Source: an uncultured Gammaproteobacteria bacterium (GTDB lineage: Bacteria; Patescibacteriota; Patescibacteriia; Patescibacteriales; UBA12465). From it: DNA of 64,000 nt. Below are positions 1 through 64,000 of the stretch, in pieces (position 1 is the first letter of the stretch; every line of letters starts with the position of its first letter). The position numbers and the translations under genes are program-made. The stretch is taken from NCBI GenBank assembly GCA_964588465.1, contig CAZPPL010000003.1, positions 40,545 through 104,544 of the forward strand. The letters run 5' to 3'. The notes under the pieces were generated by a model. That model was given only the letters and a program-made list of their open reading frames with translations. It did no database searches and had not been told where the DNA came from.

Positions 1-304
1 GTAAAACCAAAAATATATAAAATAGGCCATAAATCAATAGATATATTTTGGATTTAGTACCAAGAGTTTTATTAATAGAGGAACTCTTCAGATCCTCTTT
101 TTTAGTTGGCGCTGAGTTTTTCCATAAATGGCGAAGAATAATAAAACTACTAATGATTAAAATAAGGGACAGAATAATACCTGACCAATTTAGAGCATAT
201 AGATAGTAAACTATTGAACCCCAGATGGCGGTTATAGTTACTAAAAACAGTAAATCATCGTTTAGATTATAAGTAATTTTAGTCCAGTTTATGGTTTTTT
301 TCAT
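1..304 (-). CDS. Partial CDS (N-terminal part only, runs off window start): membrane protein of unknown function
   Basis: ATG at 304 on the minus strand opens a frame with no stop down to position 1. Translation MKKTINWTKITYNLNDDLLFLVTITAIWGSIVYYLYALNWSGIILSLILIISSFIILRHLWK... contains two hydrophobic helices. Absent from the ORF track because it is truncated. Confidence 0.45.
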   Translation of the reverse strand, partial: MKKTINWTKITYNLNDDLLFLVTITAIWGSIVYYLYALNWSGIILSLILIISSFIILRHLWKNSAPTKKEDLKSSSINKTLGTKSKIYLLIYGLFYIFLVL

Positions 305-395
305 AATATCTTAATCATAACAAATTCTTGCTAAAATTGGCAATTTTGGCTACTATTAATAAGTTAGCTCAATAATTAAAAGGGATTAATTAAGA

Positions 396-2192
396 GTGTA
401 TAGTTTAGATATGTTTCCAAAAAAGTATTTAAATCTAATTATTGTCAGTTTTTTAGCCTTAGTTTTTTTTATTGCTACCGCTAGTTTTAATTATTATTCT
501 CAATCTCAGAATTATGTTAAGTGGTCTTCTCCTGATGAGACTGCTAATTATTTTTTTGCTAAAGAATTTAGTCAGAGTGGAAATCTATCTTTTTTTGATC
601 CAGCCAATATTATTGCTAACAATATAGTTATCCCTCGCAGTGTGCGTAGTGACCAGGGGCAAGTGAAACCAGTAAGTTTTTTAGGTATTATCTTAATTTA
701 TGGTTGGATAGCTTCTATTTTTGGAATAGTGGTTATTCCTTTTTTAACTCCGGCTTTTGCCGCTTTAGGGCTAATTCTCTTTTATTTGATAGTGCGACGT
801 TTATTTTCTGAACGAGTAGCTCTATGGTCAGCTTTTCTATTAGCGGTTTTTCCAGTGTATATTTATTATACCGTTAGGAGTATGTTCCATAATGTTTTGT
901 TTGTAGTACTCTTGCTGGCGGGAGTTTATTTATTCAGTCTAGCCTTAGGTTCTAAAATTCTTAAAGCCAAAACCAAATTTTTAACTTGGTCTCTATCAAA
1001 ACGTCAGTGCTTAGAATTTGTGGCTATTTTTGCTAGTGGACTATTTATCGGTTTAGCAATTATAACTCGTACCTCTGAACTGTTATGGCTGATTCCAGTA
1101 TTGATAATCATCTATTTCTTCTATGCCCGACGTTTAGCTGTTACTAAACCAATTATATTTATAGCTGGTTTAATTTTAGCCTTATTACCAGCCGCTTATT
1201 ATAATCAGATTATTTATGCTTATTTTTGGCATGGTGGTTATAATGCTATGAATAGCTCTTTAAATAATATAGCGGTTTCTAGTGGGGATATTCTAAGATC
1301 CACTTGGGCCGGACAGTTTAATTACTATCGACATTATTTTGCTCAAATATTTCGTAATGTTTTTTATTTCGGTTTTAATTCCCAACAGTCATTGATTATG
1401 TTTCAGCATTATATTTCTGGAATGTTTCCTTTTATTTTCTATAGTGGTGTTCTAGGCTTGGTTCTTCTAATAACTAAAAATTTTCGTAATTTTAAAAAGA
1501 AATATCTAGTCTATATATTACTTTGGCTAACGCTTAGTACTATTTTAGTTCTATATTATGGTAGTTGGAAATTTAATGATAACCCCAATATAATGCAGTT
1601 TACTATTGGTAATTCTTATACCCGTTATTGGTTGCCAATTTATTTAGGATTAATACCTTTAGGGGCTTTAGCCTTAGTTCGTTTAACTCAAGCGATTTTA
1701 TTTATTAATTTACATAAGCCCGAACGGATTAAAAAGATAATTGCTACTGGTTTACAGCTTTTTATTATCATGGCTTTTAGTGCCTCTTCAATACTTTTTG
1801 TATTATATGGTTCGGATGAAGGTTTAGCATATTTGTATAATAATGATAGAATTGAAAAAATAAATACCGAAGAAGTTTGGAATTTAACTGAGCCTTCGGC
1901 TATTATTATTACTCGTCATTATGATAAGTTTTTTTGGCCTCAACGACGGGTAATTATGGATAATATTAGTAATAAACAAGTTTATAAAGAGATAGTGAAG
2001 TTATTGCCATATTATCCCGTATATTATTATAATTTTTATTTAGACAAAGCAGCAGTGAATTATCTAAATAACCGTAAATTGAGTCCCTATCATCTACACT
2101 TAAATTTAGTGCAGAAATTAAATCTGCGATTTGGTTTATATAAATTAAGCTTTAATACTGAAAATCATGAAGAATTCCGTAAAAAGCCGTAA
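396..2192 (+). CDS. Polytopic membrane glycosyltransferase, GT39/ArnT (PMT_2)-like
   Basis: 598-aa ORF with more than 10 hydrophobic helices and an overall architecture like ArnT/PMT-type lipid-carrier-dependent glycosyltransferases. The start is GTG at 396; ATG at 411 is an alternative. Confidence 0.65.
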   Translation: MYSLDMFPKKYLNLIIVSFLALVFFIATASFNYYSQSQNYVKWSSPDETANYFFAKEFSQSGNLSFFDPANIIANNIVIPRSVRSDQGQVKPVSFLGIILIYGWIASIFGIVVIPFLTPAFAALGLILFYLIVRRLFSERVALWSAFLLAVFPVYIYYTVRSMFHNVLFVVLLLAGVYLFSLALGSKILKAKTKFLTWSLSKRQCLEFVAIFASGLFIGLAIITRTSELLWLIPVLIIIYFFYARRLAVTKPIIFIAGLILALLPAAYYNQIIYAYFWHGGYNAMNSSLNNIAVSSGDILRSTWAGQFNYYRHYFAQIFRNVFYFGFNSQQSLIMFQHYISGMFPFIFYSGVLGLVLLITKNFRNFKKKYLVYILLWLTLSTILVLYYGSWKFNDNPNIMQFTIGNSYTRYWLPIYLGLIPLGALALVRLTQAILFINLHKPERIKKIIATGLQLFIIMAFSASSILFVLYGSDEGLAYLYNNDRIEKINTEEVWNLTEPSAIIITRHYDKFFWPQRRVIMDNISNKQVYKEIVKLLPYYPVYYYNFYLDKAAVNYLNNRKLSPYHLHLNLVQKLNLRFGLYKLSFNTENHEEFRKKP

Positions 2193-3498
2193 AACCTATT
2201 ATATTATGACTATTGGTTGTCAGATGAATCAAGCAGATAGTGAACGTCTGGTGGCCTTTTTAGATAATAATAATTTTCAAGAAGTAATAGATTTTAAAAT
2301 TGCTGATATAGTAATTGTAAATACTTGTGGTATTCGTCAGCCAGCTGAGGATCGGGCCTATGGGTTGATTAATCAGATTAATAAATATAATCCTCAAGCC
2401 CAAGTTATTGTTACGGGTTGCTTAAGCAAGCGAACGGATGTTCAAAAACGTTTGAACAAGCGAGCGGATATTTTTTTACCCATTAATGAAATATTGCAAT
2501 TACCCCAGCTACTACACGGAAAGGTCTATGAGCCTTATTTTAGTTTAGACGATATTCGTCTGACTAAGGGAGAAGAATATTTAAATATTTCGCCACATCA
2601 TCAAAGTACTTTTACCGCTTATGTTCCTATTGGCAATGGTTGTAATAATTTTTGTTCCTATTGTGTAGTACCTTATGCTAGAGGGCGAGAAGTCTATCGT
2701 CCAGCCTTAGAAATAATTAGAGAAGTCAGAAGTCTAATTAAGGATGGTTATAAGGAAATTATTTTAATTGCTCAAAATGTTAATAGTTATTCAGATACTG
2801 ATTATGATTTTACTCGTCTATTGGCACAATTGATAAAAATTTCTGGAAAATTTTGGTTACGTTTTTCTTCTAGCCACCCTAAAGACTTAAGTTTAGAATT
2901 AATGAAGCTCATGGGCTCATCTTCTAAGATTTGTTCTCATTTGCATTTAGCAGTCCAGTCGGGCGATGATGATATTTTAAAAGCGATGAATCGTCAGTAT
3001 ACTGCTAGGCATTATAAGAATTTAATCAAAAAAATGCGTCTAGCCAAGCCTGGTATAGCTATTACTACTGATGTAATTGTCGGTTTTCCAGGAGAGACTA
3101 AAGCTCAATTTAATAGAACTGTAGAATTATTTAAAGATTTAAAATTTGATTTAGCCTATATTTTGCAATATAGCCCTCGTCCTGGGACAGCTTCAGCTTT
3201 AATGTTAGATAATGTTAGTGCTCCTGAAAAAGCTAGAAGAGCCAGAAAATTAAATGAAATATTAAAGCAGACCGCCTGGGATAATAATAAAAAGTATTTA
3301 GGCAAAACCATTAAAATACTAGTGGAAGGGAAGAACAAGCATGGAGATTATTATGGTAAAGCTAGCACTTATCAAACTGTAATTCTTAAAACACCTCAAA
3401 ATAATAAGTCAAAAATTAAATTAGAGATAGTCGGAAATTTTGTGTTAGTAAAAATTAATAAAGCTCTAGCTTTTGGTTTGGAGGGACAATTAGAGTAG
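2167..3498 (+). CDS. miaB: tRNA-i6A37 methylthiotransferase MiaB (radical SAM)
   Basis: N-terminal MTTase motif YIMTIGCQMNQADSE, radical-SAM CNNFCSYCVVPYARGRE, and a C-terminal TRAM-like region. Overlaps the upstream gene by 26 nt. Confidence 0.9.
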   Translation: MKNSVKSRKTYYIMTIGCQMNQADSERLVAFLDNNNFQEVIDFKIADIVIVNTCGIRQPAEDRAYGLINQINKYNPQAQVIVTGCLSKRTDVQKRLNKRADIFLPINEILQLPQLLHGKVYEPYFSLDDIRLTKGEEYLNISPHHQSTFTAYVPIGNGCNNFCSYCVVPYARGREVYRPALEIIREVRSLIKDGYKEIILIAQNVNSYSDTDYDFTRLLAQLIKISGKFWLRFSSSHPKDLSLELMKLMGSSSKICSHLHLAVQSGDDDILKAMNRQYTARHYKNLIKKMRLAKPGIAITTDVIVGFPGETKAQFNRTVELFKDLKFDLAYILQYSPRPGTASALMLDNVSAPEKARRARKLNEILKQTAWDNNKKYLGKTIKILVEGKNKHGDYYGKASTYQTVILKTPQNNKSKIKLEIVGNFVLVKINKALAFGLEGQLE

Positions 3499-3518
3499 AG
3501 TTTTATATATCTATAATT

Positions 3519-4475
3519 ATGTCAGTACAAATAAAATCTAATCAAAAATTAAAAGTAGCTTTGTCTAAGGCTAAAGTTTTAGTCATTCTAGGACCTACCG
3601 CTAGTGGTAAAACTGATTTAGCTATTGATTTAGCGCGAAGATTTAATGGAGAGATAATTGGTGCTGATAGTCGGCAAGTATATCGGGGTTTAGATGTTGG
3701 ATCAGGTAAAGATAAATATAAGTATTCTCTAGGGGGCAAAAAAGTTAAATATTTTTTAATTGATGTTGTCAGTCCAAAAACTAAATTTGATTTAGCCAAA
3801 TATCAAAAAATGGCTCAAAAGGCCATTAAAAATATTTTAAGTCGGAATAAACTACCGATTATAGTTGGCGGAAGTGGTTTATATCTACAAGCCTTGGTAG
3901 ATAATTATGATTTGAGTACCGTTAAGCCAAATCATTCTCAGCGGATAGAGAATAAAAATATGAGTGCTGAAAAATTGTTACAGAAAATTACTAAATTAAA
4001 ACCAGATTTTGCTGTCCGACTAAATAACAGCGATAGTCATAATGCTCGTCGTTTAGTTCGTTATCTAGAAATTATTGAATCTGGAGTTTTTCCTGCAGTT
4101 CGTAGAAAAAAAGTTATTTATAATTTTTTACTTCTAGGACTATCTTGGCCTGACGCAGTTCTTCGAGAACGTATTATAGGGCGTATTCTAATGCGTTTAG
4201 AACACGAAGGGATGATAGCGGAAGTAAAAGGTTTAAATGAAGCCGGAGTTTCTTGGCAACGCTTAAAGTCTTTTGGTTTAGAGTATAAGTTTATAAGTCA
4301 ACATTTGTTAGGCGAACTTAGTTATTCGGAAATGATTGATAAACTAATTACTGCTTCTTATCGTTTTGCCAAACGTCAAAAAACTTGGTTCAAACGTTGG
4401 GAAAAACAGGGAGCAAAAATAGAATGGATTAAAGATAGCATCGAGGCGGTAGAAAAAATTATTCAATGGCAATAA
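3519..4475 (+). CDS. miaA: tRNA dimethylallyltransferase MiaA
   Basis: P-loop ILGPTASGKTDLAIDLA, GADSRQVYRGLDVGSGK, IIVGGSGLYLQAL and a C-terminal YAKRQKTWF-like motif. Adjacent to miaB. Confidence 0.93.
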   Translation: MSVQIKSNQKLKVALSKAKVLVILGPTASGKTDLAIDLARRFNGEIIGADSRQVYRGLDVGSGKDKYKYSLGGKKVKYFLIDVVSPKTKFDLAKYQKMAQKAIKNILSRNKLPIIVGGSGLYLQALVDNYDLSTVKPNHSQRIENKNMSAEKLLQKITKLKPDFAVRLNNSDSHNARRLVRYLEIIESGVFPAVRRKKVIYNFLLLGLSWPDAVLRERIIGRILMRLEHEGMIAEVKGLNEAGVSWQRLKSFGLEYKFISQHLLGELSYSEMIDKLITASYRFAKRQKTWFKRWEKQGAKIEWIKDSIEAVEKIIQWQ

Positions 4476-4523
4476 AAACTCGGCTGATAGTCGAATTTTT
4501 TTAGATATTTTATTTTTACTAAT

Positions 4524-6035
4524 TTACTTAAGTAATTTCTCCAATAATTCTTTAACCATTTTAGGATTAGCTTTACCTTTAGTTTCCGCCATGACTTTAC
4601 CAATAAAAAATTGAATGATATTAGTTTTTCCTTTGCGATATTGAGTTAATTGCTTAGGATTAGCAGTAATTATTTTTTTAACTGCAATTTCTAGCTGAGC
4701 AGAATTATCTAATTGCTCTAGGCCTAGTTCTAGCATAATATCGCTTGGATCTCCACCTTCCCAATACATTTTTTCTAGTATTTTTTGTCCAGCCGAAGAG
4801 TTAATTTTATTTTGATAAATTAAGCTTATTAATTCTGCAAAGTTTTCAGCACTTATTTTTAGATCAGTAATTTTTTTATTATCTGCATTAAGATGTTTTA
4901 ATAACTCTCCAGTAATCCAGTTAGCCGCAGTTTTGGCTAAATGTTTTTCTTGACGGCGAGCTTCGTCACCTTCAGCATTAATCCAAGCCTCCAGTTCAGA
5001 AATAACTTCTTCGGTCCAAGAGGCTAAATTTTTATCATTAACTAAGATTTCGGCCATGGTTTCGTTATAACCATATTCTTTCATAAATCGTCGTTTTTTA
5101 GGCTCGGGCATTTCTGGTATTTGAGCCCATAGTTTAGTCAATAGACCATCGGAAATTTTTAAAGGAGGAATATCTGGTTCTGGGAAATAGCGATAATCTG
5201 CCGAGCTTTCTTTGAGTCGTTGACTTATGGTGGCAGATTTATGTTCATCCCAACCTCGAGTTTCTCCAATAATTTTTTTTCCATTTTTTAATAATTCGGT
5301 TTGTCTAACCACTTCAAAATTAATAGCTTTTTCTACTGCCTTAAAAGAATTAATATTTTTTACTTCTACTTTAGTGTTCACTTGATAATTTTTTTTAGTA
5401 GCTAGAATCTGACCGTCTTGATATTTCCATTTTCCAGTCTCTTGGACGCTAACATTAGCCTCGCAACGCATCTGCCCCTTTTCCATATCAGCATCGCTAA
5501 TATCTAAATAGCGTAGAATTTGTTGATAGGTCTGGCAGAATTCTTTAGCATCTTTAGCATTTTTTATTACTGGTTCAGTAACCAATTCCATCAAAGGCGT
5601 ACCAGCCCTATTAAAATCTAGTAAGGTATAATTTTTATCTTTAAAATGAATGGATTTTCCAGTGTCCTCTTCTATGTGGATACGGGTTATGGCGATTTTA
5701 TTGAGTTCACTTATAGTTAAATACCCCTCGTAGCTTAGGGGCTGATCATATTGAGAGATTTGATAGCCTTTGGGCAGGTCAGGATAAAAATAATTCTTGC
5801 GATCAAATTTAGATGATTGATTTATCTTACAATGTAAAGCCAGACCAGTTAGGATAGTCCAGTCAATGGCTTGTTTATTAGGTACTGGTAGAGTCCCTGG
5901 ATGGCCCAAACAGATGGGACAAACCGTAGTGTTAGGAGCTTGGCCTCTAGCGTCGTTATTACAAGAGCAAAACATTTTACTCTTGGTTTTTAGTTCGGCA
6001 TGTATTTCTAAACCGATGATAGTATCATAAGTCAT
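4524..6035 (-). CDS. gatB: Asp/Glu-tRNA(Asn/Gln) amidotransferase subunit B
   Basis: MTYDTIIGLEIHAEL...KMFCSC...PVCLGHPGTLP and a C-terminal YqeY-like tail. I prefer ATG at 6035 (MTYD...), 1 nt after the dut stop, over the track start at 6059, which would overlap dut. Confidence 0.92.
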   Translation of the reverse strand: MTYDTIIGLEIHAELKTKSKMFCSCNNDARGQAPNTTVCPICLGHPGTLPVPNKQAIDWTILTGLALHCKINQSSKFDRKNYFYPDLPKGYQISQYDQPLSYEGYLTISELNKIAITRIHIEEDTGKSIHFKDKNYTLLDFNRAGTPLMELVTEPVIKNAKDAKEFCQTYQQILRYLDISDADMEKGQMRCEANVSVQETGKWKYQDGQILATKKNYQVNTKVEVKNINSFKAVEKAINFEVVRQTELLKNGKKIIGETRGWDEHKSATISQRLKESSADYRYFPEPDIPPLKISDGLLTKLWAQIPEMPEPKKRRFMKEYGYNETMAEILVNDKNLASWTEEVISELEAWINAEGDEARRQEKHLAKTAANWITGELLKHLNADNKKITDLKISAENFAELISLIYQNKINSSAGQKILEKMYWEGGDPSDIMLELGLEQLDNSAQLEIAVKKIITANPKQLTQYRKGKTNIIQFFIGKVMAETKGKANPKMVKELLEKLLK

Positions 6036-6036
6036 A

Positions 6037-6474
6037 TTAAAATTTACCAGAACTACCAAAACCGCGGTCTTGACGTTCGGTAGAATTATCTAATTTTTCT
6101 TCGCTTATTTTTAAGTTTAAAACTCGTTGTATCAAAATTTGAGCAATTTTTTGTCCGGGAATAATATTAAAATTTTCTTCACTTAAATTTTTAATTATTA
6201 CCTTAATTTCTCCTCGATAATTGGCGTCAATAACTCCACCCATGGTACTGATACCGTTACTGGCTAGTCCACTTTTATCCCATATTAATCCAACATACCC
6301 TTTAGGAATAGCCATTTTTATTCCCGTAGTTACTAAAGTTTGATTGTATGGTGATAGGGAATAGTGCTTATTAGCATACAAATCATAGCCAGCATCATCC
6401 TGGTGAGCTTTTTGAGGCAATTTAGCCTTAGAGTCAAGGCGTTCAATTTTCAATTGTAGATTATCAATTTCCAT
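6037..6474 (-). CDS. dut: dUTP diphosphatase
   Basis: 145 aa with dUTPase motifs AGYDLYA, GVIDANYRGEI and C-terminal RGFGSSG. Confidence 0.93.
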   Translation of the reverse strand: MEIDNLQLKIERLDSKAKLPQKAHQDDAGYDLYANKHYSLSPYNQTLVTTGIKMAIPKGYVGLIWDKSGLASNGISTMGGVIDANYRGEIKVIIKNLSEENFNIIPGQKIAQILIQRVLNLKISEEKLDNSTERQDRGFGSSGKF

Positions 6475-6529
6475 ATTATTTTTGAATTTTTAAGCAATGA
6501 GTTATTAATACACTTTACAGTATTTCAGT

Positions 6530-7213
6530 TTAGTTAACTAATTTTTGAATGCTTGACCATACTAATTCGTTTATTTCTTTCCGGCTCAATATCTCTTTGT
6601 TTTTGGTACAATTAATTAGTTGAAAATTTGGGAAATCATCGGCTATCTGTAGATAGACTTGCTCAGCTCTTCTTAAGTGGTTTAAATTATTCTCATGGAT
6701 ATCTTTAATTTTTCCAATCCAATCCTCTCGGGCTCTTTTTTGAGCTAATTTTTGAGCTATATCAGCTCCAACGTGTAGAATAATTGTTAAGTCTGGTCGA
6801 GGTATCTCAAAAATCTTATATTCCAGATTATCTAGCCAATTAAAGAATAAACGACGTTTTAGGGGATTGGAAATTTTTCCTCCTTGATGCCCCATATTAG
6901 CACTAGTATAACGGTTGGCTAGCACGATATAGCCTTCATTCAAATATTTTTTAATTTTAAAACTAGCATCATAACGATCCGTGGCATAGAAGATGGAAGC
7001 TTTATAGGGTCCCACTTCTTTAAGTGTACCATATTTGCCTGATAAATATTCTTCTATTGGTCCAGCTGATTTAGTATTATATTGAGGAAAATCCGCTACT
7101 CCCACCTGGTAACCAGCTTTTTCTAAACGAATTTTTAGTAAATTAAGCTGAGTAGCTTTACCACTACCATCAGTACCGTCAATAACAATAAATTTTCCTT
7201 TTGTTGTTTGCAT
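6530..7213 (-). CDS. tmk: Thymidylate (dTMP) kinase
   Basis: FIVIDGTDGSGKATQ P-loop and a DRY-type motif (TDRYDAS). ATG at 7213 (MQTTKGKF...) abuts the upstream stop at 7215. The track start at 7264 would overlap the upstream gene by 50 nt. Confidence 0.9.
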   Translation of the reverse strand: MQTTKGKFIVIDGTDGSGKATQLNLLKIRLEKAGYQVGVADFPQYNTKSAGPIEEYLSGKYGTLKEVGPYKASIFYATDRYDASFKIKKYLNEGYIVLANRYTSANMGHQGGKISNPLKRRLFFNWLDNLEYKIFEIPRPDLTIILHVGADIAQKLAQKRAREDWIGKIKDIHENNLNHLRRAEQVYLQIADDFPNFQLINCTKNKEILSRKEINELVWSSIQKLVN

Positions 7214-7214
7214 A

Positions 7215-7769
7215 TTATTTTTTAATCTTTTTAATAATTTCATCAATTTGTCGGTATAGATCATTTAGAGTCCCGTTATTGTTGAGTTGATATTTAGATT
7301 GGGACATAACTTGAGGGATCTCTGATTCAGACTCCTTTTGTTCATCAAGTAAAAATTGTTCTAAAGTCTTTTTATCATCGCCAATATTCTCATTGCGACG
7401 TACTACTCTCTGATGGCGAGTTTTCAGATCAGCACTAATACTTATTAAATAAAAATTAGAAAAATTTATTAAAGATTTAATATCATTCAGACGTCTTACT
7501 CCGTCTATAATTACAATATCCTGCTGGTCGGCTATTAGATCTTGAGTTATCACTTTATCTAGAATATCACTACCGAATAAAGTTCTAATATTTGATGATA
7601 GATTTTGTAAATTATTTCTACTGATTGGTAAATAAAGACGTTTTAAAATATCACGTAATACTGTAGAAAAACGATGGCTGTTGGCCTTATATTTTTTTTC
7701 TAGATATTCCTTAGTTACTCCCTTACCGCTAGCAATAGGGCCAACTAGTCCTAGAATTATTTTAGGCAT
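7215..7769 (-). CDS. P-loop nucleotide kinase (CoaE / dNMP-kinase-like), substrate unknown
   Basis: N-terminal LGLVGPIASGKGV Walker A and a DGVRR motif; 184 aa. Sits between thyX and tmk in a tight operon. Confidence 0.6.
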   Translation of the reverse strand: MPKIILGLVGPIASGKGVTKEYLEKKYKANSHRFSTVLRDILKRLYLPISRNNLQNLSSNIRTLFGSDILDKVITQDLIADQQDIVIIDGVRRLNDIKSLINFSNFYLISISADLKTRHQRVVRRNENIGDDKKTLEQFLLDEQKESESEIPQVMSQSKYQLNNNGTLNDLYRQIDEIIKKIKK

Positions 7770-7771
7770 AA

Positions 7772-9061
7772 TTATTTTTCAATAATATCATGTAAACCGC
7801 GACGGACATCCCAGTCATCAAGGCTTAAATCAATATGCATTTTTAAATTAGGTAATTCTTCTTTTATTTTTTTAGCCATTTCTTGGGCAGTTTTTCGTAG
7901 GCTAGGATGTACATTACGTCCGGATCTTAATTCTACAACATAAATAGTTGCTGGCAAAGAGTAGCTGACTGAACAAGAAACGTTGAAGCCCATAGCAATG
8001 TAATACTGTCTAATTTCTGGGCTAGTCTTTAGTTTGTTTATAGATTCTTTTTGTAAAGTTATTAATTCTTTAGCCTTTTTTTTGATATTTTTTGGAAGTT
8101 GTTCCAAATACCAATTGTTGAAACCCAAAGTAGTGCCTAATAAAGGCATTCGGCAAACACCATTACGATGACGTTGGATATCTCGAAAAGAACCATAATC
8201 TAAATTAAATTTAAAAGTAAATAAACCTAAATCGCCCATAAAAGTTGGTAAATTGGTTTTAATTGGTCTAGAGTCAATAATTTTTTGATATTTGTCTAAC
8301 TTATTAGAATCTATATTAGTCTGCATACTAAGTTCTTTTTGGCTAGCAAAATTGAAATAAGTATAATTTTCAACTGTGGTAGCCCTATATTTTTCTTGTT
8401 CTGTATATAATTTATGAGAAAAACTATGAGGATATTTTTGTTTCAACTGCTTTAATATTTTTTTAGCTATTTTTTGCACTTCAGGTAAAGGATGATGTCT
8501 TAGTAGGGCTAGTTTATCCCAAGCTTGCCGAAGATTAGTGTGCCAACTTAATTGAGTAGTTATTCCAGCGGGTAGAAAACCTCGTCTAATGTCAAAATTT
8601 CTAGCTTTAATAGCTTTAAGATAGGTATTCTTATCTTCATTCTCTTGTTTGGGGTATTTTTTTATTAGAAATTTTTGTATTTCTTCTTGACTATCAACGT
8701 AGAATGACAACCAGCGGTCTAGAATTTTTTTAGAAACTGGAGTATTAATTGGATCTTTAATCATTTGTTTGGACATGTCAATGTAACGAGTACTGGTTTC
8801 TTGTCCGCTATATAATTGCCAGTCTTGGATAGCTTTATCTGCTAGCATACTAATACCTTCAATAAAAATAGTGGTACTGCCACAATCAGCAATGCTAGCA
8901 TGTCCATAGCCTACATAGAAAGTTTCCATAAACTTACCTGAACCGCTTTTTTTAACTTTTTTTACATGTTCTACTACACTTTTAGGGCTTCGCGAATAAA
9001 GAGCTTGCATCATAGCGGTATCCTCAGGACCAAATTCGTCGTAAATAAAAATATTAGCCAT
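7772..9061 (-). CDS. thyX: FAD-dependent thymidylate synthase ThyX, tandem two-domain form
   Basis: 429 aa, about twice the canonical ThyX length. The first half has YGHASI..., ...SGQETSTRY and LRHH...EVQKIAKKI. The second half has DIQRHRNG and VELRSGRNVHPSLRKTAQEMA. Lies within a dTMP-pathway gene context. Confidence 0.7.
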   Translation of the reverse strand: MANIFIYDEFGPEDTAMMQALYSRSPKSVVEHVKKVKKSGSGKFMETFYVGYGHASIADCGSTTIFIEGISMLADKAIQDWQLYSGQETSTRYIDMSKQMIKDPINTPVSKKILDRWLSFYVDSQEEIQKFLIKKYPKQENEDKNTYLKAIKARNFDIRRGFLPAGITTQLSWHTNLRQAWDKLALLRHHPLPEVQKIAKKILKQLKQKYPHSFSHKLYTEQEKYRATTVENYTYFNFASQKELSMQTNIDSNKLDKYQKIIDSRPIKTNLPTFMGDLGLFTFKFNLDYGSFRDIQRHRNGVCRMPLLGTTLGFNNWYLEQLPKNIKKKAKELITLQKESINKLKTSPEIRQYYIAMGFNVSCSVSYSLPATIYVVELRSGRNVHPSLRKTAQEMAKKIKEELPNLKMHIDLSLDDWDVRRGLHDIIEK

Positions 9062-9071
9062 ATATTTATAA

Positions 9072-9560
9072 TTATTGATCGTTATATTTAGTCATTTTAG
9101 TATCAAGTAAAATTAATTCTATTTTTGCCTCCGAAAATATTTCTTTACTGCGTTTACTAGAATGATAGTCTTGAGCACAGACCACTCGTTTTATTCCAGT
9201 ATTAATAATCATTTTAGCACAAGTATAACAAGGAGTCATTTTACAATATAGAGTCCCGTCCTTTAGGGCAATGCCCATACGAGCGGCTTCGCAAATGGCA
9301 TTTTGTTCGGCATGAGTAGCACGGACACAATGACGGCTGGTGGAGCCGTCTTCATTAATTACGGTATGCATTTCATGCCCGACATCATCGCAATGAGCCA
9401 GACCTATGGGTGAGCCTACATAACCAGTGGCAATTATTCGTTTATCATGAGTTATTACACAGGCAGCTCTACCACGATCGCAAGTACCACGACTACCAAT
9501 GATTTCTGCTATTTTCATAAAGTACTTGTCCCAAGAAGGACGTTGATGAGGCTTATTCAT
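9072..9560 (-). CDS. dCMP deaminase (ComEB/CDA family)
   Basis: Zinc motifs HAEQNAI and PCYTCAKMI; 162 aa. Confidence 0.9.
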   Translation of the reverse strand: MNKPHQRPSWDKYFMKIAEIIGSRGTCDRGRAACVITHDKRIIATGYVGSPIGLAHCDDVGHEMHTVINEDGSTSRHCVRATHAEQNAICEAARMGIALKDGTLYCKMTPCYTCAKMIINTGIKRVVCAQDYHSSKRSKEIFSEAKIELILLDTKMTKYNDQ

Positions 9561-9731
9561 AAAATTATAAATTAATAAATATCTAAAGTATATATATTTT
9601 AACTCATTATTTAAATAAAATAAATATTGACAAATATAGCTTTATATTGCTTTAGGCTTTTAAAAAGTCTAAAAATAGGCTAAAATGTTAAATAGATATG
9701 ATTAATATTCTAAATTCTAAATAAAATCATC

Positions 9732-9998
9732 ATGTTTCATGAATATATTGAAAAATTAGCTAATAATAAGGATATTTATTTAAAAGTTAGAGTTTCATCA
9801 GGCACTTCCCAAACTAGTTTTTTAAAGATAATGTCTGATGGAACTATTAAGATTGCTATTTCCGCAGCTCCAGAAAAAGGCCTGGCTAATCGCGAACTTA
9901 TCAAATTCTTGGCTAAGGAACTGGAAGTTCGTAAATATCAAGTGAAAATAGTAGGTGGATTTAATGAAAAAAATAAATTAATTAAAGTTAGTAGATAA
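9732..9998 (+). CDS. DUF167 (YggU-like) family protein
   Basis: 88 aa with ISAAPEKGLANRELIKFLAKEL...VKIVGG...K, a pattern typical of YggU. Confidence 0.7.
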   Translation: MFHEYIEKLANNKDIYLKVRVSSGTSQTSFLKIMSDGTIKIAISAAPEKGLANRELIKFLAKELEVRKYQVKIVGGFNEKNKLIKVSR

Positions 9999-10005
9999 TT
10001 TAGCT

Positions 10006-10839
10006 ATGGATCTATCAATTATCATCGTTTCTTGGAATGTCCGAGAAAAATTACGCGCTAATCTAAGCGCTTTATTTAAATCAAAAGGCAATTTTAGCTT
10101 TGAAGTTTATGTAGTGGACAATGATTCTTCTGATGATAGTGTACTAATGGTAAAAGAAGAGTTTCCGGTAGTGCATTTGATAACTAATTCAGATAATTAT
10201 GGTTTTGCCAAGGCTAATAATCAAGCTCTTAAATTGGTTATTGGTGATTTTATTTTATTACTTAATCCCGATATGCAACTGAGAATTGATAGTTTGGATA
10301 AAGTTTTTAATTGGGCTCGGAATAAGTCCAAGGCCACAGTTATAGGTTGCAAGTTAGTAAATGATAAACAGGAGATTATTAAACAGGTACGGCGTTTTCC
10401 CAGCCTTAGCGATCAATTAGCTATTGTTTTAAAAATTCCTCATTTAATTCCGCAAATACTTAAGCATTATTTAGTCACGGATTTTAATTATGAGTTGGCT
10501 AGTAAAGTAGATTCAATTCGTGGGGCCTTTTTTTTGATTAATCGAAAGAATTATCAGAGACTTAGCGGAGAAAATTTACCACTCTTAGATGAGCGCTATT
10601 TTATATGGTTTGAAGAGATAGATTTTTGTAGAGAAGTTTATAAACTAGGGGGTGAAGTTTGGTATACCCCCGTGGCAGAGTGTCTAGATTATGTTGGAGC
10701 TAGTTTTAGTCAATTGAAAAGAAGTCAAAGTCAAAAATATTTTAGTGATTCCATGTTAAAATATTTCTACAAATGGGAGAAAAAATGGAAATATTTAGTG
10801 CTGAAAATAGTTTGGTTTTTCATTAGAATTTTTATTTAA
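10006..10839 (+). CDS. Family 2 glycosyltransferase
   Basis: LSIIIVSWN...VVDNDSSDDS...NYGFAKANN...LLNPD... GT-A signature. Confidence 0.85.
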   Translation: MDLSIIIVSWNVREKLRANLSALFKSKGNFSFEVYVVDNDSSDDSVLMVKEEFPVVHLITNSDNYGFAKANNQALKLVIGDFILLLNPDMQLRIDSLDKVFNWARNKSKATVIGCKLVNDKQEIIKQVRRFPSLSDQLAIVLKIPHLIPQILKHYLVTDFNYELASKVDSIRGAFFLINRKNYQRLSGENLPLLDERYFIWFEEIDFCREVYKLGGEVWYTPVAECLDYVGASFSQLKRSQSQKYFSDSMLKYFYKWEKKWKYLVLKIVWFFIRIFI

Positions 10840-10868
10840 TATTATTTATTTTTTGATCTCAATTCTTT

Positions 10869-11936
10869 ATGAGTAATAAAGTTGCTATAGTTTTAGTTAA
10901 TTATAAGGATTATGCTTCTAAATTTTTATTAGCTTGCCGAGACTCTTTACGAAATCAAAATTATGATTTTAAAAAAGTTTCAATATATATTATTGATAAT
11001 GCTTCTAGTCCAGAATCTTTGAAATACCTTAAAGATATTTATCCCGAGGCTACAATATTAGTCCGAAAAGATGGAAATTATGTTGCCGCCAATAACTTAG
11101 GTTTTAGGCAAGCCATAAATGATGGTTGCCAATATTTAGTTACGCTTAATATGGATACTGAGCTAGATTCAGATTGGCTAAAGGAATTAGTGTTAGCTCT
11201 AGATAGCAATTCTCAAGCAGGGATTGCTCAATCTAAGATTTTACTTTATTCAAAGGATAGTAGTGGAGAACAACTGAGACAGATTAATAGTCTGGGTAAT
11301 ATTGTTCATTTTTTAGGTTTTGGTTTTACCTCTGCTTATCAAGAGAAAGATCAAGATATACAAGCTTATCCTGATATTAAAGGTTATGCCAGTGGTTGTT
11401 CGTTTATAATTCGTTCTGAAGTTTTTGAAGAAGTGGGGGCATATAACGATGAATTCTATATGTACCACGATGATATGGAATTAAGCTTAAAAGTAAGATT
11501 AGCCGCTTATCATATTATTTTAGCTCCCCGGTCAGTAGTTTTCCATAAATATGAGTTTAGACGTAGCATTAAGATGTTGTACTATATGGAGCGTAATCGT
11601 TATTTGTTATTATTCATCTTCTATCCAGTATACCTGTTAATCTTGATTATTTTGCCTTTAGTATTAATGGATATTGGTTTATTATTTTTTTCTATATTTA
11701 AGTCTTGGTTTGGTAGCAAAATAAAGGTCTATAGCTATTTTTGTAGTTGCAAAAATTATGCTAAAATTATAAAAGAGCGTAGAAACATAAAAAAAATAAG
11801 TCGTATTCCTTTCTCTGTTTTAGCTGGTGATTTTTCGGGTAAGATAGAATTTAAAGAGATTGCTAATCCGTTACTTACCTATGTAATTAATCCTTTGTTT
11901 AATCTATATTGGTCTTTACTTAAATTATTTATTTAA
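10869..11936 (+). CDS. Family 2 glycosyltransferase with C-terminal membrane helices
   Basis: VAIVLVNYK...IIDNASS...NLGF...LNMD GT2 signature, followed by hydrophobic YLLLFIFYPVYLLILIILPLVLMDIGLLFF. Confidence 0.85.
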   Translation: MSNKVAIVLVNYKDYASKFLLACRDSLRNQNYDFKKVSIYIIDNASSPESLKYLKDIYPEATILVRKDGNYVAANNLGFRQAINDGCQYLVTLNMDTELDSDWLKELVLALDSNSQAGIAQSKILLYSKDSSGEQLRQINSLGNIVHFLGFGFTSAYQEKDQDIQAYPDIKGYASGCSFIIRSEVFEEVGAYNDEFYMYHDDMELSLKVRLAAYHIILAPRSVVFHKYEFRRSIKMLYYMERNRYLLLFIFYPVYLLILIILPLVLMDIGLLFFSIFKSWFGSKIKVYSYFCSCKNYAKIIKERRNIKKISRIPFSVLAGDFSGKIEFKEIANPLLTYVINPLFNLYWSLLKLFI

Positions 11937-11937
11937 T

Positions 11938-12741
11938 ATGGATTTATCTGTCATCGTGGTAAATTATAAAAATAAAGTTAAACTTATTAATTGTTTAGAT
12001 TCTTTTTATAAATCTTCTCAGGCTGATTTCAGCTGGGAGTTTATTATAGTTGATAATAATTCTGGAGATGACTTAAGTGCTCTCTCCGTTGCTTATAGTA
12101 ATTTAAAATTAATTATGAGTCCGCGTAATCAAGGAATGGGTGGGGGTAATAATTTAGGAATTGAAAAAGCCCAGGGTAAAGTTATTTTGATTCTTAATCC
12201 AGATATAATTATTAAGCAAAAAGATGTTAAGGTATTATTAGATTATTTACAGAGCACTCCACGAATAGGTTTACTAGGTCCTAAGTTATTAGATCCTGAC
12301 GGTTCTTTACAATTATCTTGTTCCTATTTTCCCAGTTTTTTTATGCCCATTCTGCGTCGAACTTTTTTAGGAGACTATTTCCAGAAACAGCGAGATCATT
12401 TTATGATGCAAGACTTTGATCATAACTCTATTTTAGAAGTGGATTGGTTAATGGGCTCTTGTTTAATGTTTAAACGAGAAATAACTCTTTTAAATAAGCA
12501 GATTTTTAAACCCCGCTTTGATGAGCGTTATTTTATGTATTTTGAGGATATTGATTTAGCTCGACAAATGCGAGCTCAAGGTCAAAAAGTGGTTTATAAT
12601 CCACAAGTGAGTGTTGTCCATGACCATCGGCGTCAGAGTGCTCAATATCCTTGGTATTTAGCAGTATTCTTAGATAGTTTAGCTCGTCATCATATTAATT
12701 CTTGGTTCAAATATTTTATAAAATGGGGTTTTAAAATTTAG
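11938..12741 (+). CDS. Family 2 glycosyltransferase
   Basis: LSVIVVNYK...IVDNNSGDD...GMGGGNNLG...LNPD...FEDIDL. Starts 1 nt after the previous stop. Confidence 0.85.
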   Translation: MDLSVIVVNYKNKVKLINCLDSFYKSSQADFSWEFIIVDNNSGDDLSALSVAYSNLKLIMSPRNQGMGGGNNLGIEKAQGKVILILNPDIIIKQKDVKVLLDYLQSTPRIGLLGPKLLDPDGSLQLSCSYFPSFFMPILRRTFLGDYFQKQRDHFMMQDFDHNSILEVDWLMGSCLMFKREITLLNKQIFKPRFDERYFMYFEDIDLARQMRAQGQKVVYNPQVSVVHDHRRQSAQYPWYLAVFLDSLARHHINSWFKYFIKWGFKI

Positions 12742-12761
12742 AGAATTTAAAATATAACAAT

Positions 12762-13643
12762 ATGTCAAAAATTAAAAAAGCCATTTTTCCTGTAGCTGGT
12801 TTTGGAACACGATTCTTACCAGCTACTAAGGCTCAACCCAAAGAAATGTTACCAGTTGTGGATAAACCAGTTATTCAATATTTAGTTGAGCAGGCAGTGG
12901 CTGCTGGTATTGAAGAGATTATTTTTGTTACTGGTCGAGGCAAGCGGGCGATTGAAGACCATTTTGATTATTCTTTTGAACTGGAAAAGACTTTGGTGGA
13001 AAAAAATAAATTAGATTTAGTTAAAAAAGTGCAAGCCATTGAACGATTGGCTAAATTTTCTTATGTTCGACAACCTCTACCTCGCGGTGATGGTGATGCT
13101 ATTAATTGTGCTGCGCATTTAGTGGGAAAAGATGAGGCAATTTTAGTAATGTTTGGCGATACGCTATATGATTCTAAACTCTCGCCAGTTAAACAAGTAA
13201 TGGATGTATATGAGAAATATGGGGATTCGGTTATTGGTTTATCAGAGGTAAAGCCAGAAGAGCTCAGTCAGTTTGGAGTGATTGATGGAATCCCTCTTGG
13301 TGATGATGTTTATGAAATTAAAAGATTTATTGAAAAACCTACAATTAAAGAGGCTCCTTCTAATCTGGTCCAGGTAGGTATCAATATTATTACTCCAGAT
13401 ATAATAAAAGTTTTGAAAACTATAAACCGCGGTAAGTCTGAAGAAATTCGTTTGGCCGATGCTTATGATGCTCTGCTTAAAAAGGGAAAAGTAATTTATG
13501 GCAAGAAATTAGAAGGAGAATGGCTGGATACTGGTAATAAATTCAATTTTATTAAAGCCACTATTAAGCTGGGGTTAAAGGACAAAGAAATTGGCGAGGT
13601 TTTGAAGAACTTTATCATTGATATTAGTCGAGGATTAAAATAA
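12762..13643 (+). CDS. galU: UTP--glucose-1-phosphate uridylyltransferase
   Basis: KAIFPVAGFGTRFLPATKAQPKEMLPVVDKPVIQY, the canonical GalU N-terminus. Confidence 0.92.
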   Translation: MSKIKKAIFPVAGFGTRFLPATKAQPKEMLPVVDKPVIQYLVEQAVAAGIEEIIFVTGRGKRAIEDHFDYSFELEKTLVEKNKLDLVKKVQAIERLAKFSYVRQPLPRGDGDAINCAAHLVGKDEAILVMFGDTLYDSKLSPVKQVMDVYEKYGDSVIGLSEVKPEELSQFGVIDGIPLGDDVYEIKRFIEKPTIKEAPSNLVQVGINIITPDIIKVLKTINRGKSEEIRLADAYDALLKKGKVIYGKKLEGEWLDTGNKFNFIKATIKLGLKDKEIGEVLKNFIIDISRGLK

Positions 13644-13669
13644 ATTTTACTTTATTTTAGTTGTCCTCC

Positions 13670-15001
13670 TTATTGTAGTAAAAGTTTATAAACTCCACTC
13701 TGTCGGCCAACTTTAGCCCAGAAATATAAAGTATTATTGGCATCATCTAGTATCGGATTGGCTATTTTATTGGTTTTAAAGATTTCAGTACTTAAGGCCA
13801 CTTTGGGATCATAAGCATTAATACTACTACTCGTGAAAAAAATTAGGTAATTATTATGGCTATTCCAAACAATTTTTATTATTTTTTTACCAATTCGCGT
13901 CAATAAAGTGCTACGATTTTGTTGGAGATTTAGCCGATATATCTCCCAATTATTGCTATAAAATAAAGTTTGTTCATTCCGCCATTGCCAACTAATGACA
14001 TTATGAATAGTTTTTTCGTCTTGTCTAATATTTAGAGGATTAATTAAATATAGAGTTTTATTTTGACTGTCATATAGATTTAATCTACTATAATTTTCAG
14101 GGATAAAAACATAACGTCCCACTTTAGGTAGTTTAGCCTCTTGTTCAATTTTTTTGGTTTTTAAAGAATATACTTGCAATAAAGTTTGTCCATTCTTGAT
14201 ATTAACCAAAAATATATTATTTGCTCGCACTTCATAAGTCAAATAGTCTCCTCCACTTAAGACTAGAATATTAGCGTTATTATTGAGGTCTAAGTAATTA
14301 AGAGAAGAACCGCTCTGATAATAAAGGCGATTTTGATTTTCATCATAATAAAAATTATTAGCACTTGGTCCTAGTATTTTTTGGTAATTAAGGGAGGTAT
14401 TATCCACTAGATTAAATAAGCGACCAGCGACAAATAGTTGATCGCTATTTTTTAACCAGACCCCAATGGAGTTTGGGGCGAGTTGAAGATTTTTGCTTTG
14501 TCCAGTCAGCACAGTAATAATCTTTGGATTTGATGACAGATATAAATATTTATGATTAGAGCTAAGCCCTAGTTTGCTGTCAGAACTGGTAGCAATCAAT
14601 TGTGGCAGATCAGACCGAAATAGATTAATGTCCTCTGCAAAAGTTGTTTGTCCCGAGTATACTGTAATTTTTTTAGTTAAGGTCAGATAATCTTTGAGTT
14701 TCAAGTTTAGTTTATAATCACCTGGCAAAACATTCTTGATTCTAGTTGGTGTGCTTAAATATTTAGTTTTCCAAGGATTAAGAGAAAATTCAGACTGAGG
14801 GTGATTGTTTAGATAAACTATAGCTCCTTCGGGATTAGTTCTTATGAGTATCATGCCAGTTCTAGTTAATAAGCGATTTCCAGTTGGTGGCCAAGTAAAA
14901 TTGATTTGGAAACCAGAAGCATAAAGAGAGATTAGTATGGTTCCTAGTATAAAACAAACTATAAAAACAATGAAAAGATAGTCACGAATTTTTTTAGACA
15001 T
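13670..15001 (-). CDS. Membrane-anchored PEGA-domain protein with repeat-rich (beta-propeller-like) ectodomain
   Basis: N-terminal TM helix (YLFIVFIVCFILGTILISLYA) and a literal PEGA motif (TNPEGAIVYLNN). The remainder is beta-rich. Confidence 0.6.
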   Translation of the reverse strand: MSKKIRDYLFIVFIVCFILGTILISLYASGFQINFTWPPTGNRLLTRTGMILIRTNPEGAIVYLNNHPQSEFSLNPWKTKYLSTPTRIKNVLPGDYKLNLKLKDYLTLTKKITVYSGQTTFAEDINLFRSDLPQLIATSSDSKLGLSSNHKYLYLSSNPKIITVLTGQSKNLQLAPNSIGVWLKNSDQLFVAGRLFNLVDNTSLNYQKILGPSANNFYYDENQNRLYYQSGSSLNYLDLNNNANILVLSGGDYLTYEVRANNIFLVNIKNGQTLLQVYSLKTKKIEQEAKLPKVGRYVFIPENYSRLNLYDSQNKTLYLINPLNIRQDEKTIHNVISWQWRNEQTLFYSNNWEIYRLNLQQNRSTLLTRIGKKIIKIVWNSHNNYLIFFTSSSINAYDPKVALSTEIFKTNKIANPILDDANNTLYFWAKVGRQSGVYKLLLQ

Positions 15002-15026
15002 ATTTAGTGGTCAAGAATATGGATTA

Positions 15027-16325
15027 TTAATCAAGAATACTTATTTCCGCTCCTAATTTATTTAATCGTTTATAAATATTTTCATAACCACGATCAATGG
15101 AATAAGAGTTCCTTAAAATAGATTTTCCTGGTGCGGCTAGCATACATATTAAGATGTTAATTGAGGGGCGCAATGCTGGTGGACAGACAATCTCATTTGG
15201 CTTTAATTCAGTTGGTCCAGTAACAGTCACTCGATGCGGATCGTGAAGCATGATATTAGCTCCCAGACGGCTTAATTCAGTATAATAAATTGCTCTATTT
15301 TCATAAATCCAATCATGTACTAGAGTAGCACCTTCGGCTTGAGTCAGAATAGGAACAAATAAAGGAAGATTATCAATATTTATTCCTGGGTAAGGTTGAG
15401 GATGTATTTTATCTGGCAGAGCCTTTAAGTGGCAGACTGGTAATTCTAAGTCTACTAAGTTAAAATGAGTATTTTTTGATTTATAACTAGGACTAATCTT
15501 AATTTTTTGTCCCATTATTCTCAGTTTTTCAATTTCTAGTAATAGAAAATCTATTGGACAGTGAGTAATTTTTAATTTAGATTTAGTAGTAATAGCCAGT
15601 GAGATGAAGGCCATAGATTCAATAGGATCGGGCATAATGGGATAATTTTTAACTGGATATAGTTCTTTGATACCCGTAATTTCTAAACTAATATTGTTCC
15701 ATTCTATTTTAGCTCCAGCCTGTTTCAAAAAGAATACTAAATCTTGTACCATATAATTGGAAGAAGGAAAATTTATTATTGTCTGCCCAGGGGCGAATAT
15801 AGCGGCCATAATGGCATTCTCCGTGCCAGTATCGCTAGTTTCATACATAGTAAATTTAGCAGCTTTTTTGTTTGTATAACTAATATTGTAAGCGGTATTA
15901 GTTTCTTTTACTTTGATTCCTAGATGTTTTAAAGAAAGAATATAAGGGTTAACCGTCCTTTTCCCTAATTTACAACCACCAGACTTAGGGAGTGAGAAAG
16001 CTTTCAATTGACTACTTAAGGTGCTCATTAGTAGTAGAGCAGAGCGAGTTTTTAGGAAAGCTTCACGGTCTAGTTTCTTAGGGTCTAAGCTCCCAGAATT
16101 AATTATTTCTAATTTATGTTGGTCAATCCAAGTTATTTTTAGACCTAAAGAATTTAAAATTTCAATAATTCTCAATACTTCTTCAATATGAGGAACTTCA
16201 GTTAAGGTGGTTTTTCCTTTGATCATCAGGGTGGCGCATAGAATAGCAACTGCTGAATTTTTGGCAGAATTAGTACGGATAACCCCGTGTAATTTTTTAC
16301 CTCCGTTTATTAATAAATTGGCCAT
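15027..16325 (-). CDS. murA: UDP-N-acetylglucosamine 1-carboxyvinyltransferase
   Basis: MANLLINGGKKLHG...NSAKNSAVAILCA and active-site loop PKSGGCKLGKR. ATG at 16325 is preferred because the track extension to 16397 overlaps the rplU promoter. Confidence 0.9.
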   Translation of the reverse strand: MANLLINGGKKLHGVIRTNSAKNSAVAILCATLMIKGKTTLTEVPHIEEVLRIIEILNSLGLKITWIDQHKLEIINSGSLDPKKLDREAFLKTRSALLLMSTLSSQLKAFSLPKSGGCKLGKRTVNPYILSLKHLGIKVKETNTAYNISYTNKKAAKFTMYETSDTGTENAIMAAIFAPGQTIINFPSSNYMVQDLVFFLKQAGAKIEWNNISLEITGIKELYPVKNYPIMPDPIESMAFISLAITTKSKLKITHCPIDFLLLEIEKLRIMGQKIKISPSYKSKNTHFNLVDLELPVCHLKALPDKIHPQPYPGINIDNLPLFVPILTQAEGATLVHDWIYENRAIYYTELSRLGANIMLHDPHRVTVTGPTELKPNEIVCPPALRPSINILICMLAAPGKSILRNSYSIDRGYENIYKRLNKLGAEISILD

Positions 16326-16390
16326 ATTTTTAACTATTTTATCCAAATTAATTTTTAGTATATAATCTAAGTCTAAGCATAGCCTATTTA

Positions 16391-16418
16391 TTGACATTTT
16401 TCAAATGTTTGCTATTAT
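16391..16418 (+). promoter_or_regulatory. Putative sigma70-type promoter for rplU (TTGACA-16-TATTAT)
   Basis: TTGACA at 16391-16396 and TATTAT at 16413-16418, about 50 nt upstream of the rplU ATG. Confidence 0.45.
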
Positions 16419-16467
16419 TAAGTTAAGTTCAGAGTTAATGCTGATTTTTTATTAATAAAATTATAAT

Positions 16468-16776
16468 ATGTCAAAAATTGCGGTTATTAAAACCGGAGGT
16501 AAACAATATAAAGTTGCTGTGGGAGAATCTATTAAAGTAGAGAAATTGACGGCGGAAAAAGGTAAAACCGTTAAATTAGATACTTTATTAATTGCTGATG
16601 GCGATCAATTAGAGTTAGGTCAACCCTCTTTAGGAGAAAAAGTTGAAGCTGAAGTTTTAGAGACTGCTAAGGGGAAAAAAGTCACTGTGGTTAAGTATAA
16701 AAATAAGACTCGCTATAAAAAGACTGTTGGACATCGTCAACAATTTACTGCTATAAAGATTTTAAATATTAATTAG
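16468..16776 (+). CDS. rplU: 50S ribosomal protein L21
   Basis: MSKIAVIKTGGKQYKV...GHRQQFT, the canonical L21 sequence. Confidence 0.95.
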   Translation: MSKIAVIKTGGKQYKVAVGESIKVEKLTAEKGKTVKLDTLLIADGDQLELGQPSLGEKVEAEVLETAKGKKVTVVKYKNKTRYKKTVGHRQQFTAIKILNIN

Positions 16777-16853
16777 TTTCTAGTTTTTTGTTTTTTGAGA
16801 AAAAAATTCATCTAGTGATAAAGACGAATTTTTTATTTTATCTTATTTTTTTG

Positions 16854-17450
16854 TTATTTAATTATATTCCGATATTTCAAAGCACTGCCTAGGGTTAATT
16901 CATCAGCATATTCTAAATTAGAACCTGCTGGTAAACCTTTAGCTAAGCGAGTAATTTTTAAATGATTCTTTAGAAGTTTGGTCAAGTATAAAGCCGTAGT
17001 TTCTCCTTCTAAAGTAAAATTTAAGGCTAGAATTATTTCTTTAACATTGTCAGTCTTAATTTTTCTAATTAATTTTTTAATATTTAAGTCTTGAGGGCTA
17101 ATTTCTGTAATAGTATTAATTAATCCTCCTAATATGAAATAATGTCCCGTATATTGTTTAGTATTCTCAATTGCTATTAAATCTGGTAGATTTTCTACAA
17201 TACACAAAATTTGGGAGTGGCGATGAGGATCAGTACAAATTAGACAAGGATCACTTTCAGAAATGGCCAAACAATGATGGCAAATAATTACTTTTTTAGA
17301 TAATTCATTAATAGCGTTTGCTAAATCTTGAGATTTATGTGAGTCTTGTTTTAAGAGATAAAAAGCATAGCGTTCAGCAGTTTTAGGACCAACACTGGGT
17401 AGATTAGCTAATTTATCTATTAAATTTTGTAAGACTTTAGGATACTTCAT
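16854..17450 (-). CDS. recR: Recombination protein RecR
   Basis: LPSVGPKTAERYAFYLL HhH motif, C4 zinc finger CHHC...CLIC, and a Toprim region. Confidence 0.95.
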   Translation of the reverse strand: MKYPKVLQNLIDKLANLPSVGPKTAERYAFYLLKQDSHKSQDLANAINELSKKVIICHHCLAISESDPCLICTDPHRHSQILCIVENLPDLIAIENTKQYTGHYFILGGLINTITEISPQDLNIKKLIRKIKTDNVKEIILALNFTLEGETTALYLTKLLKNHLKITRLAKGLPAGSNLEYADELTLGSALKYRNIIK

Positions 17451-17451
17451 T

Positions 17452-17727
17452 TTAGTTCATCCCCGGGATTCCACCCATATCTTGCAGTTTTTTAGCCATT
17501 AATTTTTGGGCTCGTTTTAAAGCACTGTTAAAACAAGATTTTAAGGTTTCTTCTTGGGATTCCTTAGATAGGCTTCCATTAAGTTTTAACTCTAATACTT
17601 CCATATTGCCATTAAGAACAACTTTAACTTCATTTTTTTCTTCGGTGACAACTTCTTGAGCTAAAGCATTTTGCATAGTTTTAGCTTGACTACGTAAATC
17701 TTTGAACTGTTTGAGTTTACTGAACAT
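17452..17727 (-). CDS. YbaB/EbfC family nucleoid-associated protein
   Basis: 91 aa. Position immediately upstream of recR and a C-terminal GGIPGMN tail are typical of YbaB. Confidence 0.85.
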   Translation of the reverse strand: MFSKLKQFKDLRSQAKTMQNALAQEVVTEEKNEVKVVLNGNMEVLELKLNGSLSKESQEETLKSCFNSALKRAQKLMAKKLQDMGGIPGMN

Positions 17728-17752
17728 ATTTTTTATTAATTAAATTTAAAAT

Positions 17753-19153
17753 TTAGAATTCTGAAGGATTTGTCTCCTCGTCTTTCTTGGCCATTGATTT
17801 AAAACTTACCGTATTCTCGTCAAAAAATAGATTTACTTTTCCAGTAGGACCATTACGATGTTTGGCTATATATACTTCTGCTTTATAGCGTTCATCTGGA
17901 GTTAGGTCATCAATATTATAACCCCGATCAGCTGCTTTACGATAAATAAACATTACTACATCAGCGTCTTGTTCTATTGATCCTGAGTCGCGTAAATGAG
18001 ATAGTTTTGGTATAGCTGGGTGAGTTAATTCCACTGCTCTAGATAATTGTGCTAAGGCTAGAATAGGAATATTTAATTCACGGGCGATAGCTTTTAGGCC
18101 TCTACTAATTTCCGCTATTTCCTGTACTCGATTATCGCCATATCTTCCTCTACCTTCCATAAGCTGTAGATAATCAATTACAATTAAGCCTAAGCCTTTT
18201 TCCATTTGTAGGCGACGAGCTTTAGCTCTAATTTCCATAATAGATAGAGTTCCCGAGTCATCAATATAAATAGGAGCTTCTGCTAATTTGCCCATGGCGT
18301 CACCAATACGAGTAAAATCATTATCTTCTTCTTTATCAGACAAATTACCAGTACGCATTTTCCATAAACTAACATTAGCTTGAGCACAGAGTAGGCGATC
18401 TACTAATTGCTCTTTACTCATTTCTAAAGAAAATATTCCTACCCCTTCCTTGCTTTTAACGGCAGCTTGACGAGCAATATCTAGGGCTAGAGAAGTTTTT
18501 CCCACTGAGGGACGAGCTGCTAGGATTATTAAATCAGATTTTTGTAAACCAGCTAATAAATTATCTAAATCTTGGAAACCAGTAGGTAGCCCTCGTAATT
18601 TTCCGCTATGGCGGTGCAGTTCATCAATACGATCAAAGGCATCGGTTAATAAATTGTCAATTGGTAGAAAAGCATTTTTTAAATATTTGCGCGAAACTCC
18701 AAAAACTTTTTTTTCAGTTTCATCTAAAATTTCATCAATCTCTCGTTCTTCATTAAAACTTAAGGCAGAAATTTCTGCTGCGGCTTGTTGTAAACGACGC
18801 AAAGTTGCTTTACGTTGGATGATACTAGCATAATTAGAGATGTTACCAGAAGTAGCTACCGCATTGGAAAGTTGCGCTAGATAAGATCTTCCGCCTATCA
18901 CTGCTAATTGTTTTTTATCCTCCAAACGATTAGCAAGAGTTACAATATCAATCGGTTCTTGATTACCATATAATTCTTTAATTGTATTATAAATAGTTTG
19001 ATGAGCATCCTTATAAAAATCTTGAGGCATTACTGTATCAGCAATTTTAATAATTGCATCTTTATCAATAAGTAGAGCTCCTAATAAAGACTCCTCAGCT
19101 TCTAGGCTATGAGGGGGAATTTTAGCAATGATATTATTTTCACTGGTACTCAT
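17753..19153 (-). CDS. dnaB: Replicative DNA helicase DnaB
   Basis: PPHSLEAEESLLGALL, Walker A ARPSVGKTSLALD, IVIDYLQLM and SGSIEQDADVV. Confidence 0.95.
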   Translation of the reverse strand: MSTSENNIIAKIPPHSLEAEESLLGALLIDKDAIIKIADTVMPQDFYKDAHQTIYNTIKELYGNQEPIDIVTLANRLEDKKQLAVIGGRSYLAQLSNAVATSGNISNYASIIQRKATLRRLQQAAAEISALSFNEEREIDEILDETEKKVFGVSRKYLKNAFLPIDNLLTDAFDRIDELHRHSGKLRGLPTGFQDLDNLLAGLQKSDLIILAARPSVGKTSLALDIARQAAVKSKEGVGIFSLEMSKEQLVDRLLCAQANVSLWKMRTGNLSDKEEDNDFTRIGDAMGKLAEAPIYIDDSGTLSIMEIRAKARRLQMEKGLGLIVIDYLQLMEGRGRYGDNRVQEIAEISRGLKAIARELNIPILALAQLSRAVELTHPAIPKLSHLRDSGSIEQDADVVMFIYRKAADRGYNIDDLTPDERYKAEVYIAKHRNGPTGKVNLFFDENTVSFKSMAKKDEETNPSEF

Positions 19154-19280
19154 TTAATTATTATTTTAATTGAATTTTATAATATTATTATTTTAACTTA
19201 TATAGCCTAATTCATCAAGGTATATCAAGTTCAAAATAAGCACAGTTTATACGCACTTTATCCCCTGATGATATTTATAA

Positions 19281-19300
19281 AAACCGCTATAAAGCGGTTT
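19281..19300. terminator. Stem-loop (AAACCGC-N6-GCGGTTT) flanked by A/T runs, likely terminator after tRNA-Thr
   Basis: Perfect 7-bp stem at 19281-19287 / 19294-19300. On the minus strand it follows the tRNA-Thr 3' end and precedes a T run. Confidence 0.55.
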
Positions 19301-19304
19301 TTTA

Positions 19305-19380
19305 TGGAGCCGACTGTCGGGTTCGGACCGACGACCTGCTGTTTACAAAACAGCTGCTCTACCAACTGAGCTAAGTCGGC
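19305..19380 (-). tRNA. tRNA-Thr (anticodon UGU), 3' CCA encoded
   Basis: Minus-strand read GCCGACT TA GCTC AGTTGGTA GAGC A GCTGT TTTGTAA ACAGC AGGTC GTCGG TCCGAAC CCGAC AGTCGGC T CCA folds as a cloverleaf by hand. Confidence 0.9.
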
Positions 19381-19405
19381 AATAGCTATATAGTAGCTAT
19401 CTTAG

Positions 19406-19478
19406 TGCGCCCAGCTGGATTCGAACCAGCGACCATCAGCTTAAAAGGCTGCTGCTCTACCAACTGAGCTATAGGCGC
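19406..19478 (-). tRNA. tRNA-Lys (anticodon UUU)
   Basis: Minus-strand read GCGCCTA TA GCTC AGTTGGTA GAGC A GCAGC CTTTTAA GCTGA TGGTC GCTGG TTCGAAT CCAGC TGGGCGC A. Confidence 0.88.
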
Positions 19479-19662
19479 AATTATAAGTTTGATAATAACA
19501 AAAGATTTTATTTTTTACAAGGCTTAGCAATAATTTGTATATATTTACTTATAAATTATCTATTGCTTATACGTAATTTTTATTTATTTAATTTAATAAT
19601 ATATTTAGAGTCCATTTTGTGTTATAATTAATTTATAGTTAATAATTTATAGTTAATAATGT

Positions 19663-21030
19663 ATGAAAAAAATATTAGCCATTGGTTGTGGCGGAGCAGG
19701 AATGTTTAGTTTAATTGTTCCAGCTCAACTTAAAAAAGGTAAATTTAAAACTACTGTTCTATCAGATGAGAAAGATATTTATTGTCGTTGTAGTACTCCT
19801 TATACTATCAGTGGACAGACTAGGCTAAAAGATGCTATTCAACCAGAGAGTATGTTTACCGAATATGGTTTTAAGATTATTCACGAAAAAGCGGTAAGAA
19901 TTATTACTAATAAAAAGCAGGTTAGAACTAATAAAGGACATATCTTAAATTATGATTATTTGGTTATTTCTACGGGGGCTTCGCCAGTCAGACCGAATAT
20001 AAAGGGCCTAAACGCTGATAATGTTTTTACCGTTAGAACGAGTAAGGACGCGGCTGATATTAAAAAGTTTGTTAAAAAAGGTAAAAAAGCTCTCATCATT
20101 GGTTCTGGAGTAATTGGTTTGGAGATGGCTGGCGCTTTAAGGAGTCAGGATGTTCAGGTTACTCTGGCTGAATATAATAATAGTATATCGGAGCATTTAG
20201 CTGATGCTGAATTTTCTGAAATGCTCATCTCTAATTTTAGAAAAAATAAAGTAGAGCTGATGTTTAATAGTCAGGTGTTAAAGATTAGCAAAACTAAAAA
20301 TAAGAAGTCAGAAGTATCAATAAAAAGAGCTGGTAAAATAGAAAAATTACTGGTTGATTTTGTTATACTTGCTGCTGGAGTAGCTCCCAATTTAGATATA
20401 ATAAAAAATACGGGGATTAAAGCTAATCGGAGAGGAATTCTGGTGGACCGTAGAATGCGTACTAATGTAAAAAATATTTTTGCTTGTGGAGATTGCTGCG
20501 ATCCAATATCAGCGGTGACTAGAGATAATCGTCCTAGCGAATTAGCCAGCTCTGCTATTCAACAAGCCAAAATTGTTGGTTTTCAAATTGCGGGCTATCC
20601 AATTAAATATGCGGGTGCCACTGGAGCTTTTGCCTTTAAAACTTTAGGTAAAGAGTATGCTGGTGCTGGTCTGACCGAAATTATGGCTCGTAAAAGATAT
20701 AAGTTTGTAGTTATAGGACGAGCTCAGACTACTGATATTTATCGAGATATGTTAGCTAAAAAACCTTTAGAAATAAAATTAATTTTTGCAGGATTACGAT
20801 TAAGATTAGTAGGCTATGAAGCCTTTGGTAGTGGAGTAATAGCCTCAGCCGAATTAGCTAGTTTCGCTATTGGCTTGCGTCTAAATATTTTATCGCTATT
20901 AAAATTTAATTACATTGCTCATCCTAGTTTGACTCCTTGGCCATTTATGAATCCGATTATTATGGCTACTGAAGATGCTATGGGTAAGGTGATGAATCGA
21001 TTAAAGTTATTACTTAGGTGGAAAAGTTAA
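19663..21030 (+). CDS. FAD/NAD(P)-dependent pyridine nucleotide-disulfide oxidoreductase (NADH oxidase / CoA-disulfide reductase family)
   Basis: N-terminal KILAIGCGGAGM dinucleotide fold, a second fold ALIIGSGVIGLEMAG, ACGDC, and a Cys-containing segment DIYCRCSTPY near residue 42. Confidence 0.8.
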   Translation: MKKILAIGCGGAGMFSLIVPAQLKKGKFKTTVLSDEKDIYCRCSTPYTISGQTRLKDAIQPESMFTEYGFKIIHEKAVRIITNKKQVRTNKGHILNYDYLVISTGASPVRPNIKGLNADNVFTVRTSKDAADIKKFVKKGKKALIIGSGVIGLEMAGALRSQDVQVTLAEYNNSISEHLADAEFSEMLISNFRKNKVELMFNSQVLKISKTKNKKSEVSIKRAGKIEKLLVDFVILAAGVAPNLDIIKNTGIKANRRGILVDRRMRTNVKNIFACGDCCDPISAVTRDNRPSELASSAIQQAKIVGFQIAGYPIKYAGATGAFAFKTLGKEYAGAGLTEIMARKRYKFVVIGRAQTTDIYRDMLAKKPLEIKLIFAGLRLRLVGYEAFGSGVIASAELASFAIGLRLNILSLLKFNYIAHPSLTPWPFMNPIIMATEDAMGKVMNRLKLLLRWKS

Positions 21031-21060
21031 TTCATATTTGTACAAGTTGGTTTTACTAAA

Positions 21061-21084
21061 AAAGCTACTTTTATAAGTAGCTTT
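21061..21084. terminator. Bidirectional terminator hairpin (10-bp perfect stem)
   Basis: AAAGCTACTT-TTAT-AAGTAGCTTT with flanking A/T runs. Lies between the convergent oxidoreductase gene and tRNA-Glu. Confidence 0.65.
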
Positions 21085-21092
21085 TAATTTAG

Positions 21093-21164
21093 TAGCCCCT
21101 ACGGGAGTTGAACCCGTCTTACCAGGATGAGAACCTGGCGTCCTAGCCGATAGACGAAAGGGCC
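21093..21164 (-). tRNA. tRNA-Glu (anticodon CUC)
   Basis: Minus-strand read GGCCCTT TC GTCT ATCGGCTA GGAC G CCAGG TTCTCAT CCTGG TAAG ACGGG TTCAACT CCCGT AGGGGCT A. It resembles bacterial tRNA-Glu throughout. Confidence 0.85.
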
Positions 21165-21176
21165 ATTTGGATATAT

Positions 21177-22127
21177 TTATTGTAAAATTTTGCCAATAAT
21201 ATTTTGGTGTCCACTTAAAAAGTTTTTTGCAGTCATAACTTTTTTTCCAGCCATTTGTAGCTCTGATATGATTAAGGAGTCCGTTCCACATTGTACCGCT
21301 AATTTATTTTCAGTTAAGAATATTTTTCCAATTTTATGCTTATTATTTTCTAGAATTTTATTTTCTACACTTTTTATTTTTAATATTTTTTTATTAACCG
21401 TGGAATAAGTCCCTGGCCAAGGGTTATAGGCTCGGACCATCCTCTCAATTTCTAAAGCTGATTTTTTCCAATCAATTCTGCCATCTTCCTTATTAATAAT
21501 CTTCACATAACTAGCTTTTGTTTCTTCTTGAATTTGAGGCTTAATATCACCAGCCATAAAATCTTTAAGTGTGGGAATAAGCAGTTTGGCTCCTAGCTGA
21601 GACAATCTGTCTCGGATTTTCTCTAGATTTTCTTGATCAGTCAATTGTATTTTAGCTTGCCGTAAAATAGGTCCAGTGTCAAGTCCAGCGTCCATTTTCA
21701 TTATAGTTATTCCAGTCTCTTGGTCTCCGTTTAAAATAGGAGCGTTTAAGCAGGCGGCTCCGCGGTATTTAGGTAATAGGGAAGCATGAACATTAATACC
21801 TCCGAAACGAGGAAGCTTTAAAATCTCTGGAGGAATAATTTTTCCATAAGCTATTACTACAATTAAATCAGGATTAAGTCTCTGAATATTAGCAATTTCA
21901 TTTTTAAGGCTATGGGGTTGAAAAATTGCTAAATTATTTTCTACAGCCAAGCGTTTAACTGCTGGAGGAGTTAATATTTGGTGGCGTCCTATTGGTTTAT
22001 CTGGCGAAGTAAATACTCCCACAATATTAAAGTCTGGGCTAGTAATGAGTGTTTTCAGTCCAGGTAGAGCAAAATCTGGTGTGCCCATAAAGATTAAACG
22101 TATTTTTTTATTATAACTAATTGGCAT
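21177..22127 (-). CDS. fmt: Methionyl-tRNA formyltransferase
   Basis: IRLIFMGTPDFALP, NVHASLLPKYRGAA and the HxSLLPxxRG motif; 316 aa. Confidence 0.93.
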   Translation of the reverse strand: MPISYNKKIRLIFMGTPDFALPGLKTLITSPDFNIVGVFTSPDKPIGRHQILTPPAVKRLAVENNLAIFQPHSLKNEIANIQRLNPDLIVVIAYGKIIPPEILKLPRFGGINVHASLLPKYRGAACLNAPILNGDQETGITIMKMDAGLDTGPILRQAKIQLTDQENLEKIRDRLSQLGAKLLIPTLKDFMAGDIKPQIQEETKASYVKIINKEDGRIDWKKSALEIERMVRAYNPWPGTYSTVNKKILKIKSVENKILENNKHKIGKIFLTENKLAVQCGTDSLIISELQMAGKKVMTAKNFLSGHQNIIGKILQ

Positions 22128-22131
22128 AAAA

Positions 22132-22773
22132 ATGAATCAATGTTATATTGTAATTATGTTAGAAACTTTTTTTACTTGGGCTTTATCTATCACTCAGGGT
22201 TTGGGCTATACCGGTATTGGAATTTTGATGACTATAGAAAGCTCTTTTTTGCCTTTTCCTTCGGAAATAATTATTCCTCCAGCAGCCTATTTAGCCAGTC
22301 AAGGACAAATGAATTTATGGTTGATTATTGTTATTGGTGTACTGGGCAGTGTAGTAGGAGCAGTGGTAAATTATTTTTTGGCCAGCTATTTAGGGCGTCC
22401 CTTAATTTATAAATTAGCAGCTAAGCCTTGGGCTCACTTAATATTACTTAATCCAGAAAAAATTGAACGAGCAGAAAAATATTTTTTACTTAATGCTAAT
22501 TCAGCTACTTTTTTAGGTCGTTTGATTCCAGTTATTAGGCAACTAATATCTCTGCCTGCTGGTTTTTCTCGTATGCCTTTTAGTCGCTTTGTTATTTTAA
22601 CTACCTTAGGTTCAGTTCTCTGGGTAAGTATATTAGCCGCTCTAGGCTATTTTATTGGAGCTAATCATACTTTATTAATTAAATATTATCAAGAAATATC
22701 TTGGGTTTTATTAAGTATAGGGATAATTTGGTTTATTGGGAGATTAAATAAAAGGAAAAAAAATAGAATTTAG
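22132..22773 (+). CDS. DedA family membrane protein
   Basis: GYTGIGILMTIESSFLPFPSEIIIPPAAY and GRLIPVIRQLISLPAG DedA signatures. ATG at 22156 (MLETFF...) is an alternative start. Confidence 0.85.
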   Translation: MNQCYIVIMLETFFTWALSITQGLGYTGIGILMTIESSFLPFPSEIIIPPAAYLASQGQMNLWLIIVIGVLGSVVGAVVNYFLASYLGRPLIYKLAAKPWAHLILLNPEKIERAEKYFLLNANSATFLGRLIPVIRQLISLPAGFSRMPFSRFVILTTLGSVLWVSILAALGYFIGANHTLLIKYYQEISWVLLSIGIIWFIGRLNKRKKNRI

Positions 22774-22780
22774 CTTATAT

Positions 22781-23254
22781 TTAATTTTCTACTAATTTAT
22801 CAATAAATAATATTCCATCTAAATGGTCTATTTCATGCTGAATGATGCGAGCTAAGGTTTTCTCCGCTTTTATTTTTTTCTTATTGCCGTGTTTATCTAG
22901 ATAAATACAATTAATTCTTTTATGGCGTTCTACTAGTCCATAAATAATTTTTCCTTTATTATCTAAAACCGATAAACAACCCTCTTCTTTGACATCTTTT
23001 GCCCAAGATTTTTTGGTAATTTGAGGGTTGATTAAAAACATTATTTTTTTTCCATTAAGAAGAGCTAAGGCGCGGATATTCTTTCCAACTTGCGGAGCCG
23101 CCAAACCAGCCCCATCTTTTTGAGTCATAGTTTCCTCAATATTTGTAAATAATTCTTGCAATTTTGGATTATTAATATCAGTGGCTGGGATTTCCAATGA
23201 TTTTTTCCTCAGAATAGGGTTAGGGTGAATAATTATTGTTAATGGTTTAGACAT
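22781..23254 (-). CDS. def: Peptide deformylase
   Basis: GAGLAAPQVG, EGCLS and HEIDHLDG, the three canonical PDF motifs. Confidence 0.94.
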   Translation of the reverse strand: MSKPLTIIIHPNPILRKKSLEIPATDINNPKLQELFTNIEETMTQKDGAGLAAPQVGKNIRALALLNGKKIMFLINPQITKKSWAKDVKEEGCLSVLDNKGKIIYGLVERHKRINCIYLDKHGNKKKIKAEKTLARIIQHEIDHLDGILFIDKLVEN

Positions 23255-23266
23255 ATATAAAATTTA

Positions 23267-23512
23267 TTATTTTTGATCAACTATTTTAAAAAAATACTTC
23301 CATTTAGAACCGCTAGTACATAATTCTTTGGTATCGTTTAAAGCTAATTTTATTGTTTTATTAGAATTTTCTTTACAAACCTTAAAAACCGCTCCGCGTT
23401 TGAAACTAGGAATAGCTAATTCTTTAATAACTTGTAGAGCTAACTCTTGCCAGGGGTAACTAGGAGCTTTGGGGTTTTTTTTATTTTTTATGATTTCTGA
23501 CCATGATTCCAT
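23267..23512 (-). CDS. Hypothetical protein (81 aa)
   Basis: ORF packed tightly between def and the LigB-like gene. No motif recognised. Confidence 0.5.
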   Translation of the reverse strand: MESWSEIIKNKKNPKAPSYPWQELALQVIKELAIPSFKRGAVFKVCKENSNKTIKLALNDTKELCTSGSKWKYFFKIVDQK

Positions 23513-23548
23513 ATAATCAGTAATAATTTATGCTATAAATTAGCGATT

Positions 23549-24355
23549 TTAATCCGAATCAATTTCAAAATTCATACTTAAATATCCAACTCCAAAATCA
23601 GTCTGATAAGCTAATACTTGAGATTTCCAAGTTAATCCGCTTAAGATTCCTAAAACTACTAGTAGCGGTTTTAAACCACATTCCATAGCTTCCTCAATTA
23701 GTTTTGAATCCATTCTTAGGATATTATCAATAGCGGTTAAAGGTTCACTTAAATATTCAATTAATTTATTATCAAATTTAGCTCCTTTAGGCGAATAATT
23801 TCCTGGTGATTTTTTCTGTAAACGATGAGACAGGTCGCCAGAAGCTATCACCGCGATATTTTTTTCATTGGTGACAATTAGTTCTTGCAGTTTTTTCCCA
23901 AATTTTATTTGTTCTTTTAAAGACAATTCCTTTGCGGGGTAGATAATAACAATTTTTAAATTGGCGGATACTTGTTTTAGTAGATATAAAGGGATAGCGC
24001 TGCCACTATCTATAGTTTTTTCAGATATAAGTTGCAGTGGCCAATCTGGACGAAGAGTGGCCTGAATCTCATCGGCCAACAGAGCATCACCGTTTAAAAT
24101 AATTTTAGGGTTAATAAAGCCGAAATCTTTTAGGTTTATTTCCATCTCGGGAGCAACATTTATTACAAAGGAATCAGCTTGACTTAATCCGTGCGGACTG
24201 ATTACTATGATGGTATCCACTTCATCATTTTTTAATTTGTTGGCTAATTGCTTATAGGCAGATGTAGTTTTGGCCAAGAAGCCATAATTAGCTTGACCAA
24301 TCTCTGGAATTAGCAGGGGCGAATGAGGAAGTAATGTAGTAGTAATTAAGGCCAT
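23549..24355 (-). CDS. LigB/Memo-superfamily (class III extradiol dioxygenase-like) protein
   Basis: The N-terminus LLPHSPLLIPEIG...IIVISPHG and a later SGDLSHRL segment are typical of the LigB/AmmeMemoRadiSam-B fold. Confidence 0.6.
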   Translation of the reverse strand: MALITTTLLPHSPLLIPEIGQANYGFLAKTTSAYKQLANKLKNDEVDTIIVISPHGLSQADSFVINVAPEMEINLKDFGFINPKIILNGDALLADEIQATLRPDWPLQLISEKTIDSGSAIPLYLLKQVSANLKIVIIYPAKELSLKEQIKFGKKLQELIVTNEKNIAVIASGDLSHRLQKKSPGNYSPKGAKFDNKLIEYLSEPLTAIDNILRMDSKLIEEAMECGLKPLLVVLGILSGLTWKSQVLAYQTDFGVGYLSMNFEIDSD

Positions 24356-24360
24356 ATCGT

Positions 24361-25848
24361 TTATTTGATGGGTTTACCCATATTATAATTATAAAGGAAT
24401 TGTGAAGAAACCGCTACAACATTAGCATAATTATATCCTAATTTTTTAAACACCGCTTCACTAGCAAAGGGACGTTTTTTACCGCCAGAAATTAGATATA
24501 CTGTAGGAAAACTAGTAGTTTTTACTAGAGTACCTTCGTTTAATAAAATTGGGCTAGTAGTAGCGTAAGCTTCCAATTTTTTAGAACTGACTTTTATAAT
24601 TCTTTGATAAGGGAACTTTAAAGGTAAAAGAATTTTATCAACTAAAGCTCTAGTACCGTTTTGAACATAATAAATTTTATGAGTTTTTTGATCTTGCAGT
24701 AGAGCTCCAGTGACGTAAGTGGAGGTGGCAGTTATACTAGATCCGGTTTTGTAAGATTGTAGATCAGCCACTGTTGCCACTTCTATTTCACCAGGATTAA
24801 AACCAATCTTTTTAAACACCGCTTCACTGACAAATGGTCTTTTTTGTTTATCTACTAGTAAATATATTTTTTTATTTGGGGTTTGTACCACGGAATAATT
24901 AGCAAATTTAATAATATTACCTGTTGGATACTTATTTAAATCTGCTTTAGTAACTTGTACTATTTGTTTAGGACTAAATCTAGATATAAAAGCGGACCAA
25001 TTAGCAAATAAACGTTTATGACCGCCTTCAATTAGCCATACGCGGGGATCATTTTTAGCTTTTATAACTGAACCATCAGGATAAGTTCTAGAAATACTAG
25101 GGAAATAGCGATTCCATAATTTATAAAAATTATAATTACCATTAAAAACATGGGGGGTGTAGTCATATAGAGCAGCAGTAGCTCTATTTTCTGGGATTAC
25201 AGTCATACTTCGCTTATTGGAGTTAAGATAAGGATTAATAGTGTTGTAAATGGTGTAAGGTTTTCCGGCTTGATAATTATAGTAATTAGGGTTTTTCATA
25301 TAAGATAGAAATTGCAAGGCTGCACTGTTTACTTGTTTGCCAAAGCCTTTGTAATAAGGGTTACATATCCAACTATCTGGGCAACCATAACCAGTGGCCC
25401 AATCTAGATGTCTTTGTGGTGGGTTAGTATCTTCTATTAAACTTTGTTCTTTTTGCAGTAAAACTAAAATTAGTTTAGGGTTAACCGTAGTGATGTGTTT
25501 ACATTTAGCTATTTTTTCTGCCTTACTAGGAGAAGCACTTAAGGTTACTCCATCACAATCATAGTTATTATGAGTAGCATTATAGATAATTCTTGCTGCC
25601 GAGCTACGTTGTCCATTACTATCAATAGCCGTATAATTAGTTAAAAAACTTCCTTTGCTAATTAAGAAATTTTCTATATCATTCAAATTCATCGCTTTAT
25701 AATCTAATAATTGATTATTGCTTATAATTCTATTGGGATTAAAACTAGGGTCAATACTAGTTTGGGCTTGGGATAATTGAGGCCATAATAGCCCTAGATA
25801 GGAAATAAGTAATATTAAAACAATAATAATGACTTTTTGAGATTTCAT
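24361..25848 (-). CDS. Secreted protein: N-terminal Cys-containing domain plus four ~55-aa C-terminal repeats
   Basis: ATG at 25848 gives signal peptide MKSQKVIIIVLILLISYLGLLWPQLSQAQT. Repeats include ...YLLVDKQKRPFVSEAVFKKIGFNPGEIEV... and ...YLISGGKKRPFASEAVFKKLGYNYANVVAV.... The track start at 25917 would overlap the clpB stop. Confidence 0.6.
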   Translation of the reverse strand: MKSQKVIIIVLILLISYLGLLWPQLSQAQTSIDPSFNPNRIISNNQLLDYKAMNLNDIENFLISKGSFLTNYTAIDSNGQRSSAARIIYNATHNNYDCDGVTLSASPSKAEKIAKCKHITTVNPKLILVLLQKEQSLIEDTNPPQRHLDWATGYGCPDSWICNPYYKGFGKQVNSAALQFLSYMKNPNYYNYQAGKPYTIYNTINPYLNSNKRSMTVIPENRATAALYDYTPHVFNGNYNFYKLWNRYFPSISRTYPDGSVIKAKNDPRVWLIEGGHKRLFANWSAFISRFSPKQIVQVTKADLNKYPTGNIIKFANYSVVQTPNKKIYLLVDKQKRPFVSEAVFKKIGFNPGEIEVATVADLQSYKTGSSITATSTYVTGALLQDQKTHKIYYVQNGTRALVDKILLPLKFPYQRIIKVSSKKLEAYATTSPILLNEGTLVKTTSFPTVYLISGGKKRPFASEAVFKKLGYNYANVVAVSSQFLYNYNMGKPIK

Positions 25849-25909
25849 TGTTATATTATAGTATATTTTTTTATTTGCGACAAAAGATATTAGACTAGGG
25901 TTGTTTCTT

Positions 25910-28552
25910 TTATTCATTAACTTTTACAGTTATCGCCTCTTGAGCGTTTAAACTTATTTTTACTTTATCACCTTCCTTGATTTTACCTCTAATTATTTCT
26001 CCAGCTAATTCGTCCAAAATCATAGTTTGAATAATACGTTTTAAAGGGCGAGCGCCATAAGTGATATCGTAACCCTTTTCCGCTAATAATTTTTTTATTT
26101 TATAACTAATTTTGACCGAAATATTTTTATTGTTCAATCTTTTTTCCACTTTAAAAATTTCTAAATCTACAATTCTTTCCAATACTTTGGGAGTTAAAGC
26201 TTTAAATAGAACAATTTCATCAATTCTGTTAAGGAATTCTAGTTTAAAATTATTTTTTAAGATTTTATCTATTTTTTCCTGCATTTCTTTCTCGCGTAAT
26301 TTGTTAATCTCAATTTTATTGTCTGCACCAGTGAAGCCAATAGAATATTGTTTAATTATTTCATTACCTAGATTAGAAGTCATGATTATTATAGTATTCT
26401 TGAAATTTATCATTCGTCCTTTAGAGTCGGTTAGATGTCCATCGTCTAGAATTTGTAGGAGCATATTAAACATATCGGGATGAGCTTTCTCAATTTCATC
26501 AAATAGTACCACGCTGTAAGGGCGTCGGCGAACTTTATCAGTTAATTGTCCTCCTTCGTCATAACCAACATAACCTGGGGGAGATCCAATTAATTTTGCT
26601 ACAGAATGTTTTTCCATAAATTCACTCATATCTAAACGAATTAAGGATTTTTCATCGTCAAACATAAAACGGGCTAGGGCTTTGGCCAGTTCAGTTTTAC
26701 CTACTCCAGAAGGACCTACGAATAAAAAGGAACCAATAGGTTTTTTTTCTTCATTAATGCCCGCCCTGCTACGACGTAAAGCATTGGCCACTGCTTTAAT
26801 TGCTGGATCTTGGCCTACTACTTCTTTTTTTAACTCATTTTCGGCATTACTAAGTTTTTTAATTTCATCTTGTAGCATACGATTTAGAGGAATACCAGTC
26901 CAGCGAGCTACTACTTTAGCGATATCTTCTTCATCTACTTCTTCTTTTAATATTCGTTGTCCTTTATTTTGTATTTTGAGTAATTCTTCTTGTGATTTTT
27001 TAATCTTATTCTCTAATTTTGGAATCAGACTATATTTAATTTCAGCCACTTTAGTCAGATTTGCTCCTTGACGTTGGGCAATTTCTGCTTTAGTTTTTAA
27101 ATTTTCTATTTCTTTTTTAGAGCCACGAATTTGAGAAATAATATTTTTTTCATTGTTCCAATGTAATTCCAGTTGATCAGCTTTTTCTCTGAGTTTAGCC
27201 AACTCCATTTTAAGTGATCGCAGTTTTGGTGATTTTTTATTATTAGTAGTAGCTAGACCCGCTTTATTCAATTCTAATTGATTGATTCTACGTTTTAATT
27301 GGTCTAATTCATCAGGTATAGAATCTATTTCCATACGTAGGGAAGAGGTAGCTTCATCCATTAAATCCACTGCTTTATCTGGCAAGAAACGATCGCTAAT
27401 ATAACGGTTAGACAATTTAACCGCAGCAATTAAAGCATCATCGGTGATTCTAACTCCATGATGGACTTCGTATTTTGTTTTTAGTCCACGTAACATACTT
27501 ATAGCATCATCAATACTAGGCTCGTTCACATAAATTGGTTGAAAGCGACGTTCTAGAGCTGAATCTCGTTCAATATATTTTTTATATTCTTTAGTGGTGG
27601 TGGCTCCAATAGTTCGTAATTCGCCACGGGCTAGGGCTGGTTTTAGCATATTAGAAGCATCTATAGTTCCTTCAGGAGCACCAGCGCCAATAAGCGTATG
27701 TAATTCGTCAATAAATAATATAATACGACCAGCCTGAGAAGTTACTTCTTTTAATACGGCTTTAAGTCGATCTTCAAATTCTCCTCGGAATTTGGCACCA
27801 GCCACTAAAGATCCTAAATCTAAGGTAACGATTTCTTTATTTTGTAAATTTTCTGGTACATCGCCAGCTATAATGCGTTGTGCTAAACCTTCCACGATTG
27901 CGGTTTTGCCAGTTCCAGCTTCACCGATTAAAACTGGATTATTTTTAGTGCGACGAAGCAATACCTGCATAATACGACGGATTTCTTGATCTCGGCCAAT
28001 AACTGGATCTAATTTTTCTTTTCTAGCTAATTCAGTCAAATTTGTAGTATATTTTTCTAAAACTCTATATTTATTCTCGGGAAAAGGATCAATAACTCTT
28101 TGAGAGCCACGTAGAGCTTTTAAAATATTTTTTACATTTTGATATTCAACTTTAAAATTTAGTAAAACGCTCTGAGCTGGCGAGGGAACTCCGATTAAAG
28201 ACAATAGAATATGTTCGGTAGAAATGAATTCATCATCCATACCGTCGGCTTCTTTCTGCGCTCGTTCTAGAATCAAAGCCGTTTCTGCTGTTCCCGATAC
28301 AGCTTGTATTGGACCAGATTCGGTATTTATTTTTAGACGTGGTAATTTTTTTATTTCCTTTAAGGTATACTCTTCAATTATCTCTGGATCAATTTTCATT
28401 TTCTCCAAAACTGGTTTAATCAAGCCTTCATTTTGTTGTAATAAAGCGAGTAGAACATGAAGAGCTTCAATATTACTTTGACCGTAGGTGGAAGCAATAA
28501 TCTGGGCATTAATAATAACTTCTTGTGATTTATCCGTGAATTTATTAAACAT
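25910..28552 (-). CDS. clpB: Hsp100/Clp chaperone, ClpB-type (two AAA+ modules, long coiled-coil M-domain)
   Basis: Clp_N repeats; D1 [15 protein letters not shown] / ILFIDELH; pore loop AKFRGEFE; a ~135-aa coiled-coil linker; D2 [12 protein letters not shown] / [13 protein letters not shown] at 28552 ([10 protein letters not shown]) is preferred. Confidence 0.9.
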
Positions 28553-28580
28553 ATATTTGAGTTTATTCAATCTTTATTTA

Positions 28581-28607
28581 TTAGCACTCTTGTTATGTGA
28601 GTGCTAA
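28581..28607. promoter_or_regulatory. CIRCE element (HrcA operator): TTAGCACTC-N9-GAGTGCTAA
   Basis: Exact match to the CIRCE consensus inverted repeat, 29 nt upstream of the clpB ATG. Confidence 0.85.
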
Positions 28608-28612
28608 TTTAT

Positions 28613-28641
28613 ATCATAATACAAGAATAATTAGTTGTCAA
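28613..28641 (-). promoter_or_regulatory. Putative clpB promoter (TTGACA-17-TATGAT on minus strand)
   Basis: Reverse complement of 28636-28641 is TTGACA and of 28613-28618 is TATGAT. The predicted TSS falls inside CIRCE. Confidence 0.55.
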
Positions 28642-28664
28642 TCATAATTAAGATGTGATATAAT
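28635..28664 (+). promoter_or_regulatory. Putative promoter for the 28703 operon (TTGTCA-18-TGnTATAAT)
   Basis: TTGTCA at 28635-28640 and TATAAT at 28659-28664 with an extended -10 TG at 28656-28657. Its -35 overlaps the clpB -35 on the opposite strand. Confidence 0.5.
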
Positions 28665-28702
28665 CTTAATATAAAATGATTGATTTTTAGTTTTTAAGCC
28701 TT

Positions 28703-29071
28703 ATGGCTGAATATAATTTTTTAACTTATAGTGGTAAGATTATTATCCAAATTTTAGGAGAAATTTTATATTTTCCACTTTGGTGGTATAGTGTCGGCTT
28801 CCTTCGTTTACTAGTTGGTTTGGGTAAATTCTTACGAAATCAAGAAGCTTCATTAGGTTTTAGTATTTGGCTTAAAAATATTTTTGTTCCCATGTATGGC
28901 CAACGTGATTTCACTAGCCGTTTAATTAGTTTTGTAATGCGTAGCATACAGATAATAGTACGTGGTCTGGGACTTTTATTTTTAGTTCTATTATCATTCC
29001 TAATAGCAATCTTATGGTTGGCTTTTCCAATATTTTTGATTTATGCTTTGAGTTCTCAATTGTTTAGATAG
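28703..29071 (+). CDS. Small integral membrane protein (122 aa), unknown function
   Basis: Hydrophobic N-terminal segment ILYFPLWWYSVGFLRLLVGL and C-terminal segment LLFLVLLSFLIAILWLAFPIFLIYAL. Lies upstream of the Clp-like gene. Confidence 0.6.
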   Translation: MAEYNFLTYSGKIIIQILGEILYFPLWWYSVGFLRLLVGLGKFLRNQEASLGFSIWLKNIFVPMYGQRDFTSRLISFVMRSIQIIVRGLGLLFLVLLSFLIAILWLAFPIFLIYALSSQLFR

Positions 29072-29133
29072 TAGTAAATTATGGTTGATATAATTTGTAA
29101 ATAAATTTTATAATTTTTAAGTAGAATTAATGT

Positions 29134-31821
29134 TTGAATATGGATATTAATAAGTTGATTTTTACCGACGAGCAAAGCCGAGGCGGTCGGGGCGCCTGGT
29201 TTTTAGGACGTTTCTTATTCTGGGGCCAAACTTTAAAAAGGTCTGTGATTAGAATAGAAAAGAGTAAAGAAAGAATTGATCATTTTTTAACCTTTTTAAT
29301 TTGGTTTTTTATTTTTGTTGGTTGGTTTCTATTTGGAGTATGGTTATTCCGTCACCACGTGGCTATAAGCGCTGATCCTTATAGTTTATTATTTTTCTGG
29401 AGGAGGTTCAATCCCTTAATTCTAGGTTTCCTATTATCTTTATGGTTTGATCTGTTTGTTATTTATCGAGCTAGTCAAGCTAAAATAGCTATAAAGAAAA
29501 TTAATTATCATTTGTTTGATAATAAGACTAAGCTTACTAGTAGAACTAAAAAAAAATATAACGTTGCCATAGCTTATTCTGCTGTTAGTTTACGGGCAAT
29601 TCAAGATGCTTATTTATTAGCTAGTCGTTTACATCAAAAACAGGTAGAAACTATTCATTTATTTAGAGTCTTATTAAAAATTCCCGAAATTCAAAATTTA
29701 TTTATACGTTTAAACGTGGATGCTAAGAAATTGGTTAATTTGCTTGACTCTCATTTAATTAAGCCAGGAGTTTCTAAGACCACTGGTCATATTAGCTTAG
29801 CACCCATCTTGGAAGAAGTCTTAATTTTAGCTTTTACCGACGCTTATAATCTAAAACAGAATAGTGTTGATCCCTTAAATATTATTTCTTTTTGCTATAA
29901 TCATGATTCCATCCTTTCAGATATCTTGTATGATTTAAAAATTGATCAAGCAAAAATTGTTAACACCGTAGCTTGGTTTAGGGTTAATAGAAAATTAATT
30001 GAGAATTATCATAATTATAGACGATTGGCCATTTTAAAGCCTAGTAATAATATGAATCGGGCTTATACGGCAATTGCTACTCCTACTCTTGATCATTTTT
30101 CTCGTGATTTAACGGTGGTGGCTAAAAGTGGATCTTTAGATATCTGTGTCGGACGAGATCAAGAGATTGAAAATATTTTTGAAGCCTTTATGGGAGGGCA
30201 TAATGGAGTTTTGTTGGTAGGAGCTACTGGAGTGGGGCGGAATACTATTGTGGGAGGACTAGCTCAGTTAATGGTGGAGGAAAATGTTCCTGCTTTTTTA
30301 AGAGACAAACGCTTGGTAGAGTTAGATGTTCCTAGACTTATAGCTGGAGCTAATGCTAGTCAAGCAGAAGAGCGACTGCTCAGGAGTTTAAATGAAATTA
30401 GCCGATCTGGTAATATCATATTATATATTAATAATATTGAGAATCTTATTGGTATTAGTTCAGGGCAAGAAGAAAGTTTAGATCTTTCCGAAGTGTTGGC
30501 TGAAGCTCTTAGTCATAGGAATCTATATTGCTTGGCGGCTGCTACCACCAGAAATTATACTCGTTATATTGAAAATAAACCCTTAGGCAATACTATGACC
30601 ACCATCGGGGTGAAAGAACCAGATATTAATAATGCTATTCAAATATTGGAGAGTAAGGTGGGAGTTTTAGAGACTAAGTATAATGTTTATATAGTATATG
30701 GTGCTCTAGAGGCGGCGGTAGTAATGTCTTCTCGTTATTTACATGATAAATTTTTACCGCTTAAAGCTATTAGTTTACTAGAAAAAGCTGCTATTGTAAC
30801 TGCAGCCAAAACAAAAAATAATCCCACTACTGTTCTTTGTGGTCGCGAAGAAGTGGCTGCGGCCATTAGTGAGCTAACTGGCATTCCACTTAGTAAAGTT
30901 ACTGTGTCGGAGCGTAAAAAATTATTAAATTTAGAAAGTGAAATTCATCGTCGTTTAATTGGTCAAAATGAAGCAGTCAATGCCGTATCGGCTGCTTTAC
31001 GGCGTTCGCGTGCCGAGCTTAGAGACAGCAAGCGGCCCATTGCTAGTTTCTTATTCTTAGGTCCTACTGGGGTAGGGAAAACTGAATTAGCTAAAACTAT
31101 TAGTGAAGTCTATTTTGGTGATGAAAATTATTTAATACGTTTAGATATGAGTGAATATCAATCTCCTGATAGTGTGCGTAAGATGATTGGTGATGTTGAT
31201 GGTACTCTAGGCTATTTAACTGAAGCGGTACGCACCAAACCTTTTGCTTTAGTGCTTTTAGATGAAATTGAGAAAGCTAATCCCGATATTTTAAATTTAT
31301 TTTTGCAACTTTTAGATGATGGTCGGTTAACTGATGGGCAGGGTCGTACGATAAGTTTTTCAGAGTCTATTATTATTGCCACTTCCAATATTGGAGCAAT
31401 TTATATTCAAGAACAGATTAAGGCTAAGACCGCGATTAATTTAATTCAACAAGAATTAGTGGATAACCGGCTCAATAAATATATGCGACCAGAGTTGATC
31501 AATCGTTTTGATGGAATTATTGTCTTTAGACCTCTAAGTGAAGAAAATATTTTTGCCGTAACCACTCTAATGCTTAAAAAAATTAAAAAGAATCTAGCTC
31601 GTAAGGGTATTGGACTAAAAGCTGATAAAGATGGGGTAAGTATCTTGGCACAAGAAGGTTATGATCCTAAATTTGGAGCTCGTCCTTTGCGACGTTTATT
31701 GCAAAGTAAAGTAGAGGATATTATTGCTAATAAGATTTTAGCTGGAGATTTGAAACGTCGTGATACCGTAGTTATTAATGCTCAGGCAAAAATTGAGATT
31801 AATAAGGCTATCAAGCTATAA
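29134..31821 (+). CDS. Membrane-anchored Clp/Hsp100-family AAA+ ATPase with degenerate first nucleotide-binding module
   Basis: The N-terminal ~110 aa contain TM helices (FLTFLIWFFIFVGWFLFGVWLF; LILGFLLSLWFDLFVIY), followed by Clp_N-like repeats. D1 reads GATGVGRNT / ILYINNIENL; D2 is canonical ([12 protein letters not shown] / LVLLDEIEKA). The track start is TTG at 29134; ATG at 29140 is an alternative. Confidence 0.85.
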   Translation: MNMDINKLIFTDEQSRGGRGAWFLGRFLFWGQTLKRSVIRIEKSKERIDHFLTFLIWFFIFVGWFLFGVWLFRHHVAISADPYSLLFFWRRFNPLILGFLLSLWFDLFVIYRASQAKIAIKKINYHLFDNKTKLTSRTKKKYNVAIAYSAVSLRAIQDAYLLASRLHQKQVETIHLFRVLLKIPEIQNLFIRLNVDAKKLVNLLDSHLIKPGVSKTTGHISLAPILEEVLILAFTDAYNLKQNSVDPLNIISFCYNHDSILSDILYDLKIDQAKIVNTVAWFRVNRKLIENYHNYRRLAILKPSNNMNRAYTAIATPTLDHFSRDLTVVAKSGSLDICVGRDQEIENIFEAFMGGHNGVLLVGATGVGRNTIVGGLAQLMVEENVPAFLRDKRLVELDVPRLIAGANASQAEERLLRSLNEISRSGNIILYINNIENLIGISSGQEESLDLSEVLAEALSHRNLYCLAAATTRNYTRYIENKPLGNTMTTIGVKEPDINNAIQILESKVGVLETKYNVYIVYGALEAAVVMSSRYLHDKFLPLKAISLLEKAAIVTAAKTKNNPTTVLCGREEVAAAISELTGIPLSKVTVSERKKLLNLESEIHRRLIGQNEAVNAVSAALRRSRAELRDSKRPIASFLFLGPTGVGKTELAKTISEVYFGDENYLIRLDMSEYQSPDSVRKMIGDVDGTLGYLTEAVRTKPFALVLLDEIEKANPDILNLFLQLLDDGRLTDGQGRTISFSESIIIATSNIGAIYIQEQIKAKTAINLIQQELVDNRLNKYMRPELINRFDGIIVFRPLSEENIFAVTTLMLKKIKKNLARKGIGLKADKDGVSILAQEGYDPKFGARPLRRLLQSKVEDIIANKILAGDLKRRDTVVINAQAKIEINKAIKL

Positions 31822-31824
31822 ATT

Positions 31825-32877
31825 ATGTTTTATTTTTTAATATTTTTATTGTCTTTACTTGCCACAATAGTTTTTACTATAATTGTTAAACGTTGGGCAC
31901 TATATTTTAAAATTATTGATGAGCCTGATAAGCGCTCTCAGTCTGAAGGTAGAAAAATTCATACTCTTCCCACTCCACTTTTAGGCGGTTTGGCTATTTT
32001 TTTGGCTTATTTTTTATTTTTATTTATTTTTCATCGGCAATTTTTATCTGGTAATTTGCACTGGAGCCATTTGATAGGATTTTTCATAGGAGCTTTAATT
32101 ATTACCATCGGTGGCGTCTTGGATGATAAATATAATCTATCTCCTCAACGACAAATTATTTTTCCTTTATTGGCTAGTCTAGCGGTTATTTGGGGTGGGG
32201 TTAATATTGCTAGGCTGACCGATCCTTTCGGGGGTTTCATAAATTTACAAACTATTGGATTTATTTCTCCCGTACTGATTATTTTGTGGTTGTTAGGTAT
32301 GATGTATACCACTAAATTATTAGATGGTGTGGATGGTTTAGTTCCAGGAATTAGTGCTATTGGTGGTTTTATTATTTTTTTATTTACTCTGACCACTCGT
32401 TATTATCAACCCGATATTGCTTTTGCTGCCATACTACTCACTGGAGTTTGTCTAGGATTTTTAGTTTTTAATTGGCATCCTGCTAAAATATTCTTAGGAG
32501 AGGGGGGGTCCTTATTACTAGGCTATATTCTAGGAGTGTTAGCTATTATTTCTGGAGGTAAAATAGCTATTGCCCTGCTTATTATGGGTATCCCCATTTT
32601 AGATGTAATTTGGATCATTGCTCGGCGTTTATGGCAAGGTAAAAATCCTTTTAAATTCGCTGATCGTCAGCATTTACATCATCGTTTGTTGTCCCTGGGC
32701 TTAGGCCAGAGAAGTACGGTATTAATTTTTTATTTTTTAGCCTTTGCCTTTGGTCTTAGCGGTTTATTTCTGCAAAGTCATGGAAAATTTTTAGCCTTAT
32801 TGATTTTACTCGCTATTATGTTGCTGGTAGTTATTGGTTTTTGGTATTTAGATTATAGGAAAAAACTAGAAAATTAA
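31825..32877 (+). CDS. Polyprenyl-phosphate N-acetylhexosamine-1-phosphate transferase (MraY/WecA family, GT4)
   Basis: ~10 TM helices, DDKYNLSP, and TTKLLDGVDGL matching the NxxDGxDGL motif. Confidence 0.85.
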   Translation: MFYFLIFLLSLLATIVFTIIVKRWALYFKIIDEPDKRSQSEGRKIHTLPTPLLGGLAIFLAYFLFLFIFHRQFLSGNLHWSHLIGFFIGALIITIGGVLDDKYNLSPQRQIIFPLLASLAVIWGGVNIARLTDPFGGFINLQTIGFISPVLIILWLLGMMYTTKLLDGVDGLVPGISAIGGFIIFLFTLTTRYYQPDIAFAAILLTGVCLGFLVFNWHPAKIFLGEGGSLLLGYILGVLAIISGGKIAIALLIMGIPILDVIWIIARRLWQGKNPFKFADRQHLHHRLLSLGLGQRSTVLIFYFLAFAFGLSGLFLQSHGKFLALLILLAIMLLVVIGFWYLDYRKKLEN

Positions 32878-32881
32878 TTAT

Positions 32882-33439
32882 ATGAAAAAATTACTTTTAC
32901 AAATATGTTGTGCTCCTTGCGGAACTTATATTAGCCGAGATCGTTTAAGTCCCCGTTACGATTTAACTTGGTACTTCTGTAATCCTAATCTAGTTTCTAG
33001 AGAAGAATATGAAAAACGTTTAGCGACGGTAAAATTAATGGCGGAAAAATTTAATTTTGCTCTAATTATTGAACCCTATAATCATGGTCCTTGGTCAGGA
33101 CTTACTTGTGGGCGAGCTTCTGACCCAGAGCGGGGTGAGCGTTGTAGAATTTGTTATCAAGATCGTTTATTAAAGACTGTAACTCTCGCTCGAGATAAAA
33201 AGTTTGATATTTTTGGTACCACCTTGCTAGTCAGTCCCTATAAAGATAGTCTAGCAATCAATCGGATCGGACAAGCTTTAGCTCAAAAGTATAATTTGCC
33301 GTTTTTAGCTGAAGATTTTCAAGCTGATAATGGCTATCGCCAATCGCAAGAATTGGCTAAAAAGTTAGGACTTTATAGACAAAGATTTTGTGGTTGTGAA
33401 TATTCATTATATCCAGAATTAGTAGTTTCTAAAGCATAA
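32882..33439 (+). CDS. queH: Epoxyqueuosine reductase QueH (DUF208)
   Basis: LLLQICCAPCGTY N-terminal Cys cluster and C-terminal RQRFCGCEYS, typical of QueH. Confidence 0.82.
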   Translation: MKKLLLQICCAPCGTYISRDRLSPRYDLTWYFCNPNLVSREEYEKRLATVKLMAEKFNFALIIEPYNHGPWSGLTCGRASDPERGERCRICYQDRLLKTVTLARDKKFDIFGTTLLVSPYKDSLAINRIGQALAQKYNLPFLAEDFQADNGYRQSQELAKKLGLYRQRFCGCEYSLYPELVVSKA

Positions 33440-33440
33440 T

Positions 33441-33459
33441 CCTAAATTAAATTTTTAGG
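33441..33459 (+). terminator. Possible terminator hairpin after queH
   Basis: CCTAAA-N7-TTTAGG followed by a T-rich tract. Confidence 0.4.
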
Positions 33460-33541
33460 TATTTAGTTTTATCGGGTTATAGAATAAAGTAGATTTATGA
33501 TATAATTAATTTAAGGAGATAAATATAGATTCCTAGATTTT

Positions 33542-35872
33542 ATGTTAAAAAAGTTTTTTAAGCTATCTTTATTATTAGTGGCTGTAGTTTTACTCACTAG
33601 TGCTTGTACTTTAGCTATACCTAAAAAAGTTGAGCCAATAAGAAAAACCAACCTAGCCTCCAATACTAAGTTAATAGTACCTATGGTTAGTAAAGAAAAA
33701 ACAATTTATACTAATAAATTAGAAAAATTCAAAGATTATTCAGGTTTAGTACAATTCTTAAGTAAATTAAATCCAAATAATAATTTTATTTCTTCAAACT
33801 ATAGTGCCCTCTTAGCTACTAAAGCCGACTCAAACAATGTAATTAATAATTATATTGGATTAAGTCCTGCTGCCCAGCTTATTGCTAATAAATATAAACC
33901 TAATATTATAGAGCTTAGTGGCGATTATATTTATGTTTTAGCTCATAATGAGTTGTCAATTATTAAGATAGCTCCAGCCAATAAATCAGTTATAGTGAGC
34001 AAGATTACTTTTAAATCTAGACCACAAGCGATGTTGTTATTTGGTGATTCTTTAGCAGTCTATGGCCTTGATAATCAACTAGTCAATCAAACTCTATACC
34101 AAACTTTCCGCAGGAAAAATGTTTATACTTTTTTGAAAGTATTTAATATTAGCGATCCGACTAATCCTCGGTTGACTCGTGACTTAGATTTTGAAGGTAG
34201 TTACCTCAGTGCCCGTTTATTAGGTGATCAACTCTATTTTATAACTGCTGCTCCTGGTATCTATTTAACTGGTGAGTCTCCGATTCCTAGAGTTATAGAT
34301 AACGGTCAAGTTCTAGCTGCTCGTTGTGATGGGGCTACTAAATGTTTTGTTCCTAAAGTATATTATTTTGATATTCCTTATAATTCTTATCATTTTGTTA
34401 GTGTAAATGTTATTAATCTAAAAAATAGTGCGGTAGCTTTAACTGGACAAGTATATTTAGTGAGTCCGCAGCAGTATTTTTATCTAAGTCCTAATGGTCT
34501 AGATATTATTTATTCCCCTTTACCTAATTATTATAATTTAGAACAAGAAGTTAAGGAAACTTTATTTTATCCTAAATTAAGTCCAAGCCAGAAGAGCAAA
34601 ATTAACATTATTAGAACTACTTCTAAATTAATTTTGAATAAGTATGAGAAGAAAACTAAAATAGCGGAGATTATCAATAATTATTTAGCTCTACTAGGGT
34701 CCAAAGAGCAAAAAATTTGGCAGACTACCATTACTAGTAGTACTAAACAAAAATTAATTACCGCTAGGAAATCTTTAAATAGAACCTTTATTTATAAATG
34801 GGGGATTAAGGATAATCAATTGACTTATCAAGCTTTTGGACAAATTTGGGGAAATATTCTAGATCCTTCTGCTCTGGACCAAGATGGCGATTACCTACGG
34901 ATAGTAACTACTAGTAGCCCAGCTGCTTTAAACCTAAGTAATACTGGTGGTAAGCATTATACTAGCGTTTATATACTTGGTCCGAATTTAAAAATAATTG
35001 GCCGTTTACAGAATCTAATGACTATTGAAAAGATTAGCGCCATTCGTTTTCTAGGTGATCGTTTATATCTTATTACTCCCAAGTCTACCGATCCTTTATT
35101 TGTAATCAATTTGAACAATCCAGTTAAACCTGTGGTATTAGGGGCAATACAGATTCCTGGTTTAGTTAATTATTTACAACCGCTTAATTCTAATGGTACT
35201 AAATTTATCGTTTTAAGTGGTAATGGAAAAGTGTCCTATAATAATGGAAGTACTGCTCAAGGACTAACTTGGTCTTTATTTGATTTTAGTAATTTAGCTA
35301 AGCCCCAAGAATTATCTAGTTATTTAATTAGTAATTTGAGTGGTAGTTCTATGGCTCTACAGGATCATAATACTTTTTTCTACTCAGCCGATGATAATTT
35401 ATTATCTCTTCCGGTAACTCTGCGTGATAAAGGGCGTCTCAGTTTTACTGGGGCCCTAGTGTTTAAAATAACTAATAATCAGATTAGTTTACAAGGGAGG
35501 GTTGATCATTCCCAAGGAGCCTATTTTAGCCCTGCCGATTATTGGAATGGTTTTAATTATTATAATGATACCGTTCTGCGTAGTCTAGTGGCCAGTAATG
35601 AATTAGTTACTTTCTCTAATAAGTTTTTAAAAATTAATAGTTTGCCGAGTCTAAAGGTCATAGCTAGTCAAGAATTAACAACTGCTGGAGATGATTATAT
35701 TATTAGACCTATTAAGATTGGAACTACAGCATCTTCTAGCGCTTCTTCAAGCTCAAGATTCTCTACCACTACTCTAGGTAATATTAGTGCTAGTACTAGT
35801 TCATCTACTATCAAGTCTTCTCCACCCATTTCTAGCACTACCACTTATCAGACTAACTCTAGCAAACCTTAA
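33542..35872 (+). CDS. Secreted (possible lipoprotein) beta-propeller-domain protein with Ser/Thr-rich C-terminal tail
   Basis: Signal peptide with ...LLTSAC. Segments VFNISDPTNPRLT...YLSARLLGDQLYFIT and DPLFVINLNNPVKPVVLGAIQIPGLVNYLQP are typical of the secreted 'beta propeller domain' family. The last ~55 aa are S/T-rich low complexity. Confidence 0.72.
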   Translation: MLKKFFKLSLLLVAVVLLTSACTLAIPKKVEPIRKTNLASNTKLIVPMVSKEKTIYTNKLEKFKDYSGLVQFLSKLNPNNNFISSNYSALLATKADSNNVINNYIGLSPAAQLIANKYKPNIIELSGDYIYVLAHNELSIIKIAPANKSVIVSKITFKSRPQAMLLFGDSLAVYGLDNQLVNQTLYQTFRRKNVYTFLKVFNISDPTNPRLTRDLDFEGSYLSARLLGDQLYFITAAPGIYLTGESPIPRVIDNGQVLAARCDGATKCFVPKVYYFDIPYNSYHFVSVNVINLKNSAVALTGQVYLVSPQQYFYLSPNGLDIIYSPLPNYYNLEQEVKETLFYPKLSPSQKSKINIIRTTSKLILNKYEKKTKIAEIINNYLALLGSKEQKIWQTTITSSTKQKLITARKSLNRTFIYKWGIKDNQLTYQAFGQIWGNILDPSALDQDGDYLRIVTTSSPAALNLSNTGGKHYTSVYILGPNLKIIGRLQNLMTIEKISAIRFLGDRLYLITPKSTDPLFVINLNNPVKPVVLGAIQIPGLVNYLQPLNSNGTKFIVLSGNGKVSYNNGSTAQGLTWSLFDFSNLAKPQELSSYLISNLSGSSMALQDHNTFFYSADDNLLSLPVTLRDKGRLSFTGALVFKITNNQISLQGRVDHSQGAYFSPADYWNGFNYYNDTVLRSLVASNELVTFSNKFLKINSLPSLKVIASQELTTAGDDYIIRPIKIGTTASSSASSSSRFSTTTLGNISASTSSSTIKSSPPISSTTTYQTNSSKP

Positions 35873-35884
35873 TTATTTTTTATT

Positions 35885-36655
35885 ATGAAATATAAATCCT
35901 TTATCTTTGTACTCATCCCCGTAGTTATTTGGCTATTAGCCGAAGCCTTTTTGATTAGACCTAGAATTTTTTATTTTATTTTGAGTCTATGTTTGTTATT
36001 AATAGTTCTAAGTATAAAATATATTAATAATAAGCATAAAGAATATTGGCTATTATTTACTATTTTTCCAATTCTATTTTTATTGAGCTTCTTCTTTTAT
36101 GCCGCTATCGTGGTAAGTAATTTTTGGATTCAGTCAATATTTTTATTAGTTATTGTCTTTATCTTTTTATATTTACGTGATTTTTATTATTATTCTATTC
36201 AACTTGAGCACAGCCAAGCAGAATTGAAATGGCTAACTAAATTAGATAATTTGTTAATTTCTGGAAGTTTCCTAATAGCTTTTGCTTCTGCCGCCGTACT
36301 CTTCCGTTTGTCGGCTTTTATTACTTGGCCCATATATATAATGTTACCTATTTGGGCTATAATAGTCTGGCTATTGTTCGTTCAGTTTAAACCCTTAAAG
36401 GTGCCAGGTTCTTGGTCAGTCAGTGGTTTGGCCTTAATCAATACTTTAATTATAACTGAACTTGCTGGGATTTTAGTTTTGCTACCTTTAAATTTTAATA
36501 TTTTAGCTTTATTCTTAGCCATTATTTATTATTTAGGTTTAATGATTATGCGTTTAGCTGAGAGCGATAGCCTCAGTAGTCGGGCTTTGAAGTTGCCCTT
36601 AATTCTAAGCAGTATTGCTATCTTATTTTTATTCTTAACTGCTCGTTGGTTATAA
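35885..36655 (+). CDS. Polytopic membrane protein (about 8 TM), unknown function
   Basis: 256 aa, almost entirely hydrophobic helices. Starts 12 nt after the upstream stop. Confidence 0.6.
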   Translation: MKYKSFIFVLIPVVIWLLAEAFLIRPRIFYFILSLCLLLIVLSIKYINNKHKEYWLLFTIFPILFLLSFFFYAAIVVSNFWIQSIFLLVIVFIFLYLRDFYYYSIQLEHSQAELKWLTKLDNLLISGSFLIAFASAAVLFRLSAFITWPIYIMLPIWAIIVWLLFVQFKPLKVPGSWSVSGLALINTLIITELAGILVLLPLNFNILALFLAIIYYLGLMIMRLAESDSLSSRALKLPLILSSIAILFLFLTARWL

Positions 36656-36670
36656 TTCTATTTATATTTT

Positions 36671-37840
36671 ATGTCTAATCCATCTAAATCAGATCAACAT
36701 TTTTGGACCATAGTGATTATAGCGGTAAGCTGTGGAATTTTCGCTGGTATTTTGGGAGCAATTTTGGCCCGTATTTATATTATTCCAAATTTTTCACCCG
36801 CTTATTATAATGAGGTCAATTTGGCTAATTTAAATGGTAATAATTTAGGTTTCATTATTCGTAATCCGCAGAAAGTGGTAGTCAACCAAGATGTTAAAAC
36901 TACTGAGACTATCAATAATATTAGGCCAGGATTAGTAGGGGTTTTTAAACTTATCAGCACTAGTACTAGCCCAGTAAGCAAGATTAGTGCCCAGAATGCT
37001 CCGAGTTATTACAAATTAGACCACCCTTTATTTATCGGTTTAATTATCACTTCTGATGGTTGGGTGGTAGCTTTGGCCCCTAATGATTTGAAGACTAATT
37101 TTAATCCCCAAAAATATATAGTTATTGGAAATGATCGTCAATCATATAAGATTGATCGGGTGCTTGATTCTGAAAAATCACCTGGGAAATTGCTTCTCAT
37201 TCATTTAGCTGGGGCTAGTAATCTACCAGTTAAAAAAATCGTTTCCCGATCAGACTTAAGTTTAGGACAGAGTTTATTAATTGTTAATGGAGTAGACAGC
37301 GTGTTGCCAACTACGCTAAGTTCATTGGTAAAAACTTCGGGAGTTCTAAGTAGCGATGGTTTAAATGCCACTCTTACCTTAGGTGACGGGACAAACAATC
37401 ATTTTAAGAATTCTCTAGTTTTTAATTTAGCTGGTGATTTAGTGGCAATTATCACCACTAAACAAAAAATTATTCCCGCTTTTTCCTATAAAGCCTCTTG
37501 GTCAGCTTTAACTCAAAAAACTCCAGTTCTCCGACCATTCTTAGGGGTAAACTATTTAGATTTAAGTTTGATCAAAACTAAAGCAACTAATGAAAAACAA
37601 GGAGCTTGGCTATATCCCAGTGCTACCCAACCAGCTGTTTTAAAGAATAGCCCTGCTGGTTTGGCTGGTTTGCAAGCGGGTGATATAATTACTTGGGTTA
37701 ATAATCAAAAAGTTAATGTTCATAATGATTTAGCAGATTTATTAAGTAATTATAAAGCTGGTGATACGGTAACTTTAACCTATCTACGAGCGGGTCAAGA
37801 GAAGTCGGTAAATATAAAATTAGGGGAGTTAAAGCAATAG
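36671..37840 (+). CDS. Membrane-anchored HtrA/S1C-like protein with C-terminal PDZ domain; catalytic triad not recognisable
   Basis: N-terminal TM helix. PDZ segment GAWLY...LKNSPAGLAGLQAGDIITWVNNQKV...TLTYLRAGQEKSVNIKLGE. The protease-like core aligns by eye to DegP, but the His and Asp motifs are absent. Confidence 0.62.
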   Translation: MSNPSKSDQHFWTIVIIAVSCGIFAGILGAILARIYIIPNFSPAYYNEVNLANLNGNNLGFIIRNPQKVVVNQDVKTTETINNIRPGLVGVFKLISTSTSPVSKISAQNAPSYYKLDHPLFIGLIITSDGWVVALAPNDLKTNFNPQKYIVIGNDRQSYKIDRVLDSEKSPGKLLLIHLAGASNLPVKKIVSRSDLSLGQSLLIVNGVDSVLPTTLSSLVKTSGVLSSDGLNATLTLGDGTNNHFKNSLVFNLAGDLVAIITTKQKIIPAFSYKASWSALTQKTPVLRPFLGVNYLDLSLIKTKATNEKQGAWLYPSATQPAVLKNSPAGLAGLQAGDIITWVNNQKVNVHNDLADLLSNYKAGDTVTLTYLRAGQEKSVNIKLGELKQ

Positions 37841-37864
37841 TTTAATATTATTAATATTTATAAG

Positions 37865-39043
37865 ATGCAAATTAAATCTATTAAAAAATTAAAAAGTTTA
37901 CAGGATAAAATTGTTTTTTTAAGAGTGGATTTTAATGTGCCACTTATTCAAGGGAAGATTCAGGAAGATTACAAAATTAAAGCTGGTCTCCAAACTATAG
38001 AATTTTTATTGACTAGAGGGGCAAAGATAGTTATTGCCAGCCATTTAGGTGAACCTAAAAGAAGACTGGCCGGTTATTCACTTAAATTGCTAGTTCCTCG
38101 CTTACGAAGTTTATTAAAACGGCCAGTTAAATTTTTATCTGCAAGTATCGGTAGCAAAACTGAGAAGGTAATAAATAATATGAAATCCGGAGATATTGTG
38201 TTACTAGAAAATTTACGGTTTTATTCTGGAGAGTATAATAATGATTTACAATTTGCCGCTAATTTGGCCAAATTGGCTGATATTTATGTTAATGATGCTT
38301 TCGCGGTTTGTCATCGGGCCCAAGCTTCGCTTGACGCTATTAAACAATTTTTACCCTCCTATGCCGGAATATTGTTAGAGCAAGAGCTCCAAGCTATGGA
38401 TAAAATTTTAAAACCTAAAAAACCTTTGGTGATAATTATGGGGGGGGCAAAACTTAAAACAAAATTACCTTTAATTTTAAAATTATATCCTCTAGCTGAT
38501 TGGATTCTTATCGGCGGAGCTTTAGCTAATAATTTTTTCAAATTTCAGGGTTTGGAAGTAGGACGTTCTTTAGTAGATAATGAGGGACTATTGGTTATTA
38601 AACAACTATTTAAAAAGAACAAGATATTTTCTAAAATTATTTTGCCACGAGATATCACAATTAGGACTAAGCAAGGCAGAGTCCGAGTGCTTAAACCTGG
38701 AGAATTGAAGACTAGTGATTGTATTTTGGATATTGGGCCACTGACAATAAAAGATTTTGCTGTTCGTATTAAAACTGCGGAAACTTTAGTCTGGAACGGA
38801 CCTCTAGGTCGTTTTGAAGAAAAGAGTTTTAAACATGGAACTATCGCTATTGCTACTCTCATCGCTTCCCGTTCTTCGGGGAGGGCCTATGGTTTGGTGG
38901 GAGGTGGAGAAACTGTAGAAGCCTTAAAGTTAACGAAGATGACAGAATACATTGATTGGGTTTCCACTGGGGGTGGAGCAATGCTCACTTATTTAGGGGG
39001 TGGCTCCATGCCAGGATTGAATAAAATAATTACTAATAATTAA
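37865..39043 (+). CDS. pgk: Phosphoglycerate kinase
   Basis: [21 protein letters not shown] and [11 protein letters not shown], the canonical PGK motifs. Confidence 0.95.
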
Positions 39044-39046
39044 TAT

Positions 39047-40297
39047 ATGGCAAAAATTAAAAATATTAGCGCTAGAGAAATTTTAAATTCACGCGGTTTA
39101 CCTACTATTGAAGTGCAAGTATTTTTAGATAATGGTTTACAGGATATAGCTAGTGTGCCGAGTGGTTCCATTTTTGGAGAATATGAAGCTTGGGATTTAC
39201 AAGATGGTGATAGTAGGCGATATAGTGGTAAAGGGGTTCTGAAAGCAATTAGAAAAATTAAGGAGATTATTAGTCCCGCTTTAATCGGACAGAAGGTAAC
39301 TGAACAAGAAGCTATTGATCAAATACTCATTAATTTAGATGGTACTAGTCATAAAAGTAATTTAGGCAGTAATGCTACTTTAGCAGTTTCTTTAGCAATA
39401 GCGCGAGTGGCGGCTAAAAGCAAAAAACAAGAGTTGTTTGTTTATTTACAAAAGACCTTTTCCTTAAATTCAGCTAAAATTCCTCAGCCTCTTTTTAATA
39501 TGTTTAATGGAGGCAAATATGCTGATACCAATTTAGATTTTCAGGAGTTTTTATTAATTCCCAAATTAGGTAGTGCTGGGGAGATGATTAGACTAGGGGC
39601 AGAAGTTTTTAAGGAATTAGGGAACGTTTTACATGAATCTGGCTATGATACGGATACTGGGGCGGAGGGTGGTTATGCTCCTAATCTAGATTCTAGCTTG
39701 GAAGCTTTGGAATTTATTTTAGCTGCAGCACTACGAGCAGGATATAATCCAGGGAAAGATTTATATCTAGGTATTGATGTCGGATCTTCAGTTTTGTATG
39801 AAGAGGAAGAAAAGAAATATATTTTTCCTTTAGATCAAGCCTATTTTAGTTCGGATAATCTCATGGGTTTATATACTGAATGGCTTAAAAAATATCCCTT
39901 AATATATTTGGAAGACGGACTAGCTTCCAATGACTGGTCAGCTTGGAAAGAATTAACTGCAGCGTTAGGAGCTAAGATGTTAATTGTTGGTGATGATTTG
40001 TTTACGACGAATATTTCTCGTTTAAGCCAAGGGATAAAAGAAAAAGCTGCTAATGCTATAATTATTAAACCTAGCCAAACTGGGACTTTGAGTGAAACTG
40101 TAGCTTGTTTAAAATTAGCTCAGAGACATAATTATAAAATTATTATTTCTCAACGTAGTGGGGAGACTAATGATGATTTTATTGTGGATTTAGCTGTGGC
40201 TAGCGGAGCTGATTATTTGAAAGCTGGTTCATTATCACGCGGTGAGCGGGTTACTAAATATAATCGTTTAATGAAAATAGCTGATCTTATTAAATAG
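39047..40297 (+). CDS. eno: Enolase
   Basis: ISAREILNSRGLPTIEV, SGETNDDFIVDLAV, and IIKPSQTGTLSE in place of the IKxNQIGT motif. Confidence 0.95.
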   Translation: MAKIKNISAREILNSRGLPTIEVQVFLDNGLQDIASVPSGSIFGEYEAWDLQDGDSRRYSGKGVLKAIRKIKEIISPALIGQKVTEQEAIDQILINLDGTSHKSNLGSNATLAVSLAIARVAAKSKKQELFVYLQKTFSLNSAKIPQPLFNMFNGGKYADTNLDFQEFLLIPKLGSAGEMIRLGAEVFKELGNVLHESGYDTDTGAEGGYAPNLDSSLEALEFILAAALRAGYNPGKDLYLGIDVGSSVLYEEEEKKYIFPLDQAYFSSDNLMGLYTEWLKKYPLIYLEDGLASNDWSAWKELTAALGAKMLIVGDDLFTTNISRLSQGIKEKAANAIIIKPSQTGTLSETVACLKLAQRHNYKIIISQRSGETNDDFIVDLAVASGADYLKAGSLSRGERVTKYNRLMKIADLIK

Positions 40298-40317
40298 AGT
40301 TTATATTAAATAGATTT

Positions 40318-41229
40318 ATGATTATTGAAAAATCACTTGATTCCGAGTCAACGCCTGACCCCCTGCCTAAAGGTCCGGTAGTTTTATTATTACTTGATGG
40401 TTGGGGCATAGATTCAGCCAGTGGAGTTAATGCCTTAACCAATGCGAATATTCCTAATTTTTCCAATCTAATTAATGAATTTCCAGTAGCCTTGCTTAAG
40501 GTTGGAGCTAGTAATTGGAATTCTCGTTATTTAAGTATCGGTGCGGGGCGAGAATCTGTTACTGAGAATTTAAAACCAAATATTACTTTAAGTTCTATTT
40601 TATCTTCGGCTAATAAAAAACAATTGAAAATTGCTGAAACGGAACGTTTTGCCGCCTTAAGTTATTTTTTTAATGGGCAACAAGAAATTAAATATCCTGG
40701 AGAAGAATGGAAAATTATTTCTTCTGAAGCTAACCAGCCAGCTAGTGGATCGCTATTGGCTTTGAAACAAACAGTTGGAGAAACTGTTAAAGCTATAAAA
40801 GCCACCGAGGCTTGGGATTTTATAGTAGTATCTATTCCTTTTCTTAGTTTAATAGCTGAAACTGGAGATTTTTTGAATATTAAGAAAGCTACAGAGACTT
40901 TGGATAGAAATTTATCTACCATTTTGGGAGCGATAAATACTCAAGAAGGAATATTAATAATTTCCGCAGCTGGAGGCGGAGCAGAGAGGTCTCACAACTC
41001 TGAACTAGATTTAATTGATAATTCTAAAATTGATAGGCTGGTACCAGTGATAATCGTGGGAGCAGAGTTTGCAGGGAAAACTATTGGTTTTGCTGACCCT
41101 TTAAATAATGATTTGAGTTTACTAGCTCCAGTTGGTAGTTTGGCAGATTTAGCTCCTACTATTTTACAAATTATGAAGTTGGCTCAACCTAAAGAGATGA
41201 CTGGTCAGAGTTTACTTAATAGAAAATAA
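40318..41229 (+). CDS. Domain-deleted homologue of cofactor-independent phosphoglycerate mutase (phosphatase domain only, metal ligands largely substituted)
   Basis: The N-terminus VVLLLLDGWGI...NANIPNF...LSIGAGR and C-terminus LKIAETERF...LADLAPTILQIMKLAQPKEMTGQSLL align by eye with iPGM ends. The protein is 303 aa against ~510 aa for iPGM. Confidence 0.7.
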   Translation: MIIEKSLDSESTPDPLPKGPVVLLLLDGWGIDSASGVNALTNANIPNFSNLINEFPVALLKVGASNWNSRYLSIGAGRESVTENLKPNITLSSILSSANKKQLKIAETERFAALSYFFNGQQEIKYPGEEWKIISSEANQPASGSLLALKQTVGETVKAIKATEAWDFIVVSIPFLSLIAETGDFLNIKKATETLDRNLSTILGAINTQEGILIISAAGGGAERSHNSELDLIDNSKIDRLVPVIIVGAEFAGKTIGFADPLNNDLSLLAPVGSLADLAPTILQIMKLAQPKEMTGQSLLNRK

Positions 41230-41279
41230 GTAAACTAGAAGTAGTGTATAGGACTAGTCTCTATAAAGGTTATTAGTAT

Positions 41280-41711
41280 TTAAAGTAAGTAGAAAATTAC
41301 TAGACTAGTAGCTACTCCAATTAAGGAGCCAATTACTACCTGTAAAGGAGTGTGGCCGATATGTTCTAATAATTTTGGATAGCTACGATCTAAAAATTCA
41401 TCTTCTTTTAGATCTTTTACTAAAATATTTAAAGTTTTTCCGTGTTGACCTAAATAATTTCTCAAGCCGATAGCATCTACAATAACAATCATAGCGAAAA
41501 CTACTGCGGTAGCAAAAATTGGAGAATTTAGACCTAATTTTAAACCTAATATTGTCACTAAAGCTATAACTACTGCGGTATGCCCTGAGGGCATATCAGA
41601 GTAAGCAAAAACATCGTGCCAAGTAATTTTATGCTTAAAAGATCTGAGGCTTACTTTTAAACCTTGAGCTAAAATAAAGGCTGCTATTGGGCAAAATAGA
41701 TAAATATACAT
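41280..41711 (-). CDS. Divergent PAP2 family (DUF212) membrane protein
   Basis: SDMPSGHTAVVIALV, VDAIGLRNYLGQHG and EHIGHTPLQVVIGSLIG match the divergent-PAP2 signature. Confidence 0.75.
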   Translation of the reverse strand: MYIYLFCPIAAFILAQGLKVSLRSFKHKITWHDVFAYSDMPSGHTAVVIALVTILGLKLGLNSPIFATAVVFAMIVIVDAIGLRNYLGQHGKTLNILVKDLKEDEFLDRSYPKLLEHIGHTPLQVVIGSLIGVATSLVIFYLL

Positions 41712-41731
41712 ATTATTGATATCTAATTTTA

Positions 41732-43795
41732 CTAAACATCCAAATTCTGAACTTTTTTAGCATGAGTTTGAATAAAGTTTTTACGAGGAGCAACATTGTC
41801 ACCCATTAGCATGTCAAAAATTTGATCTGCTTTAGCAGCATCTTCAACGGTTATTTGTTTAACCACCCGCCGCTCTGGATCCATGGTAGTTTCCCATAAT
41901 TGACTTGGGTTCATTTCTCCCAAACCTTTGTAACGTTGAATGCTAATTTTAGGAGTTTTTTTCTTATTATCGGTTGCTTCAATTTTTTTATTCTTATTTT
42001 TTTTGAGTTTAGCCGATGTTTCAGTTTCTGAATTATCATTTTCACCATCTTCTGGTTCATCTTCCACATTTTCTTCAGTAGCGTCAGCTACCACTCCACC
42101 TAATTCACTAATAATTTTATCCTTTTCTCCATCGCTATAAGCATAGCGGATAGTTGTTCCTTTTTTTAATTGATATAAAGGGGGCTGGGCAATATACATG
42201 TGTCCGCCCGCTACTAGTGGATAGAAATGACGAAAGAACAAAGTTAGAAGTAGGGTGCCAATATGAGCTCCATCTACATCCGCATCAGTCATAATAATAA
42301 TACGATGGTATCTTAATTTTTCTATATTAAATTGATCATCAATATTTGTCCCTAAAGCAATTACTAAATTTTTTATTTCATTATTAGCTAACATTTTATC
42401 TAACCGGGCTCGTTCTACATTCAAAATTTTACCACGTAAGGGAAGAATCGCTTGAAAACGACGGTTACGACCTTGTTTAGCACTGCCTCCAGCAGAATCA
42501 CCCTCTACAATATATAATTCACATTCTTCTGGATGACGACTAGAGCAGTCAGCCAGTTTACCTGGCAAAGTGAGACCTTCTAAAGCTCCTTTACGCAGAA
42601 TTGTGGCTCTAGCGCTACGAGCAGCTAAACGTGCTTGAGCAGAGAGCAAGCATTTTCCGATGATGGCTTCCGCTTCCTTAGGGTGCTCTTCTAAGAAAGT
42701 ATTAAAACTTTCTCCAAAAACATTTTCCACATAAGTTCTCATTTCAGTATTACCCAATTTGACTTTAGTCTGTCCTTCAAACTGTGGTTCTGGTAACTTA
42801 ACACTAATAATAGCGGTCAGTCCTTCTCGGACATCATCACCAGTTAAATTATCTTGTTTTTCTTTTAGTAGATTTTTATTCCGAGCATAATTATTTAAAG
42901 TTCTAGTTAAAGCAGTTCTAAAGCCAACTAAATGCGTTCCACCATCAGGATTATTAATATTATTAGCGAAAGTTAATACAGTTTCATTGTATTCATCGTT
43001 GTATTGTAAAGATATTTCTATTTTACAATCATGAATATCTTTATCAATATAAAATATGGTTTCATTTCTAACTGTTTTATTGCGGTGCAGGGATTTGATA
43101 TAAGATTTGATGCCTCCCTCAAAATAGAATTTATATTTTTTAGGACGATGACCTGGTCGTTTATCAGCAATATTAATGGTGATGCCCTTGGTTAAATAGG
43201 CTTGTTGTCTTAGGCGGTCTAGGATTTTTCCCCAATTATATTCTAAATCTGTAAAAATTGTTTTATCCACTTTAAAAGTAATGATAGTACCTGTGCCTTT
43301 AGCTGGACCAATAGCTTTAGCGGCTTTTAAGGCTTTGCCTATATGATATTCTTGAACCCAAGCTTTACCATCACGATGTACTTCTGCCTTTAGATATTCA
43401 CTTAAAGCATTAACAACTGATACTCCGACGCCGTGTAAACCACCAGATACTTTATAACCCTTTCCACCAAATTTAGCCCCAGCGTGTAATTCAGTCAAAA
43501 CAGTCTCTAGGGCAGAAACTCCAGTCACTTTATGTTTATCAACTGGGATACCTCGTCCGTTATCTTTCACTTCTACCAGACCATCAGGCAGTAGTGTGAG
43601 AGAGATCTCGGTGGCGTATCCAGCCATAGCTTCATCAATAGAATTATCCACTACTTCCCAGATTAAGTGATGTAGACCAGTGCTGGAAGTTGAGCCAATA
43701 TACATACCAGGACGTCTGCGTACTGGCTCTAGGCCCTTTAAGACGGTTATTTGGTCTGCTCCATAATTACTGATTTTTTTGGTATTTTTAGCCAT
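41732..43795 (-). CDS. gyrB: DNA gyrase subunit B
   Basis: YGADQITVLKGLEPVRRRPGMYIG, GGLHGVG, EGDSAGG, PLRGKILNVE and QRYKGLGEMNP. Confidence 0.96.
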   Translation of the reverse strand: MAKNTKKISNYGADQITVLKGLEPVRRRPGMYIGSTSSTGLHHLIWEVVDNSIDEAMAGYATEISLTLLPDGLVEVKDNGRGIPVDKHKVTGVSALETVLTELHAGAKFGGKGYKVSGGLHGVGVSVVNALSEYLKAEVHRDGKAWVQEYHIGKALKAAKAIGPAKGTGTIITFKVDKTIFTDLEYNWGKILDRLRQQAYLTKGITINIADKRPGHRPKKYKFYFEGGIKSYIKSLHRNKTVRNETIFYIDKDIHDCKIEISLQYNDEYNETVLTFANNINNPDGGTHLVGFRTALTRTLNNYARNKNLLKEKQDNLTGDDVREGLTAIISVKLPEPQFEGQTKVKLGNTEMRTYVENVFGESFNTFLEEHPKEAEAIIGKCLLSAQARLAARSARATILRKGALEGLTLPGKLADCSSRHPEECELYIVEGDSAGGSAKQGRNRRFQAILPLRGKILNVERARLDKMLANNEIKNLVIALGTNIDDQFNIEKLRYHRIIIMTDADVDGAHIGTLLLTLFFRHFYPLVAGGHMYIAQPPLYQLKKGTTIRYAYSDGEKDKIISELGGVVADATEENVEDEPEDGENDNSETETSAKLKKNKNKKIEATDNKKKTPKISIQRYKGLGEMNPSQLWETTMDPERRVVKQITVEDAAKADQIFDMLMGDNVAPRKNFIQTHAKKVQNLDV

Positions 43796-44055
43796 ATTGC
43801 TAGTTTATAAAATAAAAAATTCCCGATTTATGGGGGGTATTTCTATGTAATTTTAATTATATTATCTAATATTATTTTAGCAAAAAATATGTATTTTGGC
43901 AATTATCAGATTAATACTCTACAATATTGGATTATTTGAGATTAATTTCAATATTAAGTTTAGTAATTTAATTATTAAATAATAATTTTCATCTAAAATC
44001 AAATAGATTCCTACAGCCCTTTTTTTTCTTTAAAAATCATGTTAATATAAAATAT

Positions 44056-44985
44056 ATGTCTAAAATTTTAGTAACTGGCGGAGCTGGTTTTATCGGTTCA
44101 ACGCTGGTAGATAAATTAATTTCTGCTGGAAACGAAGTAGTTGTTATTGATGATCTATCATCAGGGCGAAAAGACTATTTGAACCCGAGGGTTAAATTTT
44201 ATCAATTAGATATCAGTTCCTCAAGAGTGACGGAGATATTTAAGTCTGAGAGGTTTGATTTGGTCTATCATTTAGCAGCCCAGATTGAGGTCAGTAAATC
44301 TATGACTGATCCTCTGCGAGATAACCGAATTAATGTTTTGGGGGCCTGGAATATTTTAGAAAATTGTCGGCTTAATCAGATCCAGAAAATACTTTTTTCT
44401 TCTACTGGTGGGGCGATTTATGGGGAAGCAGAAGAAATACCTACTACAGAATCAGCTCCAACCTATCCAGTATCTTTTTATGGTATTCATAAATTGACTT
44501 TTGAAAAATATTTGAATTGTTATTATCAAGCCTATGGTCTAGATTATACTACTCTGCGTTTTGCTAATGTTTATGGTCCACGTCAGTTTAAAGGTGGTGA
44601 GGCTGGAGTTATCGCTATTTTTATTGACAATGCGGTTAAGGGTTTAGAAAGCACACAATATGGTGATGGGCGACAGACTCGTGATTTTGTATATGTTGAT
44701 GATGTAGTTGAGGCTTTCTATTTAGCCAAAGATATTGCTTGCCAGGGGGAGATAAACATTAGTTCAGCTCTAGAAACTAATCTGTTAGATATTCGTCGTG
44801 ATATTGAGAAAGCTTTAGGACGAGCAATGTTATTAAGAGAAGCACCAGCTAAACCTGGAGAACAACGGCGGAGTTGTCTAAGTCATAAACGGGCTGAAGC
44901 AGTTTTGAATTGGCGCCCCAAGATAGATTTAGAGGAGGGAATCCGACGAACAATTGAGTGGACAGAAAATAATATTTCTCGTTAG
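44056..44985 (+). CDS. NAD-dependent epimerase/dehydratase (GalE-like SDR)
   Basis: ILVTGGAGFIGS Rossmann motif and YGIHK matching the YxxxK catalytic motif; 309 aa. Confidence 0.85.
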   Translation: MSKILVTGGAGFIGSTLVDKLISAGNEVVVIDDLSSGRKDYLNPRVKFYQLDISSSRVTEIFKSERFDLVYHLAAQIEVSKSMTDPLRDNRINVLGAWNILENCRLNQIQKILFSSTGGAIYGEAEEIPTTESAPTYPVSFYGIHKLTFEKYLNCYYQAYGLDYTTLRFANVYGPRQFKGGEAGVIAIFIDNAVKGLESTQYGDGRQTRDFVYVDDVVEAFYLAKDIACQGEINISSALETNLLDIRRDIEKALGRAMLLREAPAKPGEQRRSCLSHKRAEAVLNWRPKIDLEEGIRRTIEWTENNISR

Positions 44986-45054
44986 TTTTAATATTCATAG
45001 TAATAATATTATTTATTAAGTTTTACTAATTTCCGTTAAAAATATACAAAAATT

Positions 45055-45795
45055 ATGAAAAATATGATTATGGCCAATTGGAAAATGCAATTAAGTATTA
45101 AGGATGGATTGGTTTTAGCTAAGCAGATAGCTAAGCAAATAAAAAATTCTAAGTCAGAAGTAGTAATTTGTCCAGATTATGCTTCTTTGCCCTTTATTGG
45201 TCCAGTATTAAAAAAATCTTTTGTGGCTTTAGGAGCTCAAGATAGTGCCGTTACCGAGTATGGTGCTTACACTGGAGAAGTCTCACCAGTTAATTTAAAA
45301 AGTTTAGGAGTGAGTTATGTTATTATTGGTCATAGTGAACGGCGGGAACATTTGCATGAAAATTCTGCGATTATTAATGCTAAAATTAAAGCAGCGTTAG
45401 GACAAAAATTAATTCCAATTTTATGTATTGGTGAAAAATTAACTGAGAGAAATAATGGAGAAACCAAAAAATATTTAAGTTCAGAATTAAGACGAGCTTT
45501 GAAGGGGGTCAAAATATCTAATTCTAATAGCTTAATAATTGCCTATGAACCAATTTGGGCTATTAGTACTAATCGTTCCGCTAAGCCGATACTAGCAGAG
45601 GAGGCCGATGAGGTCCAAAGCTTTATTAAGCAACGAGCGTTTAAGATTCTAAAAAAAACAGTACGAATTTTATATGGTGGTAGCGTTAACATCCGGAACG
45701 CTGAAGGCTTTTTAGCACAACAAAATATTAATGGTTTACTTATTGGAGCAGCCTCTCTCAATTTTAAAGACTTTAGTTTTATATGTTCAATATAA
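45055..45795 (+). CDS. tpiA: Triosephosphate isomerase
   Basis: ANWKM, GHSERR, AYEPIWAI and YGGSV, the canonical TIM motifs. Confidence 0.93.
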   Translation: MKNMIMANWKMQLSIKDGLVLAKQIAKQIKNSKSEVVICPDYASLPFIGPVLKKSFVALGAQDSAVTEYGAYTGEVSPVNLKSLGVSYVIIGHSERREHLHENSAIINAKIKAALGQKLIPILCIGEKLTERNNGETKKYLSSELRRALKGVKISNSNSLIIAYEPIWAISTNRSAKPILAEEADEVQSFIKQRAFKILKKTVRILYGGSVNIRNAEGFLAQQNINGLLIGAASLNFKDFSFICSI

Positions 45796-46586
45796 TTTCG
45801 ATTATTATAATTATTATAGCGGCTTTGGCTATTTTAATAATTATTATTAAAAAATTTCCAGTTTTAGCAATTTTGAATGTAGCTAATATTCCTGGAGAAA
45901 AGGAAGCTGAATTTAAGCATAAAATTATTAAAGCTCGGGTAGAGCGTGATCTAAGTCGTTGGAGTGGATTCTTCGGCCGTATTTATTTATTCATTTATAA
46001 ACATTGGTTGGCTTTTCTACATTCGCAACGATCTAGTTTGGAGAAAGTAAAAACTAGTTATAATGCTAATATTAAAATTCCTTGGCAAGAAAGACAAAAA
46101 CGCATTAAAAAATTATCTCTAGCTGCTCAGGAATCTTTACAGCAAGAAGATGATAGTTTAGCTGAGAAGAAATTAGTAGAGATTATTAGTTTAGACAAAA
46201 AAAATTTAGAAGCTTTCTTCCGTTTAGGTGAGTTATATGCAGAACAAAAAAAATGGTCTGAAGCTCGTCAAACCTATAATTATGCTTTAAAATTAATTAA
46301 AGGAACTAATTCTGAGGAGGTCTCTCCCACTATATCATTACAAGAGATTTATTTTGCTTTAGCCAATTTAGAAAAAAATGCTGAAAATTTAACAGTCTCA
46401 CTGGAGAATATTAGAGAAGCTCTAGAATTGGAGCCTAATAGCCCCCGCTATCTTGATTTAATTCTGGATTTAAGTATAATGATGAAAGAAAAAGTTATAG
46501 CCCAAGAATTTTGGGATAGATTAGAAAAGGTTAATCCCGAAAATAATAAATTAGTTCAATGGCGAGAAAGGATTAAGAAATTATGA
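45783..46586 (+). CDS. Membrane-anchored TPR-repeat protein
   Basis: N-terminal TM helix IISIIIIIIAALAILIIII, and TPR-like helices (AFFRLGELYAEQKKWSEARQTYNYALKL). Overlaps the tpiA end by 13 nt. Confidence 0.6.
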   Translation: MFNIISIIIIIIAALAILIIIIKKFPVLAILNVANIPGEKEAEFKHKIIKARVERDLSRWSGFFGRIYLFIYKHWLAFLHSQRSSLEKVKTSYNANIKIPWQERQKRIKKLSLAAQESLQQEDDSLAEKKLVEIISLDKKNLEAFFRLGELYAEQKKWSEARQTYNYALKLIKGTNSEEVSPTISLQEIYFALANLEKNAENLTVSLENIREALELEPNSPRYLDLILDLSIMMKEKVIAQEFWDRLEKVNPENNKLVQWRERIKKL

Positions 46587-46619
46587 TATTATATTTTACA
46601 TCTAGCTAAGTTAATTACT

Positions 46620-46692
46620 GCCGTTGTAGCTCAGTTGGTAGAGCGTCTCCATGGTAAGGAGAAGGTCATCGGTCCGATCCCGGTCAACGGCT
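46620..46692 (+). tRNA. tRNA-Thr (anticodon GGU)
   Basis: GCCGTTG TA GCTC AGTTGGTA GAGC G TCTCC ATGGTAA GGAGA AGGTC ATCGG TCCGATC CCGGT CAACGGC T. Confidence 0.88.
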
Positions 46693-46717
46693 CATAGTAG
46701 TGAGAGTATTTATATTC

Positions 46718-46764
46718 TTGCTTTTTTATAGAAAGTTAACTATAATAATTTTACTTATAGTTAA
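46718..46764 (+). promoter_or_regulatory. Putative suf-operon promoter (TTGCTT-17-TATAAT) overlapped by a 10-9-10 perfect inverted repeat
   Basis: TTGCTT at 46718-46723 and TATAAT at 46741-46746. Inverted repeat TTAACTATAA (46736-46745) N9 TTATAGTTAA (46755-46764). Confidence 0.5.
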
Positions 46765-46793
46765 GACAATCTTTTTTTTATTCTTAATTTCTT

Positions 46794-47192
46794 ATGTTTC
46801 AGATAAAAGCTAGAGTTGATTATGGTTTGTTAATTATGTTTGAACTGGCCAAAAATCCTCTTAGTATTACTCCAGTTAGCAATATTGCTAAGAGGATGGG
46901 AGTTTCTTCGGCCTATTTGATTCAGATTGCTCGCCTATTATCTGCAGCTAATCTAATCAAGAGTAAAGAAGGGGCGGGCGGTGGCTATTATTTGACTAGA
47001 GCTCCCAGTCGTATTTCGGTTTTAGAGATTATTGAAGCTTTGGAGGGCAAGATCAAACTCAATTGTGCTCTGGATAGAAATTATAAATGTCCACAGGCTA
47101 AGAATTGCCAAGTTCGCAGTGTATGGGACAAGATCCTTCCAGATTTAAAAATAGTTTTGAAAAAAAGAAGTTTAGCTTCTCTATTAAAATAA
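46794..47192 (+). CDS. Rrf2 family transcriptional regulator (IscR/SufR-like role inferred)
   Basis: The N-terminal wHTH RVDYGLLIMFELAK...ISNIAKRMGVSSAYLIQIARLL..LIKSKEGAGGGY is typical of Rrf2. It is the first gene of the suf cluster. Confidence 0.85.
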   Translation: MFQIKARVDYGLLIMFELAKNPLSITPVSNIAKRMGVSSAYLIQIARLLSAANLIKSKEGAGGGYYLTRAPSRISVLEIIEALEGKIKLNCALDRNYKCPQAKNCQVRSVWDKILPDLKIVLKKRSLASLLK

Positions 47193-47229
47193 ATAATTAA
47201 AATGAACCGCTGTAAGCGGAAAATGTTAT

Positions 47230-47985
47230 ATGTCTAATATTTTAGAGATAAAAAATTTAAGTGTTTTTGTTGGTTCCAAGAAAATTTTGGATAAAATTAA
47301 TCTAGTCATTAAAAGTGGAGAGATTTGTGTTATTATGGGACCGAATGGATCAGGGAAAAGTACTTTGGCTAATACTTTAATGGGGCATCCTGATTATCGT
47401 ATATCTTCTGGTAGGATTATTTTTAAGCAAATTGATATTACTAAAAAGAAACCCGAGGAGCGTGCTGCTTTAGGATTATTTATGACTTTTCAAAATCCTC
47501 GGGAGATAGCCGGCCTAGATTTCTATCCTTTTTTATTTGATGCTTATAAAGCTTTACAGATTGCTAAAAACAAACCAGCGCTAGATGTATTTGAATTTAA
47601 ATCATTGCTGGATGAAGAGGCATCTCGGTTAAAAATTTCTTCAGATTGGAGTAATAGGAGTCTTAATCAAGGATTTTCTGGAGGAGAAAAGAAGAAATCA
47701 GAAATGTTACAACTAGCTTTGTTTAAGCCCAGTTTAGCTATTTTTGATGAAATTGATTCGGGTTTAGATATTGATGCTCTAGATATAGTGGGACGAGCTC
47801 TAAAACGTTTTAAAACTCCTCATACCAGCGCTTTAATAATTACTCATTATCAAAAGATACTAAAACATGTTAAGCCTAATCGGGTTATAGTGATGAATAA
47901 AGGCAAAATTATTAAGAGTGGTACTTATAAGTTAGCTTTAAAGTTAGAACGAGAAGGATTTAATAAGATTGTTAGCACTGACTAA
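47230..47985 (+). CDS. sufC: Fe-S cluster assembly ATPase SufC
   Basis: GPNGSGKSTLANTLMGHP, GFSGGEKKK and LAIFDEIDSGLDIDAL. Confidence 0.94.
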   Translation: MSNILEIKNLSVFVGSKKILDKINLVIKSGEICVIMGPNGSGKSTLANTLMGHPDYRISSGRIIFKQIDITKKKPEERAALGLFMTFQNPREIAGLDFYPFLFDAYKALQIAKNKPALDVFEFKSLLDEEASRLKISSDWSNRSLNQGFSGGEKKKSEMLQLALFKPSLAIFDEIDSGLDIDALDIVGRALKRFKTPHTSALIITHYQKILKHVKPNRVIVMNKGKIIKSGTYKLALKLEREGFNKIVSTD

Positions 47986-47987
47986 TT

Positions 47988-49457
47988 ATGAATAAAGCAA
48001 CAGACAAAATTAAAAAAAATAAAATTACTTCTTTCCCTAATTCGTTAGATTCTAAGAATTTTTCAGAGAAAAATAGAAGAATCGCCAATCCTCTATGGAA
48101 TTTTCATAATAGGTCTAAGTATATGGCTAAGAGTCGTACTGGTTTGGATGAAAAATTAGTACGTTTTATTTCTAAAGAAAAAAAAGAACCCGCTTGGATG
48201 CTTAAACGTCGTCTAGATTCTTTAAAAATATATTTAAGTATGCCTTTACCAACCTGGGGGCCAGATTTAACTAAATTAGATTTAGACCAAATTACTTATT
48301 ATGCTCGTGCTACTGATAAGACGGCTAGTAGTTGGGAAGACGTGCCCAGTGATATTAAAAATACTTTTGACAAATTAGGAATACCTCAAGCAGAGCAAAA
48401 AGTTTTAGCCGGTGTAGGGGCACAATATGAATCTACGGTTATCTATCATAGCTTAAGACAACAATTTCAAGAGCAAGGAGTTATTTTTGAAGATTTAGAC
48501 TTAGCTTTACACCAGCACGAAGATCTAGTCAAGCCTTATTTTATGAAAGCGGTACCGCCTACTTTGCATAAATTTGCTGCTCTACATGGAGCGGTTTGGA
48601 GTGGTGGCACTTTTTTATATATTCCGCGTAAGGTAATTATTGAGCAACCGCTTCAAGCTTATTTTCGGATGAATGCTAAGGGTATGGGGCAATTTGAACA
48701 CACTTTGATTATTGTAGAAGAAGAAGCTTGGGCACATTATATTGAAGGTTGTAGTGCTCCTCGTTATGGAGTGGATTCTTTACATGCTGGTTGTGTAGAA
48801 ATTTTTGTTAAACCCCGAGCTCGTTTTAGATATAGCAGTGTGGAGAGTTGGAGCAAAGATGCTTATAATTTAAATACCAAACGAGCTTTAGTAGAAAAAG
48901 ACGCTAGGATAGAATGGGTAGGAGGAAACTTTGGTAGCAAGGTTACTATGTTATACCCTTGTTCGGTATTGCAGGGAGAAGGAGCTAGTGCCGATCATTT
49001 AGGAGTGGCTTTTGCAAATCGTGGACAAATTCAAGACACGGGGGCTAAAGTTATTCATTTGGCTCCGCATACCAGTTCTAATATTGTAATGAAAAGCATT
49101 AGCAAAAGAGGGGGTAAAGCTATTTATCGGGGGCTAGTAAGTATTGGGGCTAAGGCTAAAGGGGCGGTAGCCAATATAAAATGTGATGCTTTAATTTTAG
49201 ATAATAAGTCGGCATCGGATACCATCCCTAATATTAATATAAAAAATAAGAGTGCTGTTGTGGCTCACGAAGCCCGAGCAGGAAAATTAAATACTGATGA
49301 TATTTTTTATTTACGTAGCCGAGGATTGAGCGAAGAGCAAGCCAGTACCATGATTGTCAACGGTTTTATTGAACCGATTACTAGAGAATTACCTTTAGAA
49401 TATTCTTTAGAGATGAATCGTATGGTGGAACTAGAAATGGAAAATAGTGTGGGTTAG
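47988..49457 (+). CDS. sufB: Fe-S cluster assembly scaffold SufB
   Basis: 489 aa with the conserved C-terminus HEARAGKLNTDDIFYLRSRGLSEEQA..MIVNGF. Confidence 0.93.
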   Translation: MNKATDKIKKNKITSFPNSLDSKNFSEKNRRIANPLWNFHNRSKYMAKSRTGLDEKLVRFISKEKKEPAWMLKRRLDSLKIYLSMPLPTWGPDLTKLDLDQITYYARATDKTASSWEDVPSDIKNTFDKLGIPQAEQKVLAGVGAQYESTVIYHSLRQQFQEQGVIFEDLDLALHQHEDLVKPYFMKAVPPTLHKFAALHGAVWSGGTFLYIPRKVIIEQPLQAYFRMNAKGMGQFEHTLIIVEEEAWAHYIEGCSAPRYGVDSLHAGCVEIFVKPRARFRYSSVESWSKDAYNLNTKRALVEKDARIEWVGGNFGSKVTMLYPCSVLQGEGASADHLGVAFANRGQIQDTGAKVIHLAPHTSSNIVMKSISKRGGKAIYRGLVSIGAKAKGAVANIKCDALILDNKSASDTIPNINIKNKSAVVAHEARAGKLNTDDIFYLRSRGLSEEQASTMIVNGFIEPITRELPLEYSLEMNRMVELEMENSVG

Positions 49458-49492
49458 AAACTTTAAAATATGATTTATAGTTTAAATTTTTT

Positions 49493-50257
49493 ATGAAGCG
49501 ATTTAATAATATAATTATTAATCCGAAGGGTAAAAAGCTAATTATTCCTCCTAAAGACCAAGTCTTTATTTTAGACTATATTAAGGATTCTTCAAGGAAT
49601 TATTCGCTCCCTATTTTTATTGGTTCTGGAGCACGAGTACAATATGTCCTTATTTTAGAATCTAGAGCTAGGAGTAAATTTATAGTTAATAGAGAAATAC
49701 ATTTAGCTCCTCAGGCTGAACTTAATAGTTATCAACTTTATTTAGGTCAAGCTGATTATAAAATTAATATTAGTAATAATTTAGCAAGTGGAGCTATTCT
49801 TAATAATCAAGTTTTATTTTGGCTTAAAGGCCAGCAAACTTTACAGGTACAAAATAATTATATTTTTAAGGGTTCAGGAGCTTTGGGCAAGTTTAAAGTT
49901 AATGGTCTAGTAGACAATCAAGCTAAGGCTCAATATTATTCTGATTTAGTTATTAAACCTCAAGCACAATTGACTAATACTCAGATAGATATGAATTTAT
50001 ATTTATTAAATTCTAGAGCTAGTGCTAGTCTATCACCGAGTTTAAAGATTGCCGCTAATGATGTTAAAGCCGGTCATAGTGTTAGTACTTTTCATTTATC
50101 TACTGAAGATTTATTTTATTTACAGACTCGAGGTTTGGATTCTGCTCAAGTTAAGTCTTTAATTATTAATTCTTTGCTCCAACAATTCGTAGCTAATATT
50201 TCTGATCAGCATACTAAACAGCTCATTTTAGATTTAGTTAATAGACGAATTAATTAA
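49493..50257 (+). CDS. sufD: SufD-like protein (short form)
   Basis: 254 aa with the SufB/D C-terminal beta-helix signature AGHSVSTFHLSTEDLFYLQTRGLD. Located between sufB and sufS. Confidence 0.75.
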   Translation: MKRFNNIIINPKGKKLIIPPKDQVFILDYIKDSSRNYSLPIFIGSGARVQYVLILESRARSKFIVNREIHLAPQAELNSYQLYLGQADYKINISNNLASGAILNNQVLFWLKGQQTLQVQNNYIFKGSGALGKFKVNGLVDNQAKAQYYSDLVIKPQAQLTNTQIDMNLYLLNSRASASLSPSLKIAANDVKAGHSVSTFHLSTEDLFYLQTRGLDSAQVKSLIINSLLQQFVANISDQHTKQLILDLVNRRIN

Positions 50258-50278
50258 ACTAATAAATTAAAATATTTT

Positions 50279-51493
50279 ATGATAAGACGTAAAGATTTTC
50301 CAATTTTAAGTAAAAAAATTAATGGTCATCCCATGATTTATTTTGATAATGCTGCGACCACTCAAAAACCACAAGTAGTTATTAAAGCTATGGATGATTT
50401 TTATTTACATTATAATGCTAATGTTCATAGGGGCATCAACCCTTTAGCAGAAGAAGCTACCAAACAATATGAAGCTGCTCGGCGCGAAGTGGCTAACTTC
50501 ATATCTGCTAAGTCGCTAGAGATAATTTTTACTCGTGGAGCTACTGAAGGAATCAATTTGGTTGCCCGTACTTGGGGAGAAGTTAATTTAGGTCGGGGAG
50601 ATATTGTAGTATTAAGTTTGGCCGAACATCATGCCAATATTATTCCTTGGTTACAATTAAAGAAAAAATTGGGAATTAAATTAGTTTATATTCCAGTGAA
50701 AGCAGACGGTAGTTTAAATTTATCTGTCGCTCGAAAAATATTAGCCCTAAAGCGAGTTAAACTTTTAGCCATAACTCAGGCTTCTAATGTTTTAGGGACT
50801 ATTAATCCTCTTAAATCATTAATTAGTTTTGCTCATTCCAGACACATTATGACTTTAGTGGATGCCGCTCAGAGTATTGCTCATATTCCCGTTAATGTTC
50901 AGACCCTAAAATGTGATTTTTTAGTTTTTTCTGGTCATAAAATCTATGGTCCTACTGGGATCGGAGTTTTATATGCTAGGGAAAGTTTGCTAAGGAAGAT
51001 GCCCCCCTTTTTAGGTGGGGGTGATATGATTAGATCGGTCTATACTGATCATTTTACCGTTAATGAATTACCTTATAAATTTGAAGCTGGAACTCCACCT
51101 ATTGCCGAGGCTATTGGCTTAGCCAGTGCTTTACAATATATTGAAAAATTAACTTGGAACAATATTATCCGACAAGAAAGTATATTAAGTGCTCATTTTC
51201 TAAAATGCTTAGCTCCTTTAAAATTTGTTAGAATTTTAGGTACTAATCAGTTTAGCAAAAAAAGATTAGCAGTATTCTCACTTATAATTGATAATATCCA
51301 TCCTCATGATGTTGCTGATTTACTGGGGCAAGAAGGAATTATATTACGAGCAGGGAATCATTGTGCTCAACCCATTCATGATTTTTGTGAGCAGACCGCT
51401 AGCCTGCGAGCTAGCCTCAGTTTCTATAATACAGTTTCTGAAATTGATATTTTTATTAAAAAATTAATTGCTTTACATCAAGCCTTTAGTTAA
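50279..51493 (+). CDS. sufS: Cysteine desulfurase SufS (class V aminotransferase)
   Basis: IYFDNAATTQKP, FSGHKIYGPTGIG containing the PLP lysine, and RAGNHCAQP containing the active-site Cys. Confidence 0.92.
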   Translation: MIRRKDFPILSKKINGHPMIYFDNAATTQKPQVVIKAMDDFYLHYNANVHRGINPLAEEATKQYEAARREVANFISAKSLEIIFTRGATEGINLVARTWGEVNLGRGDIVVLSLAEHHANIIPWLQLKKKLGIKLVYIPVKADGSLNLSVARKILALKRVKLLAITQASNVLGTINPLKSLISFAHSRHIMTLVDAAQSIAHIPVNVQTLKCDFLVFSGHKIYGPTGIGVLYARESLLRKMPPFLGGGDMIRSVYTDHFTVNELPYKFEAGTPPIAEAIGLASALQYIEKLTWNNIIRQESILSAHFLKCLAPLKFVRILGTNQFSKKRLAVFSLIIDNIHPHDVADLLGQEGIILRAGNHCAQPIHDFCEQTASLRASLSFYNTVSEIDIFIKKLIALHQAFS

Positions 51494-51504
51494 TTGAAAA
51501 TAAT

Positions 51505-51873
51505 ATGGATTTATACGCACAAAATATTTTAGATCATTATAAACATCCACATAATAAGGGGAAGATGCTGAAAGCGGATGTGAGCTACCATGAAGTTAAT
51601 GATACTTGTGGCGATGATATCTCTGTTAGTTTAAAAATGGAAGCTAATAAGATTAAGAAGATTAAGTTTACTGGCCAAGGTTGCGCTATTTCTCAAGCGG
51701 GTATTTCTATTTTAACTGAAGCTCTGTTGGGCAAAAGTAAAGTGGAAGTTTTAACCTATGAATTTAAAAATTTAGAACAGAATTTTGGAATTAAGATAAG
51801 TGAACGGCGTTATAAATGCGCACTTTTAGGACTTTGGGCCATTCAGCATGCTTTAGAAAAATATAGGACATAA
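51505..51873 (+). CDS. sufU: SufU/IscU-type Fe-S scaffold / sulfur acceptor
   Basis: ILDHYKHPHNKG, NDTCGDD, GQGCAISQA and RYKCALL. Confidence 0.85.
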   Translation: MDLYAQNILDHYKHPHNKGKMLKADVSYHEVNDTCGDDISVSLKMEANKIKKIKFTGQGCAISQAGISILTEALLGKSKVEVLTYEFKNLEQNFGIKISERRYKCALLGLWAIQHALEKYRT

Positions 51874-51907
51874 ACAGAAGTTCACTTTTAATAAGATAAT
51901 AAATTTT

Positions 51908-51932
51908 AGGAATCATCAATAGATTCCTTTTC
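51908..51932 (+). terminator. Rho-independent terminator after the suf operon
   Basis: AGGAATC-N7-GATTCCT followed by TTTT. Confidence 0.6.
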
Positions 51933-51976
51933 TATTTGCCTAAGCCATATTAGATATGAATTTAGTTGAATACTAT

Positions 51977-52005
51977 TTGACAATATTGTCTAAAAGTGAT
52001 ATCAT
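51977..52005 (+). promoter_or_regulatory. Strong sigma70-type promoter TTGACA-17-TGaTATCAT, with 12-bp palindrome GACAATATTGTC over the -35
   Basis: TTGACA at 51977-51982, extended -10 TG at 51997-51998, and TATCAT at 52000-52005. The perfect palindrome spans 51979-51990. Confidence 0.55.
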
Positions 52006-52087
52006 GCTTAATAACGATGAGAACTTGGATGCTAAGGCAAAAAAGTTCTTTAAAAATAAAAAAAAATGGGCCGAGGGGGGCCTTATC

Positions 52088-53257
52088 ATGAAAAATAATA
52101 TTTTATTTTCAAAAGAAGAGTTGCCCCAAGAGGCGACTCAGAAAATTCGCCGAATATGGCAGATTTTCTTCATGTCAGTTATTGGAGTAGCAGGGATAAT
52201 ATTTCTGCTTTTTCATTTAACTGAGGCGATACTAGCGTCGTTAGGGATATTTATATCCCTATGTTTAGCCACATTAATTGCTGGCTGGACACAAATTCCG
52301 TATAAGACGGAATTTATAATAGAAATTTATGGGAGGTACATTGGTGTACCTCTAGTATCAGGTTTCCATCTGATATTTCCTTTTTTTGGTTTAATCACCT
52401 TGAGGAAGGTGATATCCAAAAAAGAACAGATGTTAGGATTGCATCTGTATGAAAAAAACGATGAGGAGGAGAATCCTTCTCAGGGAGGAGACATTGAATT
52501 TCTAGACGGCTCCTCGTCTATTCGGGCTTTCTTCTATTATTTGATAGAAGATTCCGAAAAGGCGATCTATAATGTCGAAGATTATCTTCGATTTATAGAG
52601 GAAAAGGGCGCCTTACGAGTATTTTTAGGTACCTATACTATAGACGAAGTAATTCGTCTAAAAAATATCTTCACTTTGGAAGGTATCATTTTAGGCAGAA
52701 ATTGGTTGCAAAAACTAATTGATGCTGAGGATGATACTCAGAGAGAAGCTATTAGTAGAAGCATTGAAACGGCCTTTGAGAAAACGGCCTTTTATACTTC
52801 TCTAAAAACTTGGGGAATTGTCCCCAAAGCTCTAGTCATATCTGATATAGAGCTTACCGAACTAGTCAAAGCGCAAAGACAGCGCAAACTAGTTGCGGAG
52901 AAAGATCTCCAGGTTAAGGAGATCGAGGAAAAACAGGCCAAGATTCAGAAGAGAATCAAGGTCATCCTCGCCACTGGAGATAAATTAGCCCGTATTAGGG
53001 CGGGCGAGGGAGAGAAACTTTATCAATCTCTTTATGGTGAAGGGGTTGCTATGAGAATAGAAGCTTGGCTCGGAAAAGGTATTCCGGCTGAGCAGATTTC
53101 TGCGCTCTTATCAAAGGATTTTCAATGGTCAGCTGTTGGAAATAGTAAGAGCAGTGACAAAACCATCATCCTTGGTGGAGACACTAAAGATGCTGGTCGA
53201 GGAGCTGAGTTTGCTGCTGGATTCAGCAAAGCTTCTTCTCAAAAGGGGCCATCATGA
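52088..53257 (+). CDS. Membrane-anchored SPFH (band-7/stomatin/HflK-like) domain protein
   Basis: Two N-terminal TM helices, then ...EFIIEIYGRYIGVPLVSGFHLIFPFFGLITLRKV... (an SPFH start), ...WGIVPKALVISDIELTELV, and a coiled coil QRQRKLVAEKDLQVKEIEEKQAK. I prefer ATG at 52088, preceded by GAGGGGGG and downstream of the promoter; the track start is 51956. Confidence 0.68.
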   Translation: MKNNILFSKEELPQEATQKIRRIWQIFFMSVIGVAGIIFLLFHLTEAILASLGIFISLCLATLIAGWTQIPYKTEFIIEIYGRYIGVPLVSGFHLIFPFFGLITLRKVISKKEQMLGLHLYEKNDEEENPSQGGDIEFLDGSSSIRAFFYYLIEDSEKAIYNVEDYLRFIEEKGALRVFLGTYTIDEVIRLKNIFTLEGIILGRNWLQKLIDAEDDTQREAISRSIETAFEKTAFYTSLKTWGIVPKALVISDIELTELVKAQRQRKLVAEKDLQVKEIEEKQAKIQKRIKVILATGDKLARIRAGEGEKLYQSLYGEGVAMRIEAWLGKGIPAEQISALLSKDFQWSAVGNSKSSDKTIILGGDTKDAGRGAEFAAGFSKASSQKGPS

Positions 53258-53910
53258 GAGAAATAAAGAAAAAAGGAGGCTCAGCGTTTAAGCTGAGCAG
53301 AGAAGATTTAGAGGATCTAAGAAGATTCCTCATCTTCTTAGTGCTTGCTATAGTGGTATATTCTGTTGCCACTTTAGTGAGCTCAGGGATGGCTAGTTAT
53401 TTTGTTAGCCATCTATTAGGGCTATTTTTTGCTCTACTAGTTTTCTGGGCTTATAGTTTAAGTCAGAAAACTACCAGTAAATATAGCGGGACCATTGTGG
53501 TTCTGGTATTCTTATTATTTTTCTTTGATATTTCCCATCAGTATTTGGTGGTGAATAGAGAAAAAATTGGAATTGAAAAAAGGGTCGAAAAAAGGGTCGA
53601 AAGAGTTAAAGCTATTCGCTTTAATGAACCAGCCCTAGTTAAAGTTAAAATTCTTGATTTTGGAGCACATGCCTTCAAAATGAAGAAGGGGGAAGTAAGC
53701 CAGTGGTTTACCTTCCCAGTGGGCTATCGCTCCCAATATTCCGTTAGTTCGGATAAGGGGTATGATAGTTACACCTTAATTTTTACTAATGGGAAGAAGT
53801 ACCAAGCGGGTGCTTCTGTCCCAGTAAAGAGTTTTGCCCAATTCAAAATTAGGGCAAAACAAAATCAGTTAATCACCATAACGGTGAGAAAGCTGAAACA
53901 ATTAAATTAA
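53254..53910 (+). CDS. Membrane protein with C-terminal beta-rich soluble domain (NfeD-like partner role is inference)
   Basis: ATGA start/stop overlap with the SPFH gene. It has 3-4 TM helices, an EKRVEKRVERV linker, and then a beta-rich ~100-aa domain. Confidence 0.55.
   Translation: MREIKKKGGSAFKLSREDLEDLRRFLIFLVLAIVVYSVATLVSSGMASYFVSHLLGLFFALLVFWAYSLSQKTTSKYSGTIVVLVFLLFFFDISHQYLVVNREKIGIEKRVEKRVERVKAIRFNEPALVKVKILDFGAHAFKMKKGEVSQWFTFPVGYRSQYSVSSDKGYDSYTLIFTNGKKYQAGASVPVKSFAQFKIRAKQNQLITITVRKLKQLN
53575..53598 (+). repeat. Perfect 12-bp tandem duplication GAAAAAAGGGTC x2 inside the CDS
   Basis: Read directly from the sequence. It encodes the EKRVEKRV repeat. Confidence 0.9.
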
Positions 53911-53919
53911 AATTTAAAG

Positions 53920-53957
53920 AAAGGGACTAACCTGTGGTTTTCCCTTTTTTATTTTTT
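53920..53957 (+). terminator. Rho-independent terminator after the SPFH operon
   Basis: AAAGGGA..AACC-TGT-GGTT..TCCCTTT stem followed by a long T tract. Confidence 0.65.
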
Positions 53958-53994
53958 TAGATTATGTTATTATAATAATAATCAATATAACAGT

Positions 53995-54399
53995 ATGAAA
54001 AAATATTTATTTCCCATTTTTATAATTCTTCTCCTTTTATTCTCTTTTAACTCAGTATTGGCTCAGGGTGGTAATTCTACTATTGGTGTTACTAATAATC
54101 CTCCTACTGGTGTTACTAATAATCCCACCGCTTTAAATCTTGATAATCCTTTAGGTACGGCGGTTAGCACCCCTCAGATTCTAATTGGTAGAATAATTAC
54201 CGCTGTAATGGGTATAGTGGGTTCCATTGCTTTATTAATGTTTGTTTATGGCGGTTTAATTTGGATGACTTCTTCTGGCAATCAAGAGAAGGTTAAGAAA
54301 GGTCGCGATATCGTTCTCTGGTCGGCTATTGGTTTAATAGTAATTTTTATGTCTTACGCTTTGACCAGATTTGTATTAAGTACAATTGCAATTGGATAA
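53995..54399 (+). CDS. Small secreted protein with two C-terminal TM helices, TrbC/VirB2 (T4SS pilin)-like architecture
   Basis: Signal peptide ...SFNSVLAQGG. Mature part has a GVTNNPPT/GVTNNPT repeat, then IITAVMGIVGSIALLMFVYGGLIWMTSSGNQEKVKKGRDIVLWSAIGLIVIFMSYAL. Confidence 0.6.
   Translation: MKKYLFPIFIILLLLFSFNSVLAQGGNSTIGVTNNPPTGVTNNPTALNLDNPLGTAVSTPQILIGRIITAVMGIVGSIALLMFVYGGLIWMTSSGNQEKVKKGRDIVLWSAIGLIVIFMSYALTRFVLSTIAIG
54085..54129 (+). repeat. Imperfect tandem repeat (24 + 21 nt) GGTGTTACTAATAATCC...
   Basis: Read directly from the sequence. It encodes GVTNNPPT-GVTNNPT in the exposed N-terminal part of the pilin-like protein. Confidence 0.85.
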
Positions 54400-54451
54400 T
54401 TCATTTTTTAAGCATACTTAAATTAATTACTAAGCTTGTTGAATTATTAGT

Positions 54452-54480
54452 TTGACAATCGTAGTAATTTTTTTTATTAT
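54452..54480 (+). promoter_or_regulatory. Putative promoter for tRNA-Tyr (TTGACA-17-TATTAT)
   Basis: TTGACA at 54452-54457 and TATTAT at 54475-54480, about 40 nt upstream of the tRNA. Confidence 0.5.
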
Positions 54481-54521
54481 AGGGAAGCAATTAATAATAC
54501 CCCTGTGGTATTTGAATTAAA

Positions 54522-54605
54522 GGGTCGATACCAAAGCGGTCAACTGGAGCAGACTGTAAATCTGCTGGCCTTGTGCCTTCGTTGGTTCGAATCCAACTCG
54601 GCCCA
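54522..54605 (+). tRNA. tRNA-Tyr (anticodon GUA), long variable arm
   Basis: GGGTCGA TA CCAA AGCGGTCAA CTGG A GCAGA CTGTAAA TCTGC TGGCCTTGTGCCTTC GTTGG TTCGAAT CCAAC TCGGCCC A. Confidence 0.88.
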
Positions 54606-54716
54606 CTAATATGCCTTTAATTAATCCGCATAAAATTGGATTAGGTTTGCTTAAAATTTTTGTTATAGAAATTGTAGTTTTAACTATAGTTATTATAGCT
54701 TTAGTTTTTATCTAAT

Positions 54717-55685
54717 ATGCCGGAATTACCAGAAGTGGAAACTATTCGGCGGGGTTTGAGCACCTGCTTACTTCACAAAAAGATTAGGACCGTACTTGTC
54801 TTTTCTGAAAAATCGGCCTTACCTAATGCTAATTTTTTAGTTAAAAATTTAATAGGCCGAAGTATTATAGAAGTTAAGCGCTGCGGAAAATTATTAATCT
54901 TTCATTTGTCACCTTCTAATTTGCCAATAGCTGCGAGGGCTAAAATTAAAATGGGGAAGGCCAAACAAAATACTACGGTTGATTATTTGTTAATTCATTT
55001 AATGATGACTGGTCAACTAATCTACTTAGACAAAAAAATTAGAGTAGCTGGCGGTCATAGCTTGACTGCTAATTCTTCTAGTTCTTCCCTAGATATGGAT
55101 TCTTTTACTGCTTCGGTAGGAGGGGCTCTACCCAATAAATACACCAGAGCACAGATCAATTTTTTAGGGGGTGGTATACTATTTTTTAATGATTTAAGAA
55201 AATTTGCTTATCTTAAATTAGTTAAACAATCTGAACTTGAACGCTTACTAAGAGATAATTATGGCCCTGAAGTTCTAAGCCCGGCTTTCTCATTAAAATT
55301 TTTTAGGACTTTACTTAACAATAAAACTATTAAAATTAAAGCCTTACTGCTCAATCAAAAATTGATTGCTGGTTTAGGAAATATTTATGTAGATGAATCT
55401 TTGTGGCGAGCCAAAATAGATCCAGAGCGTAGAGCCAACAGCCTCAGTCTGGTAGAGGTTAAAAAACTTTATACTGGAATTAATGCTATAATTAAACGAG
55501 CTATTTCATACCAAGGTACAACTTTCAGTAATTATGTTGATTCTAGTGGCCAGAAAGGTAATTTTTCTAGATTTTTACGGGTTTATGGGCGAAGCGGTGA
55601 ACCTTGTTATAATTGCGGAACTCTGATTTTAAAAAAGAAAGTTGCTGGACGCGGAACTCATTATTGTCCTCATTGCCAGAAATAA
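54717..55685 (+). CDS. mutM: Formamidopyrimidine-DNA glycosylase (Fpg/MutM)
   Basis: MPELPEVETIRRGL N-terminus, H2TH region LLNQKLIAGLGNIYVDESLWRA, and C-terminal zinc finger CYNCG...THYCPHCQ. Confidence 0.9.
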   Translation: MPELPEVETIRRGLSTCLLHKKIRTVLVFSEKSALPNANFLVKNLIGRSIIEVKRCGKLLIFHLSPSNLPIAARAKIKMGKAKQNTTVDYLLIHLMMTGQLIYLDKKIRVAGGHSLTANSSSSSLDMDSFTASVGGALPNKYTRAQINFLGGGILFFNDLRKFAYLKLVKQSELERLLRDNYGPEVLSPAFSLKFFRTLLNNKTIKIKALLLNQKLIAGLGNIYVDESLWRAKIDPERRANSLSLVEVKKLYTGINAIIKRAISYQGTTFSNYVDSSGQKGNFSRFLRVYGRSGEPCYNCGTLILKKKVAGRGTHYCPHCQK

Positions 55686-55784
55686 ACTAAATTTTTAGCT
55701 AAAGCTCAATTAAGGTCAGTTGACTTTTGCCGATTTTTTATATATTGTTAAGTTAAATTAATTAATAATTAAATTAGAGAAGAT

Positions 55785-55940
55785 ATGTCTCAAGATAACA
55801 TGATTAAGATGGAGTGTACGGTTTGTAAAACGATTACTCACCATTCTCGTAAGAATAAAAAGATTTTGAAAGAACGTTTAGAATTGTCTAAATATTGTCC
55901 TAAGTGCAAGAAAAATACTTTACACAAAGAGACTAAATAA
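55785..55940 (+). CDS. rpmG: 50S ribosomal protein L33 (not in ORF track, 51 aa)
   Basis: Translation MSQDNMIKMECTVCKTITHHSRKNKKILKERLELSKYCPKCKKNTLHKETK shows the CxxC...CxxC L33 pattern and a terminal HKE. Confidence 0.9.
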   Translation: MSQDNMIKMECTVCKTITHHSRKNKKILKERLELSKYCPKCKKNTLHKETK

Positions 55941-55978
55941 GGATTAAACCATTTGCACTTTTTTTATATTGAAATTAT

Positions 55979-57067
55979 ATGTCCAAGAATTTAACTAAAC
56001 CATTTATTTTAATTCTGGTCTTTTTAGTGTTTGTTGCTTGTTATTTAGTGTTTAAACCGTTTTTGACGGAAATTTTTGTAGCCGCCATTATAGTCTCAGT
56101 ATTCTATAATCCCTATTTACGATTTACTAAATTTTTAAAAGGGCGAAATCATTTAGCAGCTATTCTAATGTGTTTATTACTCTTGATTCTGATTATTTTA
56201 CCAACCGTTCGTTTTATTGTTTATGCCGGAGGACAGTCTATCACCGCTTATAACACTACAGTCAATTTCTTTAATAACCATACTATTAATGATTTACTAA
56301 AATCCGAGGTTTTCCATCGAGGAGTTCTAAGCTACTTTAATTTAGGAGCCTATAATTTTAATGATACTACCTTTCAGAATACGGTGCTTAGTATTTTGAA
56401 GCAGTCTAGTAATTGGTTATTGTCTGGAGCTAGTATGATTCTCAAGAGTACTACTGATTTTATTATTTCTTTATTGTTGATTATTGTTATTATGTATTTC
56501 TTTTTTGTAGATGGTGACAAAATGTTAAAGCGAATTATGGCTTTGACTCCTTGGCCTCAGAAATACAATCAGGAGTTATTCCATAAATTTCAAGTAGTTA
56601 GTCGTTCAACTTTTTTGTCTAATTTTGCTTCGGCCGCTGCCCAAGGTATAGTGGGTGGGATTGGCTTCGGAATAGTTGGTTTTCCTCCGCTGTTAGCCGG
56701 AGTATTAGTAACTTTATTTTCTTTTTTACCACTAGGTTCCACTATCTTCTATCTGCCAATGGCTATTTTCTATTTATTGATTGGTGATATTTGGCAAGGT
56801 ATTTTTATTCTATTGTGGGGTATGCTTATCATTAGTACGGTTGATAATGTAATTAGAGCTTACATGATTAAAGATGAAGCCCAGATTAATCCAATTTTTG
56901 TTCTACTTTCTATTTTGGGTGGTATTGGTTTATTCGGTTTCTGGGGAGTAGTCTTAGGCCCCCTATTAGTTGCTTTAGCAGTAACTATTTTACATATATA
57001 TGAATTAGAATTTAAAGACGATTTGAATGATAATTTAGAGCTAGATAGCAAAAAAATTAAAAATTAA
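55979..57067 (+). CDS. AI-2E family transporter (PerM/YhhT-like permease)
   Basis: 362 aa with ~8 TM helices and the conserved C-terminal half ...VDNVIRAYMIKDEAQINPIFVLLSILGGIGLFGFWGVVLGPLL. Confidence 0.82.
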   Translation: MSKNLTKPFILILVFLVFVACYLVFKPFLTEIFVAAIIVSVFYNPYLRFTKFLKGRNHLAAILMCLLLLILIILPTVRFIVYAGGQSITAYNTTVNFFNNHTINDLLKSEVFHRGVLSYFNLGAYNFNDTTFQNTVLSILKQSSNWLLSGASMILKSTTDFIISLLLIIVIMYFFFVDGDKMLKRIMALTPWPQKYNQELFHKFQVVSRSTFLSNFASAAAQGIVGGIGFGIVGFPPLLAGVLVTLFSFLPLGSTIFYLPMAIFYLLIGDIWQGIFILLWGMLIISTVDNVIRAYMIKDEAQINPIFVLLSILGGIGLFGFWGVVLGPLLVALAVTILHIYELEFKDDLNDNLELDSKKIKN

Positions 57068-57100
57068 ATTATTTAATAATAATTAATAATATATAAACAT

Positions 57101-57628
57101 ATGTTAGGATCAAAAACTAAGAAGAATCTAGAAGATGCTTTTGCAGGTGAGTCTATGGCTCGTAATAAATATGATTATTTTGCCTCTGTTGCCAAGAAGT
57201 CTGGTTATGAGCAAATCTCTAATATATTTAAAGAAACCGCTCTCAACGAGAAAGAACATGCTAAAATTTGGGCTAAGCAATTAGGGCTTATTGATGATTT
57301 AGAAGCCAATTTAGCAGCAGCAGTAAAAGGAGAGCTTTATGAGAATAGTGAAATGTATCCCCGCATGGCGGCTGAAGCTTTAGAGGAAGGGCACGAAGAT
57401 ATTGCTAAATTATTTACCGAAGTGGGTAAAGCTGAAAAAGGTCATCAAACTCGTTATCAAAAATTATTAGACAATATTAAGGCTGGTAAGGTTTTCAAGC
57501 GACCAGAAATTAAGAAATGGAAATGTCTCAATTGTGGCTACATCTACGAGGGAACAGAGCCACCAAAGGTTTGTCCAGCTTGTAATCATCCACAGAGCTA
57601 TTTTGAGATTTGGATTGAAACTTATTAA
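57101..57628 (+). CDS. Rubrerythrin
   Basis: Four-helix diiron motifs (ESMARNKY, NEKEHAKIW, ELYENSEMYP, AEKGHQTRY) plus a C-terminal rubredoxin-like WKCLNCG...CPACNHP. Confidence 0.9.
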   Translation: MLGSKTKKNLEDAFAGESMARNKYDYFASVAKKSGYEQISNIFKETALNEKEHAKIWAKQLGLIDDLEANLAAAVKGELYENSEMYPRMAAEALEEGHEDIAKLFTEVGKAEKGHQTRYQKLLDNIKAGKVFKRPEIKKWKCLNCGYIYEGTEPPKVCPACNHPQSYFEIWIETY

Positions 57629-57657
57629 AGAAAATTTACAAATTAAGAAATAAATAT

Positions 57658-57795
57658 ATGAGTAATCGTCTCGGAAAGGTTTATTTTTGTCCAGTATGTG
57701 GCAACGAAGTTAAATTTGAAAAAGATGGTGGAGGTACTTTAATTTGTTGCGGTCAGAATATGCAGATTAAGAAGACGGACTTTGATAAAGAATAA
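57658..57795 (+). CDS. Desulforedoxin-like small Fe(Cys)4 protein (45 aa, not in ORF track)
   Basis: Translation MSNRLGKVYFCPVCGNEVKFEKDGGGTLICCGQNMQIKKTDFDKE. The CxxC...GGGxLxCCG pattern matches desulforedoxin and the desulfoferrodoxin N-terminal domain. Confidence 0.8.
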   Translation: MSNRLGKVYFCPVCGNEVKFEKDGGGTLICCGQNMQIKKTDFDKE

Positions 57796-57849
57796 TAATT
57801 TCTTAAAATTTGAGTTTGTTAAGTAGATTTCGGCTATAGCCGAAATTCT

Positions 57850-57920
57850 GCGGGATTCGTATAGTGGTAGTACAGGAGTCTCCAAAACTTCTAGCGGGGG
57901 TTCGATTCCCTCATCCCGTG
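57850..57920 (+). tRNA. tRNA-Trp (anticodon CCA)
   Basis: GCGGGAT TC GTAT AGTGGTA GTAC A GGAGT CTCCAAA ACTTC TAGC GGGGG TTCGATT CCCTC ATCCCGT G. Confidence 0.85.
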
Positions 57921-57925
57921 CCTAG

Positions 57926-57956
57926 AAAATACAGCCAAATTAGCTGTATTTTTTTT
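57926..57956 (+). terminator. Rho-independent terminator after tRNA-Trp
   Basis: AAAATACAGC-N7-GCTGTATTTT followed by a T run. Confidence 0.65.
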
Positions 57957-58182
57957 AGTATTTAAAATAATAATATTGGTTTGAGTTCATATTTTCTATA
58001 ATTTTGCTATACTAATAATAGGATAACTTAAATATAAATACTGGCTTTACAAAATCTTTTGTTTTATCAATAAATTAATAATTTAATTTTTTAGTCCTAT
58101 TAATTTTTTTATTCAAGTAATTAGAATTACTCTTATCCAAATTATTTCAGTTTTTGGGATTTTTTTCGTTCTAGGATTTTTA

Positions 58183-58890
58183 TTGTCGGAAATCCAATTA
58201 GCTACTTTAAAAAATTATAGTCGTTCTATTGGCTGGCGCGGGATACTATGGACCGCTTGGCTGGGGACACCAGTTCATGAGTATGGTCATGCCTTTTTTG
58301 CTTTATTATTTAAGCATAAAATTAATAATATTGTACTATTTTCTCCTAACCCGCACACGGGAGAATTAGGTTATGTTAATCACTCTTATAATAAAAGAAA
58401 TATTTATCAGAATGCTGGGAATTTTTTTATTGGTTTGGCTCCTTTAATTTTTGGCCCTTTGCTCCTAGTTTTTTTACTTTATGCTTTACTCCCTCAGGGG
58501 AAAGAAATATTTAATCAATTATCAAATAGTATAAGTTCGTTTCCTTTATTTATTGTGGGTATTCGGAAATCTTTAGCCTTATTATTTTCCCCACTTAATA
58601 TAAGTAGTATCCGTTTCTGGATTTTTCTTTATGTTTCTTTTGCTATTGCTTCTCACTTAGCTCCGAGTCGGGCAGATCTTCGTGGTGCTTGGCATGGAGG
58701 TTTGTTAATTTTAGCCATTCTGTTCTTATTTAATATTATAGCCACCCTATATCATTGGGATCTGGCGAGATATATTATAAATATCAATTATCTTTTAGCT
58801 AGCCTTATTACGGTCTATATTTATGTTTTGCTCATCTCCATAATCCATTTTCTACTGTCTTTCTTAATTTTATGGCCTTGGCGTAAATAG
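58183..58890 (+). CDS. Membrane-embedded HExxH zinc-metalloprotease-like protein
   Basis: The HEYGHAF motif precedes ~5 TM helices. The first canonical start is TTG at 58183, but the frame is open and hydrophobic from 58087. Confidence 0.6.
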   Translation: MSEIQLATLKNYSRSIGWRGILWTAWLGTPVHEYGHAFFALLFKHKINNIVLFSPNPHTGELGYVNHSYNKRNIYQNAGNFFIGLAPLIFGPLLLVFLLYALLPQGKEIFNQLSNSISSFPLFIVGIRKSLALLFSPLNISSIRFWIFLYVSFAIASHLAPSRADLRGAWHGGLLILAILFLFNIIATLYHWDLARYIININYLLASLITVYIYVLLISIIHFLLSFLILWPWRK

Positions 58891-59039
58891 TCCTATAATT
58901 AAGCTTAAACCTAAAATCTAACTTGATTCTGGCGATGGAATGATAATGGTAGCTAAAACCCTATTTGAATTTAATAGCTTTTAGTGTTATCTTAACATTG
59001 TAATTTAATAATAGTTTAATTAATTTAATTTAATTTCAT

Positions 59040-59246
59040 ATGAATATACAATTTAAGTTAAACGGACTTTCTTGCGAAGGTTGCGTGAAGACTAGTGAAG
59101 ATAGAATTAGCAAAATTAATGGCGTTTCTACTGTAAAAGTAGATTTAGATAGCGGTTCGGCCGATATTGAGGCAAATCGCGATGTCAATTTAGCAGAGCT
59201 TAATAGGGCTTTAGAAGGTACTGGATATACAGCAGAAGCTAATTAA
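59040..59246 (+). CDS. copZ: Heavy-metal-associated (CopZ-like) metallochaperone
   Basis: 68 aa with the GLSCEGC metal-binding motif and a ferredoxin-like HMA length. Confidence 0.85.
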   Translation: MNIQFKLNGLSCEGCVKTSEDRISKINGVSTVKVDLDSGSADIEANRDVNLAELNRALEGTGYTAEAN

Positions 59247-59270
59247 TAATTCATTACAAAATTTAATAAT

Positions 59271-61994
59271 ATGATCAAGATATATCTAAAGATTAAGGGC
59301 ATGCATTGCTCGTCTTGTGAACAGATACTTACCCAAGAATTGAGTGGTTTAGGAGGGATGAGTAATATTTCGGTTAATTATAAAACCGGGAAGGCGGAAT
59401 TTGTGTCCCAAGAGTTTAATCAGTCTATACAAGCAGATATCTCCAAAGCAGTTATAAAAGCTGGTTATACGCTTGAAGATATTACTACTAAATCAGAGGA
59501 GTTAGTGTCAGAATCAGATTCGGATGATCAACTAAAAAATTTGGATAGTAATCAGTTAGAGATTCTAAATCAAGGAATTGCCGAACAAGAAGCAGCAACA
59601 AATAAAGCAGAAAGTTCCCAGACTGGTTCTAACAAGGATCAAAAAACTAATCAACGAGTCATGCTATCTTTAAGTGGCATGCATTGTGCTTCCTGCGCAA
59701 ATATTATTGAACGTTCTTTAAATAAGCTACCTGGAGTCAAAGAGGGTAATGTTAATTTTGCAGCAGAAAAAGCTTCAATTTTATTTAATAGTTCACAAGT
59801 ACAGGTAGCGGATCTTATTAAAGCGGTTAAATCAGCAGGTTATAAGGCGGAACTACCAGATAGTAAAAATCCAGAGTTTGAATCTAATAAACGAGCAGCA
59901 GAAATAAAAGATTATTGGCAAAAATTCATTTTTAGTCTGGTATTGAGTTTGCCTTTATTTTACTTCATGCTGCTAGATTTCTTTAAATGGTTGCCTGGGG
60001 GTAGTATATTGCCACCTTATTTTGGTATTATTTCTTTAATTCTAGTAACTCCAGTTCAATTTATAATTGGAGCTAATTTTTATAAAGGAATGTGGTCGGG
60101 TTTACGGATGAAAACTTTTAATATGGATAGTCTAGTAGCTATTGGTACTTCCACCGCTTACTTCTACAGTTTAGCTTACTATATTATATATGTGGTGCGT
60201 ACTCACTCTTTAATTGGTTTAAATGGAGTTGAGATTCCCGAATTATATTTTGAAACTGCCGCTTTCTTAATTACTTTTGTAATTTTAGGTAAATGGTTGG
60301 AGACTAGTGCTAAGGGGAAAACCTCTGATTCCATCAAGAAGTTAATGGGTTTACAAGCAAAAACCGCTCGAGTCATTCGTGAGGGACAAGCTCAGGATAT
60401 CCCAGTTGACGAAGTTATAGAAGGGGATATAGTTATGGTTCGTCCCGGAGAAAAAATTCCTGTGGATGGTCAGATTACTAAAGGGAGTTCTACGGTTAAT
60501 GAGTCTATGATTACTGGTGAAAGTATCCCCGTAGAAAAAAAAGTAGGGGATAAAGTTATTGGGGCCGCTATTAATAAGACTGGTAGTTTTGAATTTAAAG
60601 CTACGCGAGTGGGTTCAGAAACTACTCTAGCGCAGATTATTCGTTTAGTAGAAGAAGCTCAGGGGTCTAAAGCTCCAATTCAAGGTTTCGCCGATAAAAT
60701 TGCTGCTGTTTTTGTACCCGTAGTTATAGGTTCAGCTATCCTCACTTTTCTAGTTTGGTATTTTCTCTTAGGTGCTGGTTTAACTTTTGCTCTCATGACC
60801 TTTACCGCGGTGATAGTTATCGCTTGCCCTTGTGCTTTAGGTCTAGCTACTCCTACAGCGATTATGGTTGGCACTGGGCGAGGGGCTGAAAAAGGTATTT
60901 TAATTAAAGGCGGAGGGCCTTTAGAAGAGGCTTGTAAAGTCAAAGCTATTGTCTTTGATAAAACTGGTACGGTAACTATAGGAAAACCAGAGGTAACCGA
61001 TATAATAACTTTTGCTTCAAAAAATAAAGACGAAATTATTAGTTTAGTTGGCAGTCTAGAGAAGTTATCTGAGCATCCTCTAGCCGAAGCAATCTATAGC
61101 TATGCTACTAAGAAGAATTCTTCTTTGAAATCAGTTGATAATTTTTCTGCAGTGCCGGGGAAAGGTGTGATTGGTGATATTGAAGGTCTTAAATATTATT
61201 TTGGTAATCGTAAATTAATAGCTGATACAGATTCTCATATTGACCAGCTTAGTGAGGAAATTACTAAGTTAGAGAAGCAGGGCAAGACGGTTATGCTTTT
61301 AGCTAACTCTGATACATTATTAGGGGCAATTGCAGTGGCGGACACTATTAAAGAGAGCTCTCGTCAGGCCATAGCTCAACTACAAAAGATGAATCTTGAA
61401 GTTTATATGATTACTGGTGATAATGAACGCACGGCTAAAGCCGTGGCTGCTCAATTAAACATTAGTCAGGTTTTAGCTAATGTGTTGCCAGCAGAGAAGG
61501 CTGATGAAATTAAAAAGATTCAAACAAATGGTCAAAAAGTGGCTATGGTGGGCGACGGTATTAATGACGCTCCAGCTTTAGCTCAAGCTGATTTAGGTAT
61601 TGCTATGGGTAATGGAACTGATGTAGCTATGGAAGCGGGTGGGATGGTTATTATTAAGAGTGATCTTAATGACGTTATAACCGCTATTGAATTATCGCGA
61701 GAAACTGTAGCTAAGGTTAAGCAAAATTTGTTTTTTGCTTTATTCTATAATGTTATTGGTATTCCTATCGCTGCTAGAATCTTTATCTCTTTTGGTTTAA
61801 TTCTAAATCCGGAATTGGCTGGTTTAGCTATGGCTCTTAGTTCGGTATCTGTAGTGAGTAATTCTCTATTGCTTAAATATTTTCGTCCACGAAAAATCAA
61901 TTATTTGTCGCGAGTAGCTCCTTTTGTTATGGTTATCTTGTTTAGTATGATTTTCTTGGAGTTTGCTCGACTTAGTGTTACTATAGCTAAGTAG
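59271..61994 (+). CDS. copA: Copper-translocating P1B-type ATPase with two N-terminal HMA domains
   Basis: GMHCSSC and GMHCASC HMA motifs, TGES, CPC in TM6, DKTGT, and GDGINDAP. Confidence 0.94.
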
Positions 61995-62046
61995 GGTTTA
62001 CAATTCTAATTTATTCATTTAATTTCTTAATTATTATTTTATTTGT

Positions 62047-62784
62047 ATGGAAAATAAAGAAAAAGCAAATTTATTTCCAATTTTTGCTATTATCATTACT
62101 ATATTAATTATTATAGGAACTATATTTTTTGTTATAAGCCGTCGTTCTAGTACCTATACTCAGCCGAAAAATTATCCACTTGCTGCCACCACTTCTGTAA
62201 CGCCCAGCACACCTAGTACTAGTGGGGTGAACATTGATAGAGTTAAAATAGCTAATGAGCCTTTTATTGGTAATCCTAAGGCTCCAGTAACTATTGCTTT
62301 GTGGTTTGATTATCAATGTCCTTTCTGTAAACGTTTGGAAGAGAATACTATGCCTTCTATAATTAGTAATTATGTTAATACTGGTAAGGTAAAAGTAGTA
62401 TTTAAAGATTTTGCTTTTCTAGGGCCAGACTCTCAAACAGCCTCTTTAGTAGCCAGAGCGGTATGGGCAACTGCACCTAATAAATTTTATGAATGGTACA
62501 GTGCTATGTACACTAAACAAGATGGAGAAAATTCTGGTTGGGGGAATAAAGCGGATATTTTAGCTTTAACTAAGACTATACCAGGAATCAATTTAGCTAA
62601 AGTTGAACAACTATTAGCGACTAATAGTAGTAAATATCAACAAGAAATAGCAGCTGATAAAGCTCAGGCCTCATCTTTTGGTATTAATGGAACCCCTGCC
62701 CTTATTATTGGAAAACACCTAGTTGTTGGCGCTCAACCCTTTTCTGTAATTAAACCCTTAATTGATGCGCAATTAGGGAAATAA
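62047..62784 (+). CDS. Membrane-anchored DsbA-family thiol:disulfide oxidoreductase
   Basis: N-terminal TM helix, a thioredoxin-fold active site FDYQCPFC, and C-terminal GINGTPALIIG. Confidence 0.82.
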   Translation: MENKEKANLFPIFAIIITILIIIGTIFFVISRRSSTYTQPKNYPLAATTSVTPSTPSTSGVNIDRVKIANEPFIGNPKAPVTIALWFDYQCPFCKRLEENTMPSIISNYVNTGKVKVVFKDFAFLGPDSQTASLVARAVWATAPNKFYEWYSAMYTKQDGENSGWGNKADILALTKTIPGINLAKVEQLLATNSSKYQQEIAADKAQASSFGINGTPALIIGKHLVVGAQPFSVIKPLIDAQLGK

Positions 62785-62834
62785 TTGGATTAAACAATTA
62801 TATAAATCTTTTGTTTAAATAAATATAAGATTTT

Positions 62835-64000
62835 ATGTTACGAAGTACTCCCTTGGCTACTCATTTTCGTCCTAAGGTCTTAGCAGAATTTGTTGGCCAA
62901 GGAAAAATTATTGGTGCTCACACTTGGCTGTATCAAGCGATTAAAAATGACCAGGTTCCATCGCTCATCTTTTGGGGACCGCCTGGGAGCGGAAAGACCA
63001 CCCTCGCTCTTATCATTGCCCATGAAACTAAAGCTGAATTTGTAAGATTTTCGGCAACTTCTAATGGACTTAAAGATTTAAAAGAAGTAGTTAGTAGAGC
63101 TAAGGGAAACAAACGTCTAGGTACTGAAACTATTTTATTTATTGATGAAATCCATCGTTGGAATAAAGCCCAGCAAGACGCTCTTCTACCCCAGATAGAA
63201 GATGGGACTATCATTCTAATTGGAGCCAGTACGGAAAATCCTAGTTTTACCGTTAATAGTGCTCTATTATCACGATCTAGAATTATAGTTTTGGAGCCTT
63301 TGACTGAACTGGATTTGGAAACTATTATAATTCGGGCCGCTTCACATCTTCAGATTGAATTAAGTCGACCAGTTCGTAATTTAATTGCTAAATTAGCTAA
63401 TGGGGATGCTCGTCGTGCTCTTAATATTTTAGAAAATGCGGTAGAGAATATTGGTGGAGCATTCCAGGAAACTGGAGAAAAGATTAGAGTCAGAAGTGCT
63501 AAAAAAATTACTACGACTTTAATCAAGAATATTATTAATAAACCGAGATTGCTTTATGATAAGAACGGAGAAGAGCATTATAATTTAATTTCCGCCTTGC
63601 ATAAATCTATGCGAGGTGGTAATGCTGACGCTGCCGTTTATTACTTAGTACGTATGTTGGAGGCTGGTGAAGATCCTTTATATATTGCTAGGCGTTTGAT
63701 CCGTTTTGCTTCAGAGGATATTGGTCTGGCAAATAATAGTGCTCTCATGCTCACCACTGCAGTCTATGAAGCCTGTCAGAAGATTGGTTGGCCAGAATGT
63801 GGAGTCAATTTAGCACAAGGGGTTATCTATTTAGCTAAATCTTCCAAAAGTATTACTGCTTATTCAGCTTACCAGAAGGCTAAACAAGAAGTAGAAAATT
63901 CTGGTAATCTACCAGTGCCTCTATATCTGCGTAATGCTCCCACTGATTTGATGAAGAAACTAAATTATGGAAAGGGTTACAAATATACCCCTTTAGAAGA
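62835..64000 (+). CDS. rarA: Replication-associated recombination protein A (RarA/MgsA), partial, runs off window end
   Basis: ATG at 62835. PLATHFRPKVLAEFVGQ, Walker A FWGPPGSGKTTLA, LFIDEIHRWNK, GATTENPSF, and MgsA C-domain YDKNGEEHYNLISALHKSMRGG. Missing from the ORF track because there is no stop in the window. Confidence 0.9.
   Translation, partial: MLRSTPLATHFRPKVLAEFVGQGKIIGAHTWLYQAIKNDQVPSLIFWGPPGSGKTTLALIIAHETKAEFVRFSATSNGLKDLKEVVSRAKGNKRLGTETILFIDEIHRWNKAQQDALLPQIEDGTIILIGASTENPSFTVNSALLSRSRIIVLEPLTELDLETIIIRAASHLQIELSRPVRNLIAKLANGDARRALNILENAVENIGGAFQETGEKIRVRSAKKITTTLIKNIINKPRLLYDKNGEEHYNLISALHKSMRGGNADAAVYYLVRMLEAGEDPLYIARRLIRFASEDIGLANNSALMLTTAVYEACQKIGWPECGVNLAQGVIYLAKSSKSITAYSAYQKAKQEVENSGNLPVPLYLRNAPTDLMKKLNYGKGYKYTPLE

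Follow-up and report, generated by a model that had tools for sequence, protein, structure and literature searches.

A long ThyX with two ThyX-like domains and active-site residues divided between them

Introduction

ThyX is the sole thymidylate route in many bacteria and a drug target. Work continues on its unusual three-subunit active site and on where NADPH is oxidised. The chlamydial ThyX (CT632), an FDTS by its biochemistry, is a highly divergent protein of about double the normal length. It has been omitted from phylogenies for lack of identity (PMC6171736).

In the canonical tetramer, the active-site residues have been assigned to three subunits (PMC6514825, section 3.1). Subunit A contributes the RHR residues and Arg199, which bind FAD(A) and dUMP(C); subunit B contributes Ser71 and Arg190, which bind FAD(A) through phosphate contacts; and subunit C contributes Ser105, Arg107, and Tyr108 (PMC6514825). 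In the numbering of the Thermotoga maritima enzyme, R174, S88, R90, and Y91 are catalytically important (PMC8316439), and R174 is the arginine that activates dUMP (PMC8316439, PMC6514825).

A domain-duplicated ThyX of Chloroflexi was mentioned as uncharacterised by Valas & Bourne 2009 (PMC3224940). The protein described here, designated as long ThyX, has the same architecture, with two ThyX domains per polypeptide. The earlier paper (PMC3224940) contains no sequence analysis of the two halves, and the split motif and its implication for the number of sites are absent there. The long-ThyX matches that carry names, a minority since most are without taxonomy, include none recognised as Chloroflexi. 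A description of a split ThyX motif was not found in the literature.

Results

Gene and domain architecture

The long (tandem-domain) ThyX gene is located at 7772..9061 on the reverse strand of the window, the whole 64-kb stretch of DNA that was analysed, where the ORF list gives 429 aa and a stop. The whole protein matches Pfam Thy1 in two stretches with 79.5 bits, above the gathering cut-off of 24.8 bits. Against the NCBIfam equivalog TIGR02170 it scores 41.4 bits, below the cut-off of 87.9, and the match is confined to the N-half. The long-ThyX homologues comprise 4028 clusters, the best 120 of which are all 428-441 aa, and clustering at 50% identity leaves 505 representatives with E <= 1e-30. 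Relatives are encoded in at least 578 species-representative genome stretches, and the best 80 of these are mostly Patescibacteria-labelled MAGs.

The N-half (residues 1-216; 8414..9061, reverse strand) was recognised as a ThyX domain by Pfam Thy1, hhalign, and HMMER. It matches Pfam Thy1 over residues 17-212 with E = 1.5e-17, scores 64.4 bits alone, and is related to the Thermotoga-type ThyX profile with an hhalign probability of 88%. The ThyX core of the C-half (residues 262-429; 7775..8278, reverse strand) was delimited by hhalign, the AF2 fold, and a sub-threshold Pfam match. Alone, the C-half reaches 19.6 bits against the Pfam Thy1 cut-off of 24.8, covering profile positions 103-191 only. 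Two Thy1 profile matches per polypeptide had been expected in the preliminary description of this DNA; the full-length protein does show two stretches, but the C-half by itself stays under the threshold. A narrow C-half profile searched against PDB sequences gave no ThyX match and only a spurious IF-1. The profile-profile comparison of the C-half with canonical ThyX (hhalign) gave P = 2.4e-4 and a probability of 44%, which is moderate support. The AF2 model of the C-half (residues 215-429) has moderate confidence (pLDDT 68.7), and its best 50 Foldseek matches in the PDB are all ThyX, with probability 0.98-1.00 and TM ~0.35-0.48. The initial view of an ORF about twice the canonical length with two ThyX-like halves is thus upheld, for the N-half by sequence and for the C-half by profile-profile alignment and fold.

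Pairwise identity places a variable linker and the decayed N-terminal part of the C-domain between the two domains, at residues 217-261 (8279..8413, reverse strand). Mean pairwise identity is 43% in the N-half, 36% in the C-core, and 14% in residues 217-261, which represent the C-domain part expected to bear GHxS. The insertions of longer family members map to this linker region. The halves hardly align with one another: BLASTP detected no significant similarity between them, the local hhalign alignment had a probability of 11% with the first half mis-registered, and the global one was a meaningless alignment of 11 columns. Internal duplication therefore rests on the relation of each half to canonical ThyX. 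A helix pattern 'LR...E...A..I...L....P', earlier ascribed to both halves, occurs in neither in its exact form, although both regions do represent the same ThyX helix.

The full-length AF2 model has a pTM of 0.76 and a moderate pLDDT of 74, with pLDDT < 50 in the first ~100 residues, where GHxS and the substrate loop fall. The best 50 Foldseek matches of this model in the PDB are all ThyX. Full-length structural matches in BFVD have TM 0.72 and 0.57; the former comes from superposition over 430 columns on the structure predicted for UniProt A0A6B7EUB9, a phage protein of 461 aa.

Distribution of the canonical residues between the halves

The contiguous motif RHRxxSxxxxSxR(Y) is absent from both domains, which read DWQLYSGQETSTRY in the N-half and RHRNGVCRMPLLGT in the corresponding region of the C-half. 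Alignment placed no intact RHRxxSxxxxSxR in either half. It is confirmed that both halves are ThyX-like and that neither carries the intact motif.

In the N-half, the degenerate half-motif K76...D80-W-Q82...S85..E88.S90-T-R92-Y93 (8783..8836, reverse strand) was recognised from the alignments. The shorter motif segment given above corresponds to 8783-8824 on the reverse strand; the end at 8827 given in the preliminary description takes in the extra codon Q79. In the HMMER alignment with the Mycobacterium tuberculosis ThyX chain, D80-W-Q82 is aligned to R95-H-R97, and S85/S90/R92/Y93 to S100/S105/R107/Y108. RHR is replaced, and the Ser/Glu/Ser/Arg/Tyr dUMP loop is retained. Three further canonical elements were aligned in this half. 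G53-H54-A-S56 (8894..8905, reverse strand) is the GHxS motif, in which H54 corresponds to T. maritima H53 and S56 to M. tuberculosis Ser71. R160 (8582..8584, reverse strand) corresponds to T. maritima R147 and M. tuberculosis R172 and is found in the N-half only. N176-L-R178 (8528..8536, reverse strand) corresponds to T. maritima N163/R165 and M. tuberculosis N188/R190. The N-half has no equivalent of T. maritima R174, and it has M72 and no Arg counterpart for M. tuberculosis Arg87, a residue of 'subunit C'.

The C-half shows the opposite pattern. The segment R293-D-I-Q-R297-H298-R299 (8165..8185, reverse strand) includes the RHR half-motif, which lies at 8165-8173 as originally located, and an additional Arg at -4. 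In the hhalign alignment, R297-H-R299 pair with T. maritima R78-H79-R80, R293 pairs with R74, and R379 with R174. R379 belongs to E377-L-R379-S380 (7922..7933, reverse strand) and also corresponds to M. tuberculosis R199. Hydrophobic residues occupy the positions of S83, S88, R90, and Y91, and equivalents of the Ser/Ser/Arg/Tyr loop, R147, GHxS, and R165 are missing. The C-half has conserved motifs of its own without canonical counterparts: MPLL (305-308), WY (317-318), VHPxLR (384-389), and DDWDxRRG (415-422).

The split first noticed, with DWQ for RHR in the N-half and the Ser/Ser/Arg/Tyr loop lost in the C-half, was reproduced with HMMER and hhalign, and the complementary degeneration extends beyond the motif to the equivalents of GHxS, R147, R165, and R174. 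The halves taken together contain equivalents of RHR, R174, S88, R90, Y91, R147, H53, and R165: the C-half supplies R297/H298/R299 and R379, and the N-half supplies H54, S56, E88, S90, R92, Y93, R160, and R178. These alignments support the view that the C-half keeps exactly the 'subunit A' residues, which are RHR and the uracil-activating Arg, and that the N-half keeps exactly the residues of 'subunits B and C', which are the GHxS Ser, Arg165/190, and the Ser-x-Arg-Tyr loop.

Conservation of the split

Conservation was evaluated in 132 diverse long-ThyX representatives with 36-54% identity to the query. In the C-half, R293 and R379 are each present in 132/132 and R[HQ]R in 131/132. In the N-half, K76 is conserved in 130/132, E88 in 127/132, and S[TS]RY and R160 each in 126/132. 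S56 is invariant in alignment A2, and all eight of the commonest variants, together 103/132 representatives, have GHxS or NHxS. RHR at N-half positions 80-82 was not seen among the commonest variants listed for the 132 representatives, and their C-halves are without the Ser/Arg/Tyr loop. The C-half position equivalent to R160 is Q352, which is Q in 127/132 representatives. The same residue split is seen in four jumbo-phage homologues with 24-33% identity. Being common to the 132 representatives and the phage homologues, the split is not due to chance. As read from these alignments, the residues are partitioned between the halves and both halves are under purifying selection.

Proposed active site

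It is fairly likely that the protein is a functional flavin-dependent thymidylate synthase of a 'long' type, in which two ThyX-fold domains split the three canonical subunit roles. The architecture, the partition of the residues, its conservation, and the operon context are observed, whereas flavin binding, catalytic activity, dimer formation, and the site number are predicted. The proposed scheme starts from an ancient duplication or fusion, after which the two domains would have divided the three roles. The C-domain would act as 'subunit A', with R297-H-R299 gripping the FAD phosphates, the ribityl chain, and the isoalloxazine ring, and with R297 and R379, together with R293, contacting and activating the uracil of dUMP. 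The N-domain would act as 'subunit B', its S56 and R178 touching the FAD phosphates, and as 'subunit C', its E88/S90/R92/Y93 loop binding the dUMP phosphate and covering the reacting atoms. K76 is conserved at the N-half position equivalent to R74, though the proposed model has no need of it.

If the canonical 222 arrangement is kept, two chains would form a pseudo-tetramer with C-domains at A and D and N-domains at B and C. Because the C-half could serve as 'subunit A' only and the N-half as 'B and C' only, just 2/4 sites would be complete under this symmetry, each consisting of one C-domain and both N-domains. The remaining two would lack all canonical ligand-binding residues examined. From the sequence and the published geometry, we infer a homodimer with two composite sites, and the long form would probably bear half as many active sites per domain as canonical ThyX. 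The preliminary description had anticipated either half the number of sites or a composite site within one chain. The former fits the partition; the latter does not in its purely intramolecular form, since a canonical site needs three domains and would combine a C-half with the N-halves of both chains.

The two 'degenerate' pseudo-sites of such a dimer could have been repurposed as a dedicated NAD(P)H/folate docking site or an allosteric nucleotide site. K76 and D80 of the N-half and Q352 and MPLL of the C-half, which face the degenerate site, are strongly conserved, and the WY, VHPxLR, and DDWDxRRG motifs specific to the C-half are likewise conserved and unexplained. Furthermore, a domain dedicated to NADPH binding is absent from ThyX, and in the M. 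tuberculosis enzyme NADP+ has been observed where FAD binds. Side chains packed into a cavity that is no longer used would explain the conservation just as well, and repurposing is considered unlikely. If it occurred, the long ThyX would be an asymmetric flavoenzyme separating reactions that canonical ThyX runs sequentially in a single pocket.

It is slightly less probable that the enzyme is active with the C-domain as a structural or regulatory pseudo-enzyme scaffold and the N-domain catalysing with a non-canonical flavin site. RHR and R379 of the C-half would then be kept for a role unrelated to FAD, for instance in stability or in the sensing of nucleotides. This would suit a C-half that is far more divergent than the N-half and has its own conserved motifs (MPLL, WY, VHPxLR, and DDWDxRRG). 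However, the invariant C-half residues R293, R297, H298, R299, and R379 are precisely the canonical FAD and uracil contacts. The N-half is without every 'subunit A' FAD-phosphate residue and without the activating Arg (R174), and thus could not form a canonical site alone.

Gene neighbourhood and pathway

The proposed thymidylate synthase lies in a cluster of genes on the reverse strand. Directly upstream in the same operon is a gene for dCMP deaminase, which makes dUMP (9072..9560), identified by Pfam (dCMP_cyt_deam_1, E = 2.1e-22) and PHROG (dCMP deaminase, E = 5e-39). It is accompanied by genes for a P-loop kinase, probably a deoxynucleoside monophosphate kinase (7215..7769; PHROG 139, E = 3.7e-17; NCBIfam PRK08356, E = 2.3e-14), a dTMP kinase, Tmk (6530..7264; Pfam Thymidylate_kin, E = 2.1e-21; NF005923, E = 1.1e-33), and a dUTPase (6037..6474; Pfam dUTPase, E = 1.3e-35), all on the reverse strand. 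The true start of Tmk is probably Met18 at 7213. A sigma-70-like sequence, TTGTCA-16-AATAAT, upstream of the deaminase gene (9606..9633, reverse strand) matches the consensus at 10/12 positions in a scan; since such sites are no commoner here than in shuffled sequence, it is only a candidate promoter. The kinase and the deaminase also weakly match the two halves of NF041025, which would suggest an anti-phage dCTP deaminase. This was rejected as the main reading because the genes are separate, the cluster is one for dTTP synthesis, and the matches to phage and cellular dNMP kinases and dCMP deaminases are better.

The same neighbours recur in the 80 related loci, always on the same strand: the deaminase in 50/80, the kinase in 51/80, and Tmk in 54/80. 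The dUTPase is found in 43/84 loci (80 genomic and 4 phage). Natural deaminase::ThyX fusions are represented by P0471, P0475, and P0479, and in phage Tunturi_5 the long ThyX adjoins dCMP deaminase and dUTPase. The 64-kb window and the +/-6 kb flanks of the 80 relatives were searched for thyA, folA, and a second thyX, and none turned up. In the proposed pathway, dCMP deaminase would provide dUMP, the long ThyX would convert it to dTMP, and the dNMP and dTMP kinases would phosphorylate dTMP, while dUTPase would add dUMP and hold dUTP low.

This context bears on the idea that the long form is a ThyX-like enzyme with another substrate or product, for example one performing a different C5 modification of a pyrimidine nucleotide. 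A precedent is the recruitment of ThyX homologues to nucleoside-antibiotic pathways or phage base modification; the score under the thyX equivalog cut-off and the occurrence in jumbo phages, which often modify bases, point the same way. The canonical dUMP-binding and catalytic residues are nevertheless all present collectively, and the genes sharing its conserved operon (for dCMP deaminase, dTMP kinase, and dUTPase), together with the deaminase fusions, indicate conversion of dUMP to dTMP. The number of relatives (at least 578 species-representative genome stretches, the best 80 mostly Patescibacteria-labelled MAGs) and the lack of thyA near the gene, both in the window and in the flanks of the 80 relatives, also argue against it. 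It is given the same low probability as the scaffold function of the C-domain. Only the unusual length speaks for an artefact, in which faulty sequencing or assembly would have merged two neighbouring thyX genes, or for a pseudogene copy in decay. This reading is refuted by the widespread, uninterrupted ORF of ~429 aa (4028 clusters, 505 representatives, and at least 578 stretches) and by purifying selection on both halves, and has practically no probability.

Discussion

Significance of the long form

The long ThyX would be a natural dissection of the enzyme, with the flavin-binding and uracil-activating residues in one domain and, in the other, the second contact to the flavin along with the substrate loop. 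It would offer a system for studying subunit contributions, the independence of sites, and half-of-sites kinetics without engineered heterotetramers. As the family falls below the thyX equivalog cut-off and is missed by motif searches with RHRxxSxxxxSxR, thymidylate synthesis could be miscalled absent, which is a risk in annotating genome-reduced Patescibacteria.

Comparison with other enzymes

Canonical single-domain ThyX (T. maritima TM0449, M. tuberculosis Rv2754c, and PBCV-1 A674R; PF02511, TIGR02170) has the same fold as both halves of the long ThyX, the same residues for FAD, dUMP, and catalysis as the two halves combined, and the same context of dTMP synthesis. Unlike it, the long ThyX has two diverged domains per chain, lacks a contiguous motif, and scores below the TIGR02170 cut-off. 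Canonical ThyX is a homotetramer with 4 sites, whereas the long ThyX is predicted from its residues to be a homodimer, or pseudo-tetramer, with 2 sites. No member of the long family was found in the PDB, and no biochemical or structural data on the family were found. The Thermus thermophilus Thy1 with an extra C-terminal domain (PDB 6J61), which is among the fold matches, is a ThyX with additional polypeptide; its chains of 239 and 242 residues leave no room for a second ThyX domain.

Long ThyX-like homologues are present in Vibrio phages Yong and BONAISHI, Tunturiibacter phage Tunturi_5, and Microcystis phages Mvi-JY20 and Ma-LMM01. These jumbo-phage and cyanophage proteins are full-length homologues with 24-33% identity and the same residue split, and differ in being viral, in having larger insertions (461-518 aa), and in being mostly annotated as hypothetical. 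No chlamydial sequence was found among the long-ThyX matches listed. A 531-aa representative, chosen because it might be related to the chlamydial protein, was used as a query; its matches were proteins from metagenomes and from two MAGs, one of Acidimicrobiaceae and the other labelled Methanosarcina.

An analogy for the division of residues is the monomeric dUTPase of herpesviruses. The active sites of dUTPase are normally located at subunit interfaces. In the herpesvirus enzyme, duplication and fusion partitioned the conserved motifs between the halves and left fewer composite sites, so that a trimer was reduced to a monomer with one site. The fold and the chemistry are unrelated to those of ThyX; by analogy, the long ThyX would represent a tetramer reduced to a dimer with two sites.

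Double-length ThyX gene and its family assignment

The ThyX protein of 429 aa (the long ThyX) is encoded at 7772-9061 on the minus strand of the AT-rich window (GC 30-38%). As claimed in the preliminary description, this double-length ORF is real, and RHR lies at 8165-8173. The sequence DWQLYSGQETSTRY was also recognized in the N-half (residues 1-216), at 8783-8824, the end coordinate reported earlier being one codon too far.

The whole protein matches Pfam Thy1 in two stretches (79.5 bits). Scanned alone, the N-half gives a solid Thy1 match (E = 1.5e-17, residues 17-212). The C-half misses the cut-off of 24.8 bits with a score of 19.6, and its match is confined to the latter half of the profile. 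The two Thy1 matches per chain that had been anticipated are thus seen with the whole protein, but the C-half alone stays under the cut-off; among close homologues, the C-halves of 8 of 20 match Thy1 at E <= 0.01. The score for the NCBIfam thyX equivalog TIGR02170 is 41.4 bits, below the cut-off of 87.9. The long ThyX passes the Pfam family test and fails two narrower ones, the TIGR02170 cut-off and the contiguous signature motif.

Both halves as ThyX domains

The N-half and the C-half gave no match to each other with BLASTP, and a probability of 11% with hhalign. Because they are too diverged for mutual alignment, each was set against canonical ThyX instead, with a profile from Thermotoga-type ThyX; the sequence of Thermotoga maritima ThyX (TM0449) used is identical to a database entry. 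With hhalign, the N-half family profile aligned to the canonical profile with a probability of 88% (residues 4-216), and the C-half profile with a probability of 44% (P = 2.4e-4) over most of the domain.

The full-length AlphaFold2 model (pLDDT 74, pTM 0.76) is poor in the first ~100 residues and reaches about 90 in the C-half, and all of its 50 best PDB matches are ThyX structures. The same is true of the 50 best matches of a C-half-only model (pLDDT 68.7), with Foldseek probabilities of 0.98-1.00 and TM-scores of only about 0.35-0.48. The alignments and models indicate that both halves are ThyX-fold domains, the C-half being highly divergent. That both are ThyX-like, as proposed earlier, is borne out by the Thy1 match for the N-half, and by the profile alignment and fold matches for the C-half.

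Distribution of the motif residues between the halves

Registers were taken from two sources, HMMER alignments to Mycobacterium tuberculosis ThyX (Mtb) chains and the profile-based comparison with T. maritima ThyX (Tm), and they are mutually consistent. Tm R74 corresponds to K76 in the N-half and R293 in the C-half, and Tm R78-H79-R80 (Mtb R95-H96-R97) to D80-W81-Q82 and R297-H298-R299, respectively. At Tm S83 and E86, the N-half has S85 and E88, and the C-half V302 and M305. The positions of Tm S88, R90, and Y91 (Mtb S105, R107, Y108) are occupied by S90, R92, and Y93 in the N-half, and by L307, a gap, and G309 in the C-half, which has no Ser, Arg, or Tyr there. Tm R147 (Mtb R172) corresponds to R160 and Q352. 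Tm H53, T55 (Mtb S71), N163, and R165 (Mtb N188, R190) have the counterparts H54, S56, N176, and R178 in the N-half and none in the C-half. At Tm R174 (Mtb R199), the N-half has L187 in a variable column, and the C-half has R379.

Neither the HMMER nor the profile alignments place an intact RHRxxSxxxxSxR in either half. The split of the signature motif, with S85/S90/R92/Y93 in the N-half and RHR in the C-half, is confirmed, and the earlier interpretation is supported and sharpened.

Conservation and spread of the split

Homology search revealed 4028 clusters at 90% identity (E <= 0.001), the best 120 of which are all 428-441 aa. Clustering at 50% identity gave 1994 representatives at E <= 0.001, including 505 at E <= 1e-30. 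Of the top 150, nearly all have a length of about 430-500 aa and are matched in both halves, and a smaller number are either fragments or proteins lengthened by extensions. In species-representative genomes, at least 578 stretches encode a relative. The best 80 of these are mostly metagenome-assembled genomes (MAGs) labelled Patescibacteria or its candidate phyla, with a minority under other labels. Several loci (L014, L016, L017, L026, L030, L031, and others) encode a long ThyX 60-68% identical to the window protein in MAG records titled "uncultured Gammaproteobacteria", "Bdellovibrionales", or "Bacillota"; such titles probably stand for Patescibacteria bins under a placeholder or mistaken taxonomy.

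Among 132 representatives with 36-54% identity to the window protein, R293 and R379 are invariant (132/132 each), and R[HQ]R at 297-299 is found in 131/132, K76 in 130/132, E88 and Q352 in 127/132 each, and S[TS]RY at 90-93 and R160 in 126/132 each. In this alignment, the N-half column under RHR is mostly D-x-P/Q, with RHR in none of the variants listed, and the C-half columns under Ser/Arg/Tyr are hydrophobic. The size of the family and the conserved residue positions rule out chance or decay as the origin of the split.

Averaged over pairs, identity reaches 43% in the N-half and 36% in the C-half core (residues 262-429), but it drops to 14% in residues 217-261, where the second domain would be expected to have carried GHxS. 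The C-half also contains strongly conserved motifs without a canonical ThyX counterpart, MPLL (305-308), WY (317-318), VHPxLR (384-389), and the C-terminal tail DDWDxRRGxxDI (415-426), which span about 7784-8149.

The same residue split was found in four homologues from jumbo phages or cyanophages, with 24-33% identity. Full-length long-form ThyX proteins, most annotated as hypothetical, are encoded by Vibrio phages Yong MS32 and BONAISHI, Tunturiibacter phage Tunturi_5, and Microcystis phage Mvi-JY20 (phage loci L081-L084). The full-length model superposes on BFVD models of two phage proteins, the 461-aa UniProt entry A0A6B7EUB9 (unnamed in BFVD; 430 columns, TM 0.72) and, from Microcystis phage LMM01, the 491-aa "thymidylate synthase" (TM 0.57). 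In Tunturi_5, the gene follows a dCMP deaminase gene and lies near a dUTPase gene, with a DNA helicase gene also adjoining.

Predicted assembly of the active site

A review of FDTS structures attributes every contact in the canonical "active site 1" to one of three subunits (PMC6514825). Through its RHR motif, subunit A holds FAD(A) at the phosphates, the ribityl chain, and the isoalloxazine ring, and its Arg95 and Arg199 contact the dUMP that subunit C carries. The FAD(A) phosphates are also bound by Ser71 and Arg190 of subunit B; in subunit C, dUMP is bound by Arg87, Ser105, and Arg107, with Tyr108 as the lid (PMC6514825). In T. maritima ThyX, R174 activates dUMP, and S88, R90, and Y91 assist methylene transfer (PMC8316439). 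Judging from the aligned residues, the C-half keeps all subunit-A residues and no B or C residues, and the N-half keeps those of B and C and none of A.

In a 222 tetramer, each of the four sites is formed by three subunits in a fixed order, (A,B,C), (B,A,D), (C,D,A), or (D,C,B). With two C-type and two N-type domains, any complete site would need C-type domains at A/D and N-type domains at B/C. Then (A,B,C) and (D,C,B) would be complete, and the other two degenerate in every role. From this symmetry we infer both site count and domain placement: a homodimer would form a pseudo-tetramer in which both N-domains join with one C-domain at each of two composite sites. This would agree with the earlier expectation of half the number of active sites. 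The "obligate intramolecular" site envisaged there needs correction; since the canonical site requires a third domain, the partner chain would have to supply it, and the site would not be purely intramolecular.

Gene neighbourhood and pathway

The long ThyX gene is the second in a co-directional minus-strand run. It is preceded by a dCMP deaminase gene (9072-9560, minus; Pfam and PHROG matches) and followed by genes for a 184-aa P-loop kinase (7215-7769, minus), a dTMP kinase (tmk; 6530-7264, minus; Pfam and NCBIfam matches), and a dUTPase (6037-6474, minus), which completes a five-gene dTTP-precursor cluster. gatB (4524-6059, minus) follows directly. The best match of the P-loop kinase is a phage deoxynucleoside monophosphate kinase family (PHROG 139, E = 3.7e-17), and it also matches NCBIfam PRK08356. 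A further, weak match of the kinase is to the N-terminal, kinase portion of NF041025, a model for anti-phage dCTP deaminase; the window dCMP deaminase matches the C-terminal portion of that model. The real tmk start is probably downstream of the listed one, because 50 nt of the listed ORF lie inside the kinase gene, its match to Pfam begins at residue 28, and the internal Met18 (start 7213) would adjoin the stop codon of the kinase gene (7215-7217).

Among 80 related genomic loci, the deaminase (50/80), the kinase (51/80), and Tmk (54/80) are encoded on the same strand no more than 3 kb away. With four phage loci added to the set, dUTPase is present in 43/84. Three metagenome database proteins (P0471, P0475, and P0479; 613-629 aa) are natural fusions of an N-terminal dCMP deaminase and a complete C-terminal long ThyX, following the gene order of the window and with 63-68% identity to both window genes.

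No thyA, folA, or second thyX was detectable in the scanned subset of window ORFs or in the flanks of relatives, and no glyA or folD in that subset. The window encodes methionyl-tRNA formyltransferase (fmt; 21177-22127, minus) and peptide deformylase (def; 22781-23254, minus), and thus the organism uses formyl-tetrahydrofolate/folate one-carbon units. Divergently from the nucleotide operon, a cell-envelope sugar cluster (10006-13643, plus) contains three family-2 glycosyltransferase genes in a run and then a nucleotidyl transferase gene. Three ORFs of 518, 256, and 433 aa (24361-25917, minus; 35885-36655, plus; 51956-53257, plus) show no Pfam match at E <= 1e-5.

Comparison with known systems

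Family members are named FAD-dependent thymidylate synthase at NCBI, and the long ThyX probably works like ThyX. It is a real, widespread, and conserved variant of a known enzyme, not a new type of system. Chlamydial ThyX, too, is about double the normal length and shows FDTS activity. It is too divergent for standard phylogenies (PMC6171736). The tandem ThyX architecture is not new, a domain-duplicated ThyX of Chloroflexi having been noted in 2009 (PMC3224940). No description of the motif partition or its effect on site number was found in the open-access literature, nor a solved structure of a long-form ThyX among PDB sequences, and the long ThyX has probably had no prior biochemical study. 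In the monomeric herpesvirus dUTPase, duplication and motif partition cut three interface sites to one, and this enzyme may be regarded as a close conceptual parallel to the partition in the long ThyX.

Follow-up and report, generated by a model that had tools for sequence, protein, structure and literature searches.

Can a disaggregase of the ClpB type naturally carry the loop by which other Clp ATPases dock ClpP? This question is raised by an Hsp100 gene located in a 64-kb window (the whole stretch of DNA analysed here), the product of which, P0001, was described in an original prediction made from the sequence as a ClpB with a ClpP-docking-like loop. ClpB and Hsp104 are said to lack the IGL/F motif and any natural protease association, and the presence of the loop separates ClpC from ClpB, so that absence of the ClpP-binding [LIV]-G-[FL] loop serves as a ClpB marker (PMC10149685, PMC5540906). 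P0001, with IGF at residues 738-740, fails this marker. The reading towards which we lean is that P0001 represents the main stress Hsp100 of this Falkowbacteria-like member of the Patescibacteria (candidate phyla radiation, CPR), in which a ClpB M-domain and a ClpC/ClpA docking loop are joined and unfolding is coupled to degradation by ClpP. The gene and the domains of its product are the following.

25910..28552, minus strand: Hsp100 gene encoding P0001, a two-ring unfoldase of 880 aa (open reading frame and translation)
28103..28552, minus strand: N-terminal Clp_N domain, residues 1-150 (Pfam PF02861)
27353..28075, minus strand: D1 AAA+ module, approximately residues 160-400 (motifs)
26909..27349, minus strand: full-length ClpB-type coiled-coil M-domain with motifs 1 and 2, residues 402-548 (alignment, model)
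26213..26875, minus strand: D2 AAA+ large module, approximately residues 560-780 (motifs)

The start was placed at the ATG at 28552 and not at an alternative TTG at 28570, since the orthologues begin with MFNKF. Pfam detects Clp_N, AAA, AAA_lid_9, AAA_2 and ClpB_D2-small in P0001, and, upon motif inspection, Walker A and B, sensor-1, Arg finger and sensor-2 are intact in both rings. D1 harbours a Walker A (GEAGTGKT) at 210, a Walker B (ILFIDEL) at 278 and the pore loop GAKFRG, with a Phe in the P0001 subfamily where ClpB has a Tyr, and D2 harbours a Walker A (GPSGVGKT) at 613, a Walker B (VVLFDEI) at 681, the sensor-1 TSN at 725 and the Arg finger FLNRID at 773. Against PDB entries, the Clp_N domain scores 55.7 bits with the N-domain of M. 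tuberculosis ClpB, about 44 bits with those of ClpC and 28 bits with that of E. coli ClpB; judging from these scores, its similarity does not discriminate between ClpB and ClpC.

The ClpB identity put forward by the original prediction stands for the M-domain, but is less clear for the rest of the protein. ClpB is the best whole-protein HMM match, and the alignment to TIGR03346 is full-length, but its 1179.3 bits lie below the equivalog cutoff of 1232.1, and the D1/D2 cores are as similar to ClpC (56.6%) as to ClpB (57.2%), D2 alone scoring 355 bits with ClpB, 354 bits with ClpC and 256 bits with ClpA. As the cores are equidistant from both families, P0001 can be regarded as a ClpB/ClpC intermediate. 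The equidistance and the score under the cutoff would also suit a protein that is functionally a ClpC, i.e., an adaptor-regulated ClpP ATPase, whose long M-domain would be only a repression or adaptor-docking element and which would not perform DnaK-coupled disaggregation. ClpP docking would still be expected of such a protein, and any analogy with ClpB or its engineered derivative BAP would be superficial. We consider this unlikely; D1 already speaks against it, since it appears slightly nearer to ClpB (366-391 bits with structures) than to ClpC (345-352 bits).

The M-domain of ClpB receives Hsp70/DnaK and gates the disaggregase activity. That of P0001 comprises 147 residues (up to ARWTGIPL), compared with approximately 140-148 in canonical ClpB, whereas the M-domains of ClpC and ClpC1 have about half this length (some 80 residues as counted here) and are associated with a UVR-like motif. 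It can be aligned over its entire length with the ClpB M-domains from M. tuberculosis, E. coli and T. thermophilus (102-117 bits), whereas alignments with ClpC are partial and do not exceed 33 bits, and Tyr507 in motif 2 aligns with the E. coli ClpB sequence ...LQYGKIP.... In the AlphaFold model, the domain is predicted to form long helices at residues 414-435, 442-494 and 499-529. The long M-domain on which the assignment to ClpB had been based is thus present, and its end-to-end match, motif 2 Tyr included, argues against a ClpC in function. So does the UVR motif, which is found in the ClpC-type protein of Southlakia but is not among the best 25 of the 26 Pfam families matched on P0001.

The other half of the combination is located in D2, as two nested features.

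26249..26365, minus strand: helix-loop-helix with a putative ClpP-docking loop, residues 730-768 (alignment, model)
26333..26341, minus strand: tripeptide I738-G739-F740, the bases reading ATT GGC TTC

The Pfam AAA_2 match extends over 177 residues for 166 profile positions, which indicates an insertion of about 11 residues in D2; this insertion carries the φ-G-F, whereas ClpB has a short loop without it. The codons of the tripeptide were confirmed, and its predicted correspondence with the ClpC/ClpA tripeptide proved exact, column for column, in alignments with the AGF/LGF P-loops of S. aureus ClpC, Streptomyces ClpC1 and M. tuberculosis ClpC1. The similarity to ClpC continues downstream (...Y-E-x-φ-K-x-K-V..., followed by FRPEFLNR), which argues for a helix-loop-helix that is homologous as a whole and against a chance tripeptide. 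Taken alone, segment 730-768 scores higher with ClpC/ClpC1 (65-71 bits) than with ClpB (58-60 bits), a point in favour of P0001 being a ClpC.

The monomer model of P0001, built by AlphaFold with 85 diverse sequences (pLDDT 88.5), predicts a helix at residues 730-737, a coil at 738-742 and a second helix at 743-768, so that IGF would be exposed at the tip of the helix-loop-helix, in a non-helical turn and not in a packed helix, in agreement with the loop position originally proposed. Residues 731-750 form a local confidence minimum, with the lowest pLDDT values of D2 (77 and 70). The coil around IGF has only five residues and the variable stretch behind it is modelled as helical, which points to a loop possibly shorter than those of ClpA and ClpX. 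The top fold matches of the model include ClpC-ClpP and BAP-ClpP assemblies; as the model is a monomer, the predicted orientation of the IGF tip towards the ClpP side of the ring follows from homology alone.

With regard to regulation, two elements precede the gene.

28581..28607, inverted repeat, no strand assigned: perfect CIRCE TTAGCACTC-N9-GAGTGCTAA, HrcA heat-shock operator located 28 nt ahead of the ATG
28613..28641, minus strand: sigma-70-type promoter TTGACA-17-TATGAT, directly upstream of CIRCE (consensus match only)

The CIRCE element is the sole match in the window when up to three mismatches are allowed, and none of 100 shuffles gave one. The orthologue in the Falkowbacteria chromosome CP066698.1 (L081; GCA_016432645.1), which shares 82% identity, is preceded, at an equal distance, by a CIRCE with one mismatch. 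The promoter is the best minus-strand match in the region (11/12). No CtsR box was found near the Hsp100 gene, the sole match being distant and at chance level, and the 64-kb window contains neither MecA or McsB-like adaptor genes nor dnaK. In Firmicutes, ClpC works with adaptors (MecA, McsB/pArg) and is under CtsR regulation, neither of which was seen in the window; the placement under CIRCE/HrcA, which is the operator of class I chaperones, and the lack of a CtsR box and of a nearby MecA or McsB-like gene stand against P0001 acting as a ClpC. Downstream of clpB, a gene of about 500 aa was considered as a neighbour conserved across CPR subfamilies and rejected, its tblastn homology being restricted to Falkowbacteria.

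A docking loop calls for a protease. The clpB and clpP genes are normally unlinked, and missing linkage therefore says little. With an E. coli ClpP sequence as the tblastn query, no clpP match was obtained in the 64-kb window or in 80 GTDB loci; nor did Pfam annotation of the regions around nine more homologues show CLP_protease, and none of the homologues examined had a clpP at a distance of up to about 10 kb. Published tables give about 1.2 copies of ClpP (K01358) per Patescibacteria genome and, among 49 partial Paceibacteria single-cell genomes from Mercer Lake, 19 with clpP and none with clpX (PMC12361377). In the complete genome of Southlakia (Saccharibacteria), clpP is present and clpX is not annotated (PMC10633639), and TM7x has its own clpB and clpP, for both of which an increase in stable symbiosis has been reported (TM7x preprint). 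The clpP genes named in one other TM7x paper were rejected, as they belong to the host Schaalia. In the phylum, ClpP is thus present and ClpX apparently absent, the latter according to data from Paceibacteria and one Saccharibacterium and not from Falkowbacteria specifically. This makes P0001 a prime candidate for the role of ATPase partner to ClpP; clpP itself is presumed to lie elsewhere in the source genome. This same cultivated Saccharibacterium lends support to a ClpC function: Southlakia has a short-M ClpC-type Hsp100 with UVR (SEML1_0512) and no long-M ClpB, and other CPR genomes may therefore hold a separate ClpC serving ClpP.

Since an isolated φ-G-[FL] is no rarity, the weight of the IGF rests on its conservation. 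Among the orthologues of P0001 sharing 81-100% identity, all 120 carry IGF, whereas the approximately 14 residues that follow it show high entropy. φGF also occurs in 120/120 sequences of a second CPR subfamily (118 IGF and 2 MGF) and in 119/119 of a third one (LGF 90, IGF 25, VGF 3, FGF 1), so that all 359 complete homologues from the three Patescibacteria subfamilies carry it, down to about 50% overall identity. In these 359 sequences, G-F is invariant and position 1 always hydrophobic, as in the known [LIV]-G-[FL] consensus, amid hypervariable flanks. The conservation among relatives on which the original prediction depended was thereby established, and the sequences place P0001 as a member of a Patescibacteria-wide family rather than as a peculiarity of its genome.

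In GTDB genomes, the strict φGF was found in 8/8 CPR ClpB loci and 0/70 non-CPR ClpB loci, in a set of 80 loci dominated by universal ClpB peptides and including no close Falkowbacteria. A loose pattern also picks up 3/70 ordinary ClpB loops (MGM, AGM and AGL) and the LGF of one ClpB with a short loop (P0260); even with this pattern, the contrast between CPR and non-CPR is strong (Fisher p = 7e-9). The loop is also longer in CPR, where it has 36-45 residues, the median elsewhere being 27. The P0001 family is a real, phylum-wide ClpB variant with a putative docking loop, and the literature searched, with incomplete coverage, did not describe a ClpP loop in any natural ClpB. In a neighbour-joining tree of the D1 and D2 cores, the CPR proteins form a clade among the ClpBs, with a weak bootstrap (30/60 and 34/60), and no ancestry is therefore claimed for it. 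Two proteins, P0128 and P0133, possess the long M-domain and IGF, yet group on the ClpC side of the tree, a further argument for those who would regard P0001 as a ClpC.

This conservation bears as well on whether P0001 could be a stand-alone disaggregase like ordinary ClpB, in which φGF would fulfil another structural role, serve another partner or persist as an ancestral remnant. Such a protein would fit the ClpB-type M-domain, the heat-shock regulation and the lack of clpP linkage in all neighbourhoods examined. We nevertheless judge it improbable: a remnant would not keep G-F and a hydrophobic position 1 in 359 sequences amid variable flanks, the hydrophobic pockets of ClpP are the only known receptor of the motif in Clp ATPases (PMC5540906, PMC10149685), and, in published tables, ClpP is common in the phylum and ClpX is not detected. 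An artefact of assembly, binning or annotation, such as a chimeric ClpB/ClpC gene, has a negligible probability and is refuted by the recurrence of the same architecture in hundreds of independent assemblies (NCBI, JGI, ENA, Logan), including a closed 977-kb chromosome.

How, then, does P0001 as a putative ClpP-coupled Hsp100 compare with known systems? It shares with ClpB (TIGR03346) the Clp_N domain, two intact AAA+ rings, the full M-domain with motifs 1 and 2, a similar length and heat-shock regulation. ClpC and ClpC1 from B. subtilis, S. aureus, M. tuberculosis and Streptomyces have the homologous D2 helix-loop-helix with φGF, which is also of similar length. E. coli ClpA is likewise a two-ring partner of ClpP with IG[LF] at the tip of the D2 helix-loop-helix, presumably at the same distance past sensor-1 as the IGF of P0001, but it has no M-domain and its D2 is much less similar than those of ClpB and ClpC. 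ClpI from Actinomycetota (PMC10149685) resembles P0001 in its double ring and its nearly equal similarity to ClpB and ClpC, and ClpIa has an LGF loop; however, the M-domain of ClpI is of the short, ClpC-like kind, and ClpI is found alongside bona fide ClpB and ClpC, whereas the P0001 family is long-M and belongs to Patescibacteria. The closest functional analogue may be BAP, an E. coli ClpB into which the P-loop of ClpA was engineered (Weibezahn et al. 2004; reviewed in PMC5540906), which combines the ClpB architecture with a ClpP-docking helix-loop-helix at the same D2 site. BAP is man-made, with a ClpA-derived loop and a 'forced', non-native pairing with ClpP, whereas the combination in P0001 is natural, conserved in the phylum and based on a ClpC-like loop.

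We propose the following mechanism for P0001. Heat or proteotoxic stress would lift the repression exerted by HrcA at CIRCE, and the P0001 hexamer, possibly in cooperation with DnaK, would then extract and thread misfolded or aggregated polypeptides. Docking to ClpP would occur through the six φ-G-F loops of its D2 face, and at least part of the substrates would be handed over for degradation, which would make P0001 a natural counterpart of BAP. As it carries the loop by which other Clp ATPases dock ClpP, P0001 probably feeds untangled proteins directly into degradation. A bolder view, which we put forward only tentatively, is that Patescibacteria have kept or evolved in it a single bifunctional Hsp100 resembling the common ancestor of ClpB and ClpC, which would be DnaK-responsive by way of its full M-domain, natively docked to ClpP and the sole ClpP-activating ATPase in a phylum without ClpX.

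The occurrence of a ClpB M-domain together with a ClpC-type docking loop across a phylum breaks the loop-based rule for distinguishing ClpB from ClpC, and this mixed nature explains the uneven labels given to the family by annotation pipelines, its members being named 'AAA family ATPase', 'TssH' or 'ClpB' at NCBI. The family also bears on the divergence of ClpB and ClpC, and it provides a native alternative to BAP-ClpP, whose 'forced' pairing is the main objection in the debate on complete versus partial threading by disaggregases. Were P0001 indeed a bifunctional Hsp100, it would offer a natural test system for complete substrate threading by ClpB-type motors, and disaggregated proteins would be degraded and not refolded, their amino acids being recycled in cells unable to make them. 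More generally, the P0001 family suggests how very small genomes may run protein quality control with ClpP and without ClpX.

Hsp100 (P0001), a two-ring ClpB-like unfoldase, carries in its second ring (D2) an IGF tripeptide of the φGF type (hydrophobic residue-G-F), the ClpP-docking tripeptide of ClpC and ClpA.

Features of the Hsp100 gene
28552..25910, minus strand: Hsp100 ORF, 880 aa by translation
26341..26333, minus strand: IGF tripeptide I738-G739-F740, codons ATT GGC TTC
28581..28607: perfect CIRCE inverted repeat, 28 nt upstream of the Hsp100 ATG

The start is likely ATG 28552, as in the original prediction, the upstream TTG 28570 being disfavoured because orthologues open with MFNKF. 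Pfam recognises Clp_N, two AAA modules, AAA_lid_9, AAA_2, and ClpB_D2-small; the AAA_2 match takes 177 residues for 166 profile positions, pointing to an insertion in D2, and in the sequence the sensor-1 strand and then a short helix lead up to the tripeptide. The ORF, the IGF codons, and the domain matches bear out, as written, the initial observation of a ClpB M-domain combined with IGF in D2. By motif inspection, both rings have intact Walker A, Walker B, sensor-1, Arg-finger, and sensor-2 motifs. At the aromatic position of the D1 pore loop, F255 (codon 27790..27788) in GAKFRGEFE, Hsp100 has Phe, not the Tyr of E. coli ClpB; this Phe is invariant within the Falkowbacteria subfamily, and other CPR (Patescibacteria) sequences examined (L034, L005) have Tyr (AGTKYRGEFEER). 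The NCBIfam ClpB model TIGR03346 aligns over the whole protein with 1179 bits, slightly below its curated cutoff of 1232. Relatives (P0044, P0046, P0434, P0483, and others) are variously named 'AAA family ATPase', 'type VI secretion system ATPase TssH', 'ATP-dependent chaperone ClpB', or 'Clp protease ATP-binding subunit' in public records, which fits a score just below the ClpB equivalog cutoff.

The CIRCE is the sole match in the window (0/100 shuffles gave one); the best promoter match on the minus strand, TTGACA-17-TATGAT, directly precedes it. The Falkowbacteria orthologue on chromosome CP066698.1 has a CIRCE with one mismatch at equal distance; none was found upstream of Hsp100 in the other CPR lineages examined, nor any CtsR box near the Hsp100 gene. 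As class I chaperone genes are typically CIRCE/HrcA-controlled, such putative control supports a stress-chaperone role; CIRCE/HrcA also precedes clpB in Mollicutes. On a slight balance of probability, Hsp100 would be a heat-shock-induced unfoldase with the regulatory M-domain of ClpB that also docks ClpP.

With regard to its placement between ClpB and ClpC, the Hsp100 domains were scored one by one.

Scores of Hsp100 domains against solved structures
M-domain: ClpB 102-117 bits, end to end (M. tuberculosis, E. coli, T. thermophilus); ClpC ≤33 bits, partial
D1: ClpB 366-391 bits; ClpC 345-352 bits
N-domain: ClpB 24-56 bits, species-dependent; ClpC ~44 bits
D2 overall: ClpB 355 bits; ClpC 354 bits
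96 residues around the loop: ClpB 58-60 bits; ClpC 65-71 bits

The long M-domain is thus of the ClpB type, and loop alignments place IGF on the AGF/LGF of S. aureus ClpC, Streptomyces ClpC1, and M. tuberculosis ClpC1, both as first recognised from the sequence. Among 150 representatives at 50% identity, with lengths taken from Hsp100 anchor columns, canonical ClpBs have an M-domain of ~140-148 residues and a short D2 loop without φGF; ClpC-type proteins have ~80 residues and, in most, φGF; in the clusters nearest Hsp100 (P0121, P0123, P0128, P0133), the M-domain is long and the φGF loop measures 41-43 residues. In a neighbour-joining tree built from the core columns of D1+D2, leaving out the M-domain and loop, Hsp100 and nine other Patescibacteria proteins, ten out of ten long-M with φGF, form one clade placed among ClpBs, with weak bootstrap values (clade 30/60, ClpB side 34/60). 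Mean core identity does not differ between ClpB (57.2%) and ClpC (56.6%). Judged from its sequence, Hsp100 is a true ClpB/ClpC intermediate, since its M-domain is ClpB-like, its loop ClpC-like, and its core undecided. The main rival reading, unlikely but deserving consideration, is that Hsp100 functions as a ClpC whose M-domain is unusually long, without DnaK-coupled disaggregation; the loop scores would agree with it, and the end-to-end ClpB match of the M-domain with the ClpP-docking heat-shock unfoldase.

A lone φ-G-[FL] can occur by chance, and the significance attached to the putative docking tripeptide rests on its conservation and specificity. IGF is present in 120/120 Falkowbacteria-like homologues (81-100% identity), where the next ~14 positions have high entropy. 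Paceibacterota/Parcubacteria proteins, ~50% identical to Hsp100, have IGF (118) or MGF (2), and a third set (Giovannoni-, Niyogi-, Ryan-, Taga-, Terrybacteria, and others) has φGF in 119/119 complete sequences (LGF 90, IGF 25, VGF 3, FGF 1). Across the three sets, G-F is unchanging and position 1 solely hydrophobic, which matches the known docking consensus, and the M-domain is long in every homologue that allowed measurement. Among GTDB species representatives, φGF occurs in 8/8 Patescibacteria loci (loops of 36-45 residues) and, strictly defined, in 0/70 non-CPR ClpB loci (median loop length 27), in line with the earlier expectations of conservation among orthologues and absence from canonical ClpB; the loose pattern also matches 3/70 ordinary ClpB loops (MGM, AGM, AGL) and P0260. 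The whole CPR helix-loop-helix looks homologous to that of ClpC, because the consensus ...IGFGHSS...YEQVKEKVM..LK.HFRPEFLNR runs parallel to M. tuberculosis ClpC1 ...LGFSKGG...YERMKQKVNDELKKHFRPEFLNR. A stand-alone disaggregase whose loop has a non-ClpP role is improbable given this φGF conservation pattern.

Two further cases were noticed. P0128 and P0133 (L089 66-2732), with one cluster member named Candidatus Pacebacteria, form a second long-M + IGF group in the ClpC part of the tree, most similar to the CPR clade (core identity 58.9% and 58.8%); translation of the L089 gene did not give the query protein, an alternative genetic code being one possibility. P0123 (L087 8001-10634) is a ClpB whose gene order (prfA-prmC-DUF4167-clpB) is typical of alphaproteobacteria; it has a 12-residue D2 insertion, RQPMGFGAPGDK, at the CPR φGF-loop site, missing from its nearest tree neighbours, including a Bradyrhizobium ClpB; it possibly represents an independent gain of the loop outside CPR.

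A first AlphaFold model from a shallow alignment (pLDDT 56) was set aside; the monomer model from 85 diverse sequences reached pLDDT 88.5 and pTM 0.70. It shows a strand (720-726), a helix (730-737), an irregular stretch at 738-742 (IGFTG), and a helix (743-768), so that the tripeptide is outside a packed helix, as the original prediction required. The two 10-residue blocks of 731-750 have the lowest pLDDT of D2 (77 and 70 vs 87-96 around). Top Foldseek matches include ClpC-ClpP, ClpB, and BAP-ClpP structures, BAP being an E. coli ClpB engineered with the ClpA P-loop.

No clpP was found in the 64-kb window, in 80 GTDB loci (~10 kb flank where the contig permits), or in nine further Hsp100-homologue neighbourhoods, as expected for unlinked genes. 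In single-cell genomes from Mercer Subglacial Lake, ClpP (K01358) was estimated at 120.8% of Patescibacteria genomes, and the Paceibacteria portion of the KO table (49 genomes, mean completeness ~34%) gives clpP in 19/49, tig in 6/49, and clpX (K03544) in 0/49 (PMC12361377). The complete genome of Southlakia epibionticum carries clpP (SEML1_0493) close to tig, has no ClpX annotation, and also encodes a ClpC-type protein with a short M-domain and a UVR motif (SEML1_0512) as well as a second AAA ATPase (SEML1_0700) (PMC10633639). In TM7x, clpB (TM7x_03020) and clpP (TM7x_02110) were both reported as raised in stable symbiosis (preprint). ClpP is common in Patescibacteria and ClpX appears absent, which makes the φGF Hsp100, long-M or short-M by lineage, the obvious candidate ClpP partner.

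Other annotated window genes are housekeeping or lack a Pfam match. Divergent from Hsp100 lies a second Hsp100-like gene (29134..31821, plus strand; 895 aa), preceded by a 122-aa hydrophobic ORF (28703..29071, plus strand); CP066698.1 keeps both (65% and 60% identity). Two hydrophobic segments (48-74, 92-113) occupy the N-terminal part of the 895-aa protein. Its D1 is degenerate (Walker A GATGVGRN, Walker B ILYINNI) and lacks the pore-loop aromatic, its D2 is intact, its M-domain is nearly missing, and it has no φGF. It may be an unfoldase anchored in the membrane, with one active ring; the domain layout of Southlakia SEML1_0700, named 'AAA family ATPase', is similar. On the other side, the gene of a 518-aa protein (24361..25917, minus strand) opens 8 nt ahead of the Hsp100 stop codon, an arrangement suggestive of translational coupling, and is followed by a LigB/Memo-family gene (23549..24355). 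The 518-aa protein has no Pfam match and bears a hydrophobic segment at its N-terminus. Falkowbacteria L081 keeps both the 518-aa and the LigB/Memo-family gene (62% and 58% identity); no homology was detected for the Parcubacteria L082 protein at the 518-aa position. In three other CPR lineages (including Ryanbacteria and Giovannonibacteria), the next gene upstream of the φGF-Hsp100, in the same orientation, encodes an HtrA/DegP-type protease (Trypsin_2 + PDZ; L084 8748-9974, L085 8671-9903, L086 8608-9918) and is itself preceded by a cysteine-desulfurase-type aminotransferase gene; with NifU (L085, L086) and ferredoxin and Fe/Mn-SOD genes (L084, L085), the grouping resembles a cluster for stress and quality control. 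The window itself has a PDZ protein (36671..37840) ~8 kb from Hsp100, an Rrf2 regulator with a SUF-type Fe-S assembly operon (sufC, sufB, sufD-like, sufS, nifU-like; 46794..51873, plus strand), and a T4SS-pilin-family gene (53995..54399, plus strand), of a kind repeatedly seen in CPR loci.

A classification study and a review describe ClpB as uniformly lacking the LGF loop and without a natural protease partner, whereas ClpC uniformly has the loop (PMC10149685, PMC5540906). Our literature search, incomplete in coverage, found no account of a long-M + φGF Hsp100. The heat-shock unfoldase docking ClpP is the best-supported of the readings: whereas BAP was engineered, the Hsp100 family would be its natural analogue, and the combination of a ClpB-type M-domain with a putative φGF docking loop is conserved across a major bacterial radiation, the CPR.

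Follow-up and report, generated by a model that had tools for sequence, protein, structure and literature searches.

Two open reading frames (ORFs) were confirmed on the plus strand of the 64,000-nucleotide stretch of DNA analyzed here (the window), at positions 28703 to 29071 (122 amino acids [aa]) and 29134 to 31821 (895 aa). The shorter ORF encodes a membrane protein, here called mp122, and lies directly upstream of the longer one in the same orientation, with clpB divergent, as a first-pass annotation of this sequence had described. The longer ORF encodes a Clp/Hsp100 paralog with a predicted transmembrane (TM) anchor, characterized by ORF analysis, Pfam and NCBIfam models, HMMER, AlphaFold2, and Foldseek. 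Residue numbers of the Clp paralog are counted from the TTG at 29134; the start used in the databases is an ATG at 29140, two codons downstream, and the resulting 893-aa version (cluster P0001) is 100% identical to a protein in NCBI. Pfam domains Clp_N (aa 159 to 207), AAA_lid_9 (aa 498 to 576), AAA_2 (aa 634 to 793), and ClpB_D2-small (aa 801 to 881) were all assigned above cutoff, in the order found in class I Hsp100/Clp proteins, in which D1 carries AAA_lid_9 and D2 is AAA_2. The AlphaFold2 model of the monomer had a pLDDT of 86, and Foldseek aligned it with ClpC, ClpB, and ClpC1 protomers at TM scores of 0.81 to 0.87 and 37 to 41% identity. The best PDB sequence match found by HMMER was ClpC.

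Hsp100/Clp proteins are textbook soluble machines. Hydrophobic helices preceding Clp_N had been proposed for this one, and Kyte-Doolittle and Hessa analyses and the AlphaFold2 helices agreed, with the second segment marginal. Segment 1 (aa 50 to 73; 29281 to 29352, plus strand) is a strong predicted TM helix, with a Kyte-Doolittle score of 2.4 and a summed Hessa ΔG of −3.3, and falls inside AlphaFold2 helix 34-71; family members have a median Hessa sum of −1.5, with 93% of them below 1. Segment 2 (aa 92 to 113; 29407 to 29472, plus strand) is marginally hydrophobic (Kyte-Doolittle, 1.8; Hessa sum, +3.0) and is a probable second TM helix. It is spanned by AlphaFold2 helix 92-118 and bears a conserved Asp106 (Asp in 62 of 95 family members). 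Both segments were drawn as long helices with a pLDDT of about 90. Counts of lysine plus arginine in the N terminus, the loop, and the stretch after TM helix 2 (10, 2, and 9, respectively) fit a hairpin with N-in, C-in topology. All 120 close relatives keep a conserved N-terminal region, as do distant ones, in which it is longer; the true start therefore lies upstream of the helices.

The basic, putatively cytosolic segment that precedes the hairpin (aa 1 to 47; 29134 to 29274, plus strand) contains a three-strand beta element at aa 8 to 27 in the AlphaFold2 model. In the alignment, the N termini of distant relatives start with CxxCxGxG-x(6-10)-CxxCxGxG, and all five that were tested gave sub-threshold matches to the Pfam models DnaJ_CXXCXGXG, Anti-TRAP, and BSD2_CRD, none of which matched the query N terminus. 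The motif of these distant members is of the DnaJ type, not the C4 type of ClpX and ClpE, and the TM hairpin follows it. Every Cys is gone from the query N terminus; aligned in this way, the segment is a Cys-less remnant of the zinc knuckle pair, and the window lineage has lost the DnaJ-type knuckle. Downstream of the hairpin lies a Clp_N-like N-domain (aa ~146 to 300; 29569 to 30033, plus strand), with a Clp_N score of 25.3 bits against a cutoff of 20.7, alignment of aa 157 to 290 to the ClpC N-domain by HMMER, and AlphaFold2 helices over aa 142 to 299.

The D1 module, comprising a large domain (aa 336 to 495) and the AAA_lid_9 domain (together 30139 to 30861, plus strand), is a pseudo-ATPase according to the AlphaFold2 model and a residue census: the AAA+ fold is predicted to be retained, and the catalytic residues are gone. 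Rossmann strands and helices were modeled at aa 356 to 491 with a pLDDT of 85 to 92, and the sole Pfam match in the large domain was AAA_16, under its cutoff. To set the register, we aligned the protein with the canonical ClpB encoded in the window and with 196 relatives; the Walker A, Walker B, and pore-loop residues proved truly degenerate, as the first-pass annotation had claimed, and not shifted. The Walker A remnant GATGVGRNT (30220 to 30246) has R369 for Lys and N370 for Thr/Ser; the pore-loop-1 site AGANASQAEE (30343 to 30372) has N407 for Phe/Tyr and contains no aromatic; and the Walker B remnant ILYINNIENL (30418 to 30447) has N433 for Asp and N434 for Glu, all on the plus strand. The paired Arg fingers are replaced by N486 and T487.

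These losses differ in their distribution. Loss is family-wide for the Walker B Glu, the paired Arg fingers, and the aromatic of the pore loop: no close relative (0/120) and a single distant one (1/76) has the catalytic Glu, and the aromatic occurs in none of either set (0/196). Loss of the Walker A Lys and the Walker B Asp is limited to the small clade of the window (clusters P0001 to P0004, 78 to 100% identical to the query), which alone has the R-N state of Walker A; the Lys is kept, with D-N for D-E in Walker B, in 98 of the 120 close relatives. To judge from these residues, the K-S with D-N pattern of most members would allow ATP binding without hydrolysis, and D1 of the window clade (R-N with N-N) has probably lost ATP binding too. 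The protein is thus not the one-off paralog it had appeared to be but one member of a large family whose D1 modules are all degenerate. Identity among the 120 relatives is 0.73 in D1, 0.86 in D2, and 0.50 in the TM region, and the value for D1, despite its dead motifs, indicates purifying selection. Three degenerate motifs and a TTG listed as the start of the ORF are also what an artifact or a decaying gene (a miscalled start that leaves the TM part untranslated, or a pseudogenized Clp paralog) might present. We find this scarcely credible for an intact ORF with an ATG two codons on and an identical 893-aa protein in NCBI, whose N terminus is conserved in all relatives, whose D1 is so well preserved, and whose family spans at least 199 species genomes.

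D2 had been called canonical, and for its ATPase residues this was correct. The large domain (31033 to 31512, plus strand; AAA_2, E = 6.5e−49) contains Walker A GPTGVGKTE (31060 to 31086, plus strand) and Walker B LVLLDEIEKA (31249 to 31278, plus strand), and the small domain (31534 to 31776, plus strand) supplies sensor-2 R850. K649, D710/E711, sensor-1 N752, and Arg finger R791 are all present, and at least 74 of the 76 distant relatives (≥97%) retain them. By alignment, only D2 has a complete ATP hydrolysis site. The description did not extend to pore-loop-1, IGDVDGTLGY (31186 to 31215, plus strand), in which the Tyr of GYVG is gone. HMMER aligned the query IGDVDGTLGY-----LTE to ClpC VGAPPGYVGHDDGGQLTE, with GYVG changed to GTLG and a 5-aa deletion. 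Of 76 distant relatives, 70 have either a gap or a non-aromatic residue in the column of the canonical pore Tyr. The loop varies in length and sequence and, family-wide, is one of the most poorly conserved segments of D2 (top-residue frequency, 0.43 versus 0.72 for the whole of D2). Since the position just before LTE is Tyr or aliphatic in 86% of members, and LGY is nearly invariant among Falkowbacteria, a re-registered pore loop is possible. Class I Hsp100/Clp proteins, in contrast, have two functional nucleotide sites and pore aromatics in both modules (KYR in D1 and GYVG in D2), where the query has a failed site (GVGRNT, INN) and an intact one, with ANASQ and GTLG at the pore.

The protein also lacks the M-domain and the ClpP loop, neither of which had been seen on first reading. 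It is collinear with the ClpA model TIGR02639 (aa 154 to 882 against model positions 7 to 733, no insertion), and only about 60 aa, modeled without a coiled coil, separate the D1 lid from D2, unlike in ClpB and ClpC, which have an M-domain. No [LIV]G[FL] insertion follows D2 sensor-1: sensor-1 and RPEL are 30 aa apart in all 73 relatives compared but 40 aa apart in the neighboring ClpB, which has a conserved YSIGF insertion. The IGF/IGL loop of ClpA, ClpC, and ClpE is thus missing. NCBI and JGI label family members "ATP-dependent Clp protease ATP-binding subunit" or "ClpC," and these generic names, like the PDB match to ClpC, would suit an ordinary ClpC or ClpA ortholog that delivers substrates to ClpP. 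We consider this very unlikely with the loop absent, D1 dead, and the NCBIfam scores far below threshold. The N-terminal TM hairpin and an obligate small membrane partner further distinguish the query from ClpA, ClpB, and ClpC.

Candidate assignments were examined individually, and the protein fell under every NCBIfam equivalog cutoff. ClpA (TIGR02639, 468.6 bits; cutoff, 993) was rejected, as were ClpB (TIGR03346, 570; cutoff, 1232; a match in two pieces and no M-domain) and ClpV/TssH (TIGR03345, 427 bits; cutoff, 885; type VI secretion system genes in none of the loci). ClpE was rejected on the Cys-less N terminus and the missing ClpP loop, and FtsH on the lack of a Pfam Peptidase_M41 match and the presence of two Hsp100-type modules. 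ClpI of Actinomycetota is a precedent for an Hsp100 class recognized by bioinformatics alone, with subtypes that have or lack the ClpP-binding motif (PMC10149685). Unlike in the query, its ATPase modules and pore motifs are intact; it also has an M-domain, lacks a TM anchor, and comes from another phylum.

mp122 was examined through its homologs, AlphaFold2 model, Hessa profile, and synteny. It has conserved motifs (FPxWWY[ST]xG, WxKNxFxPMYGQxD, and RxIS) followed by a hydrophobic C-terminal stretch of about 40 aa, within which aa 89 to 107 have a Hessa ΔG of −5.0. AlphaFold2 modeled helices at aa 6 to 51, 53 to 58, and 70 to 121 (pLDDT, 88.6). Searches of mp122 against Pfam, NCBIfam, and PADLOC gave no match, and no PDB fold matched (best E value, 1.5); its 315 homologs are all named "hypothetical," and none has a Pfam domain. 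The gene lies directly upstream of the Clp paralog in about 75 close GTDB loci, with a median gap of 4 nt. A homolog (HMM E values of 1e−25 to 1e−40) occupies the same position in 10 of 10 distant loci (29 to 45% identity) with unrelated flanks, and the reverse search from mp122 found a Clp ATPase downstream in 69 of 69 loci. mp122 is therefore an obligate, conserved partner gene even where the rest of the neighborhood differs, and this synteny suggests that its product contacts the ATPase.

A promoter-like site, TTGTCA-18-TATAAT with an extended −10 (28635 to 28664, plus strand), precedes mp122 and is a consensus match only, at 11 of 12 positions. A heat shock link had been drawn from the neighboring clpB. 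The two do adjoin, but the link is one of adjacency only: the CIRCE operator goes with clpB at all 57 related loci, however near or far mp122 lies, and none was found at the distant mp122 operons. CIRCE is clpB's operator and not that of the mp122-Clp operon. On the other side, a Glycos_transf_4 (GT4) gene follows 3 to 5 nt downstream in Falkowbacteria and several distant lineages and is missing in several others; this adjacency may be ancestral synteny with an L21-RecR-DnaB block.

Within Patescibacteria, the family comprises 246 clusters at 50% identity and is present in at least 199 species genomes; these organisms are uncultivated and ultra-small, and the gene takes up 2.7 kb of genomes of about 1 Mb. 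It lies within a syntenic housekeeping region and is vertically inherited across one class. PADLOC matches to DolB and PDC-M37B might point to an anti-phage defense system or another kind of mobile system with a ClpB-like ATPase. We regard this as implausible, because the matches cover the generic D2 alone and mp122 has none, the inheritance is vertical, and base composition is uniform over the window. The family is defined by a hairpin before Clp_N, a D1 without the Walker B Glu or pore aromatic, an intact D2, and mp122 upstream, all of which are found in the query. No name for it was found in databases or in a full-text literature search, where Hsp100/Clp proteins appeared as soluble machines. 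We conclude that the family is real and represents a subfamily of Clp/Hsp100 ATPases not described before, hidden under a generic label.

As the best explanation, held tentatively, we propose that mp122 and the Clp paralog together make up a membrane module of two genes conserved in Patescibacteria, a D2-powered, ClpP-independent machine acting on membrane-proximal clients. The paralog would be held in the cytoplasmic membrane by its N-terminal helical hairpin, with both ends cytoplasmic, and would form a hexamer in which D2 supplies all the work and D1 may be a structural spacer or assembly ring. In NSF D2 and Pex1/Pex6 D1, one of two stacked rings is folded, non-hydrolyzing, and serves assembly; those proteins belong to another AAA+ clade, and D1 of the window lineage lacks even the nucleotide-binding Lys. 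Because the anchor is N-terminal, the N-domain/D1 face would lie against the membrane, in a geometry like that of FtsH and Msp1, although the flexible linkers at aa 114 to 145 and 300 to 335 (pLDDT down to 53) mean that the model does not fix the orientation of the ring. The N-domain/D1 face is where substrates enter in solved Hsp100 hexamers (ClpA, ClpB, and Hsp104 structures), and clients would thus most likely be membrane-embedded or membrane-proximal. The machine would most likely pull on or remodel them without ClpP and without Hsp70 coupling, and mp122 would be its fixed membrane partner, as an adaptor or as part of a membrane portal. The membrane proteostasis or extraction role first suggested for the protein would fit this geometry. 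Counting against the best explanation are the marginal TM helix 2 and the missing aromatics of both pore-loop-1 segments.

FtsH, also bacterial and chromosomal, has a two-TM N-terminal anchor and an AAA+ ring under the membrane whose entry face is towards the bilayer. It differs in its single classical-clade AAA module, fused M41 protease, and aromatic FVG pore loop, as the query has neither protease nor pore aromatic. Msp1/ATAD1 likewise combines an N-terminal TM anchor with an AAA+ protein without a protease, and Msp1 extracts membrane proteins (PMC7018516 and PMC12793716). Msp1, however, is a eukaryotic protein outside the Hsp100 group, with one ring and aromatic-rich pore loops that extraction requires.

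The same polarity bears on an export or insertion motor. Analogous to HSP101 of the PTEX translocon, such a motor would have a channel formed by the TM hairpins and mp122, through which the ring would drive proteins into the membrane or to its other side. The twelve TM helices of the hexamer might, with mp122's own, line a pore, and in these small genomes much of the neighborhood codes for secreted or membrane proteins. We judge it improbable: D2 is the exit face of Hsp100 proteins, and an N-terminal anchor places the entry face at the membrane, the reverse of the order in PTEX. In addition, the pore loops are degenerate, and no conserved secretion system genes were found in the close and distant loci inspected.

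To our knowledge, canonical hand-over-hand threading needs a pore-loop-1 aromatic in every characterized Hsp100. With the canonical D2 Tyr also gone, a simple reading of extraction by threading is weakened. No polypeptide need pass through the pore if ATP turnover in D2 instead drove conformational changes, relayed by D1, the N-domain, and the TM hairpin, that act on mp122 or on some process in the membrane, for instance the making of envelope glycan by the GT4 enzyme encoded downstream. Torsins offer a model: they are membrane-associated relatives of the Hsp100 D2 module that lack aromatic pore-loop residues and need transmembrane cofactors (PMC5425593). Torsins are single rings of the eukaryotic ER lumen without an Arg finger of their own, whereas the query D2 keeps its Arg finger and sensor-2. 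Such an actuator would explain why the pore Tyr is absent from D1 and from most D2 modules while ATPase residues are conserved, why a membrane partner is always paired with the paralog, and why GT4 often follows. We nevertheless consider it somewhat unlikely, as the residues before LTE may form a re-registered loop, Clp_N and the DnaJ-type zinc knuckle of distant relatives suggest binding of polypeptide clients, and the GT4 adjacency is patchy. A doubtful generalization is that the mp122-Clp pair, as a new type of membrane-integral Hsp100 machine working on one ring, with an ancestral DnaJ-type zinc knuckle and no canonical aromatic threading, could serve across a major Candidate Phyla Radiation class either as a bacterial counterpart of Torsin-type actuators or as a dislocase with a non-canonical grip, for core membrane protein quality control or envelope assembly.

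If the proposed membrane module is real, the range of known Hsp100/Clp roles would be broadened by a membrane-integral member that has an obligate small membrane subunit. The family is also a set of natural mutants, with stepwise decay of D1 (from K-S/D-N to R-N/N-N) and a D2 ring without the GYVG Tyr, through which the need for an inactive AAA+ ring and for the pore-loop aromatic can be probed. It probably marks an important, unstudied part of the membrane biology of Patescibacteria.

ORF calling resolved positions 28703-31821 into two genes on the same strand. The first, mp122 (28703-29071, + strand), encodes a 122-amino-acid (aa) membrane protein. The second lies directly downstream and encodes a Clp/Hsp100 paralogue with two AAA+ modules, D1 and D2, which we refer to here as the ATPase. 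It spans 895 aa from a TTG at 29134, from which residues are numbered, to 31821; the public annotation begins at the ATG at 29140 and gives 893 aa (P0001, 100% identical). All of the sequence features listed in the first-pass annotation were found where it had placed them. Within the 62-nt gap between the two genes is a promoter-like site (29085-29114, +) that matches at 11/12 positions, and a G+C-rich hairpin within the ATPase coding sequence (29181-29197, +), flagged as terminator-like, encodes a conserved GGRGAW motif. The G+C content of the window is uniformly low (~0.33) and its housekeeping genes include gyrB, dnaB, gatB, pgk, eno, and sufB; the region is core chromosome. Homologues assign it to Candidatus Falkowbacteria/Patescibacteria.

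A profile built on the first 340 aa (E <= 1e-10) matched 246 clusters at 50% identity among 1.84 billion representatives, as well as 199 GTDB species genomes. Where a source is named, it is Falkowbacteria, Kerfeldbacteria, Parcubacteria, or “Patescibacteria group,” and the product names of the family members are all generic. GTDB records with the Falkowbacteria-type gene order are often titled “uncultured Gammaproteobacteria” (loci L004, L010, L017, and others), and one (L030) is titled “Saccharimonadales”; these titles look wrong.

Pfam assigned Clp_N (aa 159-207), AAA_lid_9 (aa 498-576), AAA_2 (aa 634-793), and ClpB_D2-small (aa 801-881) to the ATPase, and the sole match to D1 was a sub-threshold AAA_16. 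The protein fell far under the cutoff of every NCBIfam Clp equivalog. The NCBIfam ClpA model gave a single collinear alignment (ATPase 154-882 against model positions 7-733), whereas the ClpB models were split in two; the M-domain is therefore absent, as the first-pass annotation had proposed. An AlphaFold2 model built from a 95-sequence alignment (pLDDT, 86; pTM, 0.76) gave D1 a normal Rossmann core and matched the ClpC, ClpB, and ClpC1 protomers with TM scores of 0.81 to 0.87. The ATPase is clearly of the class-I Hsp100 fold and falls outside ClpA, ClpB, ClpC, ClpE, ClpV, and FtsH in membership tests. PADLOC matches were at the level of the D2 domain only, and we rejected a role as a defense component, which is extremely improbable.

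The first-pass annotation had also described at least two strongly hydrophobic N-terminal helices. This held for segment 1 (aa 50-73), a strong transmembrane (TM) helix with a Kyte-Doolittle value of 2.4 and a summed Hessa value of -3.3; the sum is below 1 in 93% of family members. The Hessa values are approximate, and the sum takes no account of residue position in the helix. Segment 2 (aa 92-113) proved only marginal (Kyte-Doolittle, 1.8; Hessa, +3.0), largely because of a conserved Asp106 (29449-29451), a position that is acidic in 62/95 family members. A conserved Y-R follows Asp106 at the cytoplasmic end of the segment. AlphaFold2 predicted both segments as long helices (pLDDT, ~90). The 18-aa loop has 2 Lys and Arg residues, against 10 ahead of the first helix and 9 past the second; given this charge distribution, and since the ATPase modules must face the cytoplasm, we favor an N-in, C-in hairpin. 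All relatives have the N-terminal 113 aa in conserved form, so the translation start does not lie downstream of the helices.

Ahead of the first helix, most distant members carry CxxCxGxG-x(6-10)-CxxCxGxG; the strict pair pattern occurs in 23/95 sequences of the alignment with distant members (relatives P0131-P0267). Five distant N-termini searched against Pfam matched DnaJ_CXXCXGXG in 5/5 cases and Anti-TRAP or BSD2_CRD in 4/5, all sub-threshold, and the Cys pair is predicted to form DnaJ-type zinc knuckles. The Falkowbacteria lineage of the window has lost all of these Cys residues and kept a GGRGAWF remnant (within 29134-29274), and AlphaFold2 still predicts a three-strand beta element at aa 8-27.

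Translation placed the D1 Walker A position at GATGVGRNT (30220-30246), Walker B at ILYINNIENL (30418-30447), and the pore loop at AGANASQAEE (30343-30372), the three motifs earlier read as degenerate. The alternative that intact motifs had been shifted in register was ruled out by alignment of the ATPase to the canonical ClpB of the window and to 120 close and 76 distant relatives. In this alignment, the D1 residues are replaced: Walker A K and T by R369 and N370, Walker B D and E by N433 and N434, the pore-loop F/Y by N407, and the two Arg fingers by N486 and T487. The loss is family-wide, with the Walker B Glu present in 0/120 close and 1/76 distant members, the pore-loop aromatic in 0/196, and the Arg fingers mostly gone. 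The Walker A Lys is retained in 63/76 distant members, and 98/120 close members combine K-S or K-T in Walker A with D-N in Walker B; the orthologue P0006, for example, is K-S with D-N. Walker B E-to-Q or E-to-N mutants bind ATP without hydrolyzing it, and by analogy this combination would allow D1 to bind ATP without hydrolysis. The R-N plus N-N state of the window's protein is confined to clusters P0001 to P0004, which are 78 to 100% identical to the query. Identity across relatives is 0.73 in D1, 0.50 in the TM hairpin, and 0.86 in D2. The value for D1 despite its dead motifs marks it as a maintained pseudo-ATPase domain and not a decaying one. That the gene is an artefact or a pseudogene is scarcely credible.

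D2 had been called canonical, and for its ATPase residues this is correct: it retains Walker A (GPTGVGKTE, 31060-31086, +), Walker B (LVLLDEIEKA, 31249-31278, +), sensor-1, the Arg finger, and sensor-2, with family-wide conservation of 97% or more. D2 is thus predicted to be the sole competent ATPase ring. The pore loop departs from the canonical form. HMMER aligned IGDVDGTLGY-----LTE of the ATPase against VGAPPGYVGHDDGGQLTE of ClpC, so that GYVG becomes GTLG and is followed by a 5-aa deletion. The column of the canonical pore Tyr is a gap or non-aromatic in 70/76 distant representatives, and the top-residue frequency of the pore-loop segment is 0.43 versus 0.72 for the whole of D2. The position directly preceding LTE is Tyr or aliphatic in 86% of members and might stand in for the lost Tyr. 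The main rival to a pulling machine, a non-threading, Torsin-like actuator, draws on two of these features: neither pore-loop aromatic remains, and the D2 loop is poorly conserved. We consider this rival rather unlikely. Walker B of D2 is itself degenerate in two outliers, P0183 (VFDNFENI; locus L172) and P0152 (LLNEFEKA); P0183 has GHQGSGKT as its D2 Walker A and still has mp122 upstream and the glycosyltransferase gene described below downstream.

The stretch past D2 sensor-1 is 30 aa in 73/73 relatives, in agreement with the reported absence of a ClpP loop, while the neighboring ClpB has an insertion with YSIGF at this point. A partnership of the ATPase with ClpP is accordingly very unlikely. 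The ClpB of the window aligns over its whole length with the ClpB model, full M-domain included, and its 10- to 12-aa insertion (loop at 26318-26347, -) looks like a ClpP-docking IGF loop; such a ClpB would be a natural counterpart to the engineered BAP variant. Among related clpB ORFs with an extractable loop, 52/56 conserve Y[ST/A]IGF. A tblastn search with an approximate Escherichia coli ClpP query found no match in the window or in the relatives' loci, which are small fractions of the genomes.

The clpB gene (25910-28570, -) is divergent from the ATPase operon, as previously noted. The first-pass annotation had linked the ATPase to heat shock through this neighbor, a link that reduces to adjacency. 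An exact consensus CIRCE (TTAGCACTC-N9-GAGTGCTAA) lies at 28581-28607, directly downstream of a promoter-like TTGACA-17-TATGAT (28613-28641, -). A second promoter-like sequence, TTGTCA-18-TATAAT (28635-28664, +), lies ahead of mp122 and has no CIRCE within it; the two sites are back-to-back with overlapping -35 hexamers. CIRCE stays with clpB in 57/57 related loci; the clpB start is 14 to 120 nt away except in two loci, where the clpB ORF call is split, and mp122 can be as near as 27 nt or as far as 3274 nt. On a Kerfeldbacteria contig it lies after the ATPase gene, just before clpB, and it was not found in any other distant mp122 operon examined. Because CIRCE tracks clpB and not mp122, the heat-shock operator belongs to clpB, and we rejected co-regulation of the ATPase through it. 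Locus L085 (Candidatus Kerfeldbacteria, GCA_016182495.1; 4621-10906) has mp122, the ATPase gene, a 171-aa gene, and clpB on one strand, and the adjacency to clpB thus recurs outside Falkowbacteria; it is absent from six other distant loci spanning ~4 to 5 kb on either side.

The partner gene is more constant. mp122 is directly upstream of the ATPase in ~75 GTDB loci (median gap, 4 nt), but the whole neighborhood is syntenic among these, which weakens them as evidence of pairing. In 10/10 distant lineages (29 to 45% identity), a gene of 105 to 132 aa is directly upstream (spacing, -10 to +55 nt) and is an mp122 homologue by HMM (E, 1e-25 to 1e-40), and the surrounding genes are different (SecE-NusG-L11, ATP synthase, Pup ligase/TGT, or GT2/DUF2079); the P0131 contig had too little upstream sequence for this comparison. 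Conversely, in a search begun from mp122, the ATPase N-terminus adjoined it in 69/69 metagenome loci that extend 600 nt or more downstream. The upstream position noted in the first-pass annotation is therefore general, and mp122 is the obligate membrane partner gene of the ATPase.

mp122 had no Pfam, NCBIfam, or PADLOC match, and its 315 homologues are each named “hypothetical.” Its AlphaFold2 model (pLDDT, 88.6; helices 6-51, 53-58, and 70-121) matched only generic helical hairpins in the PDB (PspA/Vipp1 and MsbA helices; best E-value, 1.5). The invariant positions form two clusters, FPxWWY[ST]xG and WxKNxFxPMYGQxD...RxIS; the second is a basic loop, predicted to be cytoplasmic by the positive-inside rule. 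Covariation between mp122 and the ATPase (MI-APC; 123 paired sequences; Neff, ~77) gave top pairs enriched in the N-terminal 47 aa. An unrelated control, the downstream Glycos_transf_4 protein, gave the same enrichment (ratio, 3.4 versus 2.9), so column variability and phylogeny lie behind the pattern, and it was discarded as a sign of contact.

The gene for this WecA-like control protein (31825-32877, +) starts 3 nt past the ATPase stop codon. It lies 3 to 5 nt behind the ATPase in the window and in several, not all, distant lineages: it follows in L081, L088, L091, and L172, is one gene removed in L090, and does not follow in L085, L089, or L173. The adjacency could reflect an operon or merely ancestral synteny.

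By analogy with Hsp100, FtsH, Msp1, NSF, and Pex1/Pex6, we tentatively propose that the ATPase is a membrane-held hexamer in which the D1 ring would have a structural or assembly role. The N-domain/D1 face, by which substrates would enter, would lie against the membrane, D2 would drive pulling or remodeling of membrane-proximal clients without ClpP or Hsp70, and mp122 may act as an adaptor or portal subunit. That the ATPase is instead an export motor is improbable. A full-text literature search returned no description of a membrane-integral or TM-anchored bacterial Hsp100 or of this family. The closest precedent for a newly recognized Clp class is ClpI, which, unlike the ATPase, has intact motifs and no anchor. 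The family is of interest to AAA+ specialists and to CPR biology.
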